A DNA stretch of 64,000 nt, taken from positions 80,228,001 to 80,292,000 of the forward strand of contig NC_043002.1 of the NCBI RefSeq assembly GCF_006345805.1, in the 5' to 3' direction. A program made the position numbers and the translations under genes. Under the pieces are notes generated by a model that searched no databases, was not told the DNA's origin, and saw only the letters and a program-made list of their open reading frames with translations. The stretch comes from Octopus sinensis (Eukaryota). This document shows, piece after piece, positions 1 to 64,000 of this stretch (positions are counted from its first letter, which is position 1; each line of letters opens with the position of its first letter).

Positions 1-249
1 CGCTATGTTACCGGGACGTTAACACATCAGCATCGGTTATCAAGCGATGTTGGGGGGACAAACACAGACACACAAACATATACACACACATATATACGAC
101 GGGCTTCTTTCAGTTTCTGTCTACCACAAGGCCATGGTCGGCCCGAAGCTATAGTAGAAGACACTTGCCCAAGGTACCACGCAGTGGGTTTGAACCAGAA
201 CAATGTGGTTCGTAAGCAAGCTACTTACCACACACGCCACTCCTACGCC

Positions 250-251
<2 letters not shown>
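1..251 (-). mobile_element. SINE-A (tRNA-derived head, internal microsatellite), partial
   Basis: Minus strand starts TAGGCGTAGGA-GTGGC-GTGTGGTAAGTAGCTTGC with a B-box-like GGTTCAAACCC; body matches the copies at 46000 and 61032; cut by the window edge. Confidence 0.9.
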
Positions 252-254
<3 letters not shown>

Positions 255-306
<52 letters not shown>

Positions 307-374
307 TATGTATACATAATATATATGTATACATAATATATATATGTATCTATCTATCTATCTATCTATCTATC

Positions 375-408
<34 letters not shown>

Positions 409-410
409 CA
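255..410. repeat. (TA)n and (TATC)n microsatellites
   Basis: Directly visible; source of the YLSI ORFs. Confidence 0.95.
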
Positions 411-1019
411 TCCATCGGTGTGTGGGTGTTATACGTATTTCGTCTTATTTACTCTCCATCTATATACCTATATATTTCTGTCTTCTCTTTATTGCAAGTA
501 TTATATCTTTTCTCTTTCGCTTCACCATTTTTTTCCTTTCATTCTTTGTTTATCTTCTTACATTGATCCCTATTTTCTTCCAACAGCTTCTATCGTTATA
601 TATACTACTTTGCTACTTCTATGCACCTGTTGATGTTTAGGGCAGACATGAACATTGTAGTACTTCCCATGTCCTCTTCCGCACCTTTATTGTTTATGTA
701 TCTTAAAGAAGTTTTTTTTTTATTTGCAGTTGTAATTTTTACTTGAAAGCGTGCGTACCAAACACACGTACAGGCTTACAAACGCGCGCGCGCGCACACA
801 CACACACACCACACACACACACACACACAAAAACAACACACACACACACACACACACTCATATATACGTGTTTGTGTGATTGTTGAGATATATTAATGCA
901 TGCTCTCTAACGTACAATCGCATAAGACTCCCAGAAATCGAAGAGAGACGCAAACCAACAGTCTGAAATTTCTGAACAGACACGTATATACTTACGTTTT
1001 TTTTTTTATACGAATGGAA

Positions 1020-1317
1020 CTTCGTCGGTTGCGACGATGTGTGTTTCACTTGATCCCATCAACGGAACAGCCATCACGTGAAATTTTTAACGTGCAAATG
1101 GTTGAACACTCCGCAAACACATTTACCCAAGACGTAGTTTTCTAGGAGATTCAGTGCAACTTTGACTTACAGGGTACAACTCGTTTTGGCCAGCTGATTG
1201 GATTGGACTACCATGAAATAAAGTGTCTTGCCCAAGAACACAACGCTCTGGCAGGACTCAAGCGCACGACCTTACAATCGTGAGCTGAACGTCCTAACCA
1301 CTAAGCCACGCGCCGTC
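1020..1317 (-). mobile_element. SINE-E (tRNA head, CORE-like TTCTTGGGCAAGACACTTTATTTCA)
   Basis: Head GCGCGTGGCTTAGTGGTTAGG on minus; body matches 40915-41170. Confidence 0.75.
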
Positions 1318-2189
1318 ACATTTTAATACATATTTCGTACACACACACACGCACACACGCATACATTCACACATACACGCATACACAAACATACACGCGC
1401 GAACATACGCACACATATACACACACATACACAAACATACACGCGAGCACATACACACACATATACACACATACACACATACATACTTACACACACATAC
1501 ACTATGTGTATAGATAGACATACGTAGATAGTGTGTATACACTAACAATCACACCAAGTCAAAATTATACTCGCACGCACATACAATAGACATCAACAAA
1601 TATCATAGTCGCAGCACGCAAAAACGCATCAATCAGATATACAAAAAACACACATACACACACACAGGCACTTCCATCCGCACAAACACACACACACACG
1701 CATACACACTCACATACACACATACATATCGAGATTATCACTTAACAAAAATTCCCAAAAACATCTATGTACAATGTCCACAAACACACCAGCATCCAAA
1801 CATACCGTCTATTAATACAACCATATATAATATATACACACATACAAACAAAAAACCTATCATATTCTTTCTAAAAATTTTTGCCTATATTTCTCATCTC
1901 TTTGTCTCATATTCCCCCCACCCCAACCCCTCCTCTCACATACATCCACTTGCTTTCTTTCTCTGACTCCTCTCGCTCTCTTTTTTTTTCACTCATCTAT
2001 ATTATTCTTCTCTCCAACTCCGTTCTCTTTCTTCTCTTCTCTCTCCCTCTCTCTGTCTCTCTCTCTGTTGCTCTACTTATCCTTCTTCCAATCTCTGGTA
2101 TATTTCTGTTCTTTCTCTCCATTCCCTCTTTCACTTCACTTATTTTTTCTTTTTCTTTGTTCACTTAATTTCTCCCTCTCTCTCTCTAC

Positions 2190-2239
<50 letters not shown>

Positions 2240-3662
2240 GTCTATTTATCTATCACTCTTGCATACATTTTTGCTCTCTCTCTCTAACTTCTCTCTTTTA
2301 TCTAACCCTCCCCCTCTCTCTCTCTAACACTCTCCGTCTCTTTGCTTACTTATTTTCACAATCAAACTTTCATTCTACCTTCCCCCCTTTCTCTCTCTTT
2401 CTCTTTAATCTTTCTCTCTCTATTTTCAAATCTCGATTTTCTCCTTCCTCTTACCAATTACTCACTCTGTCTGTTTTCCTTTCTTGCTTTCTCTTTCTCT
2501 GTCTGTCTCTGTCTCTGTGTCTGTCTCTCTTTCGTTTTCTCTCTCACTATCTCTTTCCCTCTCTTTTTCTCACTCCAACCGTCTCTCATTTCCGTTGTAT
2601 TTCCTTTTCTTCAGTATTTTCTTCTCGCCTGTTCCACACAAATAACTGTATGTTTTTCAATCTATATTGGCAAGAGTTTCATGTAGCGCCTGGGTGGCTC
2701 ACAATTAACAAACAACACATTATATTTTATTTTTCATTGTTTGTTTTCTTTCTCACTCACTCTACCCATTCATTCAACGATAAGAAAAAAATCTCGAAAA
2801 CTTGGCTTGCCTTTGGCTTGGCGTGTCTTGCTATCTCTTCATACAGGATCATAAAATGGATTGGCGGTGTTGAGTTGCCAATATTGCAGATGTCAGTATG
2901 ACTTCTAATACCACCAACCACACCCATTCATCTGGCTAACTCTCTATTTAAAGAGTTTATAGAGAAAGCTTCTGAGTGACCTCTCAACCGTCTAGAAATC
3001 GCAGTCAAAAATCCATTTATAAGACACTCGTTCTGTCATGAAATTCAAGGACGATGTGATAGTCAAGGTTATACAAAAACCATGGAATGTTCATTGCCAG
3101 TATTCTTTGAAAATACATTTGATTGATTAGGGTTAATTTAGGGCTTCTACGGGGTTAATCAACAAAAAAGAAACACCTACGTGGTAATCCGGCTCGCAAG
3201 AAATGGTAGCCTAATTATCCTCAAATTACACTGCTGGTGTCTTGAAAAAGACGTAAACATTGTGGTCAATATAATAGACCAAGGAAAAGATGACAAGTCG
3301 TGGGAGGAATGTCTATGAGAATCTAACTGGCATAAAACAGCAATAACAACTTCTGCTACTACTACTAATACTACTATTGCTGTTACTACAACAATCAGCT
3401 ATCTAGTTATTCATAATTCAAAGACCTCCCGCAAAGAGCTGTGGGTTCGGGTCCCATGCGTACAGAAACCCTACTTTTTTCCGTCGAGGGCGTATATGTC
3501 CCAATATTAGACTATTTTCTGTAGTCATTACATAGTGATCGCTTATAAGCGTTAAGCTTATAAAATATTATCTTTTACAGAATTGTAAAAATGGACACAG
3601 CTTACCAAAAGAAAAAAAAAAGAAAAAGAAAAAGAAAGAAAACAAAACCATCGCATATATAT

Positions 3663-3696
<34 letters not shown>

Positions 3697-3697
<1 letters not shown>

Positions 3698-3895
3698 GGC
3701 ATTCGCCATGATAGATCGCTAGCCACTACACATTCTTTATTTTCTATCCTTGTTTCTTTCTGTGTTCCTTTCTGTGGAAGAGCGTAAGGCTCGAAACGTG
3801 AAAGACTTTTTCACTTCCCGAGCATTATACTAATACATCTGTTTGTTGTCTACACCACCTGTCTTCGTCATTTATGCTTTTGCGAATTCTCCCCA
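3697..3895 (+). mobile_element. Penelope-type terminal-repeat-like element with hammerhead-like motif
   Basis: Closely similar to 33155-33335; contains CTGTGGA-A-GAGC-GTAAG-GCTC-GAAAC-GT. Confidence 0.55.
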
Positions 3896-4491
3896 CCACC
3901 ACCTATATATATATATTAATACATTCACAATATAATGATATAGAAATATAAACATATATATATGAATGTGAAAAATATGGAATAGAGGGAGTAATAGATT
4001 TTAAAAAAGAGTTTTTGGTACCATATTTAACGGAAATGAAGTATTCCGAAGATTGTTTCTAGAGTTCATTCAAAGAGTACATGTGAGTCTTACGATTCAA
4101 TTCCAAGGAGTGCCCCCATCATCAGGGGAAAAAGAAAAAAATAGTATTTGCACTAGAAGTGTATTAAATGGTTTTAATACATTTATTTTGAATTTTTAAA
4201 AGAAATGTCTTTCTATATTTCATTATTCTTATCTATATTTTTATCTATACTCTATTATGCTTATATATCTATATATTTATTTGTCCTTGCATATTTTTAT
4301 ATTTCTATATCTTTATATTTTAAATGTATCAATATATGCTTTAGACAATTCTATCATATTACACCCGTATATGTATACACCAATCGTAGTCTGCCTGAGT
4401 TGAACTTCTCTATATCTTTACTTGTCTAGCGTCTCGGGTTTGACTCAAGCATTTCCACGCTTTTTATGCGTTTCTTAAGAAAATTTATATG

Positions 4492-4551
<60 letters not shown>

Positions 4552-4618
4552 GTATGCATTTATGTATGTATGTATGTATGTATGCATGCATGTATGTATG
4601 TATGTTTATGTATATATA

Positions 4619-5870
4619 CAGACATGCAAGAAGTAAATAGACATCTTTAATTTTCAAAGTCTCTGATCTAAGCGTTTTAATATGCTTTCAGTGGTGTAGA
4701 ATTTACAATGCAATTATTCATTTTCATTCCAGGTTCCATTATATTAAACATTTGCGAAGTAACCATGGCACGCACAAAAAATTCAGCAGAAATGTCAGAT
4801 TTTCAAAGAAGTCGTATTGTTGGGCAATCTGATGCGGGACTTAGCCAGCGAAAAATTGCCGAAAATCTTCAAATTCCACTTGCTACTGCTAATAGAATTA
4901 TAGTGCAATGCAAAATCCAAAGAAAAGAATCAACAGATTCTCGGCCAGGCCGACCTGGGCCCTCGGAAGGGGAGCTTCGCTGTTTGAAGAGAATTGTGGA
5001 AAAACGAACCCCGTTCGAAGGCTTCTCACAGTGCAAAACAGCTAGAAGTTAGTCGAAGAGCGTGTGTTACATATCTGCATAAGCTTGGGTATTATGGACG
5101 AGCAGGTAGAAGAAAACCTCTCGTTCAACCAATTAATATCACGAAAAGAAAAAATGGGCTAAGGCGATCTCAGAAAAATCTAGTTCATTTGGGGATAGAG
5201 TGATTTTCTCAGATGAATCCAGATTTGCCTTATTTTCAGACAGCGGGTGTGTTTGGGTCTGGAGGTTTCTCAATCAAAACTTTGATTTCAAACGATTCCA
5301 ACCAACTGTGAAACATGGTGGTATGGGTAGCTGTCACCAGCAACGATCGTTTTGAGCTGATCGAATGTGTTGGAACCATAAACTCTGAAAAATACATCGA
5401 AATACTTAAGCAAGGACTACGTCCGATGTATATACTCGATAACATAACAAAAAAATGAGTTTTTATTCATGGAAGATGGGGCTCCATGCCACAAAGTGAA
5501 AAGGAATCAACAATGGCTGACTGAAAATGGGATAAAAAAGCTTCCTTGGCCGAGCCAATCTTCTGACATGAACCCAATTGAAAATCTTTGGAACATACTA
5601 GATAGAGCTATACGAAAAACTCGACAGAAACCTAAATCTCAAGATGAACTGTTTCGATCGTTGCATAAAAAGTGGCCAGAAACTCCACAAGAGACAACCA
5701 CAAAGCTCATCAGTTCAATCCCAAAAAGAGTTTCTGAATTAAAAACTGCAAAGTGAATGTCAACTAAATACTAAAGTATGTAGTTTTACCTATCGATTAC
5801 GTTTCAATTGTTCGCTTTGCGTATTAAATAAAAGATTTTGAAAATTAAAGGTGTCTAATTACTTTTTGCA

Positions 5871-5876
<6 letters not shown>
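4619..5876 (+). mobile_element. Tc1 (DD34E) DNA transposon, full length, decayed
   Basis: 44-bp imperfect TIRs (4619-4662 vs 5833-5876, 5 mismatches), flanked by TA, enclosing a transposase pseudogene. Confidence 0.92.
4765..5756 (+). pseudogene. Tc1 transposase pseudogene
   Basis: HTH start MARTKNSAEMSDFQRSRIVG, VIFSDESRF near 5200, EDGAPCH and WPSQSSDMNPIENLW. Exactly 34 residues lie between the second D and the E. Several frameshifts and stops. Confidence 0.92.
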
Positions 5877-5907
<31 letters not shown>

Positions 5908-6387
5908 GCACTCGGGCTGTTCGGACTTAGCCCAAGTATAAATTTAGTAAATTGAACGTGATTTGCTAGCTGATTTAATTTCTGCCAACGCTGATTTGAA
6001 GTAAGTATTTTCAGCCAAATAACTCGGGCTACTTTTATTTAGCTAGGTAGCAGTTCATTTATTTTCTTTGGGCGTCTGGCGGTTGTCTTAGAGGTGCCCT
6101 GTGTCCAAAAAAATCACCCGTAGAAGACCTTGTCTCGATATCATTCACACGCGCCTGACTCAGGCTCAAAAGTTACAGCCCCTGCTGTTATCTATAATCG
6201 TAAAAATTAAAAGTAATTCAAATTAAATGTTTTCTTTAAAAAATAAAATTTCTATAGAGATTGGGATTTAAATTCCAATCTATGAAAAGTTTTCGTTCTA
6301 CAATATTCTTGAAGGGACGAAAAATTACCCAGCAACTCGGGCTATTACGAATGAGCCTGGTAGGTGTAAAAGGTTAGTTGGCAGCTC

Positions 6388-6947
6388 GGATCTTTTCATT
6401 TTGAAGTCCAGCTTTTAAGTACCAATTACGCACTGGTGTCGAGAATTTTTTTTCCCAATTTATATCACAGCTTCCGACAAGCTGGGAGCATCCTTTTATG
6501 AAAAAATATTTCGCAAATTTTTACAATACTACTCACACTCCACGCAAAAACTCGAGACCGATTTAGGCATATTATTGTTTTGTTTGTGTTGTTTCTGGCC
6601 CTTCAAAACCATGGGAGAAGCCTTTTCGGTAAAAAAAAATAAAGAAAATATTCAAAAAATATCGTTAATATTTTTTTATTGGGCGACGAAATTAATCGAT
6701 TTAAGAGATATAGCTGTTATTTCTAGCACATGTAGAAGACAGAAGAAGAGGTAAATAATTTGAGCTCGAATGCTGCGATTTCATTGGTTAAAATTCGTAA
6801 AAATTAAACTACGTTTAAGTTACGAATAACAATTTTGTTTTCAATTTTGTTTACAATAATGTTTTCTTTTGACACATTCTACCAGTATACGAAGTTTCAA
6901 ATTTTTTAGTTAACTAGGAAAATCTGGCCTTCAAAATGAAAAGATCC
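6388..6947. mobile_element. MITE with GGATC TIRs and 8-bp TSD (Merlin-like by end structure)
   Basis: TIR GGATCTTTTCATTTTGAAG(T/G)CCAG at both ends; flanks GGCAGCTC (6380-6387) and GGCATCTC (6948-6955). Confidence 0.85.
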
Positions 6948-7262
6948 GGCATCTCTTGTCAGAAGTACATCGCTGATGTTTGGTGCGCACTCAGCTGTCG
7001 TTATTTGATTGCCGTTATTCTGCGCGTCTGTGTGCAAAATCAGTTGTGTTTTGCAAGGTTGCTTTATTTTTACCCGTAACTTGTAACTGGAGAGAGACAT
7101 AGTACCAGATATACAAATAAGCCATTTGGGGCTAGAAATAAAGCGGAAAAATGTGAAATTCTTCGAGCCGGCATGTGTCTTATGCGGAATCTGTGATGCG
7201 CCCGAGTGACGCTGCTGACCTGGAGTCATATATATATATATGTGTATGTGTGTGTTTGCGTG

Positions 7263-7315
<53 letters not shown>

Positions 7316-7496
7316 ACACACACACACATTTCTCGACACATCTCTCTATTTCGTTCCAGCTCTCAGCCGAAGCGTCGTCACTGAGAGCCAGCAGGCAATC
7401 AGCGAACACAGACGCCAAGCGGGCGTGACCGGTACTTGCAGCGTCATCATACGGCTCGCGCCTGTAGGGGACTGGGAGCGGTTCTGATCTCAGTCG

Positions 7497-7540
7497 TATG
7501 TATGTATGTATGTATGTATGTATGTATGTATGTATGTGTG

Positions 7541-7574
<34 letters not shown>

Positions 7575-7810
7575 ACTAGCTATATCTATATATATATATT
7601 AGTAAATTCGTATGTATATATGTATTTATGTATGTATGTATGTATGCATGTGTGTATGTATGTATGCGTGTATGCATACATGTATGTATTTACGCATGTA
7701 TGCATGTATGCATGCATATGTATGTATCTATGTAGATAGATACATACATACATATATACTTACATATACATGCATACATACATACATACATACATACATA
7801 CATACATACA
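7497..7810. repeat. (TATG)n/(TATC)n/(CATA)n compound microsatellite
   Basis: Directly visible. Confidence 0.95.
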
Positions 7811-8171
7811 GATTTTACTAATTCGGCATCATTGAGAGAGAATCGAACTGCTGGATTTGTGACTCTGACGGAGAACCGCTCGTTCAACAAGAACATATAT
7901 CTTACCCAACAAGTAACCACTTCAACATACCCTCAAAAAATACCCTTAAATGATTAAGAACCTTAATAAGAGAAACAGAAAATATTAAATTAGAAGCAAA
8001 ATGGAACTGCATGATTAATGAGTTACGTATAATGAAGCTTTTGCTTCGGAATCATCACTTTCACCACGAAATGTGTCCAAGACATTTGGAACTGGTTATG
8101 ACATTGACACAATATGTTCTTCAGAAACAGTGTTAACTCATTTGGTTGAATGGATTTTGAAAGCACTATAT

Positions 8172-8521
8172 ATTTATTTACTACCCACAAGCGGCTAAAC
8201 ACAGAAGGGACAAACAAGGACAGACAAACGGATTAAGTCGATTACATCGACCCCAGTGCGTAACTGGTACTTAATTTATCGACCCCGAAAGGATGAAAGG
8301 CAAAGTCGACCTCGGCGGACCGGCAGAGGAAATACCTATTTCTTTACTACCCACAAGGGTCTAAACACAGAGGGGACAAACAAGGAGAGACAAACGGATT
8401 AAGTCGATTACATCGGCCCCAGTGTGTAAACTGGTACTTAATTTATTGACCCCGAAAGGATGAAAGGCAAAGTCGACCTCGGCGGAATTTGAACTCAGAA
8501 CGTAACGGCAGACGAAATACG
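8172..8521 (-). mobile_element. SINE-B dimer, 3' part of the host SINE split by the LINE
   Basis: Two tandem bodies (GTCGACTTTGCCTTTCATCCTTTCGGGGTC...GTGGGTAGTAAAGAAATA) lacking the head; the head lies at 13886-13934. Confidence 0.92.
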
Positions 8522-8765
8522 AATTTCTTTATTGCCCACCGGGGCCAAACATAGATATGGACAGTACAACTGATGGGATCAGTGAATCGATATGATTTTA
8601 CATAAATGTGACATCAAAAATAAAATACAATACATAAAAATCGAATGGAATACACAGTACAAAACACTACAAATGAAGCGATGATCAAGTTACGCTCCGA
8701 TCCCACAAGCCCCGATCTACCGCTGATACCTTTTTATTTTTCCTTTTTTTTTTTTCCACGTCTAT

Positions 8766-11700
8766 TCACACGGTTCCTTGCACGCACAACACTCGTGCAA
8801 CATACTTCCATCTCTTTTGGAACGTACACTCTAACAGACACCTCTTCTCCAGCCACAGTTTCCTTTTCAAATGAAAAGAAAAAAAAGGATCGTAAATCGT
8901 CACCAGAGATAAAGTTGCCTGTCTTAATTCCTTTTATCCTAGTATTCCATACAGCCTCTTTTGCTATTGCTACAACCGTGAGAAAACAATTCTTACCTTC
9001 GTTCGTTAGAACTCCCGGTGGGTCAATTTTTATAATTGACTCAGTCGACAGCCGTACTCTTCCTTCGCCGACAACAGATGTTCAGCATAAGCCCACATTT
9101 CAGTTATCTCCGGACACTGAACAATAGCGTGAGGGACGGTTTCCCTGTCCCCACCGCATCTTGGACAGGTCGGCGACTGACGTTTACCATGTCTTGCGAG
9201 TTTATCCCAAACGGGCAAGGCACCTCTGTAGCATTGCCAGGTTAAGGACTTTTGGAAGTTGTCCAACGTTCTCAACCCGAATGTACGAAGAAACAAGCTG
9301 TCCAGTTGAATAAATCCGAGACCTAGAGTCGACCCCAGGCCATCGTCGCATTCAGACTCTACCAACCCACTATATAAAATCCGTGTGGAACCCCCACCGC
9401 TGGCGTTGCCCGAGCGCCGGAACAGCAAGAGGGCCTTACGGCACTCTTTATGCCACTCACTCGACCTCGGTCTACGAGAACACCAGGCTTCCTGTTCGCA
9501 AAAACTCTTGAACTCAGGGAACATTTGTCTGGCCAGCGGAGACCACACCCGTTCACTATCCAGGAGAATCCAGAGGTGCCTCAACCTCAACGCATGTCTG
9601 CGCATCATTAACCAAGGCATCCCTAAACCTCCATTTAAAGGCTTTTGACAGCAGACAGAGCGTTTCACAAGTGGCGACCTGCCCTTCCACAAAAAGCGAA
9701 AGAGCTGTCTCTCCAACCTGATCAACCACGAATCCGGACAGGGCACGAAGTCAGGCGGTAGGTAATGACCGATGCGATAAACACATTGGCCACTTCCGCC
9801 CTCCCTTTCAGGGATAGCCACCGCCAAGACCAAGTCTTGACTACTGCAGCCACCTGCTCAATACCTCCGTCCAGTTCTTCTCTATCTGGAGGCCTGGTCC
9901 AAACCAGACTCCCAGCAACTTAACCGGTCCCTCCGTCCAGCGCCTAACAACACTGTCTGAAGGCATCGACTTGCCAACCCAGGTGCCGAGCTGCAAGCCG
10001 ACCGACTTTTCCCGGTTAATCTTTGCTCCTGCTACCTCCTCGTAAGCCTCAATAGTCTTACCTACTTCACGTAGGCGTACCACTGTGGTTACACTGATAG
10101 TGATATCATCCGCGAAAGCCGTAACAAACTCCTCTAGTCCTGGTTCTCTCGGGATGCCACTCAACCTTTGCAGTAATGGCTCGAGAGCCATCACATACAA
10201 AAGTGGTGAAAGCGGACATCCTTGACGAACCGAGCGTCTGATGCAGAACGGCTTCGAAAGGAAACCGTTCACCCGAACTATCGAGTCAATGTTGTGGTAC
10301 AAAGCGATAAACCACCCGAGGAAGCCAAGGCCCAGGCCAAACCGCGCAAGTACAGTCGCTAGGTATCGATGGTCAACCCTATCAAAAGCTTTAGACTGGT
10401 CCAAATGCACCAATGCCCCACCTTTGCCAGATTTATTACCAAACCTCTCTATGGTATAGCGAATAAGATGGAGGGTATCCTGAATGGTTCTGCCTGGGAT
10501 GGCACATGTCTGTGCCTCCCCGACTATACCATTCGCGACACGCGCCAACCTTTTTGCTAGAACCTTGGCCAAAATCTTCACTTCTGCGTTTAACAGAGTG
10601 ATGGGCCTGAAATTCTCTAGAACGTCCCCCTTATCCGGGTCCTTTCTGACCAACGTCACTACTCCCCGGCGCACAGATCTGGGGATAAACCCATTCTGTT
10701 TCCAGTTCGCGTACACGTCAGTCAGTAGTTGCCCGAACAAGTCTGGCATACATTTATACAGCTCGTACGGAAGACCATCAAGTCCCGGTGACTTACCCGC
10801 TTTACAATCGGCCAAAGCCTCCATCACCTCCTCAAGTGTGATTGGCCCTTCGCAAGACTCCGCATCCGACCCCGAGAGGCACGGCAGCCCGGTAAGAAAG
10901 TCCTCGAGGGCTCTCCCACCACCAGGACCGCCGTCACCCCCGAACAGCTGGGCGAAGTACTCCCGAAAGACCTCACACATTTTCTCGGGTTCGTTTATCA
11001 AGACACCATTTTGATTCGTCAAAGACCGAATAGAGGAACTATTTCCTTGCCGAGCTTCCACCACTCGGGCCCATCCAGCGGCTTTGATTCCTTCACTTCC
11101 CATTGCACGTAACTTAGCTCTGGTAATACTTCCCATGTGGTGGGCTTCAAGATGCTGGTTTAACTCCAGTCTTTTTCACCCTCGCTTGGTCTGTATTACC
11201 AGTCCTCCAGGCTTCTTCTAGTTCCTTAACTAGACCATCTCCTATTTTACGTCCCTTCTTAGCTAAACTTATGCTAAACCTAATAGACTCATATTTGATG
11301 GCTCTTTTTAGGGCGTACCACCATTTGTTATTAATGATGGTACCTGTTAATGCCCTCTGTATTAACATCTTGATCCGCTTTCTGTACTCCTCAATCGCCA
11401 AAAGGGACGTATTGAGTTTCCAGTAGCCAGATCCCTGTCTATGCAACTTATCTACCGTCAGTTTACAGGTAACCATCTTGTGGTCACTGTAGCTGACTAG
11501 AAAAAACTGTGGACACTCAACTATGGACTTATCTTTTTCTCTAATTAAAATCCTATCTAGATATGTTCTGGTAGACCCGTCACTATTTGACCACGTCCAC
11601 TGTGGAGTGTTCGGGTGCTCCAACCTATATGGATCTGCTAGCTGAAATTGACTTAGCAGATCCCGAAAGCCTGTGTTACATTTTCTGTTCATGTTCGAGT

Positions 11701-12163
11701 TTGAGCCAACACAATCTGTGTGTGCTGCACATATTGTATTAGAGTCTCCTAACACTACTAGTGAATGCGACGTGGCTAGGAACTTTCCTAGGCCACGAAA
11801 ATATTCAGTTTGCGGGCCAATAATGTTTGGTGCATAAATAGCGACCAGCCTGATTGTCTTGCCACAACTGAATGTCAAGTCGAGAACGACCAGCCTGCCT
11901 TCTGGGTCAGAAAAAACCAACTTTTTCTCGGCTACCCGGTTTCTTTTTAGTAGGACCAACACCCCACCCCCCCTCCCCCGACTCGGAGAAACGTATTTCT
12001 CGTAGCCGTTCAGGAGGGGGAGCAGATCTCTTGGCCCCTTCACCCGGGTTTCCGTTGCAACAATTACATCCAAATTTCTCGACCTGATGTCATTCAGAAA
12101 GCGTCCTTGCTTCCAGCTTGACAACAGGCCATGAACATTTAAACAACCAATGTGAATAGCCAT
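8766..12163 (-). pseudogene. LINE ORF2: APE endonuclease, reverse transcriptase, zf-RVT (about 4 frameshifts)
   Basis: APE motifs CLNVHGL, ATETR, VLGDSN, WTWS, YLDRIL, SDHKMV. RT motifs PGLDG, FRPITLLN, QGCPLSPLLY, FADD. C-terminal CPRC..ETVPHAIVQC. Pieces are track ORFs 11147-12166, 9841-11136 and 9030-9833, plus a shifted tail (AKEAVWNTR...FQKRW...GTV*) ending at 8766. Confidence 0.93.
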
Positions 12164-12169
12164 CACTTA

Positions 12170-13732
12170 CCTGTTTAATCAGGATTGTCCGGTGGAGGGG
12201 ACCCTCCACCTTTTTTTTATCCAGGGTCGGAGGTGGACGGTCTTGGGAAATAGATTTGTCAAAATCCCGTCTCACCACCGACACAGAATTATCAGGTGGA
12301 GGGGGATCTCCACCTTTTCCTTTTCTCGCGGGATCGGAGCTGGTAATCCATGAAATATCGACTTGTTAAAATCTAATCTCAATGAAGATACAGTCTTTCT
12401 GTACTTATTTTGTAGAATTCTATAAGTCTTATTTGAGACTTCATATATGTCGTAATTGATAAATTCCTCTGAAAGGTTATCAATTTTTTTACAGTCTTTA
12501 TGAGTTGAATGTCTCTCATGAGCTCAGTATCTTTAGTGTATACGGCTATTATGCCTTTTTTTTCTTTTTTCTCTTCTGGCAGTCTTTTTTGGTCGTTGTT
12601 CTGTAGTAGTCGCCGCTCTCGGCTGGGTTGCTGGCTGTATTTTTCTTTGTTTGTTGTTTTTTTCTCATCTGTTTCTTTCTTTATCTTCTTCCTCTTTGTC
12701 TTTTTTCTCCTCTTCCTCCTCTTCTTCATTTTCCTTGCAGTTCCTTCGAATGTGGCCTAATTGACCACATAAAAAACATCGAGGTTTTCGGCCCTCAACA
12801 AACACCACGAGGTTCTCCTCCCCTACCTCAATTGTCTCAGGAATTGTTTGAATTATTTTAGGGTCCGCTTGAATGAGAAGATTATTGTTTTACCATCCCA
12901 GCGTGGGTTTTCCGTAGCGGTAGCCTGGAGGAGAGTAATTTTTTCTACCTCTTTGATTAGGACTGCCGCCAACAACCACATAGGTTCGACCTCTGGCGGG
13001 ACCCTTGTAATTTTTATTCGCGACGTCCTCATCCCCCATATAATAGGGTATTAACTCCACGTCGTTCGTTTTCAACGTTTCCACTACTGAGTTCTTGTGT
13101 GCTATTTCTTTATTGGTGAACCTTACTTCCACCGTTCCGAATTTTTTTCCTCTTCTCAGAAATACTACGTCGCCCAATATTGGCTTTAAGCACTTTTCTA
13201 TTTTCTCTTCTGACATTCTTTCAATTTTTCTATTTTGTAGACAATATGTTTTGAAAATTATTGTTTTTTGCTTTTCTTCCTGTAATAACTTTTGCGGAGG
13301 TTCAATTTTCACACTGTTGTCATTTATTTCCATCATTTTGCTGTATTTCATAATTTCGCTTTTATTCGTCGACAGTATCTGGGTTCCACCCCCAGCAGCC
13401 AACGCAAAACTTTTTTTTTCCATTTTTTGGTTCTATCTGGATGCTAGGCACATCAATTATTCTCTTCGACACAATGCTTTGTTCTCTGGCAAAGTCGGAA
13501 ACTCTTCTGGTGAAAGTTCTGACGAGCTCTCAGACACATCTCCAAAAATATCAAATATATTATCCTCTCTGCTATTCCTTCTTGTAGCGGGGGAAACCCC
13601 TATTTCCTTGTCTGTAGTTGGCTCCTCGCCGGACATGTATTTCCTCCTCTCAACAGGAGAAACAAGTATTTCTGCTCCAACGGTAGGCTCCATGCTAGAC
13701 GACATTCTTCCCCCCAAAGGGGGAATGAACAA
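12170..13732 (-). pseudogene. LINE ORF1 (gag-like), frameshifted
   Basis: Track pieces 13457-13732 and 12890-13423 (RRM-like FGTVEVRF); my translation gives VFVEGRKPR-CFLCGQLGHIRRNC (CX2CX4HX4C at 12737-12778), then a charged low-complexity tail. This is a Tx1-type ORF1 layout. Confidence 0.8.
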
Positions 13733-13885
13733 CGCGTGCTACCACAAGCACTAAGTGTTTTCAATTGAAAACTCCAACAGTTAAGTTATTCAACAGTTTA
13801 ACAAGAAACAACAGTTGTTAACAATATTAACACCACGAAACAGCCATTCTTACTTCACGAACACATGCGCGGCAGACGAAATACG

Positions 13886-13934
13886 GCTAAGCATTTCGCC
13901 TGGCGTGTTAAGGTTTCTGCCAGTTTGCCGCCTT
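13886..13934 (-). mobile_element. SINE-B head (5' part of the split host SINE)
   Basis: AAGGCGGCAAACTGGCAGAAACC...GAAATGCTTAGC on minus; host TSD ATTTTGAAAGCACTATAT at 8154-8171 and 13935-13952. Confidence 0.92.
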
Positions 13935-14029
13935 ATTTTGAAAGCACTATATTCTGAAACGTTTATTCTTCCGCTGCGCGGGTTTTAGCTGCTTATTTTT
14001 AACGTATGCAAATTCAGCTGCTCGATATA

Positions 14030-15460
14030 TTTTAGTCTTATTCTGATTAATTTATCCTGCAGCATGAAAACCTTCAATCTTTCTTGTTCATTTATAAAAC
14101 TGCATTGTTCTAGACCCTTTAGCACTTCACCTGTCAACTGTACAAACTTATCAATAGAGATTCTTTTCTACTACAGTTTTCTCATTTTCATTGCTGCTAT
14201 CTTCCATTTTTTCCTTTCTCGAGACTGACAATCATCTGCTGTCTATTTCTGAGCCAATATTGTGATGAACAGTAGCTACAGAGTCATCTACAGTCATCTA
14301 TTCTACAAGATTGTCTTCATTCATTATTGACAACAGTATTAGTCAGATCATGAACCAAATAAAGTAGTTCCTGTATAACCTAATTTTCTTTTGAAGCCTT
14401 ACAGTCTAAAATCATTTCCAGTGTCTTCGTGACATAGACATTAAAACTGATCACAATTTATGACTTCAGTTTTTAGTGAGGATGTATCCTCAAATTTCAA
14501 AGAATCGCATTTCTTTACTGCCCACAAGAGACTAAACATAGAAGGGTCAAACAAGGACAGACAAAGGGATTAAGTATATTACAGTGCGTAACTGGTACTT
14601 AATTTATCGACCCAGCAAAGTCGACCTCGGCGGAAATTGAACTCAGAACGTAACGGCAGACGAAATACCGCTAAACATTTCACCCGATTCGTTAACGTTT
14701 CTGCCATGACATCTTAAGGAACTAATGTAGTAGTCTTCAAGGACTAAATTCATTTGTCAGGCGCTTCATAAGTACGGAACAACATACAGATTTAAGAGAA
14801 CGGGCTTTGTAATTGTCTAATTAATGAGGTTGGAGTGATAGAAAAAGAACATATTTTCGAGTATGTGGAGCAGTATGAAAAATAAGCATTGTCTGTAGTG
14901 ATTTTGGCAAGAAGGCCCCAGTGTCCTCTTGCTTTGAGAACAATAAATTTTTGAACCAGGTCTATTAGAATGTTGGATATTTTCCACTTCTTGTTCACAT
15001 GATAAATCACCAGAAATTGCCTTACGGTTGAAGATCCATAATCTTCACCGATAATCAGTAATTTACACTGGTGACTTACAGCTGCAGTTATTTATCTCTT
15101 CAGTTGTACTTCAAATTTTGTAACCCTGCTTTTCGAAATCTAACCTCAATTAGGGCGATGAGTGACGGTCTGGGATTCTTTGTCATATACATGTAGTAAA
15201 TAACTTTATTTCTACAGGGTGACAATCAACGCAGTGTCTATTTAAAATATTGAAGCACTCCATACTTGTCATATGTCAGGCATTTTATTGATGTGAATTT
15301 TCAGTCCCATTTAGATTAGACACCTCCACACTATACCAAAACGAAAACAATTACTGTCTTTTGGTTCTCCGACTCTCATATAAACCAGCATTTCAAACCA
15401 AATAACTCATTTAACCTGAATTAGGGATTCTACAGAGTATTGTGAAAACAAATGAACTTG
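14030..15460 (-). pseudogene. Highly decayed pogo/Tigger-like transposase remnant, interrupted by SINE-B
   Basis: Manual translation gives ITAAVSHQCKLLIIG, TDNAY, TPTSLI and C-terminal EVLKGLEQCSFINEQE, loosely like the DDE_1 family; many stops. Confidence 0.35.
14503..14708 (-). mobile_element. SINE-B monomer with internal deletions
   Basis: Tail, GTCGAC core and head TGGCAGAAACGTTAACG visible. Confidence 0.85.
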
Positions 15461-16377
15461 TCTCCCATCAGTTAGACGGAGTTGAAGACTGCTGTAGGAA
15501 CCACTTGGGTTATTATTATATCTGAGAAGTATCACATGTCAGTATTTTTAAAATATATTTCGACATATCGTGTTGTAATTAAAGTCAGAGAAGCTTCAAC
15601 TAAGTGCGAACTGACCATCCATTCCCACCTTCAGAATTTCGACTAACTTGCTCAATAGCGATGCTTTGGGGTTTAAAACATTCTTATACACACACGTACA
15701 CACATACATACACACACACGCACACACACACAAACTTTATCGACCGCACATACTCAATATATGTTATGTTCTGCTTGTATGTCGGCAGGCTGTGGTTTAG
15801 CGCGGTGGGGATGGCTCCTTCAAAGCGTTGATTGTTAAAGCACCTCAACTTCATAGACAGGCGAGACAACTCGCGTCAAATCCCATACAAGAGTGATGGA
15901 TATCTATATATCGCCTTTTTTGTGGCTTATCAACATTACATATCTGTATTGAATCGGAGGCGAACTGAATCTCGCCTGTCTATGACTATATACAGATAAA
16001 GTGAAAACCATTCGCTGGTGTGCTACGACGATGTACCGTACGGTTAACTTCAAATAAGAATTAGAAGCAGCGATAATGTTGCAAACATTATCGACCGCAC
16101 ATACTTAATGTATGTGTTTTGCTTATTCTCCGATTCGTTGCGGCATAGCGCTTTGGAGACGACTCCCTCATAGCACTGGGTGTTTAGACCGTCGAGACAG
16201 CTCGCCACTTTGAGGGAGATTTCCTCATCGCACTAAATCGCAGCCTACTGTCGAACAAGAGGAGCGCGTACATTGAGCACATGCGCTCGATAATACTTAC
16301 AACAGTACCGCTGCTTCTAATACACATTTATATATAGCAAGCTGGTGCTTCGTGTATCCTCTAATATAATTAAGACT

Positions 16378-16407
16378 ATAATAATAATATTAATATTAAT
16401 AATAATG

Positions 16408-16446
<39 letters not shown>
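16378..16446. repeat. (TAA)n microsatellite
   Basis: Directly visible. Confidence 0.95.
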
Positions 16447-16449
<3 letters not shown>

Positions 16450-16998
16450 GATCACATCTCACTCCTCTGGAACTTCACCGTTCAAACTGACAGAGAGATA
16501 GATGCGAATAGACCAGATGCGAATATTGAAAGACTCCAGATAAAATACATGCCTCCTCATGACTGTCCCAATCGACATAAGTGTATCTGTCAAGACCTAC
16601 CAAAAGCTGAGCAAGTATAATGATCTTGCAATAGAAATTGGCAAAATGTGGAGCCTCAAGAGTAAAACAATACCTGTTTTCATAGGTGCCCTATGAATGA
16701 TAGCAAAAGAGGCTGATTCCTACCTAGCTCGGATACCAGGAAACCCTAAAATGGCAGAAATTCAAAAGATAGTGCTAATGGAAAATGCCCATATCCTATG
16801 TAAAATACTGTCTATATAATCTCAAATTTTAAAACAAACTTATAATTTTCTTGTTTTCTTAAACATTCTTTATGTGCAAAACCAAATATATGACACGCTA
16901 GGCATAATACCAACTTGAACTTCTAACTTGTCTCTTGAGATCTCTGGGTGAGACTTGGAGTCAACTTGTACAAATACAAAGCTAAAGTCAACATAAAA
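16447..16998 (+). mobile_element. 5'-truncated R4/Dong-like (restriction-like endonuclease) retrotransposon 3' end
   Basis: Translation LLWNFTVQTDREIDANRPD...QKLSKYNDLAIEIGKMW...TIPVFIGAL...IQKIVLMENAHILCKILSI*, an RLE C-terminal pattern; starts in (TAA)n. Confidence 0.8.
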
Positions 16999-17057
16999 TA
17001 ATAATGATGATGATGATGATGATGATGATGATAATGATGATGATGATGATGATGATA

Positions 17058-17089
<32 letters not shown>

Positions 17090-17124
17090 AACAACAACCA
17101 CAACGACAACTGCAGCATGCGCAT

Positions 17125-17432
17125 CGTGTTTGCTACTTGCAGCCTACGGTACCATGCTATCTGTTCTTTTCAGCTAATACCTGCTTATTCTGGCCGTGAC
17201 AAGGAGGCAAACCTTTTTTAACAGTTCTAATCTGCACTCTGTTCCAATTTCTGATACAGTTCTCAAGGACCCAACAATAATTGGCATTATCTTCATCTTC
17301 GTCATTTTCCATAGCCGGGCTATTACGTAATTAAGAGGGTTGTATTTATCTATTTTTTCGCCTTCCTTCTTGAATATTCATGGGTCAAAGTGGCATGCAT
17401 CATCAACTATATAGCACATGTGGTGCATCTTT
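17125..17432 (-). mobile_element. Second RLE-type (R4-like) 3' remnant
   Basis: Translation IVDDACHFD...KEGEKIDKYNPL...IARLWKM...MPIIVGSL...LLKKVCLLVTARISR; abuts (TTA)n. Confidence 0.65.
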
Positions 17433-17433
17433 A

Positions 17434-17520
<87 letters not shown>

Positions 17521-17705
17521 TGAAAGAGTGCATGCCATCAAAGTGACACTGGGGTAAAATATGCGAAGCCCAGTATACCCATCATGACTACCCATCTGAT
17601 AAGAGTACACTAGGTACATGCATCACAACCATGTATGCGCGACATAGTGATCTCCTAGCAAGATAAACAGCATATGACCTTGCTGTCTATCTTGGTTTGA
17701 GATCC

Positions 17706-17769
<64 letters not shown>

Positions 17770-17780
17770 CATTATTATTA
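17433..17780. repeat. (TTA)n and (GTA)n arrays around a short interspersed repeat fragment (17521-17690)
   Basis: Arrays directly visible; the middle fragment is unclassified. Confidence 0.8.
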
Positions 17781-18456
17781 CATATCGCATTTTTCATTGT
17801 TCTAACCAAGGAAAGCATAAATGTTTGCTGATATCAAAATACTGGGAATAGATCAGCTCAGATTTAGTGAACATAATACAAGTGAAATTTTGACCTTCCG
17901 ACTACACTGGATACAAATATACATGTACGCTAACTAATTGAGGTGCACCTGTAAATCGCTTGGTTGAACTAACGTCGGATGTTAAAGCAGACATCATAAT
18001 ATTTGTTCTATACTGAATTCTCATTTAGCAGATAGATTAACTCAACGAATTAAAGTAAATAACAACTTATAAGCTGTTGGCTCAGCATCAAGTTTTGCAC
18101 GAATTATTACCTACTTTTTTCAGGGTCCAAGTTAAAACTCCCAGCGCCCATCTATCTAAATTCTGGACTTTATTTAAAACTCTTACAAGACTAAGATAAA
18201 TTAAATTGGGATGCCTCAATCCAGAATAGAAAATTGCATTATAAGTGTAATCCTTCGAGAAATTGCCACAACTATACGCACGGAACAAGCAGAGTAAAAG
18301 TACCAATTTTTTAACTATTGATTAACTAGTTACTAATAATTGCGTATATGCATTAATTAAATTATAAATAAGGGCGAAAAAACGTGCAATACAATCCTGA
18401 GAATAGATAGACACACAGACAAACAGACAGACAGATAGATAAGTAGATAGATAGAC

Positions 18457-18587
<131 letters not shown>

Positions 18588-18769
18588 GGATAGACAGAGA
18601 TAGATAGATAGATAGATAGAGACAGACAGACAGAGGAAATTAAAGGGAAACAACCTTACCAAATAGCTGTGGATGTTAGGATTTCAAAGCAATGTTATGA
18701 AATTCCTTGCTTGCGTTTTGTATATCAATACAATGTTTTCGAATATGTTGACCTACACAGAAGTATTTC

Positions 18770-18900
18770 CACGGGTCCCGCTAGTAATAATTATTTTTAT
18801 ATATTTATAAAACTGAGTCAGGACCAAACTGAACATTGCCACGCACTAAATCCGACTGTTAGACACTCTCATTCTAACCACTGTGCCAGTTCCAATTGAA
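18770..18900 (-). mobile_element. Degenerate CORE-like SINE head
   Basis: GGCACAGTGGTTAGAATG A-box-like sequence on minus. Confidence 0.5.
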
Positions 18901-19552
18901 GTTGTTGAGACAAAATGATACCACGGAGTACCTAAACGGCTTGTATATAATTTCAAACCACAGCGTTTATATTTCAAATCCCATGAGTTATAACTGATTC
19001 GTTCAGCCATAAGACGTTTCTGAATTAAGAGTTGGGATCGATCACATCGAATATATTTCTCATTATATATTTGTTGATTTATAACAATATGAGAAAGTGG
19101 GACGAAGAGAGAAGCGGCGAAGATATTTAAGAAGATTGTAAAGACTTTAGTACGAAATTATTGAATAACGACAACAAAAGGGTTCAGAGAGAGAGATTCA
19201 TGTTGTTGCCTTTCATCTTCTCCAAGATCTTACAACATCAGTACAGGGGTTCAAACCAATCGATTATACCTTTCTCTAATAAATTCAAACGATCTTTATA
19301 AACGATCAATTGTCAGATTTGAATTGTTTCAGTAGAGTGACTTGGCTGGTGAGTAAACGCGAATACAATGGTTGATGCAGAGGGGCACACAGTTCGGAGA
19401 TGGAGAAGCGATGTAGAATGGTTTTTTGTACGGAGGACAAACAACTAAAGTTGGTGGCATAAAACAAACGAGTTAACATAAAACGTGACAGCATGTACGC
19501 ATGTAACATTTTTCAGGATGTAAATCATTATTCTTTATTATTATTATTATTA

Positions 19553-19601
<49 letters not shown>

Positions 19602-19603
19602 CA

Positions 19604-19652
<49 letters not shown>

Positions 19653-19659
19653 TATTACG

Positions 19660-19735
19660 AAGGCGGCGAGCTAGCAAAATGCTTAGCACGCCGGGCAAAA
19701 TTTCGCCCGTCGCTACGTTCTGAGTTCAAATTTCT
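19660..19735 (+). mobile_element. SINE-B 5' fragment
   Basis: AAGGCGGCGAGCTAGC...GTTCTGAGTTCAAAT. Confidence 0.8.
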
Positions 19736-19769
19736 CCTAGATCAGATTTATATATATATATATATAACA

Positions 19770-20110
19770 AAATGCTTCAGCACAAATCTTGAGAAGTTAG
19801 GATTTACAAAGGCAGAAAGGAGAAAGATAATTACAAGGTTGCATATACAAAATACCAAAGGAACTATCAAAATAAGTCAAACTTCCCAAAAGCTTAACTT
19901 TTAAGTACATATAGATGTGTCTAGCCATGCAAAGATGTGCAGGAGAATACATATATAAAACAAAACATAGAAAAATGCCCCAGTAGTGGGACCAGATATC
20001 GTACTCATATACACAGACATGCACAAATACCCAGTTTGATGTAGTTGAAATTCAAATGAAGGAGCCTTGGATCTAGGTTAGAAACTGACACTTTCTCCAG
20101 TGGCATGAAA
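19770..20110 (+). mobile_element. Probable non-LTR retrotransposon 3' remnant
   Basis: Short coding-like stretch LEKLGFTKAERRKIITRLH followed by UTR-like sequence; clade uncertain. Confidence 0.4.
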
Positions 20111-20730
20111 CGCCTACGTACATACATACATATACATGCATACATACATACATACATACATACATACATACATACATACATACATACATACATACATACA
20201 TACATACATACGTACATACATACATGTACGTTTGTTTAAAACTTTGCGTGAAGTAGTAAAATGTTATAAGAACAACGGGTCCTAACTGACTGTGGTGTAT
20301 ATGAATGTTGAATCTCTAGGGTCCAGCTTAACTTAGCACATCAAAGTAAAACAGGAACAGTTGAATGAGACGTATTTTTTATCGTTTGTCATTACAGATT
20401 AATTCGTACAGTTTTGTTATTACATATATAAACAAGCAGCCTACTGACCTCATCTCACCCATAAAACATTTCTGGTCGTGTGATTAGCTTCTATAATTAC
20501 CGTTTTATTGAATTATATACTTGGAGACAAACATGCATGAAAATGTACGTATATGCGTACGTGACAGTACTCATAACTATTACAACTTATATATATGTAT
20601 ATGTGTGTGTGACTGTGAGAATGTGTGTATGTGTGGTTGTATATATACATATAGATATATGTATATATACATATAGATATATGTATGTATATACATATAT
20701 ACATTTACGTGGTATATATATATATATAGA

Positions 20731-20781
<51 letters not shown>

Positions 20782-20944
20782 TGATAAAGAGAGGGAGAGA
20801 GTGAAATAGATAGCTAGACAAGCAGATCGTTCCGAGGCATTCATACAAACATAAATCTAGAAATGTATGTATACGTATATATATACATACAAACACACAA
20901 GCACACACACACACACACACACACACCACACACACACACACACC

Positions 20945-21011
<67 letters not shown>

Positions 21012-21014
21012 TAA

Positions 21015-21243
21015 TGGAGGCGCGTGGCTTAGTGGTTAGGATGTTAGCATCATGATCGTAAGATTGTGGTTTCGATTCCTGGACCGGCCGACGCGTTGTG
21101 TTCTTGAGCGAAACACTTCATTCCAAGTTGCTCCAGTCCACTCAGCTGGCAAAAATGAGTAACGTTCCGATGACTGGCGTCCCGTTCAACTGGGGAGTAC
21201 ATGCGCCATAGAAACCGGGAAACCGGGCCCATGAGACTGGCTA
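21015..21243 (+). mobile_element. SINE with D/E-type head and C-type tail
   Basis: GGAGGCGCGTGGCTTAGTGGTTAGG...GGTTTCGATTCC...TTCTTGAGCGAAACAC...GACTGGCGTCCCG...GAAACCGGGAAACCGGGCCCATGAG. Confidence 0.85.
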
Positions 21244-21688
21244 TATATATATATATTTATATATAATTGTATAAAATTAGACAAATCTTGCATGAATATA
21301 TATGTATAAAACAGTATTTCTGTCTCTATTTATATATAAGTATGGATACGAACATTCAGAATGCACACGTACACACATATAGATTGAAACTCTGAGTAAC
21401 AGCTTTTGTGATATATTTGCTGCCTTTTTGATAAATACACACACACACACACATATATATATATTTATATAGAGGACAAGAAAAATTAACAACACGAGGA
21501 CGTAGCATATGCAAAGTATTAAGTATACGTTCGGAGAAAGAAAGAGTGGTTGCCTTATGTTTCGAGCATAGCTCTTCTTCAGAAGCAGGAGACATGGGAG
21601 AGATCAAAGGAGAAGGAAGGAGAAAAATACCCTACTCTGTCCACGTGAAGTTGCTATTTTGAATGTACATTCATATATGTCAATATAT

Positions 21689-21754
<66 letters not shown>

Positions 21755-21759
21755 TATTA

Positions 21760-21793
<34 letters not shown>

Positions 21794-22094
21794 TGCGTTT
21801 ATGCTATTACTAAACATTTTTACATCAAATTCGAGGATTACCCATCACATTTAGTCCGGTACAAATTTATTATTCTTTATCTAGCGTAGTATTGACAGCG
21901 ACTTCGAATACATGTAGCTATGAACGTATACTTATATGCATTTGCATGTGTGTGTGTATATTTGTGTATGTGTGTGAACGCGTGTGTAAGTGTGTGTATG
22001 TGTATGTATACATATACACACGTACATACATACATATATACATACATGTATATGTATATACACACACATAGATATGTATGTGTACGTTGGAATG

Positions 22095-22210
<116 letters not shown>

Positions 22211-22531
22211 TGGTGCTGTTGGTAATGATAACGACAACGAAGACGTCGACGATGCGGATGTTGACACTGATGTTAGTGATATTGAGTAATGAACAATGAT
22301 GGTGGTGTTGGTGGATGTTTCTGACGAGAAATAAGAGAAGGAGGAGGAGGAGGAGGGGGAAAAGTGGGGGAACAGAAGGAGGTGCATTTGGTGATTGTTG
22401 AATGTGAGGATGTGAAGTGGAACACGAGTGGAACAAACATATGTCCACGATTGTACATGTTCATTTAGTCCTGTCACAAACTGCGTGTGTAAATGTGTGA
22501 GTGTGTGAGCGTGTGTGTGTGAGCGTGTGAG

Positions 22532-22565
<34 letters not shown>

Positions 22566-22875
22566 AGCGCGCAGACGTGTGTGTCTGTATACACGCACGC
22601 TTCTGTTCGTTGCACGTTAGCGGAAGTACATGCGATCATGGATGTGTATTTACATAAAATTGCGTGCGTGCGCGCACGCACCTGCATATACGCATCAGCA
22701 TGTGTTTGCGTATGTGGCCTTGTGTCTGTACGTGTGTGTGAGTGTGTGTGCGTACGCTTGAGTGTACTGTGTGAGTGTAAATGCATGTTTCTGTTTATAT
22801 GTGTGAATGTGTGCGCGTGTTTGCGTGTATACGTGTATAAAGTATAACTTTATGTATACGTAATTTAAGTTTTGT

Positions 22876-23190
22876 GGAGGCGCAATGGCCCGGTGGTTAG
22901 GGCAGTGAACTCGCAGTCAGAGTACCGCGGTTTCGATTACCAGACCGGGCGTTGTGTGTTTTTTTTTGACCGAAAAGACCTAGATCTCCACGAGGCTGCG
23001 GCAGCGGGTTGTGGCAAACTCTCTTGTACTCTTTCGCCCCCAACTTACTCCCACTCCTTCTTCCTGTTTCTTGAGTAACGCTGCGAGGGACTGGCGTCCC
23101 GTCCGGCTGGGGGGAACACATACGCCATAGAAACCGGGAAACCGGGCCCATGAGCCTGGCTAGGTTTGAAAAAGGGCGTATTAATAAAAA
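22876..23190 (+). mobile_element. SINE-C, full length
   Basis: GGAGGCGCAATGGCCCGGTGGTTAGGG (A box), GGTTTCGATTACC (B box); matches 37733-38058. Confidence 0.9.
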
Positions 23191-23369
23191 AATAAATAAT
23201 TTGATTTAATGTGTGTACTGGTGCATATGTTTGTGTTTATACACGTGCGTGTATGCAAGTATTGTGTATTTGCCAACAATGTACACAAGCATACACCCTC
23301 ATGTGTGTATATATATATATATATTTTTATATATATATATATATATCATCACCATCATCATCGCACCCG

Positions 23370-23730
23370 GTGTAGATGTGTGTCAAAAAGCTTGCTTCCC
23401 AACTACGTGACTCCGGGTTCAGTCTCACGACATGTCACCTAGGGCAAATGTTTTCCACTATAGCCTCGGGCTGACCAAAGCTTTGTGAGTGGATTTGGTA
23501 GACGGAAACTGAAAGAAGCCCATCGTACATATATATATATATATAATAAACACACACGCACACGCACGCACACACATATATATATATATATATGTATGTA
23601 TGTATATGTAAATATATTTATGTGTGTGTATGTCTTTGTGTTTGTCACCACATTACCTCTTGACAACCGGACAACCAGAACGGTTGTGTTTACGGCCGCG
23701 TAATTTAGTGGAGCAGCAAATGAGACTGTT
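23370..23730 (+). mobile_element. SINE-A, degenerate
   Basis: GTGAGTGGATTTGGTAGACGGAAACTGAAAGAAGCCC core. Confidence 0.8.
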
Positions 23731-23778
23731 ATACTATTTTGCTTGGACACAACAAATACGCAAATATGCACACACACA

Positions 23779-23836
<58 letters not shown>

Positions 23837-23859
23837 GTACTGGCGAAGAAGGATGATCT

Positions 23860-23906
<47 letters not shown>

Positions 23907-23908
<2 letters not shown>

Positions 23909-24121
23909 GGGTGGCCCAAAAGTAAGTTTACAGTTTTACATCTATCTCTTTCGCATTCACATATTAACTGTTTAAATCTTAATTATAAAAAAATATGAAA
24001 CTATTATTTTATGTTAATTTAGTTAATTGTAAGATAGAAATTTAAATGTAATAAAATATTTTTGAAAAGAAATTTAAAGTGCCTACGTGATAACTGTAAA
24101 CCTAATTTTTGGGCCACCTTG
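23907..24121. mobile_element. Tc1/mariner-type MITE
   Basis: TIR CAGGGTGGCCCAAAAGTA(A/G)GTTTACAGTT; TA at the right end; an extra right end at 24183-24236; another copy at 40324-40537. Confidence 0.85.
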
Positions 24122-24296
24122 TATGTAAATAGATATATCTATCTATATGTTTTTCTCTCTCACTCTCTCTCTCTCTCTCTCTAAAGGAAATTTAAAGGGC
24201 CTACATAACTGTAAGCCTACTTTTTGGGCCACCCTGTATGTGAATAGTCATATCTATCTTTATGTTTCTCTTTCTCACTCACTCACTCCCTCTCTC

Positions 24297-24342
<46 letters not shown>

Positions 24343-24365
24343 CCTCTCTAACATTGGTTGATTTG

Positions 24366-24720
24366 AAGGCGGTTGGCTGGCAGAACGTCGCACAAACTGC
24401 TTAGCGTCATTTGGTGCGATTTTAAGTTCGTTCGAATCGGGTCGAGGTCGCCTTTGCTTTTCAACATATCGAGGTCGATAATATATGTACCAGTTGACCA
24501 CTGGGATCGATTTAATCGTTTTAAATCCTACCGGATATTTGCTGGCCTCGTGCCAAAAAAATTTGAAATCAATATTAATCGTGATGAAGGCTTACGAGCT
24601 GGCAGAACGGTAAGCTCGCCGGACAAAATGCTAAGCGGCATTTCATCCGTCTTTGCGTTTTGACTTTCAAATGACGCCGGGGTCGACTTTCTCTTTCATC
24701 CTTTCGGAGTGGATAAAATA
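24366..24720 (+). mobile_element. Two degenerate SINE-B copies
   Basis: Heads at ~24366 and ~24592; B-box and GTCGAC cores visible. Confidence 0.7.
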
Positions 24721-25129
24721 AGAAAGAATTGAAGACCTGGGAGAGATGTAACCGACTTACCATCTCTCTTAATATTGGTGGACTTGAACCCAATAATAAT
24801 GGTGCTGTTAAGACGGCTGTAGTGGTGGTGGTCGTCGTCGTGGTCGTAGTCGTCGTCGTGGTCATAGTGGTCGTCGAGGTCGTCGTCGTCATCGTAGTAA
24901 GTTGTGCTCTGCATAGACATGTCACCAAGGCTGTCCAACCGTGACCGTCTCGTTTTTATTTCCAACATCATTCAATGCGTATCTTTATTGATGTATTCAT
25001 TCATTATCTATTTTTCCTTTCATTTTTCTTTTGAAGACGACAAGGTGAATTTGAGGGCGATTTGCCTGCTATGTCTAGCAGATGGTGTGAGTACATAGAG
25101 ATTTCCTTGTTGGCTCCTAGATGTTCTTT

Positions 25130-25213
25130 TGGTGGTGTTGGTAGTGATGATGGTGGTGTGTTGTTGATGTTGGTGGTGGTGGTAGTGGCGGTGACATGAG
25201 TGTTGATGGTAGT

Positions 25214-25249
<36 letters not shown>

Positions 25250-25660
25250 ATTGGCGTAGCTTGTATTCTGCCGTAGTGGTGCGGACGAGGTGATGTGTTA
25301 GATTTTGGGGTTGGTACAGATAGTCAGGATTAGTAGTGGTTGTGTTAGTGTTAGTGGTGTTGCTGGCGGTGCGGTGCTGTAGGTGGCAGTGGTGGCGGTA
25401 AAGTAGTGACGTGAGTGGCGGCGGCGTTGTTGTTGTTGGTGGTGGTGGTGCGGGTGGTGGTGGTGGTGGTGGTGGCATTGGTGGTGGTTGTGGGAGTATA
25501 GTTTATTGTTCTTTTTGTAGGTATTGATGTTTTTGTTCTTGATGTTGTAGTAAGAGAGTGATCGTAGTGATGGTGGTTGTGGTGGTGGTGGTGGTGGTGG
25601 TGGTGGTTGGTGGTGGAGTAGAAGTGGTGTCGGTAGCGGTGGTAGTGGAGGCCGCAGTGG
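25130..25660. repeat. GGT/GTA/GTT-rich low-complexity trinucleotide region
   Basis: Directly visible. Confidence 0.9.
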
Positions 25661-26131
25661 ATAATATGAAGTAAAAAAAAATTAGTATAACCTCATCTTA
25701 CATCAAAGAACATCTCTTATCTGAAGAGGATCGACTTCATTAAGGCTTTGATGACGAGTTGGTCGTCACGTCACACACACGCGCACTAACACAAACCCAT
25801 ACACACACACGCATCCACATACACACACACTCACTTAGACACGCATCCACATACGCACACACTCACTTAGACACGCATGCATACATACGTATTGACGAAT
25901 ACACACACACATACCACAAACGCTCACATATATGCATTGACTTACACATGCGCAGACACACCAAACAAGCCGCACACGTACGCAGGAATAATTACAAATA
26001 CACATACATATACATTCACATTCATATATGTATATACGCATACACACATAAATACATATATGCATACACACAAACACAACTATATATATATATATGTATA
26101 TATACACGGCGAGAGAGAGATAAATATACAA

Positions 26132-26171
<40 letters not shown>

Positions 26172-26546
26172 ATCCTTATGTATATATACACATTTATATG
26201 TGTATGTATGAATGTATATATATATATATATTATATATATATATATATATACCAATTAAGGACTGAACACGAAAAGGTGGACAGTCAACATGCTAGATAT
26301 AGACGTCAAATCGCCATTCTCCACAAAGATTTTGTTCTCAAATAAAAATAAATATAAATAATAATAATATAATAATAAATAATAATAATTGTGGAGATGG
26401 CGATTTGACGTCTATATCTAGCATGTTGACTGTCCACCTTTTCGTGTTCAGTCCTTAATTGGTATATATAAATATTTTAATCTTCGGATTCTTTTTAATG
26501 TGCTAGACCACTGGTTTTAATTGACTAATATCAATTTCTACCCTTA

Positions 26547-26591
<45 letters not shown>

Positions 26592-27112
26592 ATATATATA
26601 AAATATATATATATATATATATGTGTGTGTATATATATAGTATATTGTCGATATGTACACATGCATAGAGATACGTATACAAACACTCACGTTAACAAAG
26701 GCGCAAACGATTACTATCATGCACACACACATAAACATGCACACACGCATGCACACAAACTTAATACCCCTCCACGCACATATAAACACAAACAGACACA
26801 AACACATACACACAGACACACACAAACACAAATACACACGCACACACACAAAAACACATGCACACACACACACAGAAACACACAGAAACACACACAACAC
26901 GCAGACACTCATGAAATATTTGAATAAATATACAGAAAGATAGATATACACACATACACAAACATGAACTTAAATATTCCCACTTATACACACATGCACC
27001 GGCATATATATACTCATACATGAATATTAATTTGATTAATATCAATTTAAAACCGGTGATCTAGCATATAGAAAAATCTGAAGATTCAGAAAAATTAAAT
27101 TACATACATACA

Positions 27113-27273
27113 CGAGGGATTACCACTAATTGGACATCCATTATGCTAGAAGTCGACTCCCTGTAGTCTTACCACTAAGAAAGGTATGTTCTTGAGAACA
27201 TTTCTTTCTTAGTGGTAAGACCATAGGGGTCAACTTCTAGCATAATGTATGTCCACCTAGTGGTCATCCCTCG
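27113..27273. mobile_element. Palindromic mariner-type MITE (161 bp)
   Basis: Ends CGAGGGAT...ATCCCTCG-TA; the two halves are reverse complements almost to the centre. Confidence 0.75.
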
Positions 27274-27289
27274 TATTTGTATGTAATTT

Positions 27290-28450
27290 TTGCCCTTCAT
27301 CCTGTTCGGGGTCGATAAACTAAGTACTAGTCCCGTATTGGGGTCGATGTAATCGACTAGACTCATCCTTCAAACTTCAGGCTTTGTGCCTTTACTAGAA
27401 AGGATATTTTGTCCGACTCACACGCGACGAGCTGGCTGAAACCTTGACTCGCCGGCTAAAATGTTTCGTAATACTTCTTCAGGCTTTACGTTCTGAGTTC
27501 ATTTCCACCAAGGTCGACTTTTGATTCCATCCTTTCATAGTCGACGAAATAAAAATCAGTGAGACACTAAAATCAATGTAATGGGCTAGTTTCCTATCCC
27601 AAAAGTTAAAGTTTTTCGTACAGAGGCGTCTTGCAGAAAAGACATTTCTTCTGGTTCTTGACGTTCTGAGTTCAAATCCCGCCAAGGATTCATAAAATAA
27701 AGCACCTGCCAAGTACTAGAATCGTTATAATTCACTACTCTCCTCCACTAAATTTTAACCTTGTACTCATATTATTAATGATCATATTTCATATACCCCT
27801 TTTCCAAGGCGGCGAGCTGGCAGAAACGTCAGCGCGCCGGGTGAAATTCTTAGCTGTATTTCGTCTGCCGTTACGTTCTGAGTTAAATTCCATCGCGGTC
27901 GACTTTGCCTTTCATCCTTTCGCACTAGGGTCGATGTAATCGACTTAATCCCTTTGTCTGTCCGTGTTTGTACCCTCTATGTTGAGCCCCTCCTGGGCAA
28001 TAAAGAAATAAAAATCGTTACTGTGGCGGGTAAAATGCTTTGTGGCGTTTATTCTGACATATTCTGAGTTCAAATTCCGCCGAGGTCAACTTTGGCTTTT
28101 ATTTTTTACGGGGTCGATAAATTAAGCACGAGTTGAGCCCCGGGGTCGATGTAATCGACTTACCCACTACTCCAAATTCTGGTCTTGTGCCAAAATTTGA
28201 AGCCAATATCTTCTGCCTGCAGGCTGCGAACTGACAGAATCGTTAGCCCGCTGGGCGAAATGCTTAGCAGCATTTCGTCTGTCTCTACATTCTGAGTTCA
28301 AATTCCGCCGAGGTTGATTTTGCCTTTTATACATTCGAGGTCGATTGAATAAGTATCAGTTCCGCACTGGGGTCAATTTAATTGACTTAATCCCTTTGAC
28401 TGTCCTTGTTTATCCCCTCTATGTTTAGCTTGTGAGTAATAATGAAATAA
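27290..28450 (+). mobile_element. Cluster of about six SINE-B copies and fragments
   Basis: Repeated heads (27427, 27806, 28011, 28222), GAGTTCAAAT B boxes and GGGGTCGATGTAATCGAC cores. Confidence 0.85.
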
Positions 28451-28670
28451 ATATTTTCCGTCTGCGAAATTTTCTTTAAATTTTTCATCTGTTCTATTCA
28501 TTTCTAAATTATTCGTTCCTCCATTTTCCATCTTTCGTTTCGTTTTTAGTTTCTTTTGATATTCTAGCCTACCACTGTTCGCAGGCTTTTCCTTCAGATT
28601 TGACCTTCCAACCGAAGCTGGCTGTATATTTCATTTTGGCAGATTGATAAAAAAAAAAAGGATCGGTTAT

Positions 28671-29151
28671 ATTCTTTTACTTGTTTCACTGAAGCCATGC
28701 TGGAACACCGCCTTTAGTCGGAAAAATCGACCCCCAGGACTGAGTCTTTGTAAGTCAAGTACTTATTCTATCAGTCATTTTTGCTGAACCGCTAATTTAC
28801 GGGGATGTAAACACAGCACCATCGGTTGTCAAGCGGTGATGGCAGAAAAACACAGACACACAAATACATACATATAACATACACACACATATATGTGTGT
28901 GTGTGTTATATGCATGTATATATATATATGTGTGTGTGTGTGGTGTGTGTGTGTGTGCGTGCGTGTGTATTATAAACACACACACACAACGGACTTCTTC
29001 CAGTTTTCTGTCTACCAAATCCACTCACAAGGCTTTGATCGGCCGAGGCTATAGCAGAAGGTACCATGCCCAAGGTGCTATGCAGTGAGACTGAACTCGG
29101 AACCATGTGGTTGGGAAGAAAGCTCCTTACCACACAGCCACTCCTGCGCCT
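28671..29151 (-). mobile_element. SINE-A, full length
   Basis: Head AGGCGCAGGAGTGGCTGTGTGGTAAG through tail GAAACAAGTAAAAGAAT. Confidence 0.9.
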
Positions 29152-29379
29152 TTATACTAATTTCTATTTAATTTATCATGCATAAAGTGCACCTCGCTGT
29201 ATCTTTATGTGCCTCAATGCGAACACTCGACCGGCGAAAGATAGCTGCCAAATATCTGCCACATCACAAAGCACTCTCTCTGTACACGTTGTTTGTTTGA
29301 GCAAGGTATTTGTATTCACGTTACTAGACGTATGCTGATGCAGCTCTCTCTCACTCTGTCATATGTTGAATGTTACGCT

Positions 29380-29619
29380 GGTTCAAGACACGGCGAAGGG
29401 GTTTCTTTGTTCCTTCTCGAGCCACGCCTGGCTAATAAAGGCCGGTTTCCTGGTTTCCTTTGCATATGGATTCCCAACTTGGACGGGACGCCGGTCCGTC
29501 GCAGGTGAGCTGCTAGATGCCGAAGCCGAGTGGCGCTTCGGTGTTTCGTTCATAAACACACATATCACCCGGTCTGAGATTCGAACCCGCGATCCCTCGA
29601 CCGCGAGTCCGCTGCTCTA

Positions 29620-29620
<1 letters not shown>
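29380..29620 (-). mobile_element. SINE-C-related copy
   Basis: AGCGGACTCGCGGTCGAGGGATCGCGGGTTCGAATCTC head and GACGGACCGGCGTCCCGTCC tail on minus. Confidence 0.75.
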
Positions 29621-29661
<41 letters not shown>

Positions 29662-30307
29662 GTATGTATATATATATATATTATATATATATATATGTAT
29701 ATATAATATATATGTATATATTCAATCACTGCGCAGACTCAGAACTTACCCGACAAAATAGGGTTTTCTGGTATATCGTCTAACGCTCAAAAATTTATCG
29801 AGAAAATACGTAAACAAAGTCAAATGCGATCCAATAAAATTAATTATTATCGCTGGTGTTCTAGGACACGCCATATATTATTCATATATAAGTACATTAA
29901 AAGGTGAAGTGTGTACTAGATACACAAAAGCTGGATAAATTTAATGAGATGAAAATTAAAAACTTTTACAAACTTAGTTCTTCTTAGACTGCAGTTAGAC
30001 CACATATATAAGAATTTTTTGCTAATAAGATAAAAAAACCAAGGCTGTATAGATAGAGCATTTATAGATAGAAGGTCCAATATCTATACAGCCTTGGTTT
30101 TTTATCTTATTACGCAAAAAATTCTTAGATAGAACCAACGTTGAACCCTTTATTCGCAATATTACCGAATCTGGAACTTAACTAGGGTCTGTCTATAGCT
30201 CTTATTCAGCATTACCTGACACATCTGGGTCTCAGCGACACAATTATCTCTTATAACCTCAACTTCTCGCTATATATATATATACACACACACATACACA
30301 CACACAC

Positions 30308-30343
<36 letters not shown>

Positions 30344-30829
30344 AATGGACATCTAAAACAACAAGCGAAAATATAGTACATGCTATCCTTGGTTCTAAGA
30401 GACATTCACAGTAACGCTTTATTTCGTTTCTTTCTAAGGCAGAAAACATTGCATAACGTAATCTTACACGCACGGTTACCGAGCAAATATGAAATAACCA
30501 CTGGATGAAAGCCTTCTTACCACAAAACTGGTTAATCAGAGTTAACATGAGGTTAAACAACAATAGCAACAGTTGCTACAAAAGCAGCTTCAACTGCATA
30601 CGAATTTATCTGCATACGAAAATGAAGTGAAAGAAGAAAAAAAAAAAAAAAAAACAGAAAATCAAATGACGGAATAGTCCCAGTTGGAATATCTTTGATC
30701 AGAGAACTCTTTGAATGGGGTTGAGATGCGGATAGAAAAAAAATGACGAAAATTAACACAATATCTACTATTATTTGTAATAGTACTACGAGTACTAGAA
30801 CTACTACAGTGAATATTATTACTATTACA

Positions 30830-30872
<43 letters not shown>

Positions 30873-31306
30873 AAACTACTACTACTACTAGTACTACTAC
30901 TACTACTACTACTACATATAATATGGTGGCCTACTCTGGCCTCTAACGTTAATTACACAAAATGTCGTACTCAGACCAATGTCCACTGGTAGTGGTCATA
31001 TCATATTTCGTAACAGTTCTTCTCTTTAATCTCTATATATGTTAATGGTCATTGGAGTGTAATGATGTTCCGGTTAAGTTATATATTAAAACAATGAGGC
31101 CGTTTGATGCAACAGTAATATTTCATTTCAGTATCGCACTCAAACTGACACACGCACGCACGCACACAAGCACACACACATATACGAGCACACACAAACA
31201 CAACGTGCACAAACGAATACACACATTCATGTACACACACATACACGTACACAAACATGCATATACACACGTGTATATTTGAAACTAGTACATATAATGT
31301 ATGTGA

Positions 31307-31337
<31 letters not shown>

Positions 31338-31410
31338 AGTACATATATATATTTATATATATATACACATATAAGTACATATATGTGTATATATATATAA
31401 ATATATATAA

Positions 31411-31447
<37 letters not shown>

Positions 31448-31470
31448 CACATATGTACAATATATATGTA

Positions 31471-31690
31471 TACTCTTTTACTCTTTTAACTCTTTCACTT
31501 GTTTCAGTCATTTGACTGCGGCCATGCTGGAGCACCGCCTTTAGTCGAGCAAATCGACCCCAGGACTTATTCTTTGGAACCCTAGTACTTATTCTATCGG
31601 TCCCTTTTGCCGAACCGCCAAGTTACGGGGACGTAATAATACCACCATCTGTTGTCAATCGATGTTGAGGGACAAACACAGACACACAAT

Positions 31691-31746
<56 letters not shown>

Positions 31747-32202
31747 AACATATATACAACGAGCATCTTTTAGTTTCCGTCTACCAAATCCACTCACAAG
31801 GCTTTGGTCGACCCGACGCTATAGTAGAAGACATTTGCCCAAGGTGTCACGCAGTAGCACTCAACCCGGAACCATATGGTTGGTAAGCAAGCTACTTTGT
31901 TTCAAAAATTTTGCCATAAAGGCATGACACAGAATAGCTTGCGTGCTGCACAAAAATATTGATGAGGTGAATGATGAAAAAAGGATAATATAAATGGGAG
32001 AAGACAAAAAATGCACGCCGATTTTTTTTTTCTAAAACATTATTCTCTTCTTTTTTTCACGAAAAAGGAAAAGACAAAACGAGGTGTGATCTTCTTAAAA
32101 TTGGGGCGTTAAGCCTCTTAAACACAATAACATACAATAAACATAAACATTATATAATAATGCTTAATGCAAGCTACTTACCACACAGCCACACCTTCGC
32201 CT
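31471..32202 (-). mobile_element. SINE-A, split by a 271-bp insertion (31898-32168)
   Basis: Body 31471-31897, head resumes at 32169-32202; GCAAGCTACTT duplicated on both sides of the insert. Confidence 0.85.
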
Positions 32203-32279
32203 ATACATATATTATATATTATTTATTATATTATATATTCACGATATATATATGTACATACGCACACACACGCAAAAGC

Positions 32280-32324
<45 letters not shown>

Positions 32325-32387
32325 CATACATACATACATACATACATACATACATACATACATACACACACACATAGAGGGATAGCC

Positions 32388-32553
32388 ATTGCCGCAGGCT
32401 TAGCTGCATGTTAAAAAACTTGCTTTCCAATCACATGGTTCCCGGTATGAGCGCACTGCATGGTACCTTGAGCAACTGTCTTCTACTAAAGCTTCAGGCT
32501 GACCAAAGCCGTGTGAGTGGATTTAGTAGCTGGAAACAGAAAGAAGCCCGTCG

Positions 32554-32555
<2 letters not shown>
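32388..32555 (+). mobile_element. SINE-A 5' half, degenerate
   Basis: CCTTGAGCAACTGTCTTCTACTA...GTGAGTGGATTTAGTAG. Confidence 0.7.
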
Positions 32556-32622
<67 letters not shown>

Positions 32623-33112
32623 CATAGATGTATTATAACTGTTATCAATGATATTAATAATGTAATAATAAGGTGGCCAGCAAGTTCACATCATTACAGG
32701 CACAATATAAGGCAAATTTATATACAGTAATTTAGACGCAATAGTTTCCTTTTAAACGGAGCGTGACCTTTAAAGTAAGGTAAGCACACGAGCTAATCTA
32801 TTGAAAATTTTAGAAGCAGAAGTTAAAATTTTCATTTGAACTGAAGATCCCAGAGGATGTTTAACGCAAGGTACTTGCCACACAGCCACGCCTACACACG
32901 CAGAGGATAAAATCAATTGGTATTGAAGTATACATTACTTACTGACGTATTCACCGCAAAGGTAAGCCTATTTCTCATATGTTCATTGCATTGCTCGTGT
33001 GTATCTTTATTGTGAGTTTCTGGTGATTTTCGAGCCATGACTCTGATTTTAGCAAGTGGTATTTACACACTACTGTATCTCTCTCTTCCCCCCTCTCTCT
33101 CTCTCTGTATAT

Positions 33113-33154
<42 letters not shown>

Positions 33155-33157
<3 letters not shown>

Positions 33158-33335
33158 TTAGCCACAACACACATTTTTTTCTCCTTCTTTCTCTCCTTGT
33201 TTTTTCTGTGTTCCTTTCTGTAGAAGAGCGTAGGCCCGAAACGTAAAATACTTTTTCTATTCCTGAGCATTATACTAATACATCTGTTTGTTTTGTACAC
33301 CACCTGTCTTCGTCTTTTGTTTTTTTTCGTAAAGA
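33155..33335 (+). mobile_element. Penelope-type terminal-repeat-like element with hammerhead-like motif
   Basis: Homologous to 3697-3895. Confidence 0.6.
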
Positions 33336-33339
33336 CAAA

Positions 33340-33895
33340 ATAGAGTGGAAAAACTACAGAAGATTTGTGTTATATGGTTAAAGAATATATTTAAATCGTT
33401 ATGTTAGAAAAATGTTATGAAATTTTGTATATAGGAACATTGTTTTACAGAAATAACGGGTTTCGTATTTTCTTTTAAAAGTTCTCAAATTTCTTTACTG
33501 ATATTGTATCATCACTTTGCTATGATGTGAAGTATGAGAGTTCCAGACAGAGGTCGGTAAACAGGGATTTTTTCGGTATAAGGGAGATAATCCAAAACGT
33601 TGGGAATGACTAGGTTTTATTAATTTAACATGATTGGGTTTAGAAAGAATAGAATGTTAGAAGCGGTTGAGTTTTGCTTTATATTTTAAGTTTTGGCTTA
33701 TATTTTTCAATGAAGTAGGTTTCCTTATTTAATCTAACTTGTGTTTGTGTTCCAATGGCACATTGATAAAATGGAAAGATTACAAATTGTGGTAGCAGTT
33801 GCTTAGCGGATTTCTCTATGTGTTCACCGAAGGGTATCATTCTGTATACTGGGAATGCAATCTGCTGTCGGTGCAGAGTGTATTTTGTCTTTTAT
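33340..33895 (-). mobile_element. Penelope-like element 3' fragment (end of GIY-YIG domain plus 3' UTR)
   Basis: Translation TLHRQQIAFPVYRMIPFGEHIEKSAKQLLPQF...RLNKETYFIEKYKPKL; diverged homolog of 51474-52208. Confidence 0.85.
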
Positions 33896-33931
33896 ACATC
33901 CAACCACGTGCTTTCACATAATAACTCTCTC

Positions 33932-33978
<47 letters not shown>

Positions 33979-34087
33979 GCATGTATGTATGTATACATGT
34001 ATATATGTATAAATGTATGTATGTATATATGTATATAGGTATGTATGTATGTATGTATATAGGTATGTATGTATGTATGTATGTATG

Positions 34088-34118
<31 letters not shown>

Positions 34119-34529
34119 GAATGGGTTATTTCATTTATAAACTTCATTACACTGCTTCCTGCAAGAAGAAATAAACAGAACTGAAATATGTATGAACCCA
34201 AATATAAGCCCATATATAATCAAGTACACTTAAAAATTCGGTAGCAAATGTAATATTGCAATTTTGTAATTATTTTATTAGTCTCTGAATGAAAAAAAGA
34301 TGACGGTCACGAATAGAGGAACATTTATCGCAGCAGAACTCCATTTATGCATTTGGAAATAGAAACGATAGCAGAAAAAAAACTCAATATATATATGCAA
34401 GAACTTGCTTAGGAAATCACCCCAGAATGGCCGCATTAAAAAAAGTGAAACAAGTAAATGATAACAGATATGAATACGAAAGTTTTACTGTATAAATACT
34501 ATATACACTATGTATGTATGGCTTTAGGT

Positions 34530-34695
34530 GTATCGCGTATGGCCGAGTTCTTTTGCAGCGCTTAGAGAAACTGAAGGACCGCTGCAATAAGTGTGCGAAT
34601 CTGAGAGGGAAATACGTTGAATAAAATCGTAATTAGCTGATCCTGCGCTATTTTCTTTTACCTAAAGTCAGGACATTTTCTGCACACTTTGGTAT
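34530..34695 (+). mobile_element. mariner 3' end remnant
   Basis: LKDRCNKCANLRGKYVE*, like a mariner C-terminus, followed by a TIR-like segment ending in TA. Confidence 0.5.
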
Positions 34696-37244
34696 ATACC
34701 GTTGATCGAACTCACCTTAGTGTATGTAGATTGTTTATTTTGATCGAAACTCAATCGTTTATGCAATCACCGCGCGATTTGAACTAAGAAGTTAGAGAAA
34801 GAAATTTACATAATATTTAGCATGTAGCCACCGCGCTGCTGTTCCTGCCGCGCCATTGCACGCGATTATGGAAAAATAATTAAAACAGTTAATTAAAATA
34901 TTAACATAGTTATGAAGTTACAATAGTTAATTAAATAGTTAAAAGATAAAATGGTTAAAATATTAAAACTGGAATAAATAATTTAATTAAAATATTTGAA
35001 AAAATTCTAAAGTTAATGAAGCTACTTTATCAGAATGTGAATGTCAGATATTGTGACACATCGTATTCGTTTGTCTTTAACACCGAGTATAATTGTCACG
35101 TGTGCTCTGAATTAGGAGTTTAGCTTTAGAAGTACTCTTTATAGCCGTGATAATCATTGGCTTATAAAAATGGTATTACAAACTAATGAAAGAGTCTCTA
35201 TAATTTCGTTCAACCTGACTGAAATAACACACTCTACCATCTACAAAAAAGACTGGTTGGATAACATGTTCTGAGTTTTCTCTGCTTGAAAGAAACAGGC
35301 AGAATGGTCACGACTAGAATGTCTTTGATCATAGATCTGTTCAACTACAGATTACTTGGGGCTATATGATATCTACTATTATCAATAACGACAACCAGAT
35401 TATAAGCATTAATGACACCACCAGACTATGAGTCACTGAGCTGTCACTAAGCCGGCAAAAAATAGCAGCCAAATTTTCCTCAAATAATGCCTATACTGTT
35501 TCAAAACAAAACGTGTGGCGGGTACAACGAATAAAGTAGTTACATTATTTTTTAACGTAAACGGAGTGTTTACGGCTAGAATACCTACGATCATGAATCT
35601 TTTTTATACGGACCAACCGACAGTGAAACAACTGTCGTCATTCAAATGTAGGGCTATCGAGATTTTGTGAGAACAAGATCTGGGCCCACAAAGTTTTAAC
35701 ATAGTACAAGGTCCTCTCGAGGGGTGAACACAGCTGATTCAATCAGTACTTGACTGGTATATTATTTTATCAGTCTGCACCACTAGAACTATAAAAGAAT
35801 TATAGTAAAATTCGTGTCGATAGCATTTGGGCTCAGAATATACAATGCCGTAACAAAATACAGCTCTAGCGCTTCTGCCAATATAATGTTGGTCAAAAGT
35901 AGTCCTTCCAAACTCTCCCGTCTACGTATTGAAGATTGTAATTGTGTCCTTTATGTAAATATATATTTCATTAGAGGCAGTTTTACCTACTATTACTAGC
36001 TGATAGAGCGACCATGTAGATGCTCTCACATTTCGGGGCAAGAATAAGATTAGTCGATTAAATTGACCCTAAAGGGATAAAAAGTAGAGTCGATCCCGGT
36101 TGGATTTCAGCTAAAAATTTTAAGAGCCTTGACAAGTACCATAAGTCGCCTTGACGATTATACTAGTATAAAACGGATATTCAATACTACAAAGTGACAA
36201 TTGTCAACTAATAACAATAGGGTTATTGCATGAGCCGCCATCGGCGAAACCACTAATTTACAGTTACACTTCATTTCGTTCGAATAAAATATTTGAACTC
36301 TACGTTTCCAACGAGTCTTTTATCAGTTAGCGTACTCTGTTATTTTACGATTTCTAATAAACAGTTACAATGATTCTCCCTCTTTCTCACTCCCTCTATC
36401 TGGGTGAGAGAGAGAATCGGTTGCAGTACTTGGCTGGTATATCAATACTAAGCACGTGTTGGACTGACAGATTTGTTTCAATGATACATGAATAGGATCA
36501 CTCGGAAATAAATTTTAAGCAACCATGGTCATGTGGTTAAGAATATCATTTCTCAAGCAACCAATTGATAGCGTGGTCGATTCCGCCACTGCACAGCATA
36601 TTTTGCAAATATATTTTAGAATAACCTCTTTGCGAGTCGGTTTGGTTAAAGAAAAACAAGCAGAAAACCTATTTTGTGTGCGTTTACGAGTACCTGCATT
36701 GTGTTAGATAGAGAGAGAGAGTTTAATGTATATTGGTGTTGCTTAAGTTGTTCTGTTATATTCTGTAAGGCAACGATTAGACAAATTGAATTCGATAACA
36801 TAAATTAACAAACTGAAAAAAAGGACAAGATTTGATACGATTGACTTATGAAGTTAGTATTCCGTCTAATGACTAAAACAAAAAGGACATAGGAGGTATT
36901 TCATTTTATAGTTTCAAATAATTATTTTACTCACACGTGGGTAATAATAAGTGTGTATATCATTATGTTTCATTTCGAAGGAAAAAATATGAGATTTATA
37001 ACAGTATTAAATCAGAATACATTCGAAAGAAAGATTCGAGACGCCAAACCAGCAAAGATCACTTCTCCACTTGCCACACGAACCAAGTGAAAAATCTTTT
37101 GGTTATTGTTCGATCTACTACAAATAGCTGCTAAGAATTTTCGTCAACTAGTGTTCCAATATACAAAAAATACAGGTCATATTAGGTAATGTAATTCTAA
37201 AAATACGTAAAGTCCCCCACCTTCGTTTGTACGCACCGGACAAG

Positions 37245-37490
37245 ACTGTTTATCGAAGACCAGCAGTCATCCATGCATACCAGCCTCCCCACTCCACGTC
37301 ACCGATGTTAACCAAGGGAAAGGCAAAGACCGATACAGATCGGCACCAGCGACGTCGCAGTTCTTTTTTACAGCTAGTGAACTGGAGCAACATGAAATAA
37401 AGTGTCTTGCTCAAGAACGCAACACACAGCCGAGTCCGGGAATCGACCTCACTTCCTCGTGTTTATGAGCCCGACGCTTTAATCACTGAC
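37245..37490 (-). mobile_element. SINE-D (CORE-like)
   Basis: TTCTTGAGCAAGACACTTTATTTCA on minus; tail shared with 43385-43615 and 63590-63830. Confidence 0.8.
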
Positions 37491-37732
37491 CCTTGTGCTG
37501 ACACTAAGTCTAAATACGACGCCCTCCCCCCACCAAAAAGATTGGGGTTGGTCAGTGATGAAAAGCTTTTGAATATGATTACGAGTGGAACAGCGACAGC
37601 ATGAGCAGCACATGAACTTAAATTCTTTTAGTTTACAAATTTATTAATGTTCCTTAGTTACGTAGGCCATCCCTATTTTTCATATCCAGTGGTTATAAAA
37701 TATTCACTTTTGATTTCTGTATCTTCCGCACT

Positions 37733-38058
37733 TGCGGAGGCGCAATGGCCCAGTGGTTAGGGCAGCGGACTCACGGTCGGAGGATCGCGGTTTCGATTCC
37801 CTGACCGGGCGTTGTGTGTGTTTATTGAGCGAAAACACCAAAAAGCTCCACGAGGCTTCGGCAGGGGGTGGTGGCGACCCCTGTGGTACTCTTTCGCCCC
37901 AACTTTCTCTCACTATTTCTTCCTGTTTCTTGAGCAACGCTGCGATTGACTGGCGTCTCGTCCAGCTGGGGGTGGGTGGGGGGAACACATACGCCATAGA
38001 AACCGGGAAACCGTGCCCATGAGCCTGGCTAGGCTTGAAAAGGGCGCATAAAAAAATC
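37733..38058 (+). mobile_element. SINE-C, full length
   Basis: A and B boxes, GGCGTCTCGTCCAGCTGGGG segment, tail GAAAAGGGCGCATAAAAAAA. Confidence 0.9.
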
Positions 38059-38594
38059 TTCCACACTTAGACATTTTAATGTTTGAGAATAGCGTTTGTG
38101 GCTCTTTTATCAGACGTTTGCAGAATGATGTGAGGAAAGGAATGGACGCGGTTTTCCTATGAACAGTGTAAGGGCACCGAAGTGTCAGTTCAGTGTGTTG
38201 AATTGGATTACAGAATAAACAGATCAAACCCTTGCGATGGGTCACCTCACAGTTTTCCCCGACTCGGATAAATTATACTTCGAGAAGGTTTTGCCCTATC
38301 CAGAGTCCTTATAGAATACACATCTGGGTCATGGGGTACTGTAGTGTGATTGAACCTGAAATTAGCTGGTTGAGAAATGAACTGCTTAAACATGACCAAA
38401 ATGTTAAAATTTACTTGATATGTTTAGTGTAAAGAGCAATTTTAAATGAAGTAGAAATGCCTAATCTAATTGTGAGCTAGCAGTAGTTTTTTTCTTTTTC
38501 CTTTTTTTTCCTTAAGAAAACGCAGTGACAAACGGACGAACATGACTATTATAAATGAGCAAGGAGAGGCTGTGTGATAAGTAGCTCTCTTACG

Positions 38595-38920
38595 AACCAC
38601 ATGTGAGTGGATTTGGTAGACGGAAACTGAAAGAAGCCCGTCGTATATATATATATGTATATATATATATAATATATATATATATACATATATATACATG
38701 AGTGTGTGTGTGTGTATGTTTGTGTGTCTGTGTTTCTCGCCGCAATATCGCTTGACGACCGATGCTGGTGTGTTTACGTCCCCGTAAATTAGCAGTTCGG
38801 CAAAAGAGACCGACAGAATAAGTACTAGGCTTACAAAGAATAAGTCCTGGGATCGATTTGCTCGAGTAAAGGCGGTGCTCCAGCATGGCCACAGACAAAT
38901 GATTGAAACAAGTAAAGAGT
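38595..38920 (+). mobile_element. SINE-A, 5' truncated
   Basis: Core and tail present. Confidence 0.85.
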
Positions 38921-39002
38921 CCGATATTACATGTTTTTGACGAGAATGGGGAAAAAAATATATCTCCAAGAATTATTCCTGCGCGGTACTTATAAAATGT
39001 AA

Positions 39003-39215
39003 AGTAGTGAGCTGACAGAAACATTAGCACGCCGGGCAAAAATGCATAGCGGCATTTCGCCTGTTTTAACGTTCAAATTCCCCCGAGGACGGCATGGCCT
39101 TTCATCCTTTCGTAGGTCGATCAAATAAGAACCAGTTGAGCACCGGGGGTCGATGTAATCGACTTACCCCCTTCCCCGGACTTGCTGGCCTTATGCCAAA
39201 ATTTGAAACCAATAT
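39003..39215 (+). mobile_element. SINE-B with the alternative tail (…CCAAAATTTGAAACCAATAT)
   Basis: GAGCTGACAGAAACATTAGCACGCCGGG head. Confidence 0.8.
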
Positions 39216-40323
39216 TTATAAAATGTTTAATACAACATACAACTGGATATTCATTTCTATCCATATGATATTATATAAATATAATATCGTATGCTTACTA
39301 ATGAAATGAGCTGAAATAAAAATAGGATGGGAGAAATTATCTTAGATATTTTTATTTATTTATTCATTTATTTATTTCGTCTGTATGCACATATTTCTCT
39401 TCCGCCTCTCTCTCCCCTCTGATTTTACTTATCTATCGACTTATCCTATCACTATCTATCTGTCAAAATTTCTACTGTGTGTGCGCGTGTGTGTGTCTAC
39501 TACTGTACCTCTAAATCAAATCACACACACACACATCTTTCTATATAGCCATCTGTCAATCTGTATACACAAACATATATATATATATTTAGATACATAC
39601 AAATACATATATACACTCACATGCACATACAAACACACACAGACACATATACCCATTCACATTTATATATATTCTGTGTCTATCCATCTAAAATCACTCT
39701 ACCCCACACATACCCACCCACCCGACCAGCACTGTGAAAGCTTTTCTATCCAGATATATCCCACTGTGGGGTGGAACCGATTGAAACGTTGGATTCGGTG
39801 AGATCAAACGTTTAAGCTGTCTTTAATCTGAAGCTCTCCATCTAATTATGTAGACGAACACACATGTACCACATACACATACTCCGTGCACAGAAGCATA
39901 TATAATACAGCACACTTATAATACAATACACACACACATATATATGTGTTTGTATGTGTGTTTGTGTGTGTATATATATATCAGAAATACCCTCACGCAT
40001 AAATACACTGGCGTATAAATTGAGATGTACTCTGACACACGAACGGTTTTCCGCAATCATAATCACGCAAAGACACATAGACGTATACGTGCATAGAGGT
40101 ATAAACGTATACACACTTAAAAGCAACAACACAGAAATGGAAATAAGTATTGCAAACGTCACCGAATAGCAAAACACTTCGCAATCGTGTACACTGAGCA
40201 ATGGAAAGAGATTTACGGTTATGTACACATTCGCATTCCTATGTACATCCGTATACATTTGTTCATAATTCTAAAGTCGCATAAAGACAGGCATATATAT
40301 ATATATATATACATATATATATA

Positions 40324-40537
40324 CAGGCTGGCCCAAAAGTATGTTTACAGTTATCACGTAGGCACTTTAAATTTCTTTCAAAACATGTTATTACATTTAA
40401 ATTTGTATTTTACAATTAAATAAATTAGCATAGAATAATGGTTTCATATTTTTAATTAGAATTAAGATCTAAACTGTTAATAAATGAATGCGAAAGAGAT
40501 GGTTGAATAACTGTAAACCTACTTTTAGGTCACCCTG
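40324..40537. mobile_element. Tc1/mariner-type MITE, same family as 23907-24121, opposite orientation
   Basis: TA-CAGGCTGGCCCAAAAGTA...TACTTTTAGGTCACCCTG-TA. Confidence 0.85.
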
Positions 40538-40541
40538 TATG

Positions 40542-40581
<40 letters not shown>

Positions 40582-40823
40582 AGAGTTAAGGGCTGGAGTA
40601 GATAATATCCGGGCTACATATGCTTCATATACTTTTTTATTAAAGTTGCAAAACCCTCACAAAAAATCTTCTACTCAGAGTTTCACGGGCAACTGTGATC
40701 AAGAATTAGCAAGTTTTTTTGTGATGTTTTGCAACTTTAATAGAAATTAAAAAAGCAAGTTACTCTGTCTTCGGTATTCGAGTACTATTTTTTCCGCCTT
40801 ATTTTGTGCTTACTCGTGTATAA

Positions 40824-40858
<35 letters not shown>

Positions 40859-40914
40859 CATACATACATACATACATACATACATACATACATACATACA
40901 TACATACATACAAG

Positions 40915-41170
40915 TGGAATTGCGTCGTTTGCGACGACGAGGGTTCCAGTTGATCCAATCAATAGAATAGCCTGCTCGTGATGTTAACGTGCAAGTGGAC
41001 GAGTACTCCACAAACGCGTGTACCTTTAACACAGTTGCCAGGGACATTCAGCGTGACACAGGATGTAACAAGGCTGGCGCTTTGAAATATAAGTACTACT
41101 CAATTTTGCTCACTGAGTGGCATAAAGTGTCTTGCTCAAGGACACACCTTGCTGCCGGGAATCGAATGCC
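40915..41170 (-). mobile_element. SINE-E
   Basis: Homologous to 1020-1317. Confidence 0.7.
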
Positions 41171-42121
41171 CCCAAAAACTAAGCCAATAACCTCATAGAA
41201 TGCCTTCAAAAGCTACTCCACGAGCATCAGGCACCAAATGCTTTCATACAGTAGGACTTCTCATTTCTCCGGATGTACATGTAGAAATCCGTGAATATCG
41301 GCAGAGTTTATACAAAAGAAGAATTTTAATATGTAAAGATGGAATGAACAAGCTTTATTTCAAATCACTAAAACTGTTTCGGCGCATTCGTATCAGCTGA
41401 TAATTGCTAAATTTTACTTAAATTGTATACATTATTACATTAATGATCCAAAATTAACTTTGTACCTGCTCGTCTTCAGATGAGTAGGGTCTAGAGCACT
41501 GCTAAGTCATCTTTAGTTGCTTTTTCTTTAATACTTTTAGACAATTTTTAGCATTCCATTGACAAAGAACAACACGGAAATACACAGCGTTAACATATAA
41601 GAAAAGAAAACATATTTCTTTAAATTCACTAGAACATAAAAATTATACTTAATTCGTATAATTAACTATAATTTAAAGTGGGAGATAATTTGTAAGGCGA
41701 AATCATATAGTATAGGTGGTAATACCTGTTTGTTATGTTCTAGTGAATTTAAAGAAATATTATTTTACTAATCATAATAAATTAGTTAGTTCATTAGACG
41801 AGCGTAAAATTAAATATAGACGCAAATTACTTTACTTATATAAAAATGTTTAGATAAATAGCAACTATATTTAAACCCTATTTTGTTTCTAATTTGTAGT
41901 TATGTTTTGTACTAGTATTAATTCAAAAATTTAGCATGTGATTTTATATTGTATATTACATAATTTAATAATTATAATTTAATATTTATTATTAAATAAA
42001 TAAATAAATTAATTAATTAATTAATTAATTAATTATAGTGTTGTGATTGCACTTCTGCAGGTTGTTTGAGTATAAGTCAATAAGAGTTAGTGAAGGTTCT
42101 TTAAATATTTATAGTTAGATG

Positions 42122-42191
<70 letters not shown>

Positions 42192-42195
42192 CTAA

Positions 42196-42229
<34 letters not shown>

Positions 42230-42292
42230 AAAGATAGATAGGCATATATATATACTTAGATAGATAGATACGTAGGTATATATATATATATA

Positions 42293-42339
<47 letters not shown>

Positions 42340-42541
42340 ATATTAGGGAATAAATCCAAATTTACAGGGAAAAATCAGATTTAGGATTGAATCCAATTTT
42401 ATAGTAATGTCCATAAAAGTGACAAGAAACGATCGTAGTGGATATCTTAATTATATTTAATTTATATAAAATTTTTTATGTATTGGATTAAGTCTTTCTT
42501 TATTTGATTTGCATAATAGTGGTTTTGTCTCTAATTAATAT

Positions 42542-42573
<32 letters not shown>

Positions 42574-42605
42574 ATATATATATGCATATATATATATATA
42601 TATGG

Positions 42606-42651
<46 letters not shown>

Positions 42652-42739
42652 GTAGGTAGGCAGGTAGGTAGGTAGGTGGCTAGGTAGGTAGGTAATGTAG
42701 GTAGATAGATTGGGTCATCAAATAAATCTATTTATTTCT

Positions 42740-43300
42740 TTACAATGTCATTTGAATTGACGCGAAGAATATCTTTTATCGTAACATTATGTTTTTATTT
42801 ATTCGTGTCTTTTATTGTACTTCTATTTTTTACTCTGAAACTTCTTTTTTTTCAGAGATATGACGATTTTGACACCTGCTTCTCTTCGCTTTCAGTGAAC
42901 AATCCAAAGCTGCCGAGACCGCTCGAAACATTTGTGTTTTGTACGAAGGTGCTATAACTGAAACAGCCGCACAGAAGTAGATTTCACGCTTCAATGAGGT
43001 GAAATTCGATCTCACAGACTTTCCGCGTTCCAGTTCAGTTTAATGACGAACGATTAACCGAGCTGCTTCATGAGTATTTGCGCTAATGCACAAGGGAATC
43101 GGCCCCAAATATGAGATGTTCTCCTGATATCGTTGCCCGTTACTTTTACTCCATAGGTATGGTTTAAATGACCTGAGAGGCTACACGGCGTGCTTCTTTA
43201 AGGCGACGATACTTCTCCGGCGTCGCTAATTTGACCAAAATTGCTATTCAAGAGCTTGGTTGAGAAGTTCTAACGAATCAACCTGTATTTTGATGAATGG
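42740..43300 (+). pseudogene. Internally deleted mariner transposase remnant
   Basis: HLLLFAF..SKAAETARNIC..Y...ISRFN...FDLTD N-terminal HTH, then IQELG*EVL. Confidence 0.6.
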
Positions 43301-43384
43301 CCATGGGATTGCACCTAGAAATTTCCCCTCAAAGGCACAAGTCTGGGCAAAGATGTTTATGGAATTCCAGAAGTTGCCCATTTT

Positions 43385-43615
43385 TACTAAAGTCCTCTCT
43401 CCAAGCCACCGATGTTATCCAAGGGAAAGGCAAAGACCTATATAGCTTGGCACCAGTGACGGCCCAACTCATTTCTACAGCTGAGTGAACCGGAACAACG
43501 TGAAATAATGTGTCTTGCTCAAGATCAAAACACAACATACAGCCCTGTCCGAGAATCGAACTCACTTCCTCATGATTGTGAATCAGTTGCTCTAACCACT
43601 GAGCCATGCGCCTTC
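43385..43615 (-). mobile_element. SINE-D
   Basis: AGGCGCATGGCTCAGTGGTTAGAG head; GAGTTCGATTCTC B box. Confidence 0.8.
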
Positions 43616-44489
43616 TGATGTAAAACCTTTAGATTATCACCTCTTCTCGGTCGCTCTCAAATGGTGAGCGAGGCTTTTCCTTCAATGTGTTTTTTATGAA
43701 ACGTATGCATGTAAAATTGACTCACCCACAAACATACATACATAGAATGGTCTATTTACGTTCTGTTGCGCATAAAATATATATATATTCTTTAATCAAT
43801 GACGATTCCTCAAAAACAGAAATCTTAAAACTCAGCTACGGTGATAGCTTCATTCCTGACTTCTTTATATAGCAGCAGATGTTCTATGCTATTAATTGGG
43901 GAAGAAATCAAGCACATCTGATCTGAACAGAAGCCAATTTACGGCAAACCGGTCTCTCAAGAGTCTCTTCACCTTTTTCTGATCATCGAAATCCTCAGGA
44001 GAAATGTTTGTTTGTATACTATAAAAACAATTTTGCCTTAAACTTAGGGATTACTTAATACTCTTGGTAGAGTGCAATTTTATTATTCTTTAGCAAGAAT
44101 ACTGTGGAGAGTAATTCGATGTTTCGGTCAGCTTATTCATCATCAATTCGCTAGCGGTAAAGCAGAGAAAGTATCACTCAACCAATGTACGAATAAGAGA
44201 TTCATATCACGAATAAGAAGTTCAGTACGAATATGAAGTACGAATAAGAATTTCATAAGAAGTACAGGTGAACGGTTGTGTCTTAGGACATTCTCCATTG
44301 CCTTCACTAACGTCCTAACGACAAGTTATATGGGGGGTTGTATTAGATATACTTAATGAACTTATACCTTTGTACTTGTAGTTACATGGCGTGTATGAAC
44401 GTCGATTTTATATGTAATTATGACGTTTGCTTTGTAAAGGTTTTCGATCGTCTATATGGTGTATGAAATATCAAACCATACATAAAATC

Positions 44490-44663
44490 ATGAACAACAT
44501 TGTTACCTTCTCACCACCAACAACAACAAGAATAACACGACTACCACCGCCATCATCAACACCACCGCCACCACTACCACTATTGTCAACAATACCAGCA
44601 CGATCATCAAACACCCCACTACTATGACAACCACCACTACTACAACCACCACCTCTACCACCT

Positions 44664-44694
<31 letters not shown>

Positions 44695-44766
44695 CACCAC
44701 AACCATCATCATCATCACCGTCATTATCATCACCATTCGTCTCATTTTCCTTTTCTTCCAACCAGT

Positions 44767-44797
<31 letters not shown>

Positions 44798-44820
44798 CCG
44801 CACCATCATAATCATCATCG
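44490..44820. repeat. (CAC)/(CAA)/(CAT) low-complexity region
   Basis: Directly visible. Confidence 0.9.
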
Positions 44821-45049
44821 CCAACATATATTCGTCATCAGCATTATCGATATTACCCAGCAACTAAGTGCAACGTATTATGCTTTAGAGTATCGGATCC
44901 TCTCGAGATTACGTTTGTAGTTGCAGAAAATACCCAATACCCACAACCCGCCTACCTGAACTCATAATACAGGTTGCTTGCAATCGATTTCTTACCTTTT
45001 TAATTTCTCACTATCACGCTATTGTATTTTGTACGCTATCAATAAGGAT

Positions 45050-45546
45050 GATTGTAAGTTTGGGGTAATGTGTACGTTAACAGTGCACGACCCCCGAGTA
45101 CTATAAGTAAATTCGCCCAGATAAGTCAATAGCATATTATTGTGCCTCTTAAAGTAATCGGTGCAAGGTTTACTAAAAGACAGTACCGTTAAACTGGTCC
45201 ACTGCAATTTTAAGAGTACGGTTAAGGGTACGTAACTATGAAAAAAAAACTACTAGAGAAGATCTGGTTCCGAAATTGGGTTATGCAATATCTGCACGAT
45301 GGTTGTAATTTTCGGGTAAAGCGTACGTTAACAGTGCACGACCCCCGAGTACGACAAGTAATTTCGCCCAGATAAGTCAATAGTACATTATCGTGCCTCT
45401 TAAAGCACTCGGTGCAAGCTCTACTAAAAGAGAACACCCTTAAACTGGTCCACTGCAACTTTAAGAGTACGGTTAAGGGTACGTTACTATGAAAAAGACT
45501 ACTAGAGAAGACTGGTTCCGAAATTGAGTCATGCAAAATCTGCATG
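45050..45546. repeat. Two-copy tandem repeat, 251-bp period
   Basis: GTACGTTAACAGTGCACGACCCCCGAGTAC at 45072 and 45323. Confidence 0.92.
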
Positions 45547-45992
45547 CATACTGATAAGCTTTAATCCTTTAGCATTCAGATTATTCCATCACATGTAATG
45601 CTTATTCATTCAGATTGTTTTGGATTAATCATACATTATCCCATAGCTTTCAAATTTCAAGTATGTCATTTTTCACATTTAGAATGACATTGTAGGGCAG
45701 GTGTGAGAATATTGATCTGGTCTGTTTGAACACAAAACAGGTAGAATATCTGAGTTTGATATTTGGGTTCGAATACTAAAGGGTTAATGACCAAAATCCA
45801 ATCCTAATTCAGAGGTTAAATGATAATCCTCAATGGGGATGCGCTGGATCAACAAGCCTATAATACTCTGAAAACAATAAAACCTTCTAAAAATCGATGG
45901 GAATTGTTAACTAGTGACAATGGGTTACTAATGAATGAGAAGAATTGGGGCAAATGTTCAGTTGTAGATCCTTTAATATAAAAATATATTTG

Positions 45993-46423
45993 TCGTAGGA
46001 GTGGCTGTGTGGTAAGTAGCTTACTTACGAACCACATGGTCCGGGTTCAATCTCACTGCGTGACACCTTGGGCAAGTGTCTTCTACTATAGCCTCGGGCT
46101 GACCAAAGCCTTGTGAGTGGAATTGGTAGACGGAAACTGAAATAAACCCGTCGTATATATGTATATAAATATATATATATGCATGTGTATATATACGATT
46201 GTGTATCTGTGTTTGTCCCCCTAATATCACTTGACAACCTATGCTGGAATATTTACGTAACTTAGCGGTAACTTAGCGGTTCGGCAAAATAGACCGATAG
46301 AATAAGTACTAGGCTTACAAAGAATAAGTCCTGGGGTCGATTTGACCGACTAAAGACAGTGCTCCAGCATGGCCGCAGTCAAATGACTGAAACAAGTAAA
46401 AGAGTAAAAGAGAGTAAAAGAGT
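45993..46423 (+). mobile_element. SINE-A, full length
   Basis: Head, CORE-like CCTTGGGCAAGTGTCTT, tail (AAAAGAGT)n. Confidence 0.92.
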
Positions 46424-46615
46424 AAGTGAGTGGAACACACAGTAAGTGAAATATTTCTAATAGCAGCACGATATGTAAAAGAGAAAACACAAGTAACTAT
46501 GGATCATGATTTTGTTGCTTAACACCATGTCAACTCTTTTTTAACAGAGATATGATCAAAAAGATTCCAGGTATGACCATCTGGTCAGGCATATGTATAT
46601 ATATATAATATATAT

Positions 46616-46659
<44 letters not shown>

Positions 46660-47199
46660 ACTACATTGTCCAGTTTCTTCCTCTATATTTAAGAAAGTTC
46701 GCTATATTTTGAGGGAGATATTGACTGGTTTTTCTTGAAAATCGAAAGACCACATTAAAGTCTTTCTACTTTATCACTATTGAAAAATAAGTCTCACTTG
46801 GTGTTTCATATCTTCATTCCGGTACTGCATTTAATCCGTTGCCTATATACTTGACAGATAACGGCAGAGTCACTGGCTTCTGGGTATTGTTGCTTGTAAG
46901 AAATCACTATTAAATTGACGGGCGAATTTGTGGAATGCATTGACAATCCACAAAACTCATACCGTGGTACGAAGCGCCTCCTTTCATAGAACATTGTCTT
47001 ATCTAGGTTCATAGCCAAACATTATTCTTATTATCGCCATCATTGTCGTTGTAACATGGACATCATCACCCATATCAATATAATCTTTATGACCATATAA
47101 CAACAGCCTCACTACCCGTTGGTGATATTGTTATAGATAATATCCTCATCGAACTGAGAGTCGTGGTGATAGCATTATCACAAATACTACCACTAGTAT

Positions 47200-47700
47200 T
47201 ACCATAAATATCCTATTGTATCGTCATTATTATCCCGACCGTCAACATCTTCACGACCGCCATCAGTAACATCATACTTACCACCAGTCTCTATCGGCAT
47301 AATCGCATCCAATATTACAACTGTGATAACCCCACCCCACCCCACCACCACCAGTACCACCACCACCACAACCACAACCACCACCACAACCACCACCACC
47401 ACCACCACCACCAACACCACCACCACCAGTACCACCACCACCACCACCACCACCACCACCACTACCACCACCAGCACTGCTTCATCATTATCACAATGAC
47501 AATCAACATCATCACTAACATTATTATGATCCCCGAAACCGTCACCACCCCATCACGATTATCATTACCCACCATCCCCACTATCACCACTGCTGTCACT
47601 ATTAATATATCATCACTATCGCCACCAACACAAAATAACATCAAAACCATCATTGCTATCGCCAACACTGCTATCGCTGTTTTCATCACCACGACGACCA
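47200..47700. repeat. (CAC)/(CAT) low-complexity region
   Basis: Directly visible. Confidence 0.9.
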
Positions 47701-48109
47701 ACATGATTTCTAAAGCGGACACCCAACAAATGTAATCGTAGATATGAAAAACAAAACAAAACAAAACAAAACAAAACAGATTGGATAATCACATCTGGGA
47801 CATTTTTCAATGCTAAGTTTGTCTATCTAAGCTCGCCTGTAATTTTAAAGCAACAACGTCACCAACAAATTTTAAGAGATTAACAATATTTTGACTATGT
47901 GCTGGAAAATTCCATATATTTGATGTAAGCAGCTGGAGTTCTGTTATGAAAGCAACCGTTCTATGTAACAGGACAGCCGTGATCAGATATTTATCAAAAG
48001 CGCTCAGGTGTGACCATCCCGTTCCTTTTCCGATACACAGTGTATATGGGACTGCATTACTTAATGTTATCTTTTGATTTGCAAACATGTTATGTATAGA
48101 AAATCCAGG

Positions 48110-48290
48110 CAAAAAAGTCACAGAGGTTTTGTCCGGATCCCATAAATTAATTGTGACATTTTCCTGTGACCTTATTACTGGCCACCATAAATTAATTGTG
48201 ACTTTTTCCTGTGACTTTTTTTTCCTAGCTAAAATTGTGACTTTATTACCGTGACATTTTTTCCTGTGACTTTATTACCGGTCACCTGTA
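48110..48290. repeat. Cluster of GTGAC(T/A)TTTT motifs, probably a subterminal repeat of a DNA transposon
   Basis: About eight TGTGAC/CGTGAC units plus one inverted AAAAAGTCAC at ~48113. Confidence 0.6.
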
Positions 48291-48807
48291 GTGATTGGAG
48301 AAAGATTGGCTGCTTTTTCTAGTACATGAATCAGATCTGTAAAGTATCCCACCTCCGAGTCTGGCTTTTACTTGTTAATAAAAGGTTTGAGTATACGCTC
48401 AGAAGGCTCTCTCGCTGGTTTTACATTTACAATGATTGTAAAGCTATGAATTGAAATTTACTACTTTGATATCAAACAGACGATATCTATGCATATCGCA
48501 AATTTGTAGATAATGGTCATTAACAGTTAAATATGATTTTAAATAGTATAAGTAACTGTTGTCAAAGAAAGGAAGAGACATACAAAGTTTTCAGAACGTA
48601 TCAAAAGGTATCAGAACACTTAGTATGTGTTTTGTTATTGCTTAGTATTTTAATCTTTACCCGCATTGACAGATAAGTGACAAAGACAAGTAGGTATTTA
48701 AAGCAAAAGTAACAGAAGCTGGGAAATTGCTAGATGGGTGGTTGGCTGGCTGGTTGGATGGCTGGCTGGCTGGCTGGATGGATGGATAGATGGATGGATG
48801 GACTGAT

Positions 48808-48860
<53 letters not shown>

Positions 48861-49174
48861 GATAGATATGTTTCTTTATTAACCACACAGGGCTGAACAC
48901 AGAGGAGGCAAATTACAAAGTAGAGCTTTTCTTTTGGGGGAAGAAAGAAAAAAAAGGGGAGTAGGTTTTCGATTAAAAGAGATCGTAAACAAAAAAAGAA
49001 GGAACAAAAACGCTCAATAGGGATCGTGTATCATGAAATGTCATGATGTAAAGTGTAAAGGGGGAAACAGATAAGGTCTATCCGTGGAAAAAAAAGCCTA
49101 CGGAAAAGACCATGGTAACCTCGGTCAATAATGTCACATGTTAACACATTTGTTTGCAAGTAACTCTCTGTTTT

Positions 49175-49176
49175 AA

Positions 49177-49220
<44 letters not shown>

Positions 49221-49243
49221 ATAAGACAAACAGACAGACAGAC

Positions 49244-49306
<63 letters not shown>

Positions 49307-49307
49307 C

Positions 49308-49398
<91 letters not shown>

Positions 49399-49520
49399 CA
49401 GGCAGACAAACTGGTAGACAGACAGTAAAATAGATAAGTGGATTGACTGATTGATTGATAGATAGATTGATTGATTGATTGAGTGAGTGAGTGAGTGAGT
49501 GAGTGAGTGAGTGAGTGAGC
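49175..49520. repeat. (GATA)n/(GATT)n/(GAGT)n array
   Basis: Directly visible. Confidence 0.95.
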
Positions 49521-49638
49521 GATTGTACGACTGATGGTTACACTTTGGATAAATAAATAGCTGAAGTGAAAGGTAGATCGAGCAATCGAGCGATCGATAG
49601 ATAGGTAGACAGATAGATAGACACACACACACACATAT

Positions 49639-49671
<33 letters not shown>

Positions 49672-49763
49672 TTGTGTGTATGGAGAAAGAAAGAAAGCAA
49701 GATCAATATACGGATAACTAGATAGGTAATAATATGGCTACAGAGATGGATGTGAAGATAGAC

Positions 49764-49845
<82 letters not shown>

Positions 49846-50646
49846 ACATATTGTAGTCATGCGTTTCGAGAAATACAAACGCTTTTAGTATCACTTTAAT
49901 TCACTACTTCAACAACAAAGCTTGTTGGATTGCTCATAGATACGTATCAAGACTTGATACCACATATCTTTCTATAAATGACTAATCATAATACACAAGC
50001 GGCTGACTACTAAACTATAGAACGCTAAATTAAATGACAGATAACGTTATATAACTGATATGGTACAGAATATTAATTATATCACCGTGCCATGTTAGTT
50101 AACTTGAGTTTGGATGTCAACTTTAAGCATTACTGATTACTAAAGCATGATCCATGAATACTGTTTTTCTCCGATATATGAGTTATCTCATTTGGACAGA
50201 CCTAACTGAAATTCTGTTGAGTTTTAGTAAGATTACAGCATGCTATCCTACTGTCCTGTTAGTCTTTACGATATACTGAGAACATCTGTTAGTGGAATGT
50301 AATGAAATTAGAAGATACTTTAATTCAGTTCCTACATATTGTAGGAATATTTTAGACTAATACCCTAATACCCGCCTGTGTACAGAGACAATTAAATCTG
50401 AGCAGAATTTCCCGCTCTGCACCCTAATTGATTGTTCAAATGACGTAGGTAGCATTAAAAACCTGACTGAATATACATGTGTGTGTATACATATAAGTGT
50501 GTCTGTGTGTGTATACATATATGTGTGTCTGTGTGTGTATACATATATGTATGTCTGTGTATATATATATATAATATACACATTGACAATGTTTCTACAT
50601 ATGTATACTTCCAAACATCTGCAAGCTCATACGATCATATGTCTGA

Positions 50647-50690
<44 letters not shown>

Positions 50691-50754
50691 TGACAATGTT
50701 TCTACATATGTATACTTCCAAACATCTGCAAGCTCATACGATCATATGTCTGAG

Positions 50755-50789
<35 letters not shown>

Positions 50790-50835
50790 CACACATGCAT
50801 ACATACGCGTATCTATCTATCTATCTATCTATCTA

Positions 50836-50895
<60 letters not shown>

Positions 50896-51004
50896 CATCT
50901 GGCTGGCTGTCTCTCAATTCTCTCTCTCTCTTTCTCTCAATATATATAGTAGCATACAAAAAGATATAAAAATAGGTGCTATTTGGCACCATTATAAACT
51001 CTTC

Positions 51005-51392
51005 ACTCTTTACACTTTTACTTGTTTCAGTCATTTGACTGTGGCCATGCTGGAGCACCGCCTTTAGTCGAGCAAATCGGCTGCAGGACTACTTCTTTGT
51101 AAGCCTAGTACTTACTGTAAGTACTTGCCGAACCGCTAGGTTACGGGGACGTAACATACCAGCATCGGTTGTCAAGCGATATTGGGGGAACAAACACAGA
51201 TACACAAACATATATACACACATATTTACACATATATACGACGGGCTTCTTTCGTTTCCGTCTACCAAATCCATTAACAATCGGCTCGAGGCTATAGTAG
51301 AAGACACTTGTCCAAGGTGCCACGCAGTGGGAATGAACCCGGAAGCATGTGGTTGGTAAGCAAGTACTTACCACACAGCTACTCCTACGCCT
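51005..51392 (-). mobile_element. SINE-A, full length
   Basis: Head TAGGCGTAGGAGTAGCTGTGTGGTAAG to tail GAAACAAGTAAAAGTG. Confidence 0.9.
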
Positions 51393-51395
51393 ATA

Positions 51396-51439
<44 letters not shown>

Positions 51440-51473
51440 GATAAGAAAGTTGTTTGGTAAAGCACGTGGGTCA

Positions 51474-52560
51474 ATATATAAGAAAATAGTAAAGAGTGAA
51501 AAAACGACAGAAGGCTTAAATGTTAAAAAATATATATATTTGTGTCAAAATGTCTGGAGAATATTGGAAAAATTTTTTTCCTTTCCTTAAAATGACATAA
51601 TTTTATAATTTTTAAAGAAATACCGGTTTCGCGTGTAGCTTTTCAAATTTCTTGTGACGTATGTTTATATTGCATGGAGTTATCGTTGTGTTTATTTTCA
51701 GGAGATTTCTAAATAAGGGGAGGTAGTGAGTGATTTCTTCCGGTGTAAGGGAGATAACGCTTAAAAATTTTTTTCCTTTCCCTTGTTAATTTCTCTGTGT
51801 CAGTATGTTCGGATGGTTGAGTCTGGGTTTGTACTTTTCAATGAAGAATGTTTCCTTGTTCAGTCTCATTTGTGTTGATGATCCGAAAGCACATTGGTAA
51901 AATGGGAAGATTAAAAATTGTGGCAGTAGTTGCTTTGCGCATTTCTCAATGTGCTCACTAAAAGGTATCATTCTATATTCTGGGAATGCAATCTGTTGTC
52001 GATGCAGTGTGCATCTACGCCTGAGTGATAGTCCCGTGTGAACCCACGTAGTCTTGGTGGCAGCCCGAGCATTTAATGACATAAATTATGTTTTCAGAGG
52101 CACAAGTAAAGTTAGATTGGATCTTGAATTTTTGTCCCTCTTTAAAGAGGAATTCTGATCCTTCTAGCAGGTTAAGGCATGTTGCACAGTTCGATCTACC
52201 ACATTTTTTACTTTTGCATCCGTAATCAGAAGACAATTTTGCTTTGTGAGAATCTTTTTAAGTGATTTAGGCTGTTTGTAGCTTTTAATGATTTGGTGTA
52301 TGTTTAGAATTTCCTTAATTTTGGGTTTTTATGAAGTATTGGTAAATTCTGGGTGATGATGGTGAAGGCTTCTTTGTTTCTGGGGTTGTATGTAGATATG
52401 TAAGGTAGTATTTTCGGGAAGGTGTGTTGTTGTGTTGAACTTTTCTTAAAGTTTCTATGTTGATTTCTGTTGCACGTCTGATGATCATCCTCTATGAGGT
52501 TGAGCTGGGTAATGTCTGTCAATTAGGGTGTTTTTGAGTTCTTGCAGTCTAAAGTTCCTG
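51474..52560 (-). mobile_element. Penelope-like element 3' fragment (linker, GIY-YIG, UTR)
   Basis: LPYISTYNPRN linker, KCGRSNCATC, FTCASENIIYVIKCSGCHQDYVGS, then RLNKETFFIEKYKPRLN. Confidence 0.9.
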
Positions 52561-52687
52561 GTATTTTGTTCTGACACTATTGTGCATATCCTTCTTGCAA
52601 GGTTGAAGGTACAAAGCCACAGACGCCAAACAATACCTTCTTTTTAATTCATGCCACCCAAGACACACTAAAACAAACATCCCCTTC

Positions 52688-53420
52688 AAAAATGTGGTAG
52701 ATCGAACTGTGCAACATGCCCTAACCTGCTAGAAGGATCAGAATTCCTCTTTAAAGAGGGACAAAAATTCAAGATCAAATCTAACTTTACTTGTGCCTCT
52801 GAAAACATAATTTATGTCATTAAATGCTCGGGCTGCCACAAGACTACGTGGGTTCCACGGGACTATCACTCAGGCGTAGATGCACACTGCATCGACAACA
52901 GATTGCATTCCCAGAATATAGAATGATACCTTTTAGTGAGCACATTGAGAAATGCGCAAAGCAACTACTGCCACAATTTTTAATCTTCCCATTTTACCAA
53001 TGTGCTTTCGGATCATCAACACAATGAGACTGAACAAGGAAACATTCTTCATTGAAAAGTACAAACCCAGACTCAACCATCCGAACATACTGACACAGAG
53101 AAATTAAAAAGGGAAAGGAAAAAAATTTTTAAGCGATTATCTCCCTTACACCGGAAGAAATCACTCACTACCTCCCCTTATTTAGAAATCTCCTGAAAAT
53201 AAACACAACGATAACTCCATGCAATATAAACATAACGTCACAAGAAATTTGAAAACTACACGCGAAACCGGTATTTCTTTAAAAATTATAAAATTATGTC
53301 ATTTTAAGGAAAGGAAAAAAATTTTTCCAATATTCTCCAGACATTTTGACACAAATATATATATCTTTTAACATTTAAGCCTTCTGTCGTTTTTTCACTC
53401 TTTACTATTTTCTTATATAT
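52688..53420 (+). mobile_element. Inverted duplicate of the Penelope GIY-YIG and UTR segment
   Basis: Reverse complement of 51474-52208 with only a few differences. Confidence 0.92.
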
Positions 53421-53953
53421 ATACATATATATATACTTTCATTCGTTTGTACGATTCCCCCCTTAGGGTGCGCCATGCTGGAGCACCGCCCGTGACTCAT
53501 ATGTGCGAAATGTTAAATAATCTTCAGTAAATTATCATGTCTATCGTTTTTTTTTATCATTCTCTCTTCTCAAATTGTTTTACTTTTCATTCGTTCCCTC
53601 TCTCTTACTTATTCTACTAAAATCACTTTTCGTTATCCTGAAGCTTTCCCCTTCAACGACGTAACGCATACATTTTTTCTTAACTTTGATGTTTTTGTTA
53701 ATCGAACCTTAGAAATTGGCAAATTTCTCTGCAGAAGGGGAAAGGCATTTTTTCCACAATTACACACACACACACCCACAGATACACACACACACACACA
53801 CACCCACAGATACACACACACACACACACGCACGCACGCACAAGCACAGACACACATATTATTGCGAAAAAATGCTTGTCTCTTTCTGAACAAAGTAGTA
53901 TACATACATATATATATAATACATATATATATACATATATATATATACATATA

Positions 53954-54009
<56 letters not shown>

Positions 54010-54502
54010 ATTAATTTTCAAATAAAATTTCGAGGTGATCAATCTAACATTGTGTACCGAAAAAGAAATATATATATAAGATGTTGTACTTAAGAGAAGT
54101 TATAAGTAGCAGCGATACATATATTTCTTCTACACAACGTTTATTCAATATTATTTTCCTATCGTAACATATACAGGATATTTTGTTTCTTTCGAAAGGA
54201 TGTATTTGGAAAACTAATGAAGCAATTGACCTGAGGAAACAAAACTCAGTACAAAGGATAAAATTACTATTTTTTGCAAATGAAATTGCCCTGATTTTCG
54301 GGAAGTTAATTGTATTATATAAGTTGTTTCAAAAAATAATTCCGATCTGTAAACGTATACTAAATGGAAAATACACGAAATCCCAAATATTGTCAGATTA
54401 TTCGAGCCATGAATTTTACTTTATTTACTCGATCATAATAGTTTAAGATCAACATGTCATGCAACAGTACTCGTCAGAAAACAATTTGTTTGTTGAATTC
54501 TT

Positions 54503-54923
54503 GGATCTTTGCGGTTTGAACGGCAGTTTTTAAAAATAATTTCCACGTAACTAAACACTTTTAAACTTCGTATACTGGTAGAATGTGTTTATAAAACATT
54601 TTTTTCTCTTGGCTTTATTGAGAAAAGTCTATATTTTGTAAGTTATTTGTTATTTTTTTCTTCAATTTCTGCAATGTCAACCAATCAATGACGTCTATTG
54701 AGTGAAAACATTCTGTGTCGTATGAGTATGTCCCTCGTTTAAGAAACAGATTGCGTTTATTTACATTTCTGAAGAAAAAAAAGATACCCTTCATCCACCC
54801 CTAACCCTAACCCTAACCCTAAAACAGATTGAAATGCAATAGATCGATACTAGGGTCATAATTATGGCTGACAATTTCATATGACGCCGCTAGAAAAAAC
54901 TGCCGTTCAAACCGAAAAGATCC
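54503..54923. mobile_element. MITE with 29-bp GGATC TIRs and perfect 8-bp TSD (Merlin-like by end structure)
   Basis: TIR GGATCTTT(G/T)CGGTTTGAACGGCAGTTTTT; TSD GAATTCTT at 54495-54502 and 54924-54931; (CCCTAA)4 at 54799-54822. Confidence 0.9.
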
Positions 54924-55431
54924 GAATTCTTTAAACAAGAACGACGATTCTTCTTTAGTTTCAGATATCCTAGGGTAACTTTGACTGATAAAAATACAAT
55001 CATGTCAAAACAGTGGAGTCGCAAAGTCCTCCTAAGTCACTGAGTAGCATGTATTGTCAATACATTGCATACAATCTGTTAATCCCAAATGTAAAACTGT
55101 AAAAAACGAACTCAGTAAAATGATTTATTTGTTCCGTTTCCACATTCGGAATCCTCCAACTCTTTCATTTTCTAATTTTTCTTTCGTTCCTCCCAAGTGA
55201 CTATTTTCTATATTTCTCTCGCTCCCACCTCTCTCTATCGCGCTCTCTTTCCCACTCACTCACTCACTCTACCATGCTCTCCCTCTCTCTGTCTTCTTTC
55301 TCTGTCTCTGAAGTAATACATGCGCCCGAAACGTTAGACCTCTCTTATTGAAGGTATATGATATTTTCAAACGATTACCATAGTGTGACATTTTCTTCGA
55401 TTTTTGCTTAAACTGAGAAATATATTTAAGC

Positions 55432-55818
55432 ACTAGCAGTATCGCCCGGCGTTGCTCAGGTTTGTAAGGGAAATAACTATAAAGCATTTTTAGAGAGTTA
55501 TAGCCAAAAAATAGCCAAAAAATGGAAAAACATGATGGTAAATTTTTTTTTGAGATTTAAAAAAGGTGGAGTTGCGTCCCCTAGACAGTTTGTGGTTCGT
55601 GTTTCTGATTCTCGACACCATGTCGAATTTATCGATTTTTTTCAGAACTGGGGGAACTTTTCAACATTTTCGCTGCGATAGTTTTGAATTATGACATTGG
55701 GCTATGTGTGTGTCAAGTTTCATCAGAATCGGTTGAAAGCCGTGGTCAGGGTGAGGGTACAAGCAAACAGACACACAGAAACACGCACAGACAAACTGCC
55801 GTTTATATAGAGAGAGAT
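55432..55818 (+). mobile_element. Non-autonomous Helitron/Helentron-like element
   Basis: ACTAGCAGTATCGCCCGGCGTTGCTC start, AAGTTTCATCAGAATCGG, ACAGAC repeats and TTTATATAGAGAGAT end, resembling DINE-1/Lep1-type elements. Confidence 0.6.
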
Positions 55819-56319
55819 AATATTCACCAAATTTTACACCTCTAAATGCACTTTTTAAATAGTAACAAACATAGTAAAAACAACTCTTTGTTTAAAGGTA
55901 ATACTCACGTTTTCAACAGATGACCAGAAAACTGTATTTGTTGAAGATGTGAGACACACTTCAAGTGCAAAGCTAAGATTGAGGCTTGTTTCGATGTTAT
56001 TCAAAAGAATCATGATATCCATTCGCATCCGACAAATCTCAGCTACATTCTTGTTTTAGAATCAGTTGAAAATGTAAAGCAACACATAACGCAATCAGAT
56101 GAAGCGACACATTTCTATTTAACATTTGTATAAACGACTACCTTTAAGTGTATATGTGCATTACCACATAAAGACATACTATGATGCAACGAGAACTTAA
56201 AACCCACGAAAAGTGATGATTATTTTTTCATCGTTAGTAAAATAAGGATGCTTAATACATTTTCATATATGCTTCTTAAAATACCGCTATATACATTTCC
56301 TATCAATATTACGTAAACT

Positions 56320-56735
56320 AAGGCGGCGAGCTGGCAGAAACGTTAGCACGCCGGGCGAAATGCTTAGCGGTATTTCATCTGCCGTTACGTTGTGAATTCA
56401 AATTCCGCCGAGGTCGACATTGCCTTTCATCCTTTCGGGGTCGATAAATTAAGTACCAGCTACGTACTGGGATCGATGTAATCGACTTAATACCTATGCC
56501 TGTCCTTGTTTGTCCCTTCTATGTTTAGCCCCTTGTGGGTAATAAAGAAATAGGTATTTCGTTTGCCGCTACGTTCTGAGTTCAAATTCCGCCGAGGTCG
56601 ATTTTCCCTTTCATCCTTTCAGGGTCGATAAATTAAGTACCACTTACGTACTAGGGTCAATGTAATCGACTTAATCCCTTTGTCTGTCCTTGTTTGTCCC
56701 CTCTATGTTTAGCTCCTTGTGGGCAATGAGAAATA
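56320..56735 (+). mobile_element. SINE-B dimer
   Basis: Full unit 56320-56552, then a second unit starting at GGTATTTCGT directly after tail AAAGAAATA. Confidence 0.92.
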
Positions 56736-56935
56736 AGAATTGTTGGCACGCCGGGTGATATGCTTAGCGGCGTCTCGTCCGTCTCTATGTTCGGAGTTAA
56801 AACTCCGCCCAAGCCGATTTTACCTTTCCCTCTTTCGAGGTTGATGAATCAAATGTCACTGAAACACAGGGGTCGATATAATCGACTAGTCCCTTCCCTC
56901 AAATTTCAGGCTTTGTGTCTTTAGTAGAAAGAATT
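56736..56935 (+). mobile_element. SINE-B (other tail variant) lacking its first ~16 nt
   Basis: Starts AGAATTGTTGGCACGCCGGG immediately after the dimer tail. Confidence 0.8.
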
Positions 56936-57020
56936 ATTAAAATAAAGGTACTTAAAACATTTTTCACGCATGCTTCTTAAAATGATGTTTTATACATTTC
57001 CTGCTAACATTAAGTAAACT

Positions 57021-57240
57021 AAGGCAGCGAGCTGACAGAATCGTTAGTACGCCGGACAAAATGCTTAGCGGCGTTTCATCTGTCTTTATGTTCTGAGTTC
57101 AAACTCCTCCAAGGTCGATTTTACCTTTCCTTCTTTCGCCGTCGATAACATAAGTACCAGTTGATCTCTGAAGTCGATGTAGTCGACTTGCCCTCTGTCC
57201 CGAAGTTGCTGGTATTGGGCCAAAATTTGAAGCCAGTGTT
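57021..57240 (+). mobile_element. SINE-B, uninterrupted, alternative tail
   Basis: AAGGCAGCGAGCTGACAGAATCGTTAG...CCAAAATTTGAAGCCAG. Confidence 0.85.
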
Positions 57241-58619
57241 TCTTTACATTTATTTTTCTACACTACCGCGGGTATAGATGAAAATAGTTACATTAGTTTC
57301 AATTCACTTAAATTTAAAAAGGTTTTCTTGAAATGACTTACACTGGATTTGAAACTCCCTTGCAACGAACAGTATAATAATTGTTTTGCGATGGTCATTG
57401 TATAGTGATTTTATTTCCGTTTCGGCAGTGATTAAGGTACAAAGATCAATATTTTGGATTAGCTGGTTGTGGTTTCAATCTGGAGAACGCTTTCTTCAAA
57501 TAGACGAGATATTTAGCATTCTTCTGTTACAAGATTCGTGCAGACTGTATATTTACAAAATGAATTTGTGCACGACATGACGAAGAAACAGATAAATTAG
57601 TATGCGAGTTTGGGGAATATCTTTAAATCACAAAGTTTGGAACTGATAAGTGCGGTCGTCGAAGGCTTCCAGATTCTGAATTAGAAATTTGATAGCGAAT
57701 TCAATCGGATCTTCCCAGAACCACCACTTAAGTAGTTAGTTGGCAAACGCCTTTCCAACAGAGAATTTCGACAACCCACCCAACCATGCATAGATTTATC
57801 AAGCAAACCCAACACTCAACTGATTCTCGAACTAATATATGTTGGAGATAATGTGACTCGAACGAATTGAAAAAAAAACATTTATTTTTTTTAAACGATC
57901 GTATTAAATAAGATACTCATAAGATGTAATTCGGCCAGTGTTATTTTTAATACTAATGGCTCACAATTTATAATTATACTTTTAACACATTCTTTTAATA
58001 TTGAATCGATATTATCTAGGCAAACTACTTCTTTCTAACGCACTATGTTAATCTACAGCGTTAGATTGCCTAAATTCAAGCATCGGAAGAAAACTGCCTC
58101 GCAAAATTTATCAGTTAAAATCACATCGAAATTAAGATTGTATTCAAAATATCTTGTTTTATAAGATATAATAGCAGCTTGGTTATGGACAGTATACAAT
58201 CGGCTGGCCTTCTATACTCAAAATTATTGTTTTGCGGTCAAATTAAGGCCAACATGTTACTTTCGTTTCAAATTTTTTTTTATATTAACTATTTTACTAA
58301 TAGATATTTTAGGCAGCCCTCTGTCTAATGATCCTTTCTACAATGAGCACGGGGCCTTAAATTCTAGAGAGGGGGGTAATCGATTATATCGAACCCAGTG
58401 CTTGACTGACTGAAACTTAATTTATCGACTCGAAAGAATATAAAAGAAAGTCGACCAAAGATTGATGTTGATGATGTATTTGATTGTTGTGACAAAATTT
58501 GGAAATCGAGTACACAAATCCTAAAGTGATCGGAAGATGCAGTGTAGACTGTTACTCAGCAGTGAAAAAGGAGTGACTGGGTTGGTTGATAAATGCGTCT
58601 GTGCTTGTGTGTGTATGCA

Positions 58620-59418
58620 TAATTCTAAAGTACGCGAAGTAAAGCCGCTTGGCACGGATTGACCTTGACCTCTGCTGTGCATGCGCACTAACTTTTGACA
58701 TTTTAGCTCACTTCAGCTGTTTACAGCAGAGCTCGGGTGGAATGTGTGTAGTGTGTGATCGTCACATTAACCATGACAGAGAAAGTTGAGCAGAGAATCT
58801 GCATTAAATTTTGCCAAAAGTTTACAAAAAGTTTTCATTGTTTTTCACACAATCAAGGAGAGTGTCTTTTTGGTCAGCTGAAAGCAGTTTGGGCATAAAT
58901 TTGGCAGACACCCGTCTCATACTTAAATCTTCAGTGATAATGGACTGAATTGAACCGTAACTAATCTACATATCCTCTGATAATTTACAGACGGTGATTC
59001 GACCATTTTCCCTCCGCTGCAAGCACATCTGTGATGTTTTTCTCAGTTCTGCTGGTTGCGTGTCTCCTAGAACGTTCGTCAATATCGACATTTTTCAACC
59101 ATTTTGGAAACGTCTGAATCACTGGTACACTTGTGTGCGGCTCATGCACTCCCTTCCACGCACTTTCTGTAACTTTGTGTAGGCTTCTGAGCAGGTATCA
59201 CCATGACAACTTTCTCTGTCGTGGTTAAAGCAACGATCACGCGCTACACACCTTCCTTTCAAACACTGCTGTAAACAGCAGAAGTGAGCTAGAACGTTAA
59301 AACTTACTGCGCATGCATAGCAGAGTTTAAGGTCAATCTTTGCCAAGCGGTTTCATTCTGCATGTCTTAGCTTTGTTACTATGGCAACACTCCGGATACT
59401 TATTGATCAGACGTCGTA
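58620..59418. mobile_element. mariner remnant with inverted duplication of the 5' region
   Basis: Minus: TIR TACGACGTCTGATCAATAAGTATCCGGAG and N-terminus (MSRTQVYQ*FRRF, MRRVSAKFMPKLL). Plus: MTEKVEQRICIKFCQK at ~58773. Confidence 0.8.
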
Positions 59419-59429
59419 TTCTCGCAGGA

Positions 59430-59580
59430 TTGCTCATTCAGCCGGCTGGGTGGATTAGAGCAAAGAGAAATGACGTGTCTTGCTCAAGAACATAACGCAT
59501 TGCCTGGACCAGGAATCGAAACTACAATCTTACGATTATGGGTACAACATTTTAACCACTAAGCTTCTGGGGGCGGAAGG
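59430..59580 (-). mobile_element. CORE-like SINE head fragment
   Basis: AGCTTAGTGGTTAAAATG...GTTTCGATTCCTGG...TTCTTGAGCAAGACAC on minus. Confidence 0.7.
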
Positions 59581-61031
59581 CATGTGTCTGTGTCTGTCTG
59601 TCTGTCTGTCTGTATGTGTGCGTGCATGTGTGGGTGTGTGCGTGCGTACGTGCGTGCGTGCGCGTATGCATACGTGTTCGTGTGCGTGCGTCAGTGTGCC
59701 TGTGTACGCGCATGTATGTGCGTGGATGAGTAAAGAGCGAGAGGAGAAGAGGAGGAAGTGTGGAGATAAAAAGAGGTAGCGACAATAGTAGTGATAATAT
59801 ATGGAGAGAGAAAAAAAAAAGATTTCTTAGAACCAAACTAAATGTCAATACGTATTGATTAATTTAATTAACTGGCTAATTTCCTCCACTAATTCTTTCA
59901 ATATTGATTTATTACTCAAGAAAACTTTTACAGTTTTGTAAAAACAAAAAAATTAAAAGTAACTGAAACGCTGTAAATTCACTTCTTTTAGAAGACCCTT
60001 AAATGCACAGCAGGTGATAATTAACCCTAACCAAGTATTAAATCTGGCTCATGAACTCCGCTTGCTACAACATTGTAATAAGCAACATAAAATTCACAGT
60101 AAGAATAAGGACTTGTACATTTAAATAAGAAATAATCTGTGAAGTTCGTTTTGCTGAGCCTGATGTTTTGTGAAAAAAGCAATTAGAATCGTTGCAATTA
60201 ATCTACCGTTCTCTCCCCTTTTCTTTCCTCTCACTCACTCTCTCCCTCTCTCTTTCTTTCTTGGCATATTAAAGTGAGAGATAGGGATACATATATATTT
60301 AGAGAGAGAGAGAGAGAGATAGACAGATGCACATACACTTACTCGCAAACATACACATCTATTTATCTTTTTCATTTGCTAACATTAACTGTCGGCGCTA
60401 TTTGTTACTTGAGCTGTATTCTGTTGTACTTTTATATAGAGATGCCAGTTCAGATCGAAGGATTTCCTTCCTGTGCTCTGAATCGAAAACTTTCTTGCAT
60501 TATAGCGGTTTTCTGTATCCTGGGCAAGACATTAAACTGCAACCGGTGCTGAGGCTTCAACCTAAGATTTCAAGTTTTTTTTAATGAGAAATGACGGTGA
60601 TATGGAGTGAACTCTTTGTCACCACTACCCCCATGTCCGCTCTGAACCGGAATGGTGGTAATTAGAGTCAAGGCTGCCCATTTATGAGGCAAATAGTAGA
60701 TGATCCAGTGAACCACATATAGGACTCAGAGGAGGGCTGACTCTTAGATATGCGTCACACAGTTCCACTGGTGCGTGGAAATCTGAAGCCTATATTCAAC
60801 AACATATAGTAATTAGAGATTTAACTTGATTAGCAGCACAATATATCCACTTTAAAATAGCAATGAGAACAAAATTAAAACATCCAGGTGAGAACTTACA
60901 TAATGAAACGATAAAAAATACAAAGCAAGCCATACACTTTCAATTTGAGGTTTTAGCAAATGACACTGACTTAGGAAGGTATGTGGTTACACTTAGATAT
61001 TTTGTATTCCATAAATTTACCGATTCATATT

Positions 61032-61459
61032 TAGGCGCAGGAGTGGATGTGTGGTAAGTAGCTTGCTTACCAACCACATGGTTCCGGGTTCAGTCCCACT
61101 GCGTGGTTTCTTGGGTGAGTGTCTTCTACTATACCCTTGAGCCGACCAAAGCTTTGTGAGTGGATTTGGTAGACGGAAACTGAAAAAAGCCCGTCGTATA
61201 TATGTGTGTATATATGGATGTGTGTGTGTGTGTGTGTCTGTGTGTGTGTGTCTGTGTTTGTCCCCCCCCCATCATCGCTTGACAACCGATGCTGGTCTGT
61301 TTGAGTCCACATAACTTAGCGGTTCGGCACAAGAGATCGATAGAATAAGTACTAGTCTTACAAAGAATAAGTCCTGGGGTCTATTTGCTCGACTAAAATC
61401 GGTGCTGCAGCATGGCCGCAGTCAAATGACTGAAACAAGTAAAAGAGTAAAAAAGAGTA
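61032..61459 (+). mobile_element. SINE-A, full length
   Basis: TAGGCGCAGGAGTGG...GGGTTCAGTCCC...AAAAGAGTAA. Confidence 0.92.
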
Positions 61460-61489
61460 ATACATATCGAAATAATATTATAGATACGT

Positions 61490-61940
61490 CAAATTCCGCT
61501 GTGGTTGACTTTACCTCTCCTCTTTCTTCAGGGTCGATAAAATAAGTACCTGTTGAGGAATAGGGTCGATGTAAATGACTAACCCACTCCCTGGGATTTA
61601 CTGGCCTTATGTTAAAATTTGAAACCGATACTATTGATAAATATTAAAGAGGTGAGCTAGCAGCATTGTTAGCACGCTGGGGTGAAAAAAATCCTCCAAA
61701 AAACACAGCAGCATTTCGTCGGTTTTTACAACGCGGTGAGCTGGCAGAATCGTTAGCACGCCGGGTAATTTACTTAGCGTTATTTCGTCCGTCTTTACGT
61801 GCTGTGTTCAAATTCTGCCGAGATGAACTTCACCTTACGTACCTTCGGCGTCGATAAAATAAATGCCAGCCGAGTAATAAGATCGATGTAATCGACTTAT
61901 TCCGAACTTGCTGGCCTAGTGAGAAAATTTTAAACAATTT
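61490..61940 (+). mobile_element. SINE-B fragments and copy
   Basis: Cores at 61490-61630, 61650-61720 and 61735-61940. Confidence 0.75.
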
Positions 61941-62455
61941 TGTAGATACAAATATTGTTATAAATTTAGGAGGGAAAAAGACAATAATAATTTTATATAA
62001 ATAAGGCCGAATTACAATTATGATAACCGTAAAAGAAATGGTTATCGAATCTCCTCGAGATGTTGCGATGATTACCTGCTTAATGCTGCTATAAGTACAC
62101 TTGTAAAGTACTATCCCTACAGTTCTAACATTTGTTCCTGTTGGAACTATTTGTAAGTTTGAGACTGATTTTAATTTGACTTTCATCTTGGATGATTCAC
62201 ACTTCACATACAACGACAACTACTACTGCTACTACTACTACTGCTACCTGAAGACATTGTCCTAATAGTTTCGATGTTATGTTCTCGTGTCGCACGTATA
62301 ATGGTTATTGTGTTAGTCATTTCACAGGTATGAGACCGAGAATGTAAATAGTGTTTAATATTTAGTTGTATTCAAAAGCAATACATATCTACATGCACAT
62401 TGACATATGTGTATAATTAAATACGCACATGTATATGTATGAATATTCCCAAACA

Positions 62456-62493
<38 letters not shown>

Positions 62494-62659
62494 CGTGTGA
62501 GTGTGCGTGCATGTATATATGTATCTATGTACATAACTATAAATATGTATATCTATATAAGTTTGTATGTAGGAATGGATGGATGGATGGAAGTTAATGT
62601 GTAAAGCACTTGATAACCATATATCATGCAGAGAATAGCTTTGACATTTGAATATACGC

Positions 62660-62900
62660 TGACTTTTGATGATGATGATGATGATGATGACGATGACGAC
62701 GAATGTGGTAGTGGTAGTGGTAGTGGCGGTGAATGTGGAAATGGTGGATCTGTGGTAGTGGTGGTGATGTTGGCGGTGGTGTAGAGGATGAGGATATTAT
62801 TGAAAGTAGCAGTAGCAGCACCAGCAGCAGCACCAGCAGCAGCACCAGCAGCAGCACCAGCAGCAGCACCAGCAGTAGTAGTAGTAGTAGTAGCAGTAAT
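62660..62900. repeat. (GAT)n, (GTG)n and (GCAGCACCAGCA)n low-complexity arrays
   Basis: Directly visible. Confidence 0.9.
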
Positions 62901-62994
62901 AGTGTCTCTGTATGACATATTGACTGGCATATGAAACTGCAGAAAACGTGTGACTAAGAAAATTCAAAGGTAATAATATATATATATACATACA

Positions 62995-63040
<46 letters not shown>

Positions 63041-63589
63041 ATATATATACACACGCACATAAATAAATAAATAAATAGCAAGCGTGTACAATATATATCG
63101 TATTATAACAAAATATACGCGTAAGTTTATATATGATTTTTAACTTGATAACAGGACTATGGAGTTCTTCGTTTTCTGACTTGATCTTTTATATAGTATT
63201 TCCGTTCATCGTTTTGATATCTAAATTGTTATTGGAATCTTGTAACAACAAGTAGTTTCCATGCTCTGTTTCTAAACTATTCATTTCCACTCCAGAAATT
63301 TTAGAAATAGTGAAGTGCTGTCACACTAACTGTGAATGGATGTTTTCGTTTTCGACCTCCCTTAACCCTTTAACAATCAGATTAGTGTGTCAAATGCAAT
63401 AAACCTCATTCAACTACTTTAATTACTTTTACAGGCGCCATCTAATAGTTTTGAAATTTCCTCAATGTAGTTGTTTATTCAGTTTTAGAATGGCAGTGTA
63501 GATTTGATGTGCGAGCCTGCATCTGGACAGTTTGTACATGAAACAGACACGGGATTGAACCAAGAAAAGTACCCTCCGCAGCACAATTG

Positions 63590-63830
63590 CGAGCAATGTT
63601 GTTTATCGAAGACCAGCAGTCACCCATGCATATTAGCCTCCCCTCACCGCGCCATTGATGTAATCCAAGGGAAAGTCAAATGCCGATACAGCTTGACATC
63701 AGTGACATCGCAACTCACTTTCACGGCTGAGTGAACTGGAGCAACGTGAAATAAAGTGTCTTGCTCAAGAATACAACACACAGCCCGGTCCGGTAATCGA
63801 ATTCACTACATCATGTATGTGAGCCCGTCC
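63590..63830 (-). mobile_element. SINE-D
   Basis: Homologous to 37245-37490. Confidence 0.8.
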
Positions 63831-64000
63831 CTGTTGAAATGCTGAAGGACTAAGCACTTATTTCACTGATGTCACCGAATTTCTTAAATGGCTGCAAATT
63901 GGATGCTTAGAGCATCGTATAAAAAATCCTTTGTAGCGTATTGTTCAATTCTCTACGCCCTGACTTCAAATACAATAAACCGTATGTTCTCTTCAAGACA

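What the first reader, a model, noticed from the sequence alone, without database searches (positions are those of the whole stretch)
8154..13952. Full-length Tx1/L1 LINE inserted inside a SINE-B, with both TSDs intact
Seen: the outer 18-bp TSD ATTTTGAAAGCACTATAT (8154-8171, 13935-13952) brackets a SINE-B. The inner 16-bp TSD CGGCAGACGAAATACG (8506-8521, 13870-13885) brackets a 5.35-kb APE-RT LINE in the same orientation. The LINE landed between the SINE's A-box-like (TGGCAGAA) and B-box-like (GAGTTCAAATTCC) motifs. Known: Tx1-clade elements are often sequence-specific; Tx1 targets a DNA transposon, Keno U2 snRNA, Dewa tRNA arrays and Mutsu 5S rDNA. Inference: this may be a Tx1 family whose target is a SINE.
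Basis: partly seen in the sequence, partly recalled or inferred. Interest (0 to 1): 0.85.

Follow-up and report, generated by a model that had tools for sequence, protein, structure and literature searches.

The report
LINE nested in its partner SINE
A decayed 5.3-kb L1/Tx1-like jumping gene from an octopus-type genome sits inside the short element (SINE) that borrows its 3' tail, at a 16-bp spot where SINE copies have also landed, which hints at a preferred landing site but does not prove one.

Summary
The 18-bp repeat (8154-8171, 13935-13952) and the 16-bp repeat (8506-8521, 13870-13885) are exact and far beyond chance. Between the 16-bp copies lies a 5,348-bp LINE on the minus strand, in the same orientation as the SINE. 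It has ORF1 with a CCHC knuckle and ORF2 with APE, RT and zf-RVT domains.

It is full-length in extent but dead: ORF2 has four frameshifts and ORF1 has at least four stops.

New findings:
- The host SINE is a dimer.
- LINE and SINE share about 47 nt of 3' tail, so they are partners.
- The junction "tail|GGTATTTCGTCTGCCG" (site T) recurs at the LINE, at this SINE's unit boundary and at an independent SINE dimer at 56552/56553.
- A fourth tail-bearing SINE (28221-28449) sits in a T-like site outside any SINE.

This favours a re-used landing motif, as in Tx1-Mar/SINEU-3. However, other SINE copies lie at unrelated sites. The two nearest LINE relatives (Octopus sinensis, Argonauta hians) lie in a satellite and a microsatellite. 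No second copy of this family could be retrieved, so the genome-wide flank test was not possible. A one-step template-jump chimera remains a live rival. Tx1 clade membership was not tested against reference sequences.

The parts
8154..8171 (.). Outer TSD, left copy (ATTTTGAAAGCACTATAT)
   Evidence: Exact 18-mer, present only twice in the window.
8172..8336 (-). SINE unit B: T3 (8321-8336, GGTATTTCCTCTGCCG in sense), body with a 19-nt deletion after T3, and the LINE-like tail (8172-8190)
   Evidence: nhmmer match to SINE HMM positions 50-232, E=9e-50; alignment.
8337..8505 (-). SINE unit A: B box (8484-8496), CORE-like body and tail (8337-8356). Its tail abuts T3.
   Evidence: nhmmer match to HMM 50-232, E=1e-62. 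It is 93.3% identical to unit B.
8506..8521 (.). Inner TSD copy T2 (CGGCAGACGAAATACG on +; CGTATTTCGTCTGCCG in SINE sense; SINE HMM 49-64)
   Evidence: Exact 16-mer repeated at 13870-13885.
8522..8765 (-). LINE 3' UTR and tail. The last ~47 nt resemble the SINE tail (...CTATGTTTGGCCCCGGTGGGCAATAAAGAAATT). No poly(A).
   Evidence: HMM 197-231 matches 8523-8556; alignment of tails.
8766..12166 (-). LINE ORF2 remnant: APE 11150-12166, RT 9844-11175, zf-RVT and C-terminal part 8766-9857. Four frameshifts, near LINE nt 2700, 4020, 4805 and 4990.
   Evidence: Pfam Exo_endo_phos 3.4e-11, RVT_1 1.3e-29, zf-RVT 1.8e-8. Frames. PDB L1 ORF2p 1.5e-57.
12665..13705 (-). LINE ORF1 remnant with a CCHC zinc knuckle (12737-12778) and at least 4 in-frame stops
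   Evidence: zf-CCHC 5.1e-5; translation.
13706..13869 (-). LINE 5' UTR. The 5' terminus CGCATGTGTTCGT resembles that of the full-length Argonauta hians relative (ACACGTGTTTTCGT).
13870..13885 (.). Inner TSD copy T1
   Evidence: T1 and T2 share a private C at sense position 1, where other SINE copies have G, T or A.
13886..13934 (-). SINE head (HMM 1-48) with the A-box-like TGGCAGAA (13915-13922)
   Evidence: nhmmer match to HMM 1-65, E=5.8e-17; alignment.
13935..13952 (.). Outer TSD, right copy
56321..56734 (+). Independent SINE dimer with the same tail|T junction at 56552/56553 (AAAGAAATA|GGTATTTCGTTTGCCG)
   Evidence: The units are not A/A or B/B orthologous to the 8.2-kb dimer.
28205..28466 (+). 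Full-length monomer SINE (28221-28449) flanked by decayed T-like TSDs: AATATCTTCTGCCTGC (28205-28220) and AATATTTTCCGTCTGCG (28450-28466). It is not inside a SINE.
   Evidence: scores 9 and 8; background p 0.002 and 0.005.

Best explanation
An L1-superfamily LINE, most likely of the L1-Tx1 kind annotated in octopus genomes, inserted by target-primed reverse transcription into a copy of the CORE-type SINE that shares its 3' tail. The endonuclease nicked the bottom strand at the 5' edge of the motif GGTATTTCGTCTGCCG (site T, SINE positions 49-64). Reverse transcription started from the tail ...AAAGAAATT. The second nick fell 16 bp away and produced the 16-bp TSD. The same machinery had earlier placed a SINE unit at the same phosphodiester bond, making the SINE a dimer, and did so independently at 56.5 kb. 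T is therefore a re-used, preferred landing motif that the partner SINE itself carries. Each insertion regenerates T on both sides, which allows serial 'sandwich' insertions. Shown here: the anatomy, the TSDs, the shared tail and the site re-use. Inferred: that the cause is endonuclease or RNA-target recognition of T. The strength of the preference is unknown. The copy itself is dead.
For: Both TSDs are exact, and removing the insert restores a continuous SINE. The tail|T junction occurs three times with at most 1 mismatch (8329-8345, 8514-8530, 56544-56560) and nowhere else. Given a hit in the 232-nt SINE, the chance of coinciding with a pre-existing junction in the same orientation is about 1/464. 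The two dimers are independent events: c1A-c1B are 93.3% identical, against c1A-c5A 89.1% and c1B-c5B 87.2%. The monomer at 28221-28449 has T-like flanks on both sides outside any SINE (p about 0.002). T1 and T2 are identical and share a private variant, while T3 differs at 2 of 16 positions, as expected if the LINE insertion is the youngest event. The inner repeat of 16 bp falls within the TSD range of this machinery: 18 bp for the outer TSD and 15 bp in the relative L002. LINE and SINE share about 47 nt of tail, and octopod LINE relatives share it too. The published precedent has the same anatomy: Tx1-Mar and SINEU-3 with a 16-bp TSD and tandem copies sandwiching a TSD, read there as sequential insertions (PMC4494074).
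Against: Only one copy of this LINE family is available. Of 9 tail-bearing 3' junctions in the window, 5 are not at T. Two of these (28010, 56734) abut position ~16 of another SINE subfamily, and three lie at unrelated sequences. The nearest LINE relatives lie in a satellite and a microsatellite. The window is SINE-rich (5.5-6%; 11.6% genome-wide in O. vulgaris, PMC13282606), so nested hits are not rare. The LINE's decay looks roughly as old as the A-B unit divergence (my rough estimate from the counts, not a computed age), so a clear age order is not shown.
Confidence: 0.5

Rival explanations
1. One-step chimera with no DNA target specificity. During a single TPRT event at the outer site, the reverse transcriptase copied a SINE RNA from its tail to position 49. 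It then jumped to the 3' end of a second SINE RNA, then to the LINE RNA, and finally to a 5' fragment of SINE RNA ending at position 64. The recurrent 'site' would then be a recurrent RNA end or RT stop in the tRNA-like head, not an endonuclease target.
For: The whole 5.8-kb composite lies within one perfect pair of 18-bp TSDs. Units A and B are each other's closest relatives. In Argonauta hians a full-length LINE relative is directly preceded by three head-to-tail SINEs with no spacer, all between (ATT)n runs, and L003 holds two head-to-tail LINE copies. These arrays are what end-to-end template jumping produces. At 61651-61729 a SINE 5' fragment (HMM 5-68) is fused to the 5' end of a complete SINE, with no host remainder downstream. 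By my rough estimate, LINE decay and the A/B divergence are of similar size.
Against: It needs three jumps, the last onto an internal-ending fragment, and gives no reason for a 16-nt overlap that matches a normal TSD length. T1 and T2 share a private C that T3 lacks, which a DNA duplication explains more simply. It does not explain T-like flanks on both sides of the 28221-28449 monomer.
Confidence: 0.2
2. Ordinary nested insertion by chance. The LINE/SINE endonuclease has only a short AT-rich nick preference (flanks tend to read NN-TATT). The SINE carries one such site in the sense strand, so any sense hit in a SINE lands at T. SINEs are simply abundant.
For: SINEs cover 5.5-6% of the window and 11.6% of the O. 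vulgaris genome. TATTT occurs once in the SINE consensus, inside T (consensus). Several unrelated flanks begin with a TAT-like sequence. The relatives are not in SINEs.
Against: Four of eight SINE 3' junctions fall inside other SINEs, against the 6-12% expected. All five nested events are co-oriented with their host. The match at 28450-28466 extends beyond TATTT into CGTCTGC.
Confidence: 0.2
3. Hitch-hiking. The LINE entered a SINE once, elsewhere in the genome. A read-through transcript of the whole composite (head-T-LINE-T-A-T-B) was then retrotransposed as a unit through the terminal SINE tail, creating the outer 18-bp TSD. The inner repeat would then be inherited, not made at this locus.
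For: A single perfect outer TSD brackets everything. Kojima 2015 raises the same caveat for SINEU-3 and Mariner.
Against: No second copy of the composite or of the LINE is in the window. A 5.8-kb transcript cannot come from the SINE's pol III promoter, because the LINE is full of T runs (sequence). It still needs one original insertion at T.
Confidence: 0.05

Closest known systems
Tx1-Mar LINEs and SINEU-3 of crocodilians (Kojima 2015, PMC4494074)
   Same: An APE-type L1/Tx1 LINE and a non-autonomous SINE use the same site in another interspersed repeat. The TSD is 16 bp. Tandem copies sandwich a TSD and are interpreted as sequential insertions. The strength of preference is graded: 90%, 23% and 13% for SINEU-3, -1 and -2.
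   Different: There the target is a Mariner DNA transposon, and the preference was shown on hundreds of copies. Here the candidate target lies inside the LINE's own partner SINE, and only 3-4 junctions in one 64-kb window support it.
Tx1L of Xenopus, and Keno/Dewa/Mutsu/Kibi/Koshi (target-specific Tx1 families; Kojima and Fujiwara 2004, as cited in PMC4494074; Dewa and Mutsu are named from my own knowledge and the finding, not from the passages read)
   Same: L1-superfamily architecture (ORF1 plus APE-RT-Cys ORF2) and insertion into repeated sequences. The two octopod relatives also sit in a satellite and a microsatellite.
   Different: Clade membership was not tested against reference sequences, and specificity of this family is not demonstrated.
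Stringent-type LINE/SINE partners that share a 3' tail, such as UnaL2/UnaSINE1 (named from my own knowledge) and the monocot L1 lineage with a conserved 3' end (PMC3472496)
   Same: About 47 nt of shared 3' tail, no poly(A), and a SINE with a tRNA-like head and a CORE-like body.
   Different: No conserved stem-loop could be shown in the tail. Partnership is inferred from sequence only. The O. sinensis LINE tail is closer to the SINE tail than this copy's tail is.
L1-Tx1 families annotated in octopus genomes (PMC8967140; PMC13282606 lists 13 recently active families in O. vulgaris)
   Same: Same host group, since the nearest relatives are Octopus sinensis and Argonauta hians, and the same domain architecture.
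   Different: In the passages I read, these papers give only abundance and age and say nothing about target sites or SINE partners. The exact family was not found in any searchable collection.

Membership tests
L1 superfamily (L1/Tx1) non-LTR retrotransposon | ORF2 with an N-terminal APE-type endonuclease followed by a reverse transcriptase | tested here: met
   Pfam Exo_endo_phos 3.4e-11 and RVT_1 1.3e-29. The best PDB match is human LINE-1 ORF2p, 1.5e-57 over residues 6-867. R2 proteins match only the RT domain, at 1e-20 or weaker.
L1 superfamily (L1/Tx1) non-LTR retrotransposon | Cys-rich C-terminal domain, and an ORF1 with a nucleic-acid-binding motif | tested here: met
   zf-RVT 1.8e-8; zf-CCHC 5.1e-5 in ORF1. 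No RRM was detected by Pfam.
L1 superfamily (L1/Tx1) non-LTR retrotransposon | Poly(A) 3' end (L1 proper, relaxed type) | tested here: not met
   The element ends ...GGGCAATAAAGAAATT directly at the TSD. It has a specific tail shared with a SINE.
Tx1 clade | RT phylogeny groups it with Repbase Tx1 references (RTclass1) | not testable with these tools
   No reference Tx1 sequences were available. The closest database proteins carry no clade names. The only indirect argument is that L1-Tx1 is the sole L1-like superfamily listed for octopus.
Target-specific non-LTR retrotransposon (criterion of Kojima 2015: one sequence type in more than 20% of flanks) | The same target in more than 20% of independent copies of the family | not testable with these tools
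   Only one copy of the LINE exists in the window, and none closer than 59% aa elsewhere. The window ORF is not in the contig index.
Target-specific non-LTR retrotransposon (criterion of Kojima 2015: one sequence type in more than 20% of flanks) | Re-use of one site by the LINE and its SINE; tandem copies sandwiching the TSD | tested here: met
   T lies at 8321-8336, 8506-8521 and 13870-13885, and the same junction recurs at 56552/56553. A T-like site lies at 28450-28466.
Target-specific non-LTR retrotransposon (criterion of Kojima 2015: one sequence type in more than 20% of flanks) | Tail-sharing elements are mostly at the target | tested here: inconclusive
   Four of 9 tail junctions in the window are at T or a T-like site; 5 are elsewhere. 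The relatives in O. sinensis and A. hians are not at T.
LINE/SINE partner pair | Shared 3' tail sequence | tested here: met
   The SINE HMM (positions 197-231) matches the LINE end at 8523-8556.
LINE/SINE partner pair | Conserved tail stem-loop recognised by the RT | tested here: inconclusive
   RNAalifold predicts 2 pairs, with no covariation and energy -0.04 kcal/mol.
tRNA-derived (CORE-type) SINE | tRNA-like head with A and B boxes | tested here: inconclusive
   A B-box-like GAGTTCAAATTCC and an A-box-like TGGCAGAA are present. ARAGORN and Rfam find no tRNA, even at E up to 10. The resemblance of the body to the CORE domain comes from memory and was not tested.
tRNA-derived (CORE-type) SINE | Short, multicopy, TSD-flanked retroposon | tested here: met
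   About 29 HMM hits in 64 kb, with an 18-bp TSD here.

The most novel reading that the evidence does not exclude
This octopod L1-Tx1 family, and the SINE it mobilises, home specifically to a 12-16-nt motif inside that same SINE. The LINE would then use its own parasite as a genomic safe harbour. SINE dimers and LINE-in-SINE composites would be by-products of serial insertion at a site that every insertion regenerates.
Probability: 0.25. Interest if true: 0.7.

Novelty: new member of a known kind. Interest (0 to 1): 0.42.

Why it matters
Target-specific Tx1 LINEs are known for snRNA genes, rDNA, microsatellites, DNA transposons and LTR elements. I found no report of one that prefers its own partner SINE. 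In octopus genomes SINEs are reported at about 40% of repeat content (PMC8967140) or 11.6% of the O. vulgaris genome (PMC13282606). A SINE-directed landing preference there would explain SINE dimers and clusters. It would also give the LINE millions of harmless targets and supply a defined 16-bp substrate for studying how an APE-type endonuclease or the RNA tail chooses DNA. If instead the structure is a template-jump chimera, it documents RT jumping between a LINE RNA and its SINE RNAs in a mollusc. Either way this copy is an inactive fossil with no evident effect on a gene.

Tried and rejected
- Scanned metagenome contigs for the tail pattern GTGGGYARTAAAGAAAT. The scan returned 120 loci and all were chance matches; none held the SINE or LINE.
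- Scanned genome contigs and viral contigs for T plus its flank. This gave three chance bacterial hits and none, respectively.
- Looked up the window's own RT ORF in the contig index; it is not on record.
- Ran protein searches with the joined ORF2, the P0001 C-terminus and this LINE's C-terminus. Two attempts with full P0001 timed out. The best identity was 56-59%, so no same-family copy was found.
- Fetched contigs of the relatives P0036 and P0038; they end inside the 3' UTR or have a different tail. P0037 is not indexed.
- Tried to name the clade through 150 representative hits and their cluster names; the names were uninformative.
- Ran Rfam and ARAGORN on the SINE head; nothing was found.
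- Ran RNAalifold on the tails; no supported structure.
- Searched papers for SINE sequence strings and for the assembly accession; no hits.
- Considered that GGTATTTC is part of the element's 3' end, by analogy with the A. hians tail ...GAAATCTATT. Rejected for this window because the outer TSD begins immediately after ...AAATAAAT, and copies at other sites lack it.
- Considered that the second recurrent junction (position ~16 of the other SINE subfamily) is T-like. Its alignment score was at background level.

Full report
**Observation**

The 18-mer ATTTTGAAAGCACTATAT occurs exactly twice in the window, at 8154-8171 and 13935-13952, where 0.01 matches are expected by chance.

The 16-mer CGGCAGACGAAATACG occurs exactly at 8506-8521 and 13870-13885. 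The five near-matches elsewhere are the single copy of this motif in other SINE copies.

Deleting 8522-13885 gives a continuous SINE that aligns end to end with uninterrupted copies in the window.

**The insert**

- The insert 8522-13869 is 5,348 bp, 45.7% G+C against 37% for the window, and reads on the minus strand. This is the same orientation as the SINE.
- ORF2 carries Exo_endo_phos, RVT_1 and zf-RVT domains.
- ORF1 carries a CCHC knuckle.
- The best solved-structure match is human LINE-1 ORF2p, at 1.5e-57 across the endonuclease and RT. R2 proteins match only the RT.
- The copy is not intact. ORF2 changes frame four times, near LINE nt 2700, 4020, 4805 and 4990. ORF1 has at least four in-frame stops.
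- It appears complete at both ends. Its 5' terminus, CGCATGTGTTCGT, resembles the terminus of a full-length Argonauta hians relative.
- It ends in ...GGGCAATAAAGAAATT, with no poly(A).
- No other copy of the LINE is in the window.

**The host SINE**

An HMM built from four monomers (232 nt) finds about 29 SINE copies or fragments, covering 5.5-6% of the window. There are two subfamilies:
- Type I has a tail ...TTGTGGGTARTAAAGAAATA.
- Type II shares positions 1-175 but has a different tail.

The host element is a type I dimer. In sense order it reads: head, T, [LINE], T, unit A, T, unit B.
- The head is 13934-13886.
- The three T copies are 13885-13870, 8521-8506 and 8336-8321.
- Unit A is 8505-8337 and unit B is 8320-8172.
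- T is GGTATTTCGTCTGCCG, HMM positions 49-64.

ARAGORN and Rfam do not recognise a tRNA in the head.

**LINE and SINE are partners**

The last ~47 nt of the LINE align with the SINE tail. The LINE relatives from Octopus sinensis and Argonauta hians have the same tail. RNAalifold gives no supported stem-loop in it.

**Source organism**

The only relatives with organism names are from Octopus sinensis and Argonauta hians. They are 45-59% identical in protein and about 70% in DNA, including the 3' UTR. Argonauta also has SINEs with this body and tail. The window therefore comes from an octopod, but the species was not identified. Octopus repeat surveys list L1-Tx1 as the only L1-like LINE superfamily. 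The passages I read do not mention target sites (PMC8967140 and PMC13282606).

**Site re-use**

The junction 'tail|T' occurs three times with at most one mismatch:
- LINE|T at 8522/8521
- unit A|T at 8337/8336
- a second dimer at 56552/56553

Several points bear on whether this re-use is meaningful:
- *The two dimers are independent.* Units A and B of the first dimer are 93.3% identical and share private variants. A-to-A and B-to-B identities between the two dimers are 89.1% and 87.2%.
- *A fourth case lies outside any SINE.* The monomer at 28221-28449 has T-like flanks on both sides: AATATCTTCTGCCTGC and AATATTTTCCGTCTGCG. Their alignment scores are reached by 0.5% and 0.2% of window 20-mers. 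No SINE similarity lies downstream.
- *The coincidence is unlikely by chance.* Given a LINE hit somewhere in a 232-nt SINE, the chance of matching an existing junction and its orientation is about 1 in 464.
- *The age order fits.* T1 and T2 are identical and share a private C. T3 differs at 2 of 16 positions, which fits the LINE being the last arrival.
- *There is a published precedent.* Kojima (2015) describes the same anatomy for Tx1-Mar and SINEU-3: a 16-bp TSD and tandem copies sandwiching a TSD. He reads these as sequential insertions at one target (PMC4494074).

**Limits**

- Of nine tail-bearing 3' junctions in the window, five are not at T.
  - Two (28010 and 56734) abut position ~16 of a type II SINE.
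  - Three lie at unrelated sequence: the outer TSD, 14509 and 48870.
- The O. sinensis relative is a 5'-truncated copy inside a 31-bp satellite.
- The A. hians relative is full-length, ends in (ATT)n and is preceded directly by three head-to-tail SINEs.
- No same-family copy could be retrieved from any collection.

**Rival: a one-step chimera**

- *For the rival.* The Argonauta SINE-SINE-SINE-LINE array and a head-to-tail LINE pair in an unrelated assembly both suggest that these reverse transcriptases jump between RNA ends. So does a SINE 5' fragment (HMM 5-68) fused to the 5' end of another SINE at 61651-61733. The whole 5.8-kb composite, bracketed by one perfect TSD, could then be a single-event chimera.
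- *Against the rival.* It needs three jumps. It gives no reason for an overlap of exactly TSD length. It does not account for the private variant shared by T1 and T2, or for the T-like flanks at 28.2 kb.
- *Other rivals.* A chance hit with only a short TATT-like nick preference also remains possible. So does hitch-hiking of a pre-formed composite.

**Verdict**

The structure is real and well resolved. It is a dead, full-length L1-superfamily LINE nested in its partner SINE at a site that this LINE/SINE system has used repeatedly. That makes a landing preference likely. A strict SINE-specific Tx1 family is possible but unproven, and Tx1 clade membership itself was not tested.

Noticed in passing
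window 27807-28165 and 56321-56894: Two independent type I SINEs (or dimers) end directly against position ~16 of a type II SINE head (tail|A(A/G)AAT(C/T)GTT at 28010/28011 and 56734-56736). This is a second recurrent junction and is not significantly T-like.
   Followed up: partly
window 61651-61905: A SINE 5' fragment (HMM 5-68, ending just past T) is fused to the 5' end of a complete type II SINE, and the host remainder is missing downstream. This looks like a template-switch product.
   Followed up: partly
L124 7521-9610 and from 11071 (Octopus sinensis CM016876.1): The closest named LINE relative is 5'-truncated and embedded in a 31-bp tandem satellite (AGATGTTCCATCACAGCTGCCACCAGTTTCC). 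It may be a satellite-targeting sister family, but there is only one example.
   Followed up: partly
L125 4848-11205 (Argonauta hians BAAFZT010000007.1): (ATT)n, then three head-to-tail tRNA-like SINEs, then a full-length LINE, then (ATT)n, with no spacers between units. The A. hians SINE tails end in the palindromic AATAGAGAAATCTATT.
   Followed up: partly
L003 1-10186 (ENA ERZ21867824 ctg122168l): Two 98.9%-identical copies of a distant relative (37-39% aa) lie head to tail. The 14 nt after the second copy repeat the element's own 5' end (GCAGACTAGAAGGT). The single copy in L002 has a 15-bp TSD.
   Followed up: partly
P0037 (NCBI, 'MAG: Herbaspirillum sp.' zinc-binding domain-containing protein): This 'bacterial' MAG protein is 74% identical to the C-terminus of an octopod-type LINE ORF2. 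It is probably host (cephalopod-like) contamination in the bin.
   Followed up: no
window 56250-56320 versus 56950-57021: About 70 bp upstream of two SINEs 700 bp apart are homologous. This is a local duplication, or a longer repeat unit that contains a type II SINE.
   Followed up: no
window 2068-2900, 21900-26200, 49100-51100 and others: Dense microsatellites ((TATC)n/(TCTA)n, (CA)n, (TA)n, (ATT)n) produce long spurious ORFs. No convincing host gene was seen in the 64 kb.
   Followed up: no

Follow-up and report, generated by a model that had tools for sequence, protein, structure and literature searches.

A LINE nested within a SINE-B dimer

The window, as the whole 64,000-nt stretch of DNA analysed is called here, carries on its minus strand a LINE copy that is flanked directly by units of a short repeat family, SINE-B (Table 1). 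On the downstream side of the LINE, 8521 to 8337 corresponds to SINE-B positions q50-233 and 8336 to 8171 to a further unit, and on the upstream side 13934 to 13870 corresponds to the SINE-B head, q1-65. This setting introduces a confounder overlooked in the sequence-only reading that first linked the two elements: inside a SINE-B array, the tail assigned to the LINE might have been plain SINE sequence.

A repeat search located two perfect nested direct repeats at the locus, an outer one identical at 18/18 positions and an inner one at 16/16, and removal of the LINE, its tail and one copy of the inner repeat joins 13934 to 13870 with 8505 to 8337 in a gap-free, full-length SINE-B. The nested target-site duplications (TSDs) and the restored unit thus give the order of events: a SINE-B dimer was inserted with an 18-bp TSD, and the LINE then entered its first unit at q49/50 with a 16-bp TSD. 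Both 16-bp copies have a private C at q50, a position taken by G, T or A in the remaining SINE-B copies of the alignment, and the LINE junction reads AAAT-TC-GTATTTC, as opposed to AAAT-AG-GTATTTC at ordinary junctions between units. The two host units are 92-98% identical over their bodies and their tails match each other at 31/34 positions, whereas the LINE tail matches them at 26/34, and so is not the tail of a third unit of the host array. Enclosed as it is by the perfect 16-bp TSD, the 34-nt tail is not target sequence: the inserted LINE itself ends with it. The earlier reading had named a SINE fragment adjacent by chance as the finding that would undo it; such a fragment is discounted by the 16/16 duplication that encloses LINE and tail together and by reconstruction of the empty site. 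The TSDs are of similar length in the two elements: that of the LINE has 16 bp, and two of SINE-B have 18 bp and about 15 bp.

Table 1. Coordinates of the LINE, the SINE copies and the tandem repeats in the 64,000-nt window
Feature	Coordinates	Strand	Basis or remark
L1-superfamily LINE copy, defective, 5,348 bp	8522..13869	-	Pfam domains; bounded by 16-bp TSD
LINE 3' tail core	8522..8555	-	TCTATGTTTGGCCCCGGTGGGCAATAAAGAAAT(T); 30/34 identical to SINE-B 56518-56551
LINE 3' UTR stretch collinear with SINE-B-specific 3' module (q171-233)	8522..8579	-	Upstream 26 nt, p=0.002
ORF2 C-terminal part, stop codon 8736-8734	8734..9081	-	Frame translation; alignment to homologous protein P0001
ORF2 segment with CCHC zinc-binding motif (zf-RVT)	9033..9833	-	Pfam PF13966, E 1.8e-8
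ORF2 reverse-transcriptase segment	9844..11136	-	Pfam RVT_1, E 1.3e-29; frameshifts separate it from its neighbours
ORF2 apurinic-type endonuclease segment	11150..12166	-	Pfam Exo_endo_phos, E 3.4e-11
ORF1 region: RRM-like segment and CCHC zinc knuckle, three in-frame stops	12668..13705	-	Frame translation; zf-CCHC
LINE TSD, downstream copy	8506..8521	-	CGTATTTCGTCTGCCG, SINE q50-65; 16/16 with 13870-13885
LINE TSD, upstream copy	13870..13885	-	CGTATTTCGTCTGCCG; repeat search, repeat family D3
Host dimer TSD, downstream copy	8154..8171	-	ATATAGTGCTTTCAAAAT; 18/18 with 13935-13952; repeat family D5
Host dimer TSD, upstream copy	13935..13952	-	ATATAGTGCTTTCAAAAT; repeat search
Head (q1-65) of the host SINE-B split by the LINE	13870..13934	-	BLAST, 91% to SINE-B consensus
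Rest (q66-233) of the host SINE-B, own tail 8370 to 8337	8337..8505	-	Gap-free join
Second SINE-B unit of host dimer (q50-68 and q85-233)	8171..8336	-	92-98% identical to first unit
Reference full-length SINE-B, 233 nt; tail module 56490-56552	56320..56552	+	BLAST/alignment
Second SINE-B unit (q50-233), abuts the first directly	56553..56735	+	BLAST
SINE-B copy with internal deletion	27806..28010	+	BLAST
SINE-B copy with degenerate TSD of about 15 bp, ATATYTTCYGYCTGC	28221..28449	+	TSD by eye, 12/15 identical
SINE-B copy, 5'-truncated at q13	14509..14706	-	BLAST
Heavily 5'-truncated SINE-B tail	48871..48912	-	Upstream sequence SINE-like (CCTCT...), not LINE-like
SINE families A/B/C	24382-24759, 27289-28449, 39009-39215, 56320-57235, 61489-61935		
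Example repeat tracts	7496-7810, 33932-34117, 42122-42326, 49177-49398, 24065-24297, 50560-50796		Microsatellites and longer tandem repeats

Structure and class of the LINE

ORF2 of the LINE contains, in this order, Pfam matches to Exo_endo_phos, RVT_1 and zf-RVT, the arrangement of apurinic-type endonuclease (APE), reverse transcriptase (RT) and CCHC motif. Among relatives with a solved structure, human L1 ORF2p scores best (E 8e-57) and is collinear over about 850 residues, whereas R2 reaches only 2e-20, and the ORF2 domains together with this relative place the LINE in the L1 superfamily. ORF1, which ends near 12668, has a zf-CCHC match (Pfam E 3.5e-5, above the cut-off) and an RRM-like segment that was read from the sequence only; Pfam returned no match to RRM and none to Transposase_22 in ORF1. 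The CCHC knuckle and the lack of a Transposase_22 match set ORF1 apart from that of mammalian L1. The element was initially described as Tx1/L1; the domain order and the human relative uphold the L1-superfamily part of that name, with an ORF1 that is non-mammalian and Tx1-like, and membership of the Tx1 branch itself is putative.

The 3' UTR of the LINE comprises 212 nt (8733 to 8522). An A-rich run at 8731-8755 was considered as an old poly(A) tract, with the remaining 212 nt transduced, and was rejected because the run is in frame and encodes C-terminal lysines at the point where the ORF of a 55% identical homologue also stops. The copy has three in-frame stops and at least three frameshifts, about six disabling lesions in all, and these, with TSDs that are perfect at 34/34 positions, suggest a fairly young insertion with about 1-3% decay. 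SINE-B copies diverge by 8-20% whereas the LINE TSDs are perfect, and by this comparison most SINE-B copies would be older than the LINE copy, a difference that counts against a partnership of the two. Between ORF1 and ORF2, at 12180-12381 (-), about 100 bp of the LINE are duplicated in tandem (71% identity), within a lysine/glutamate-rich region of low complexity.

SINE-B and its sister families

SINE-B has a consensus of 233 nt and is represented by eight copies or units in the 64 kb, being short, non-coding, multi-copy and TSD-flanked. It has two sister families in the window, SINE-A and SINE-C, and the three have a common head and body, from q1 to about q170 (up to ...GTCGATGTAATCGACT), beyond which the 3' modules diverge: the SINE-B-specific module occupies q171-233 (63 nt), the A tail is ...CTTGCTGGCCTTGTGCCAAAATTTGAAACCAATAT and the C tail is ...CAAACTTCAGGCTTTGTGCCTTTACTAGAAAGGAT. 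The three families are a clear case of modular tail exchange. A tRNA-derived head was considered for SINE-B and dropped, as neither ARAGORN nor Rfam, even at E<=10, reported a tRNA in the head at 56320-56420. The only Pol III-type feature visible by eye in the head is a B-box-like GTTCAAATTCC, and SINE-B is presumptively of Pol III origin. The 85-90 bp or so upstream of two SINE heads, at 56235-56319 and 56935-57020, are homologous to each other (AAAATAAGG...ATTACGTAAACT and AAAATAAAGG...ATTAAGTAAACT, respectively), which could reflect a local duplication of some age or a composite repeat of larger extent to which both belong.

The common 3' tail

On the minus strand, 8555 to 8522 of the LINE reads TCTATGTTTGGCCCCGGTGGGCAATAAAGAAAT followed by T, and on the plus strand the SINE-B tail at 56518-56551 reads TCTATGTTTAGCCCCTTGTGGGTAATAAAGAAAT. 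Pairwise local alignment gives 30/34 identical positions with one 1-nt gap, and BLAST of the 233-nt SINE-B against the window recovered the LINE tail with E values of 1.9e-6 and 1.4e-6, so that the match is not due to chance. The 30/34 identity proposed in the initial reading was thus reproduced by the alignment. The same reading had stated that other SINE copies carry GGGC, which they do (27993-28009, about 56718 and about 14525), and that neither element ends in poly(A), which agrees with the absence of a poly(A) run from 8/8 SINE-B tails and from the LINE. All nine termini, the eight SINE-B ends and the LINE, stop at ...AAAGAAAT(A/T), and the flanking sequences are unrelated. The four positions at which the LINE tail departs from the SINE-B consensus fall inside the spread seen among SINE-B copies (22-31/34).

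The homology continues beyond the 34-nt core. The 26 nt immediately upstream in the LINE have a weaker, indel-containing similarity to SINE-B, aligning with the first part of its module (ATCCC..TTGT.CTGTCC) with a score of 19, compared with 8.2+-2.9 for shuffled sequences (p=0.002); 0/1,049 26-mers drawn from the LINE body as a control reached that score. SINE-B carries a 10-bp internal duplication in this first part. The homology thus extends over about 58-63 nt, and the last 58 nt or so of the LINE correspond to essentially the whole 63-nt SINE-B-specific module. The homology starts within a few nucleotides of the point at which SINE-A, -B and -C diverge, which is the pattern that descent of the SINE-B-specific module from the LINE would produce. 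LINE and module are 88% identical over the terminal 34 nt, and far less so further upstream, a gradient that fits old common descent with a constrained terminus, and not recent capture of a SINE or a template switch.

A candidate terminal hairpin

One and the same interrupted hairpin of 11 bp, UCU.UGUU..GCCC-loop-GGG(C/U)AAUA.AGA, is predicted for both tails, with four unpaired bases after it. The GCCC/GGGC stem-loop originally proposed for the two elements forms the top of this hairpin in both partners, as GCCC/GGG(C/U). All four differences between the LINE and SINE tails lie in the bulge or the loop, or are GC to GU changes or the reverse. That part of the proposal which concerns pairing stands, since both tails can pair; the folding energies, however, are no better than those of shuffled sequence (z=-0.2 for the LINE and z=-1.35 for the SINE). 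For an 81-nt SINE 3' region that includes a second hairpin, z is -2.2. The covariation check that had been suggested for the stem lent it no support: across the nine tails pairing is 94%, with 0 compensatory changes and uninformative controls. A stem-loop in the LINE and SINE-B tails is plausible on these predictions rather than demonstrated.

Relatives of the LINE and their 3' ends

Self-BLAST and tblastn found no second LINE copy in the window, and the exact look-up of the window RT ORF returned no record. No close copy of the LINE was found in metagenomes by a pattern scan and a protein-guided scan (0 in both), and none in viral contigs. A scan of genome contigs gave one match, in Natrialba, which was judged to be due to chance and has no tRNA there. 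A search of the literature for the SINE and tail sequence strings found no paper. The closest protein among 5.8 billion is 55% identical and is encoded on a 3-kb contig that ends 113 bp past the stop codon.

A more distant LINE family, represented by two ENA contigs (L002 and L003), is 36-38% identical in ORF2. L002 has a single copy (7673-14178) with a 12-14-bp TSD and an end, ...CCTTCTGTGTA-ata-TACGCAGAAATAAAA, that has no poly(A). L003 has three LINE copies at 1-14186 in direct head-to-tail tandem, with the junction ...CAGAAATAAA/GCAGACTAGAAGG... between them. The terminal hairpin of this family has 9 bp and a z of about -4 in all variants; its loop varies, and one A-U to G-C compensatory change distinguishes copies that are otherwise 92-97% identical. 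The 5' arm of the hairpin begins with TCTATGT, as does that of the window tail. Judged by these sequences, this L1-superfamily lineage would generally end in a hairpin plus a short A-rich stub.

Within the 63 kb of fetched loci, the best match to the window SINE-C tail (27354-27407 and 56883-56934) is the LINE 3' terminus of this same family, at about 14130-14175 in L003 and about 14110-14160 in L002, with a Smith-Waterman (SW) score of 33 over 40 nt, compared with 13.7+-2.3 for shuffles. The alignment suggests a second LINE/SINE pair, with SINE-C, from the same LINE lineage, which would thereby repeatedly match tails of this SINE superfamily. For the SINE-A tail, a similarity to the LINE 3' end in L003 was dismissed, as it was not the best among the loci and its p ranged from 0.003 to 0.2. 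SINE-B and the window LINE showed no significant similarity to the L003 3' end (p 0.06 and 0.14), with TCTATGT the only common motif, and in three further relatives (L004-L006) the 3' regions had no informative similarity.

Explanations for the common tail

Four things about this pair are observed directly: the homology of the tails, the position of the LINE tail at a true LINE terminus, the precise ends without poly(A), and the class of the LINE. The common tail makes it most likely that SINE-B borrows the copying enzyme of the LINE lineage. The favoured explanation, which we hold to be probable with some reserve, is a stringent partnership, in which the RT of that lineage recognises the common tail and copies SINE-B in trans; recognition, mobilisation in trans and the presence of the tail throughout the LINE family are the parts of it that we infer, and the evidence comes from one LINE copy, a dead one. 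On this reading, target-primed reverse transcription placed the near full-length LINE in the head of a SINE-B dimer that was already present, duplicating 16 bp, and the RNA that it copied had no poly(A) but a terminal module of some 58 nt. In its final 34 nt the module would fold into an AU-rich, interrupted hairpin with a GCCC/GGGC cap and leave four bases unpaired after it; SINE-B bears the same module as a family-specific tail on a head and body that it has in common with two sister SINE families. The RT of the LINE lineage would recognise the terminal hairpin or its sequence, so that the cDNA starts at a fixed position (...AAAGAAAT), and SINE-B transcripts with the same tail would be copied in trans by that enzyme.

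The tail module might instead be common to several related LINE families, so that a sibling LINE drives SINE-B and the window LINE shares only the ancestry of its 3' end. We regard this as unlikely, but several observations would be accommodated by it: 4/34 positions of the LINE tail depart from the SINE-B consensus, the upstream 26 nt are far more diverged and contain indels, and the lineage does include families with related but distinct 3' ends, as the L002/L003 family and the window LINE illustrate. A survey of bivalve elements warns of exactly such misassignment (PMC11481361). The window holds no other LINE with which the comparison could be made, and the terminal hairpin and end, which in other stringent pairs are the part required for recognition, are the most conserved part here, at 88% identity.

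A tail of SINE origin is harder to reconcile with the data, in either of the two forms that it could take. In one, the tail would have been added to the LINE copy or its source by an RT template switch from SINE-B RNA to LINE RNA, or by read-through (3' transduction) into a downstream SINE-B fragment. Composites of this kind exist in the window, where SINE units abut; a single LINE copy is seen, and the identity of its tail to SINE-B copies (24-30/34) is within the range found among those copies. Such a chimera, however, predicts uniform identity and an abrupt boundary at a random position in the SINE, and what is found is a drop from 88% to indel-rich similarity and a start of homology within a few nucleotides of the SINE-B module boundary. 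With 34/34 TSD positions unchanged, a 34-nt tail that had only just been copied would also not be expected to have four differences, and a distant relative of the LINE has a terminal hairpin of its own that starts with TCTATGT and lacks poly(A), all of which makes a chimeric insertion improbable. In the other form, the 34 nt would be the remnant tail of a third SINE-B unit, with the LINE replacing q66-191 and being itself tail-less (a trimer with a deletion). The LINE does sit in a SINE-B array, and the sequence past the tail starts at q50 as it does in ordinary units (56552/56553 and 8337/8336), but this history requires a 126-bp target deletion with no TSD and leaves unexplained the 16/16 repeat, the private C at q50 and a junction with TC in place of AG. 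The tail, moreover, is 26/34 identical to neighbouring tails that are themselves 31/34 identical to each other, and the homology upstream of it, inside LINE-specific sequence, would have no explanation; chance adjacency of this sort is very improbable indeed.

Insertion-site pattern

Among the nine B-type or LINE 3' ends, three exactly abut SINE q50 (56552/56553, 8337/8336 and, for the LINE, 8522/8521) and two abut a position near q17 (56735/56736 and 28010/28011), whereas 0/8 A- or C-type ends abut a SINE head, sitting instead 11-20 nt upstream of q1 of the next SINE. For 5/9 against 0/8 the hypergeometric p is about 0.02, with the events possibly non-independent. Orientation is uniform among all SINEs within each cluster. 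The position of the LINE at a recurrent SINE-B junction is suggestive, and is either coincidence or a common preferred nick site; abutment at q50 and q17 is compatible with one integration machinery common to the LINE and SINE-B. Elsewhere, SINE-B has entered targets that are not SINEs, such as the one with the TSD ATATAGTGCTTTCAAAAT.

Two further sites resemble the LINE target CGTATTTCGTCTGCCG, namely the degenerate TSD of the SINE-B at 28221-28449 (28205-28220 ATATCTTCTGCCTGC and 28450-28465 ATATTTTCCGTCTGC) and the flank of the truncated SINE-B at 48871 (ATATCTATCTGTC). A formal test of this resemblance gave p=0.08, which is not significant, and it may point to a motif in the target or to what is left of older SINE heads.

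It can tentatively be proposed, as an idea that is more doubtful than the partnership itself, that the LINE lineage and SINE-B are target-selective in the manner of Tx1, preferring q49/50 (...GCTTAGC/GGTATTTCGTCTGCCG) in the head of the partner SINE with a second site near q16/17. Repeated hits would build nested head-to-tail arrays in the same orientation, and insertions of SINE into SINE would be resolved seamlessly by homology to give the [1-233][50-233] 'dimers'. If true, an animal L1-superfamily lineage would join stringent recognition of a poly(A)-less 3' hairpin with self-targeting integration, and if the pattern holds genome-wide it would explain the oriented SINE clusters of this SINE-rich genome.

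Relation to known LINE/SINE pairs

A common 3' tail is the standard criterion in the field for a LINE/SINE partnership, and L1-superfamily elements are usually seen as 'relaxed' mobilisers that depend on poly(A). Mammalian L1 with Alu or B1 is such a relaxed, poly(A)-dependent system. The window pair resembles it in belonging to the same enzyme superfamily and, by inference here, in the mobilisation of SINEs in trans; it differs in that neither partner has poly(A), with a specific terminal sequence in common instead, and in an ORF1 that is not of the mammalian Transposase_22 type.

LINE/SINE pairs with common 3' tails, the stringent type of Ohshima and Okada, are well known, for example eel UnaL2/UnaSINE1 and zebrafish ZfL2 (PMC4176376, PMC3747384). 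As in these stringent pairs, the SINE 3' module in the window is homologous to the LINE 3' end and most nearly identical to it at the very terminus, the sequence near the end, which is precise and without poly(A), can fold into a hairpin, and the SINE is modular, with a common head and body and exchangeable tails. UnaL2 and ZfL2, however, belong to the L2 clade and have short tandem repeats after the stem-loop, whereas the window LINE is of the L1 superfamily and has a unique AAAGAAAT end with an embedded AATAAA, no terminal repeats and a stem without covariation support. By analogy, the window pair may work like the UnaL2/UnaSINE1 type while not being a member of the UnaL2/L2 group.

Closer in class are L1-clade pairs whose 3' end is specific, that of maize (LINE1-1_ZM with ZmSINE2/3) and that of Chlamydomonas (L1-1_CR with SINEX-3_CR; PMC3472496). 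In these, LINE and SINE have a non-trivial 3'-end sequence with a stem-loop in common, and the window pair has such a sequence with a candidate stem-loop. These cases are from plants and a green alga, and L1-1_CR and SINEX-3_CR still end in poly(A); the maize stem-loop has compensatory mutations whereas the candidate of the window pair has none. The window LINE, in contrast to the plant and algal pairs, has a CCHC knuckle in its ORF1, and the genome around it is animal-like and rich in microsatellites.

In its APE, RT and CCHC-containing ORF2 the window LINE also resembles the Tx1 group, whose elements are target-specific, as Kojima and Fujiwara reportedly described in 2004. The group comprises target-specific L1-superfamily LINEs such as Xenopus Tx1L and Keno, Mutsu, Dewa and others (PMC3747384). 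A further likeness is that the window LINE has a small-RNA-like repeat as its target, namely the SINE head, and entered it at exactly the position (q49/50) where SINE-B units recur; against this, target specificity here is drawn from one LINE insertion and the SINE-B junctions, and the other SINE-B targets are unrelated.

The partners listed in the survey of molluscs and bivalves are CR1, CR1-Zenon, L2 and Nimb, with L1/Tx1 not among them (PMC11481361). The kind of partnership described here is well known in general and rare for L1-type elements, and this particular pair may already be catalogued. A common tail by itself is a routine result of annotation, and interest is added by the insertion-site pattern and by the clade of the LINE: if an L1-type lineage of animals ends in a specific hairpin without poly(A) and donates tails to SINEs, this would support stringent recognition as ancestral in the L1 clade.

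Other features of the window

Ten other long ORFs in the window gave no Pfam match, and no host gene was recognised among window ORFs of at least 130 aa. The window is very rich in microsatellites, among them (TATC)n, (TATG)n, (ATAC)n, (TA)n and (TTA)n, and two longer tandem repeats are present, with periods of 115 bp and 107 bp.
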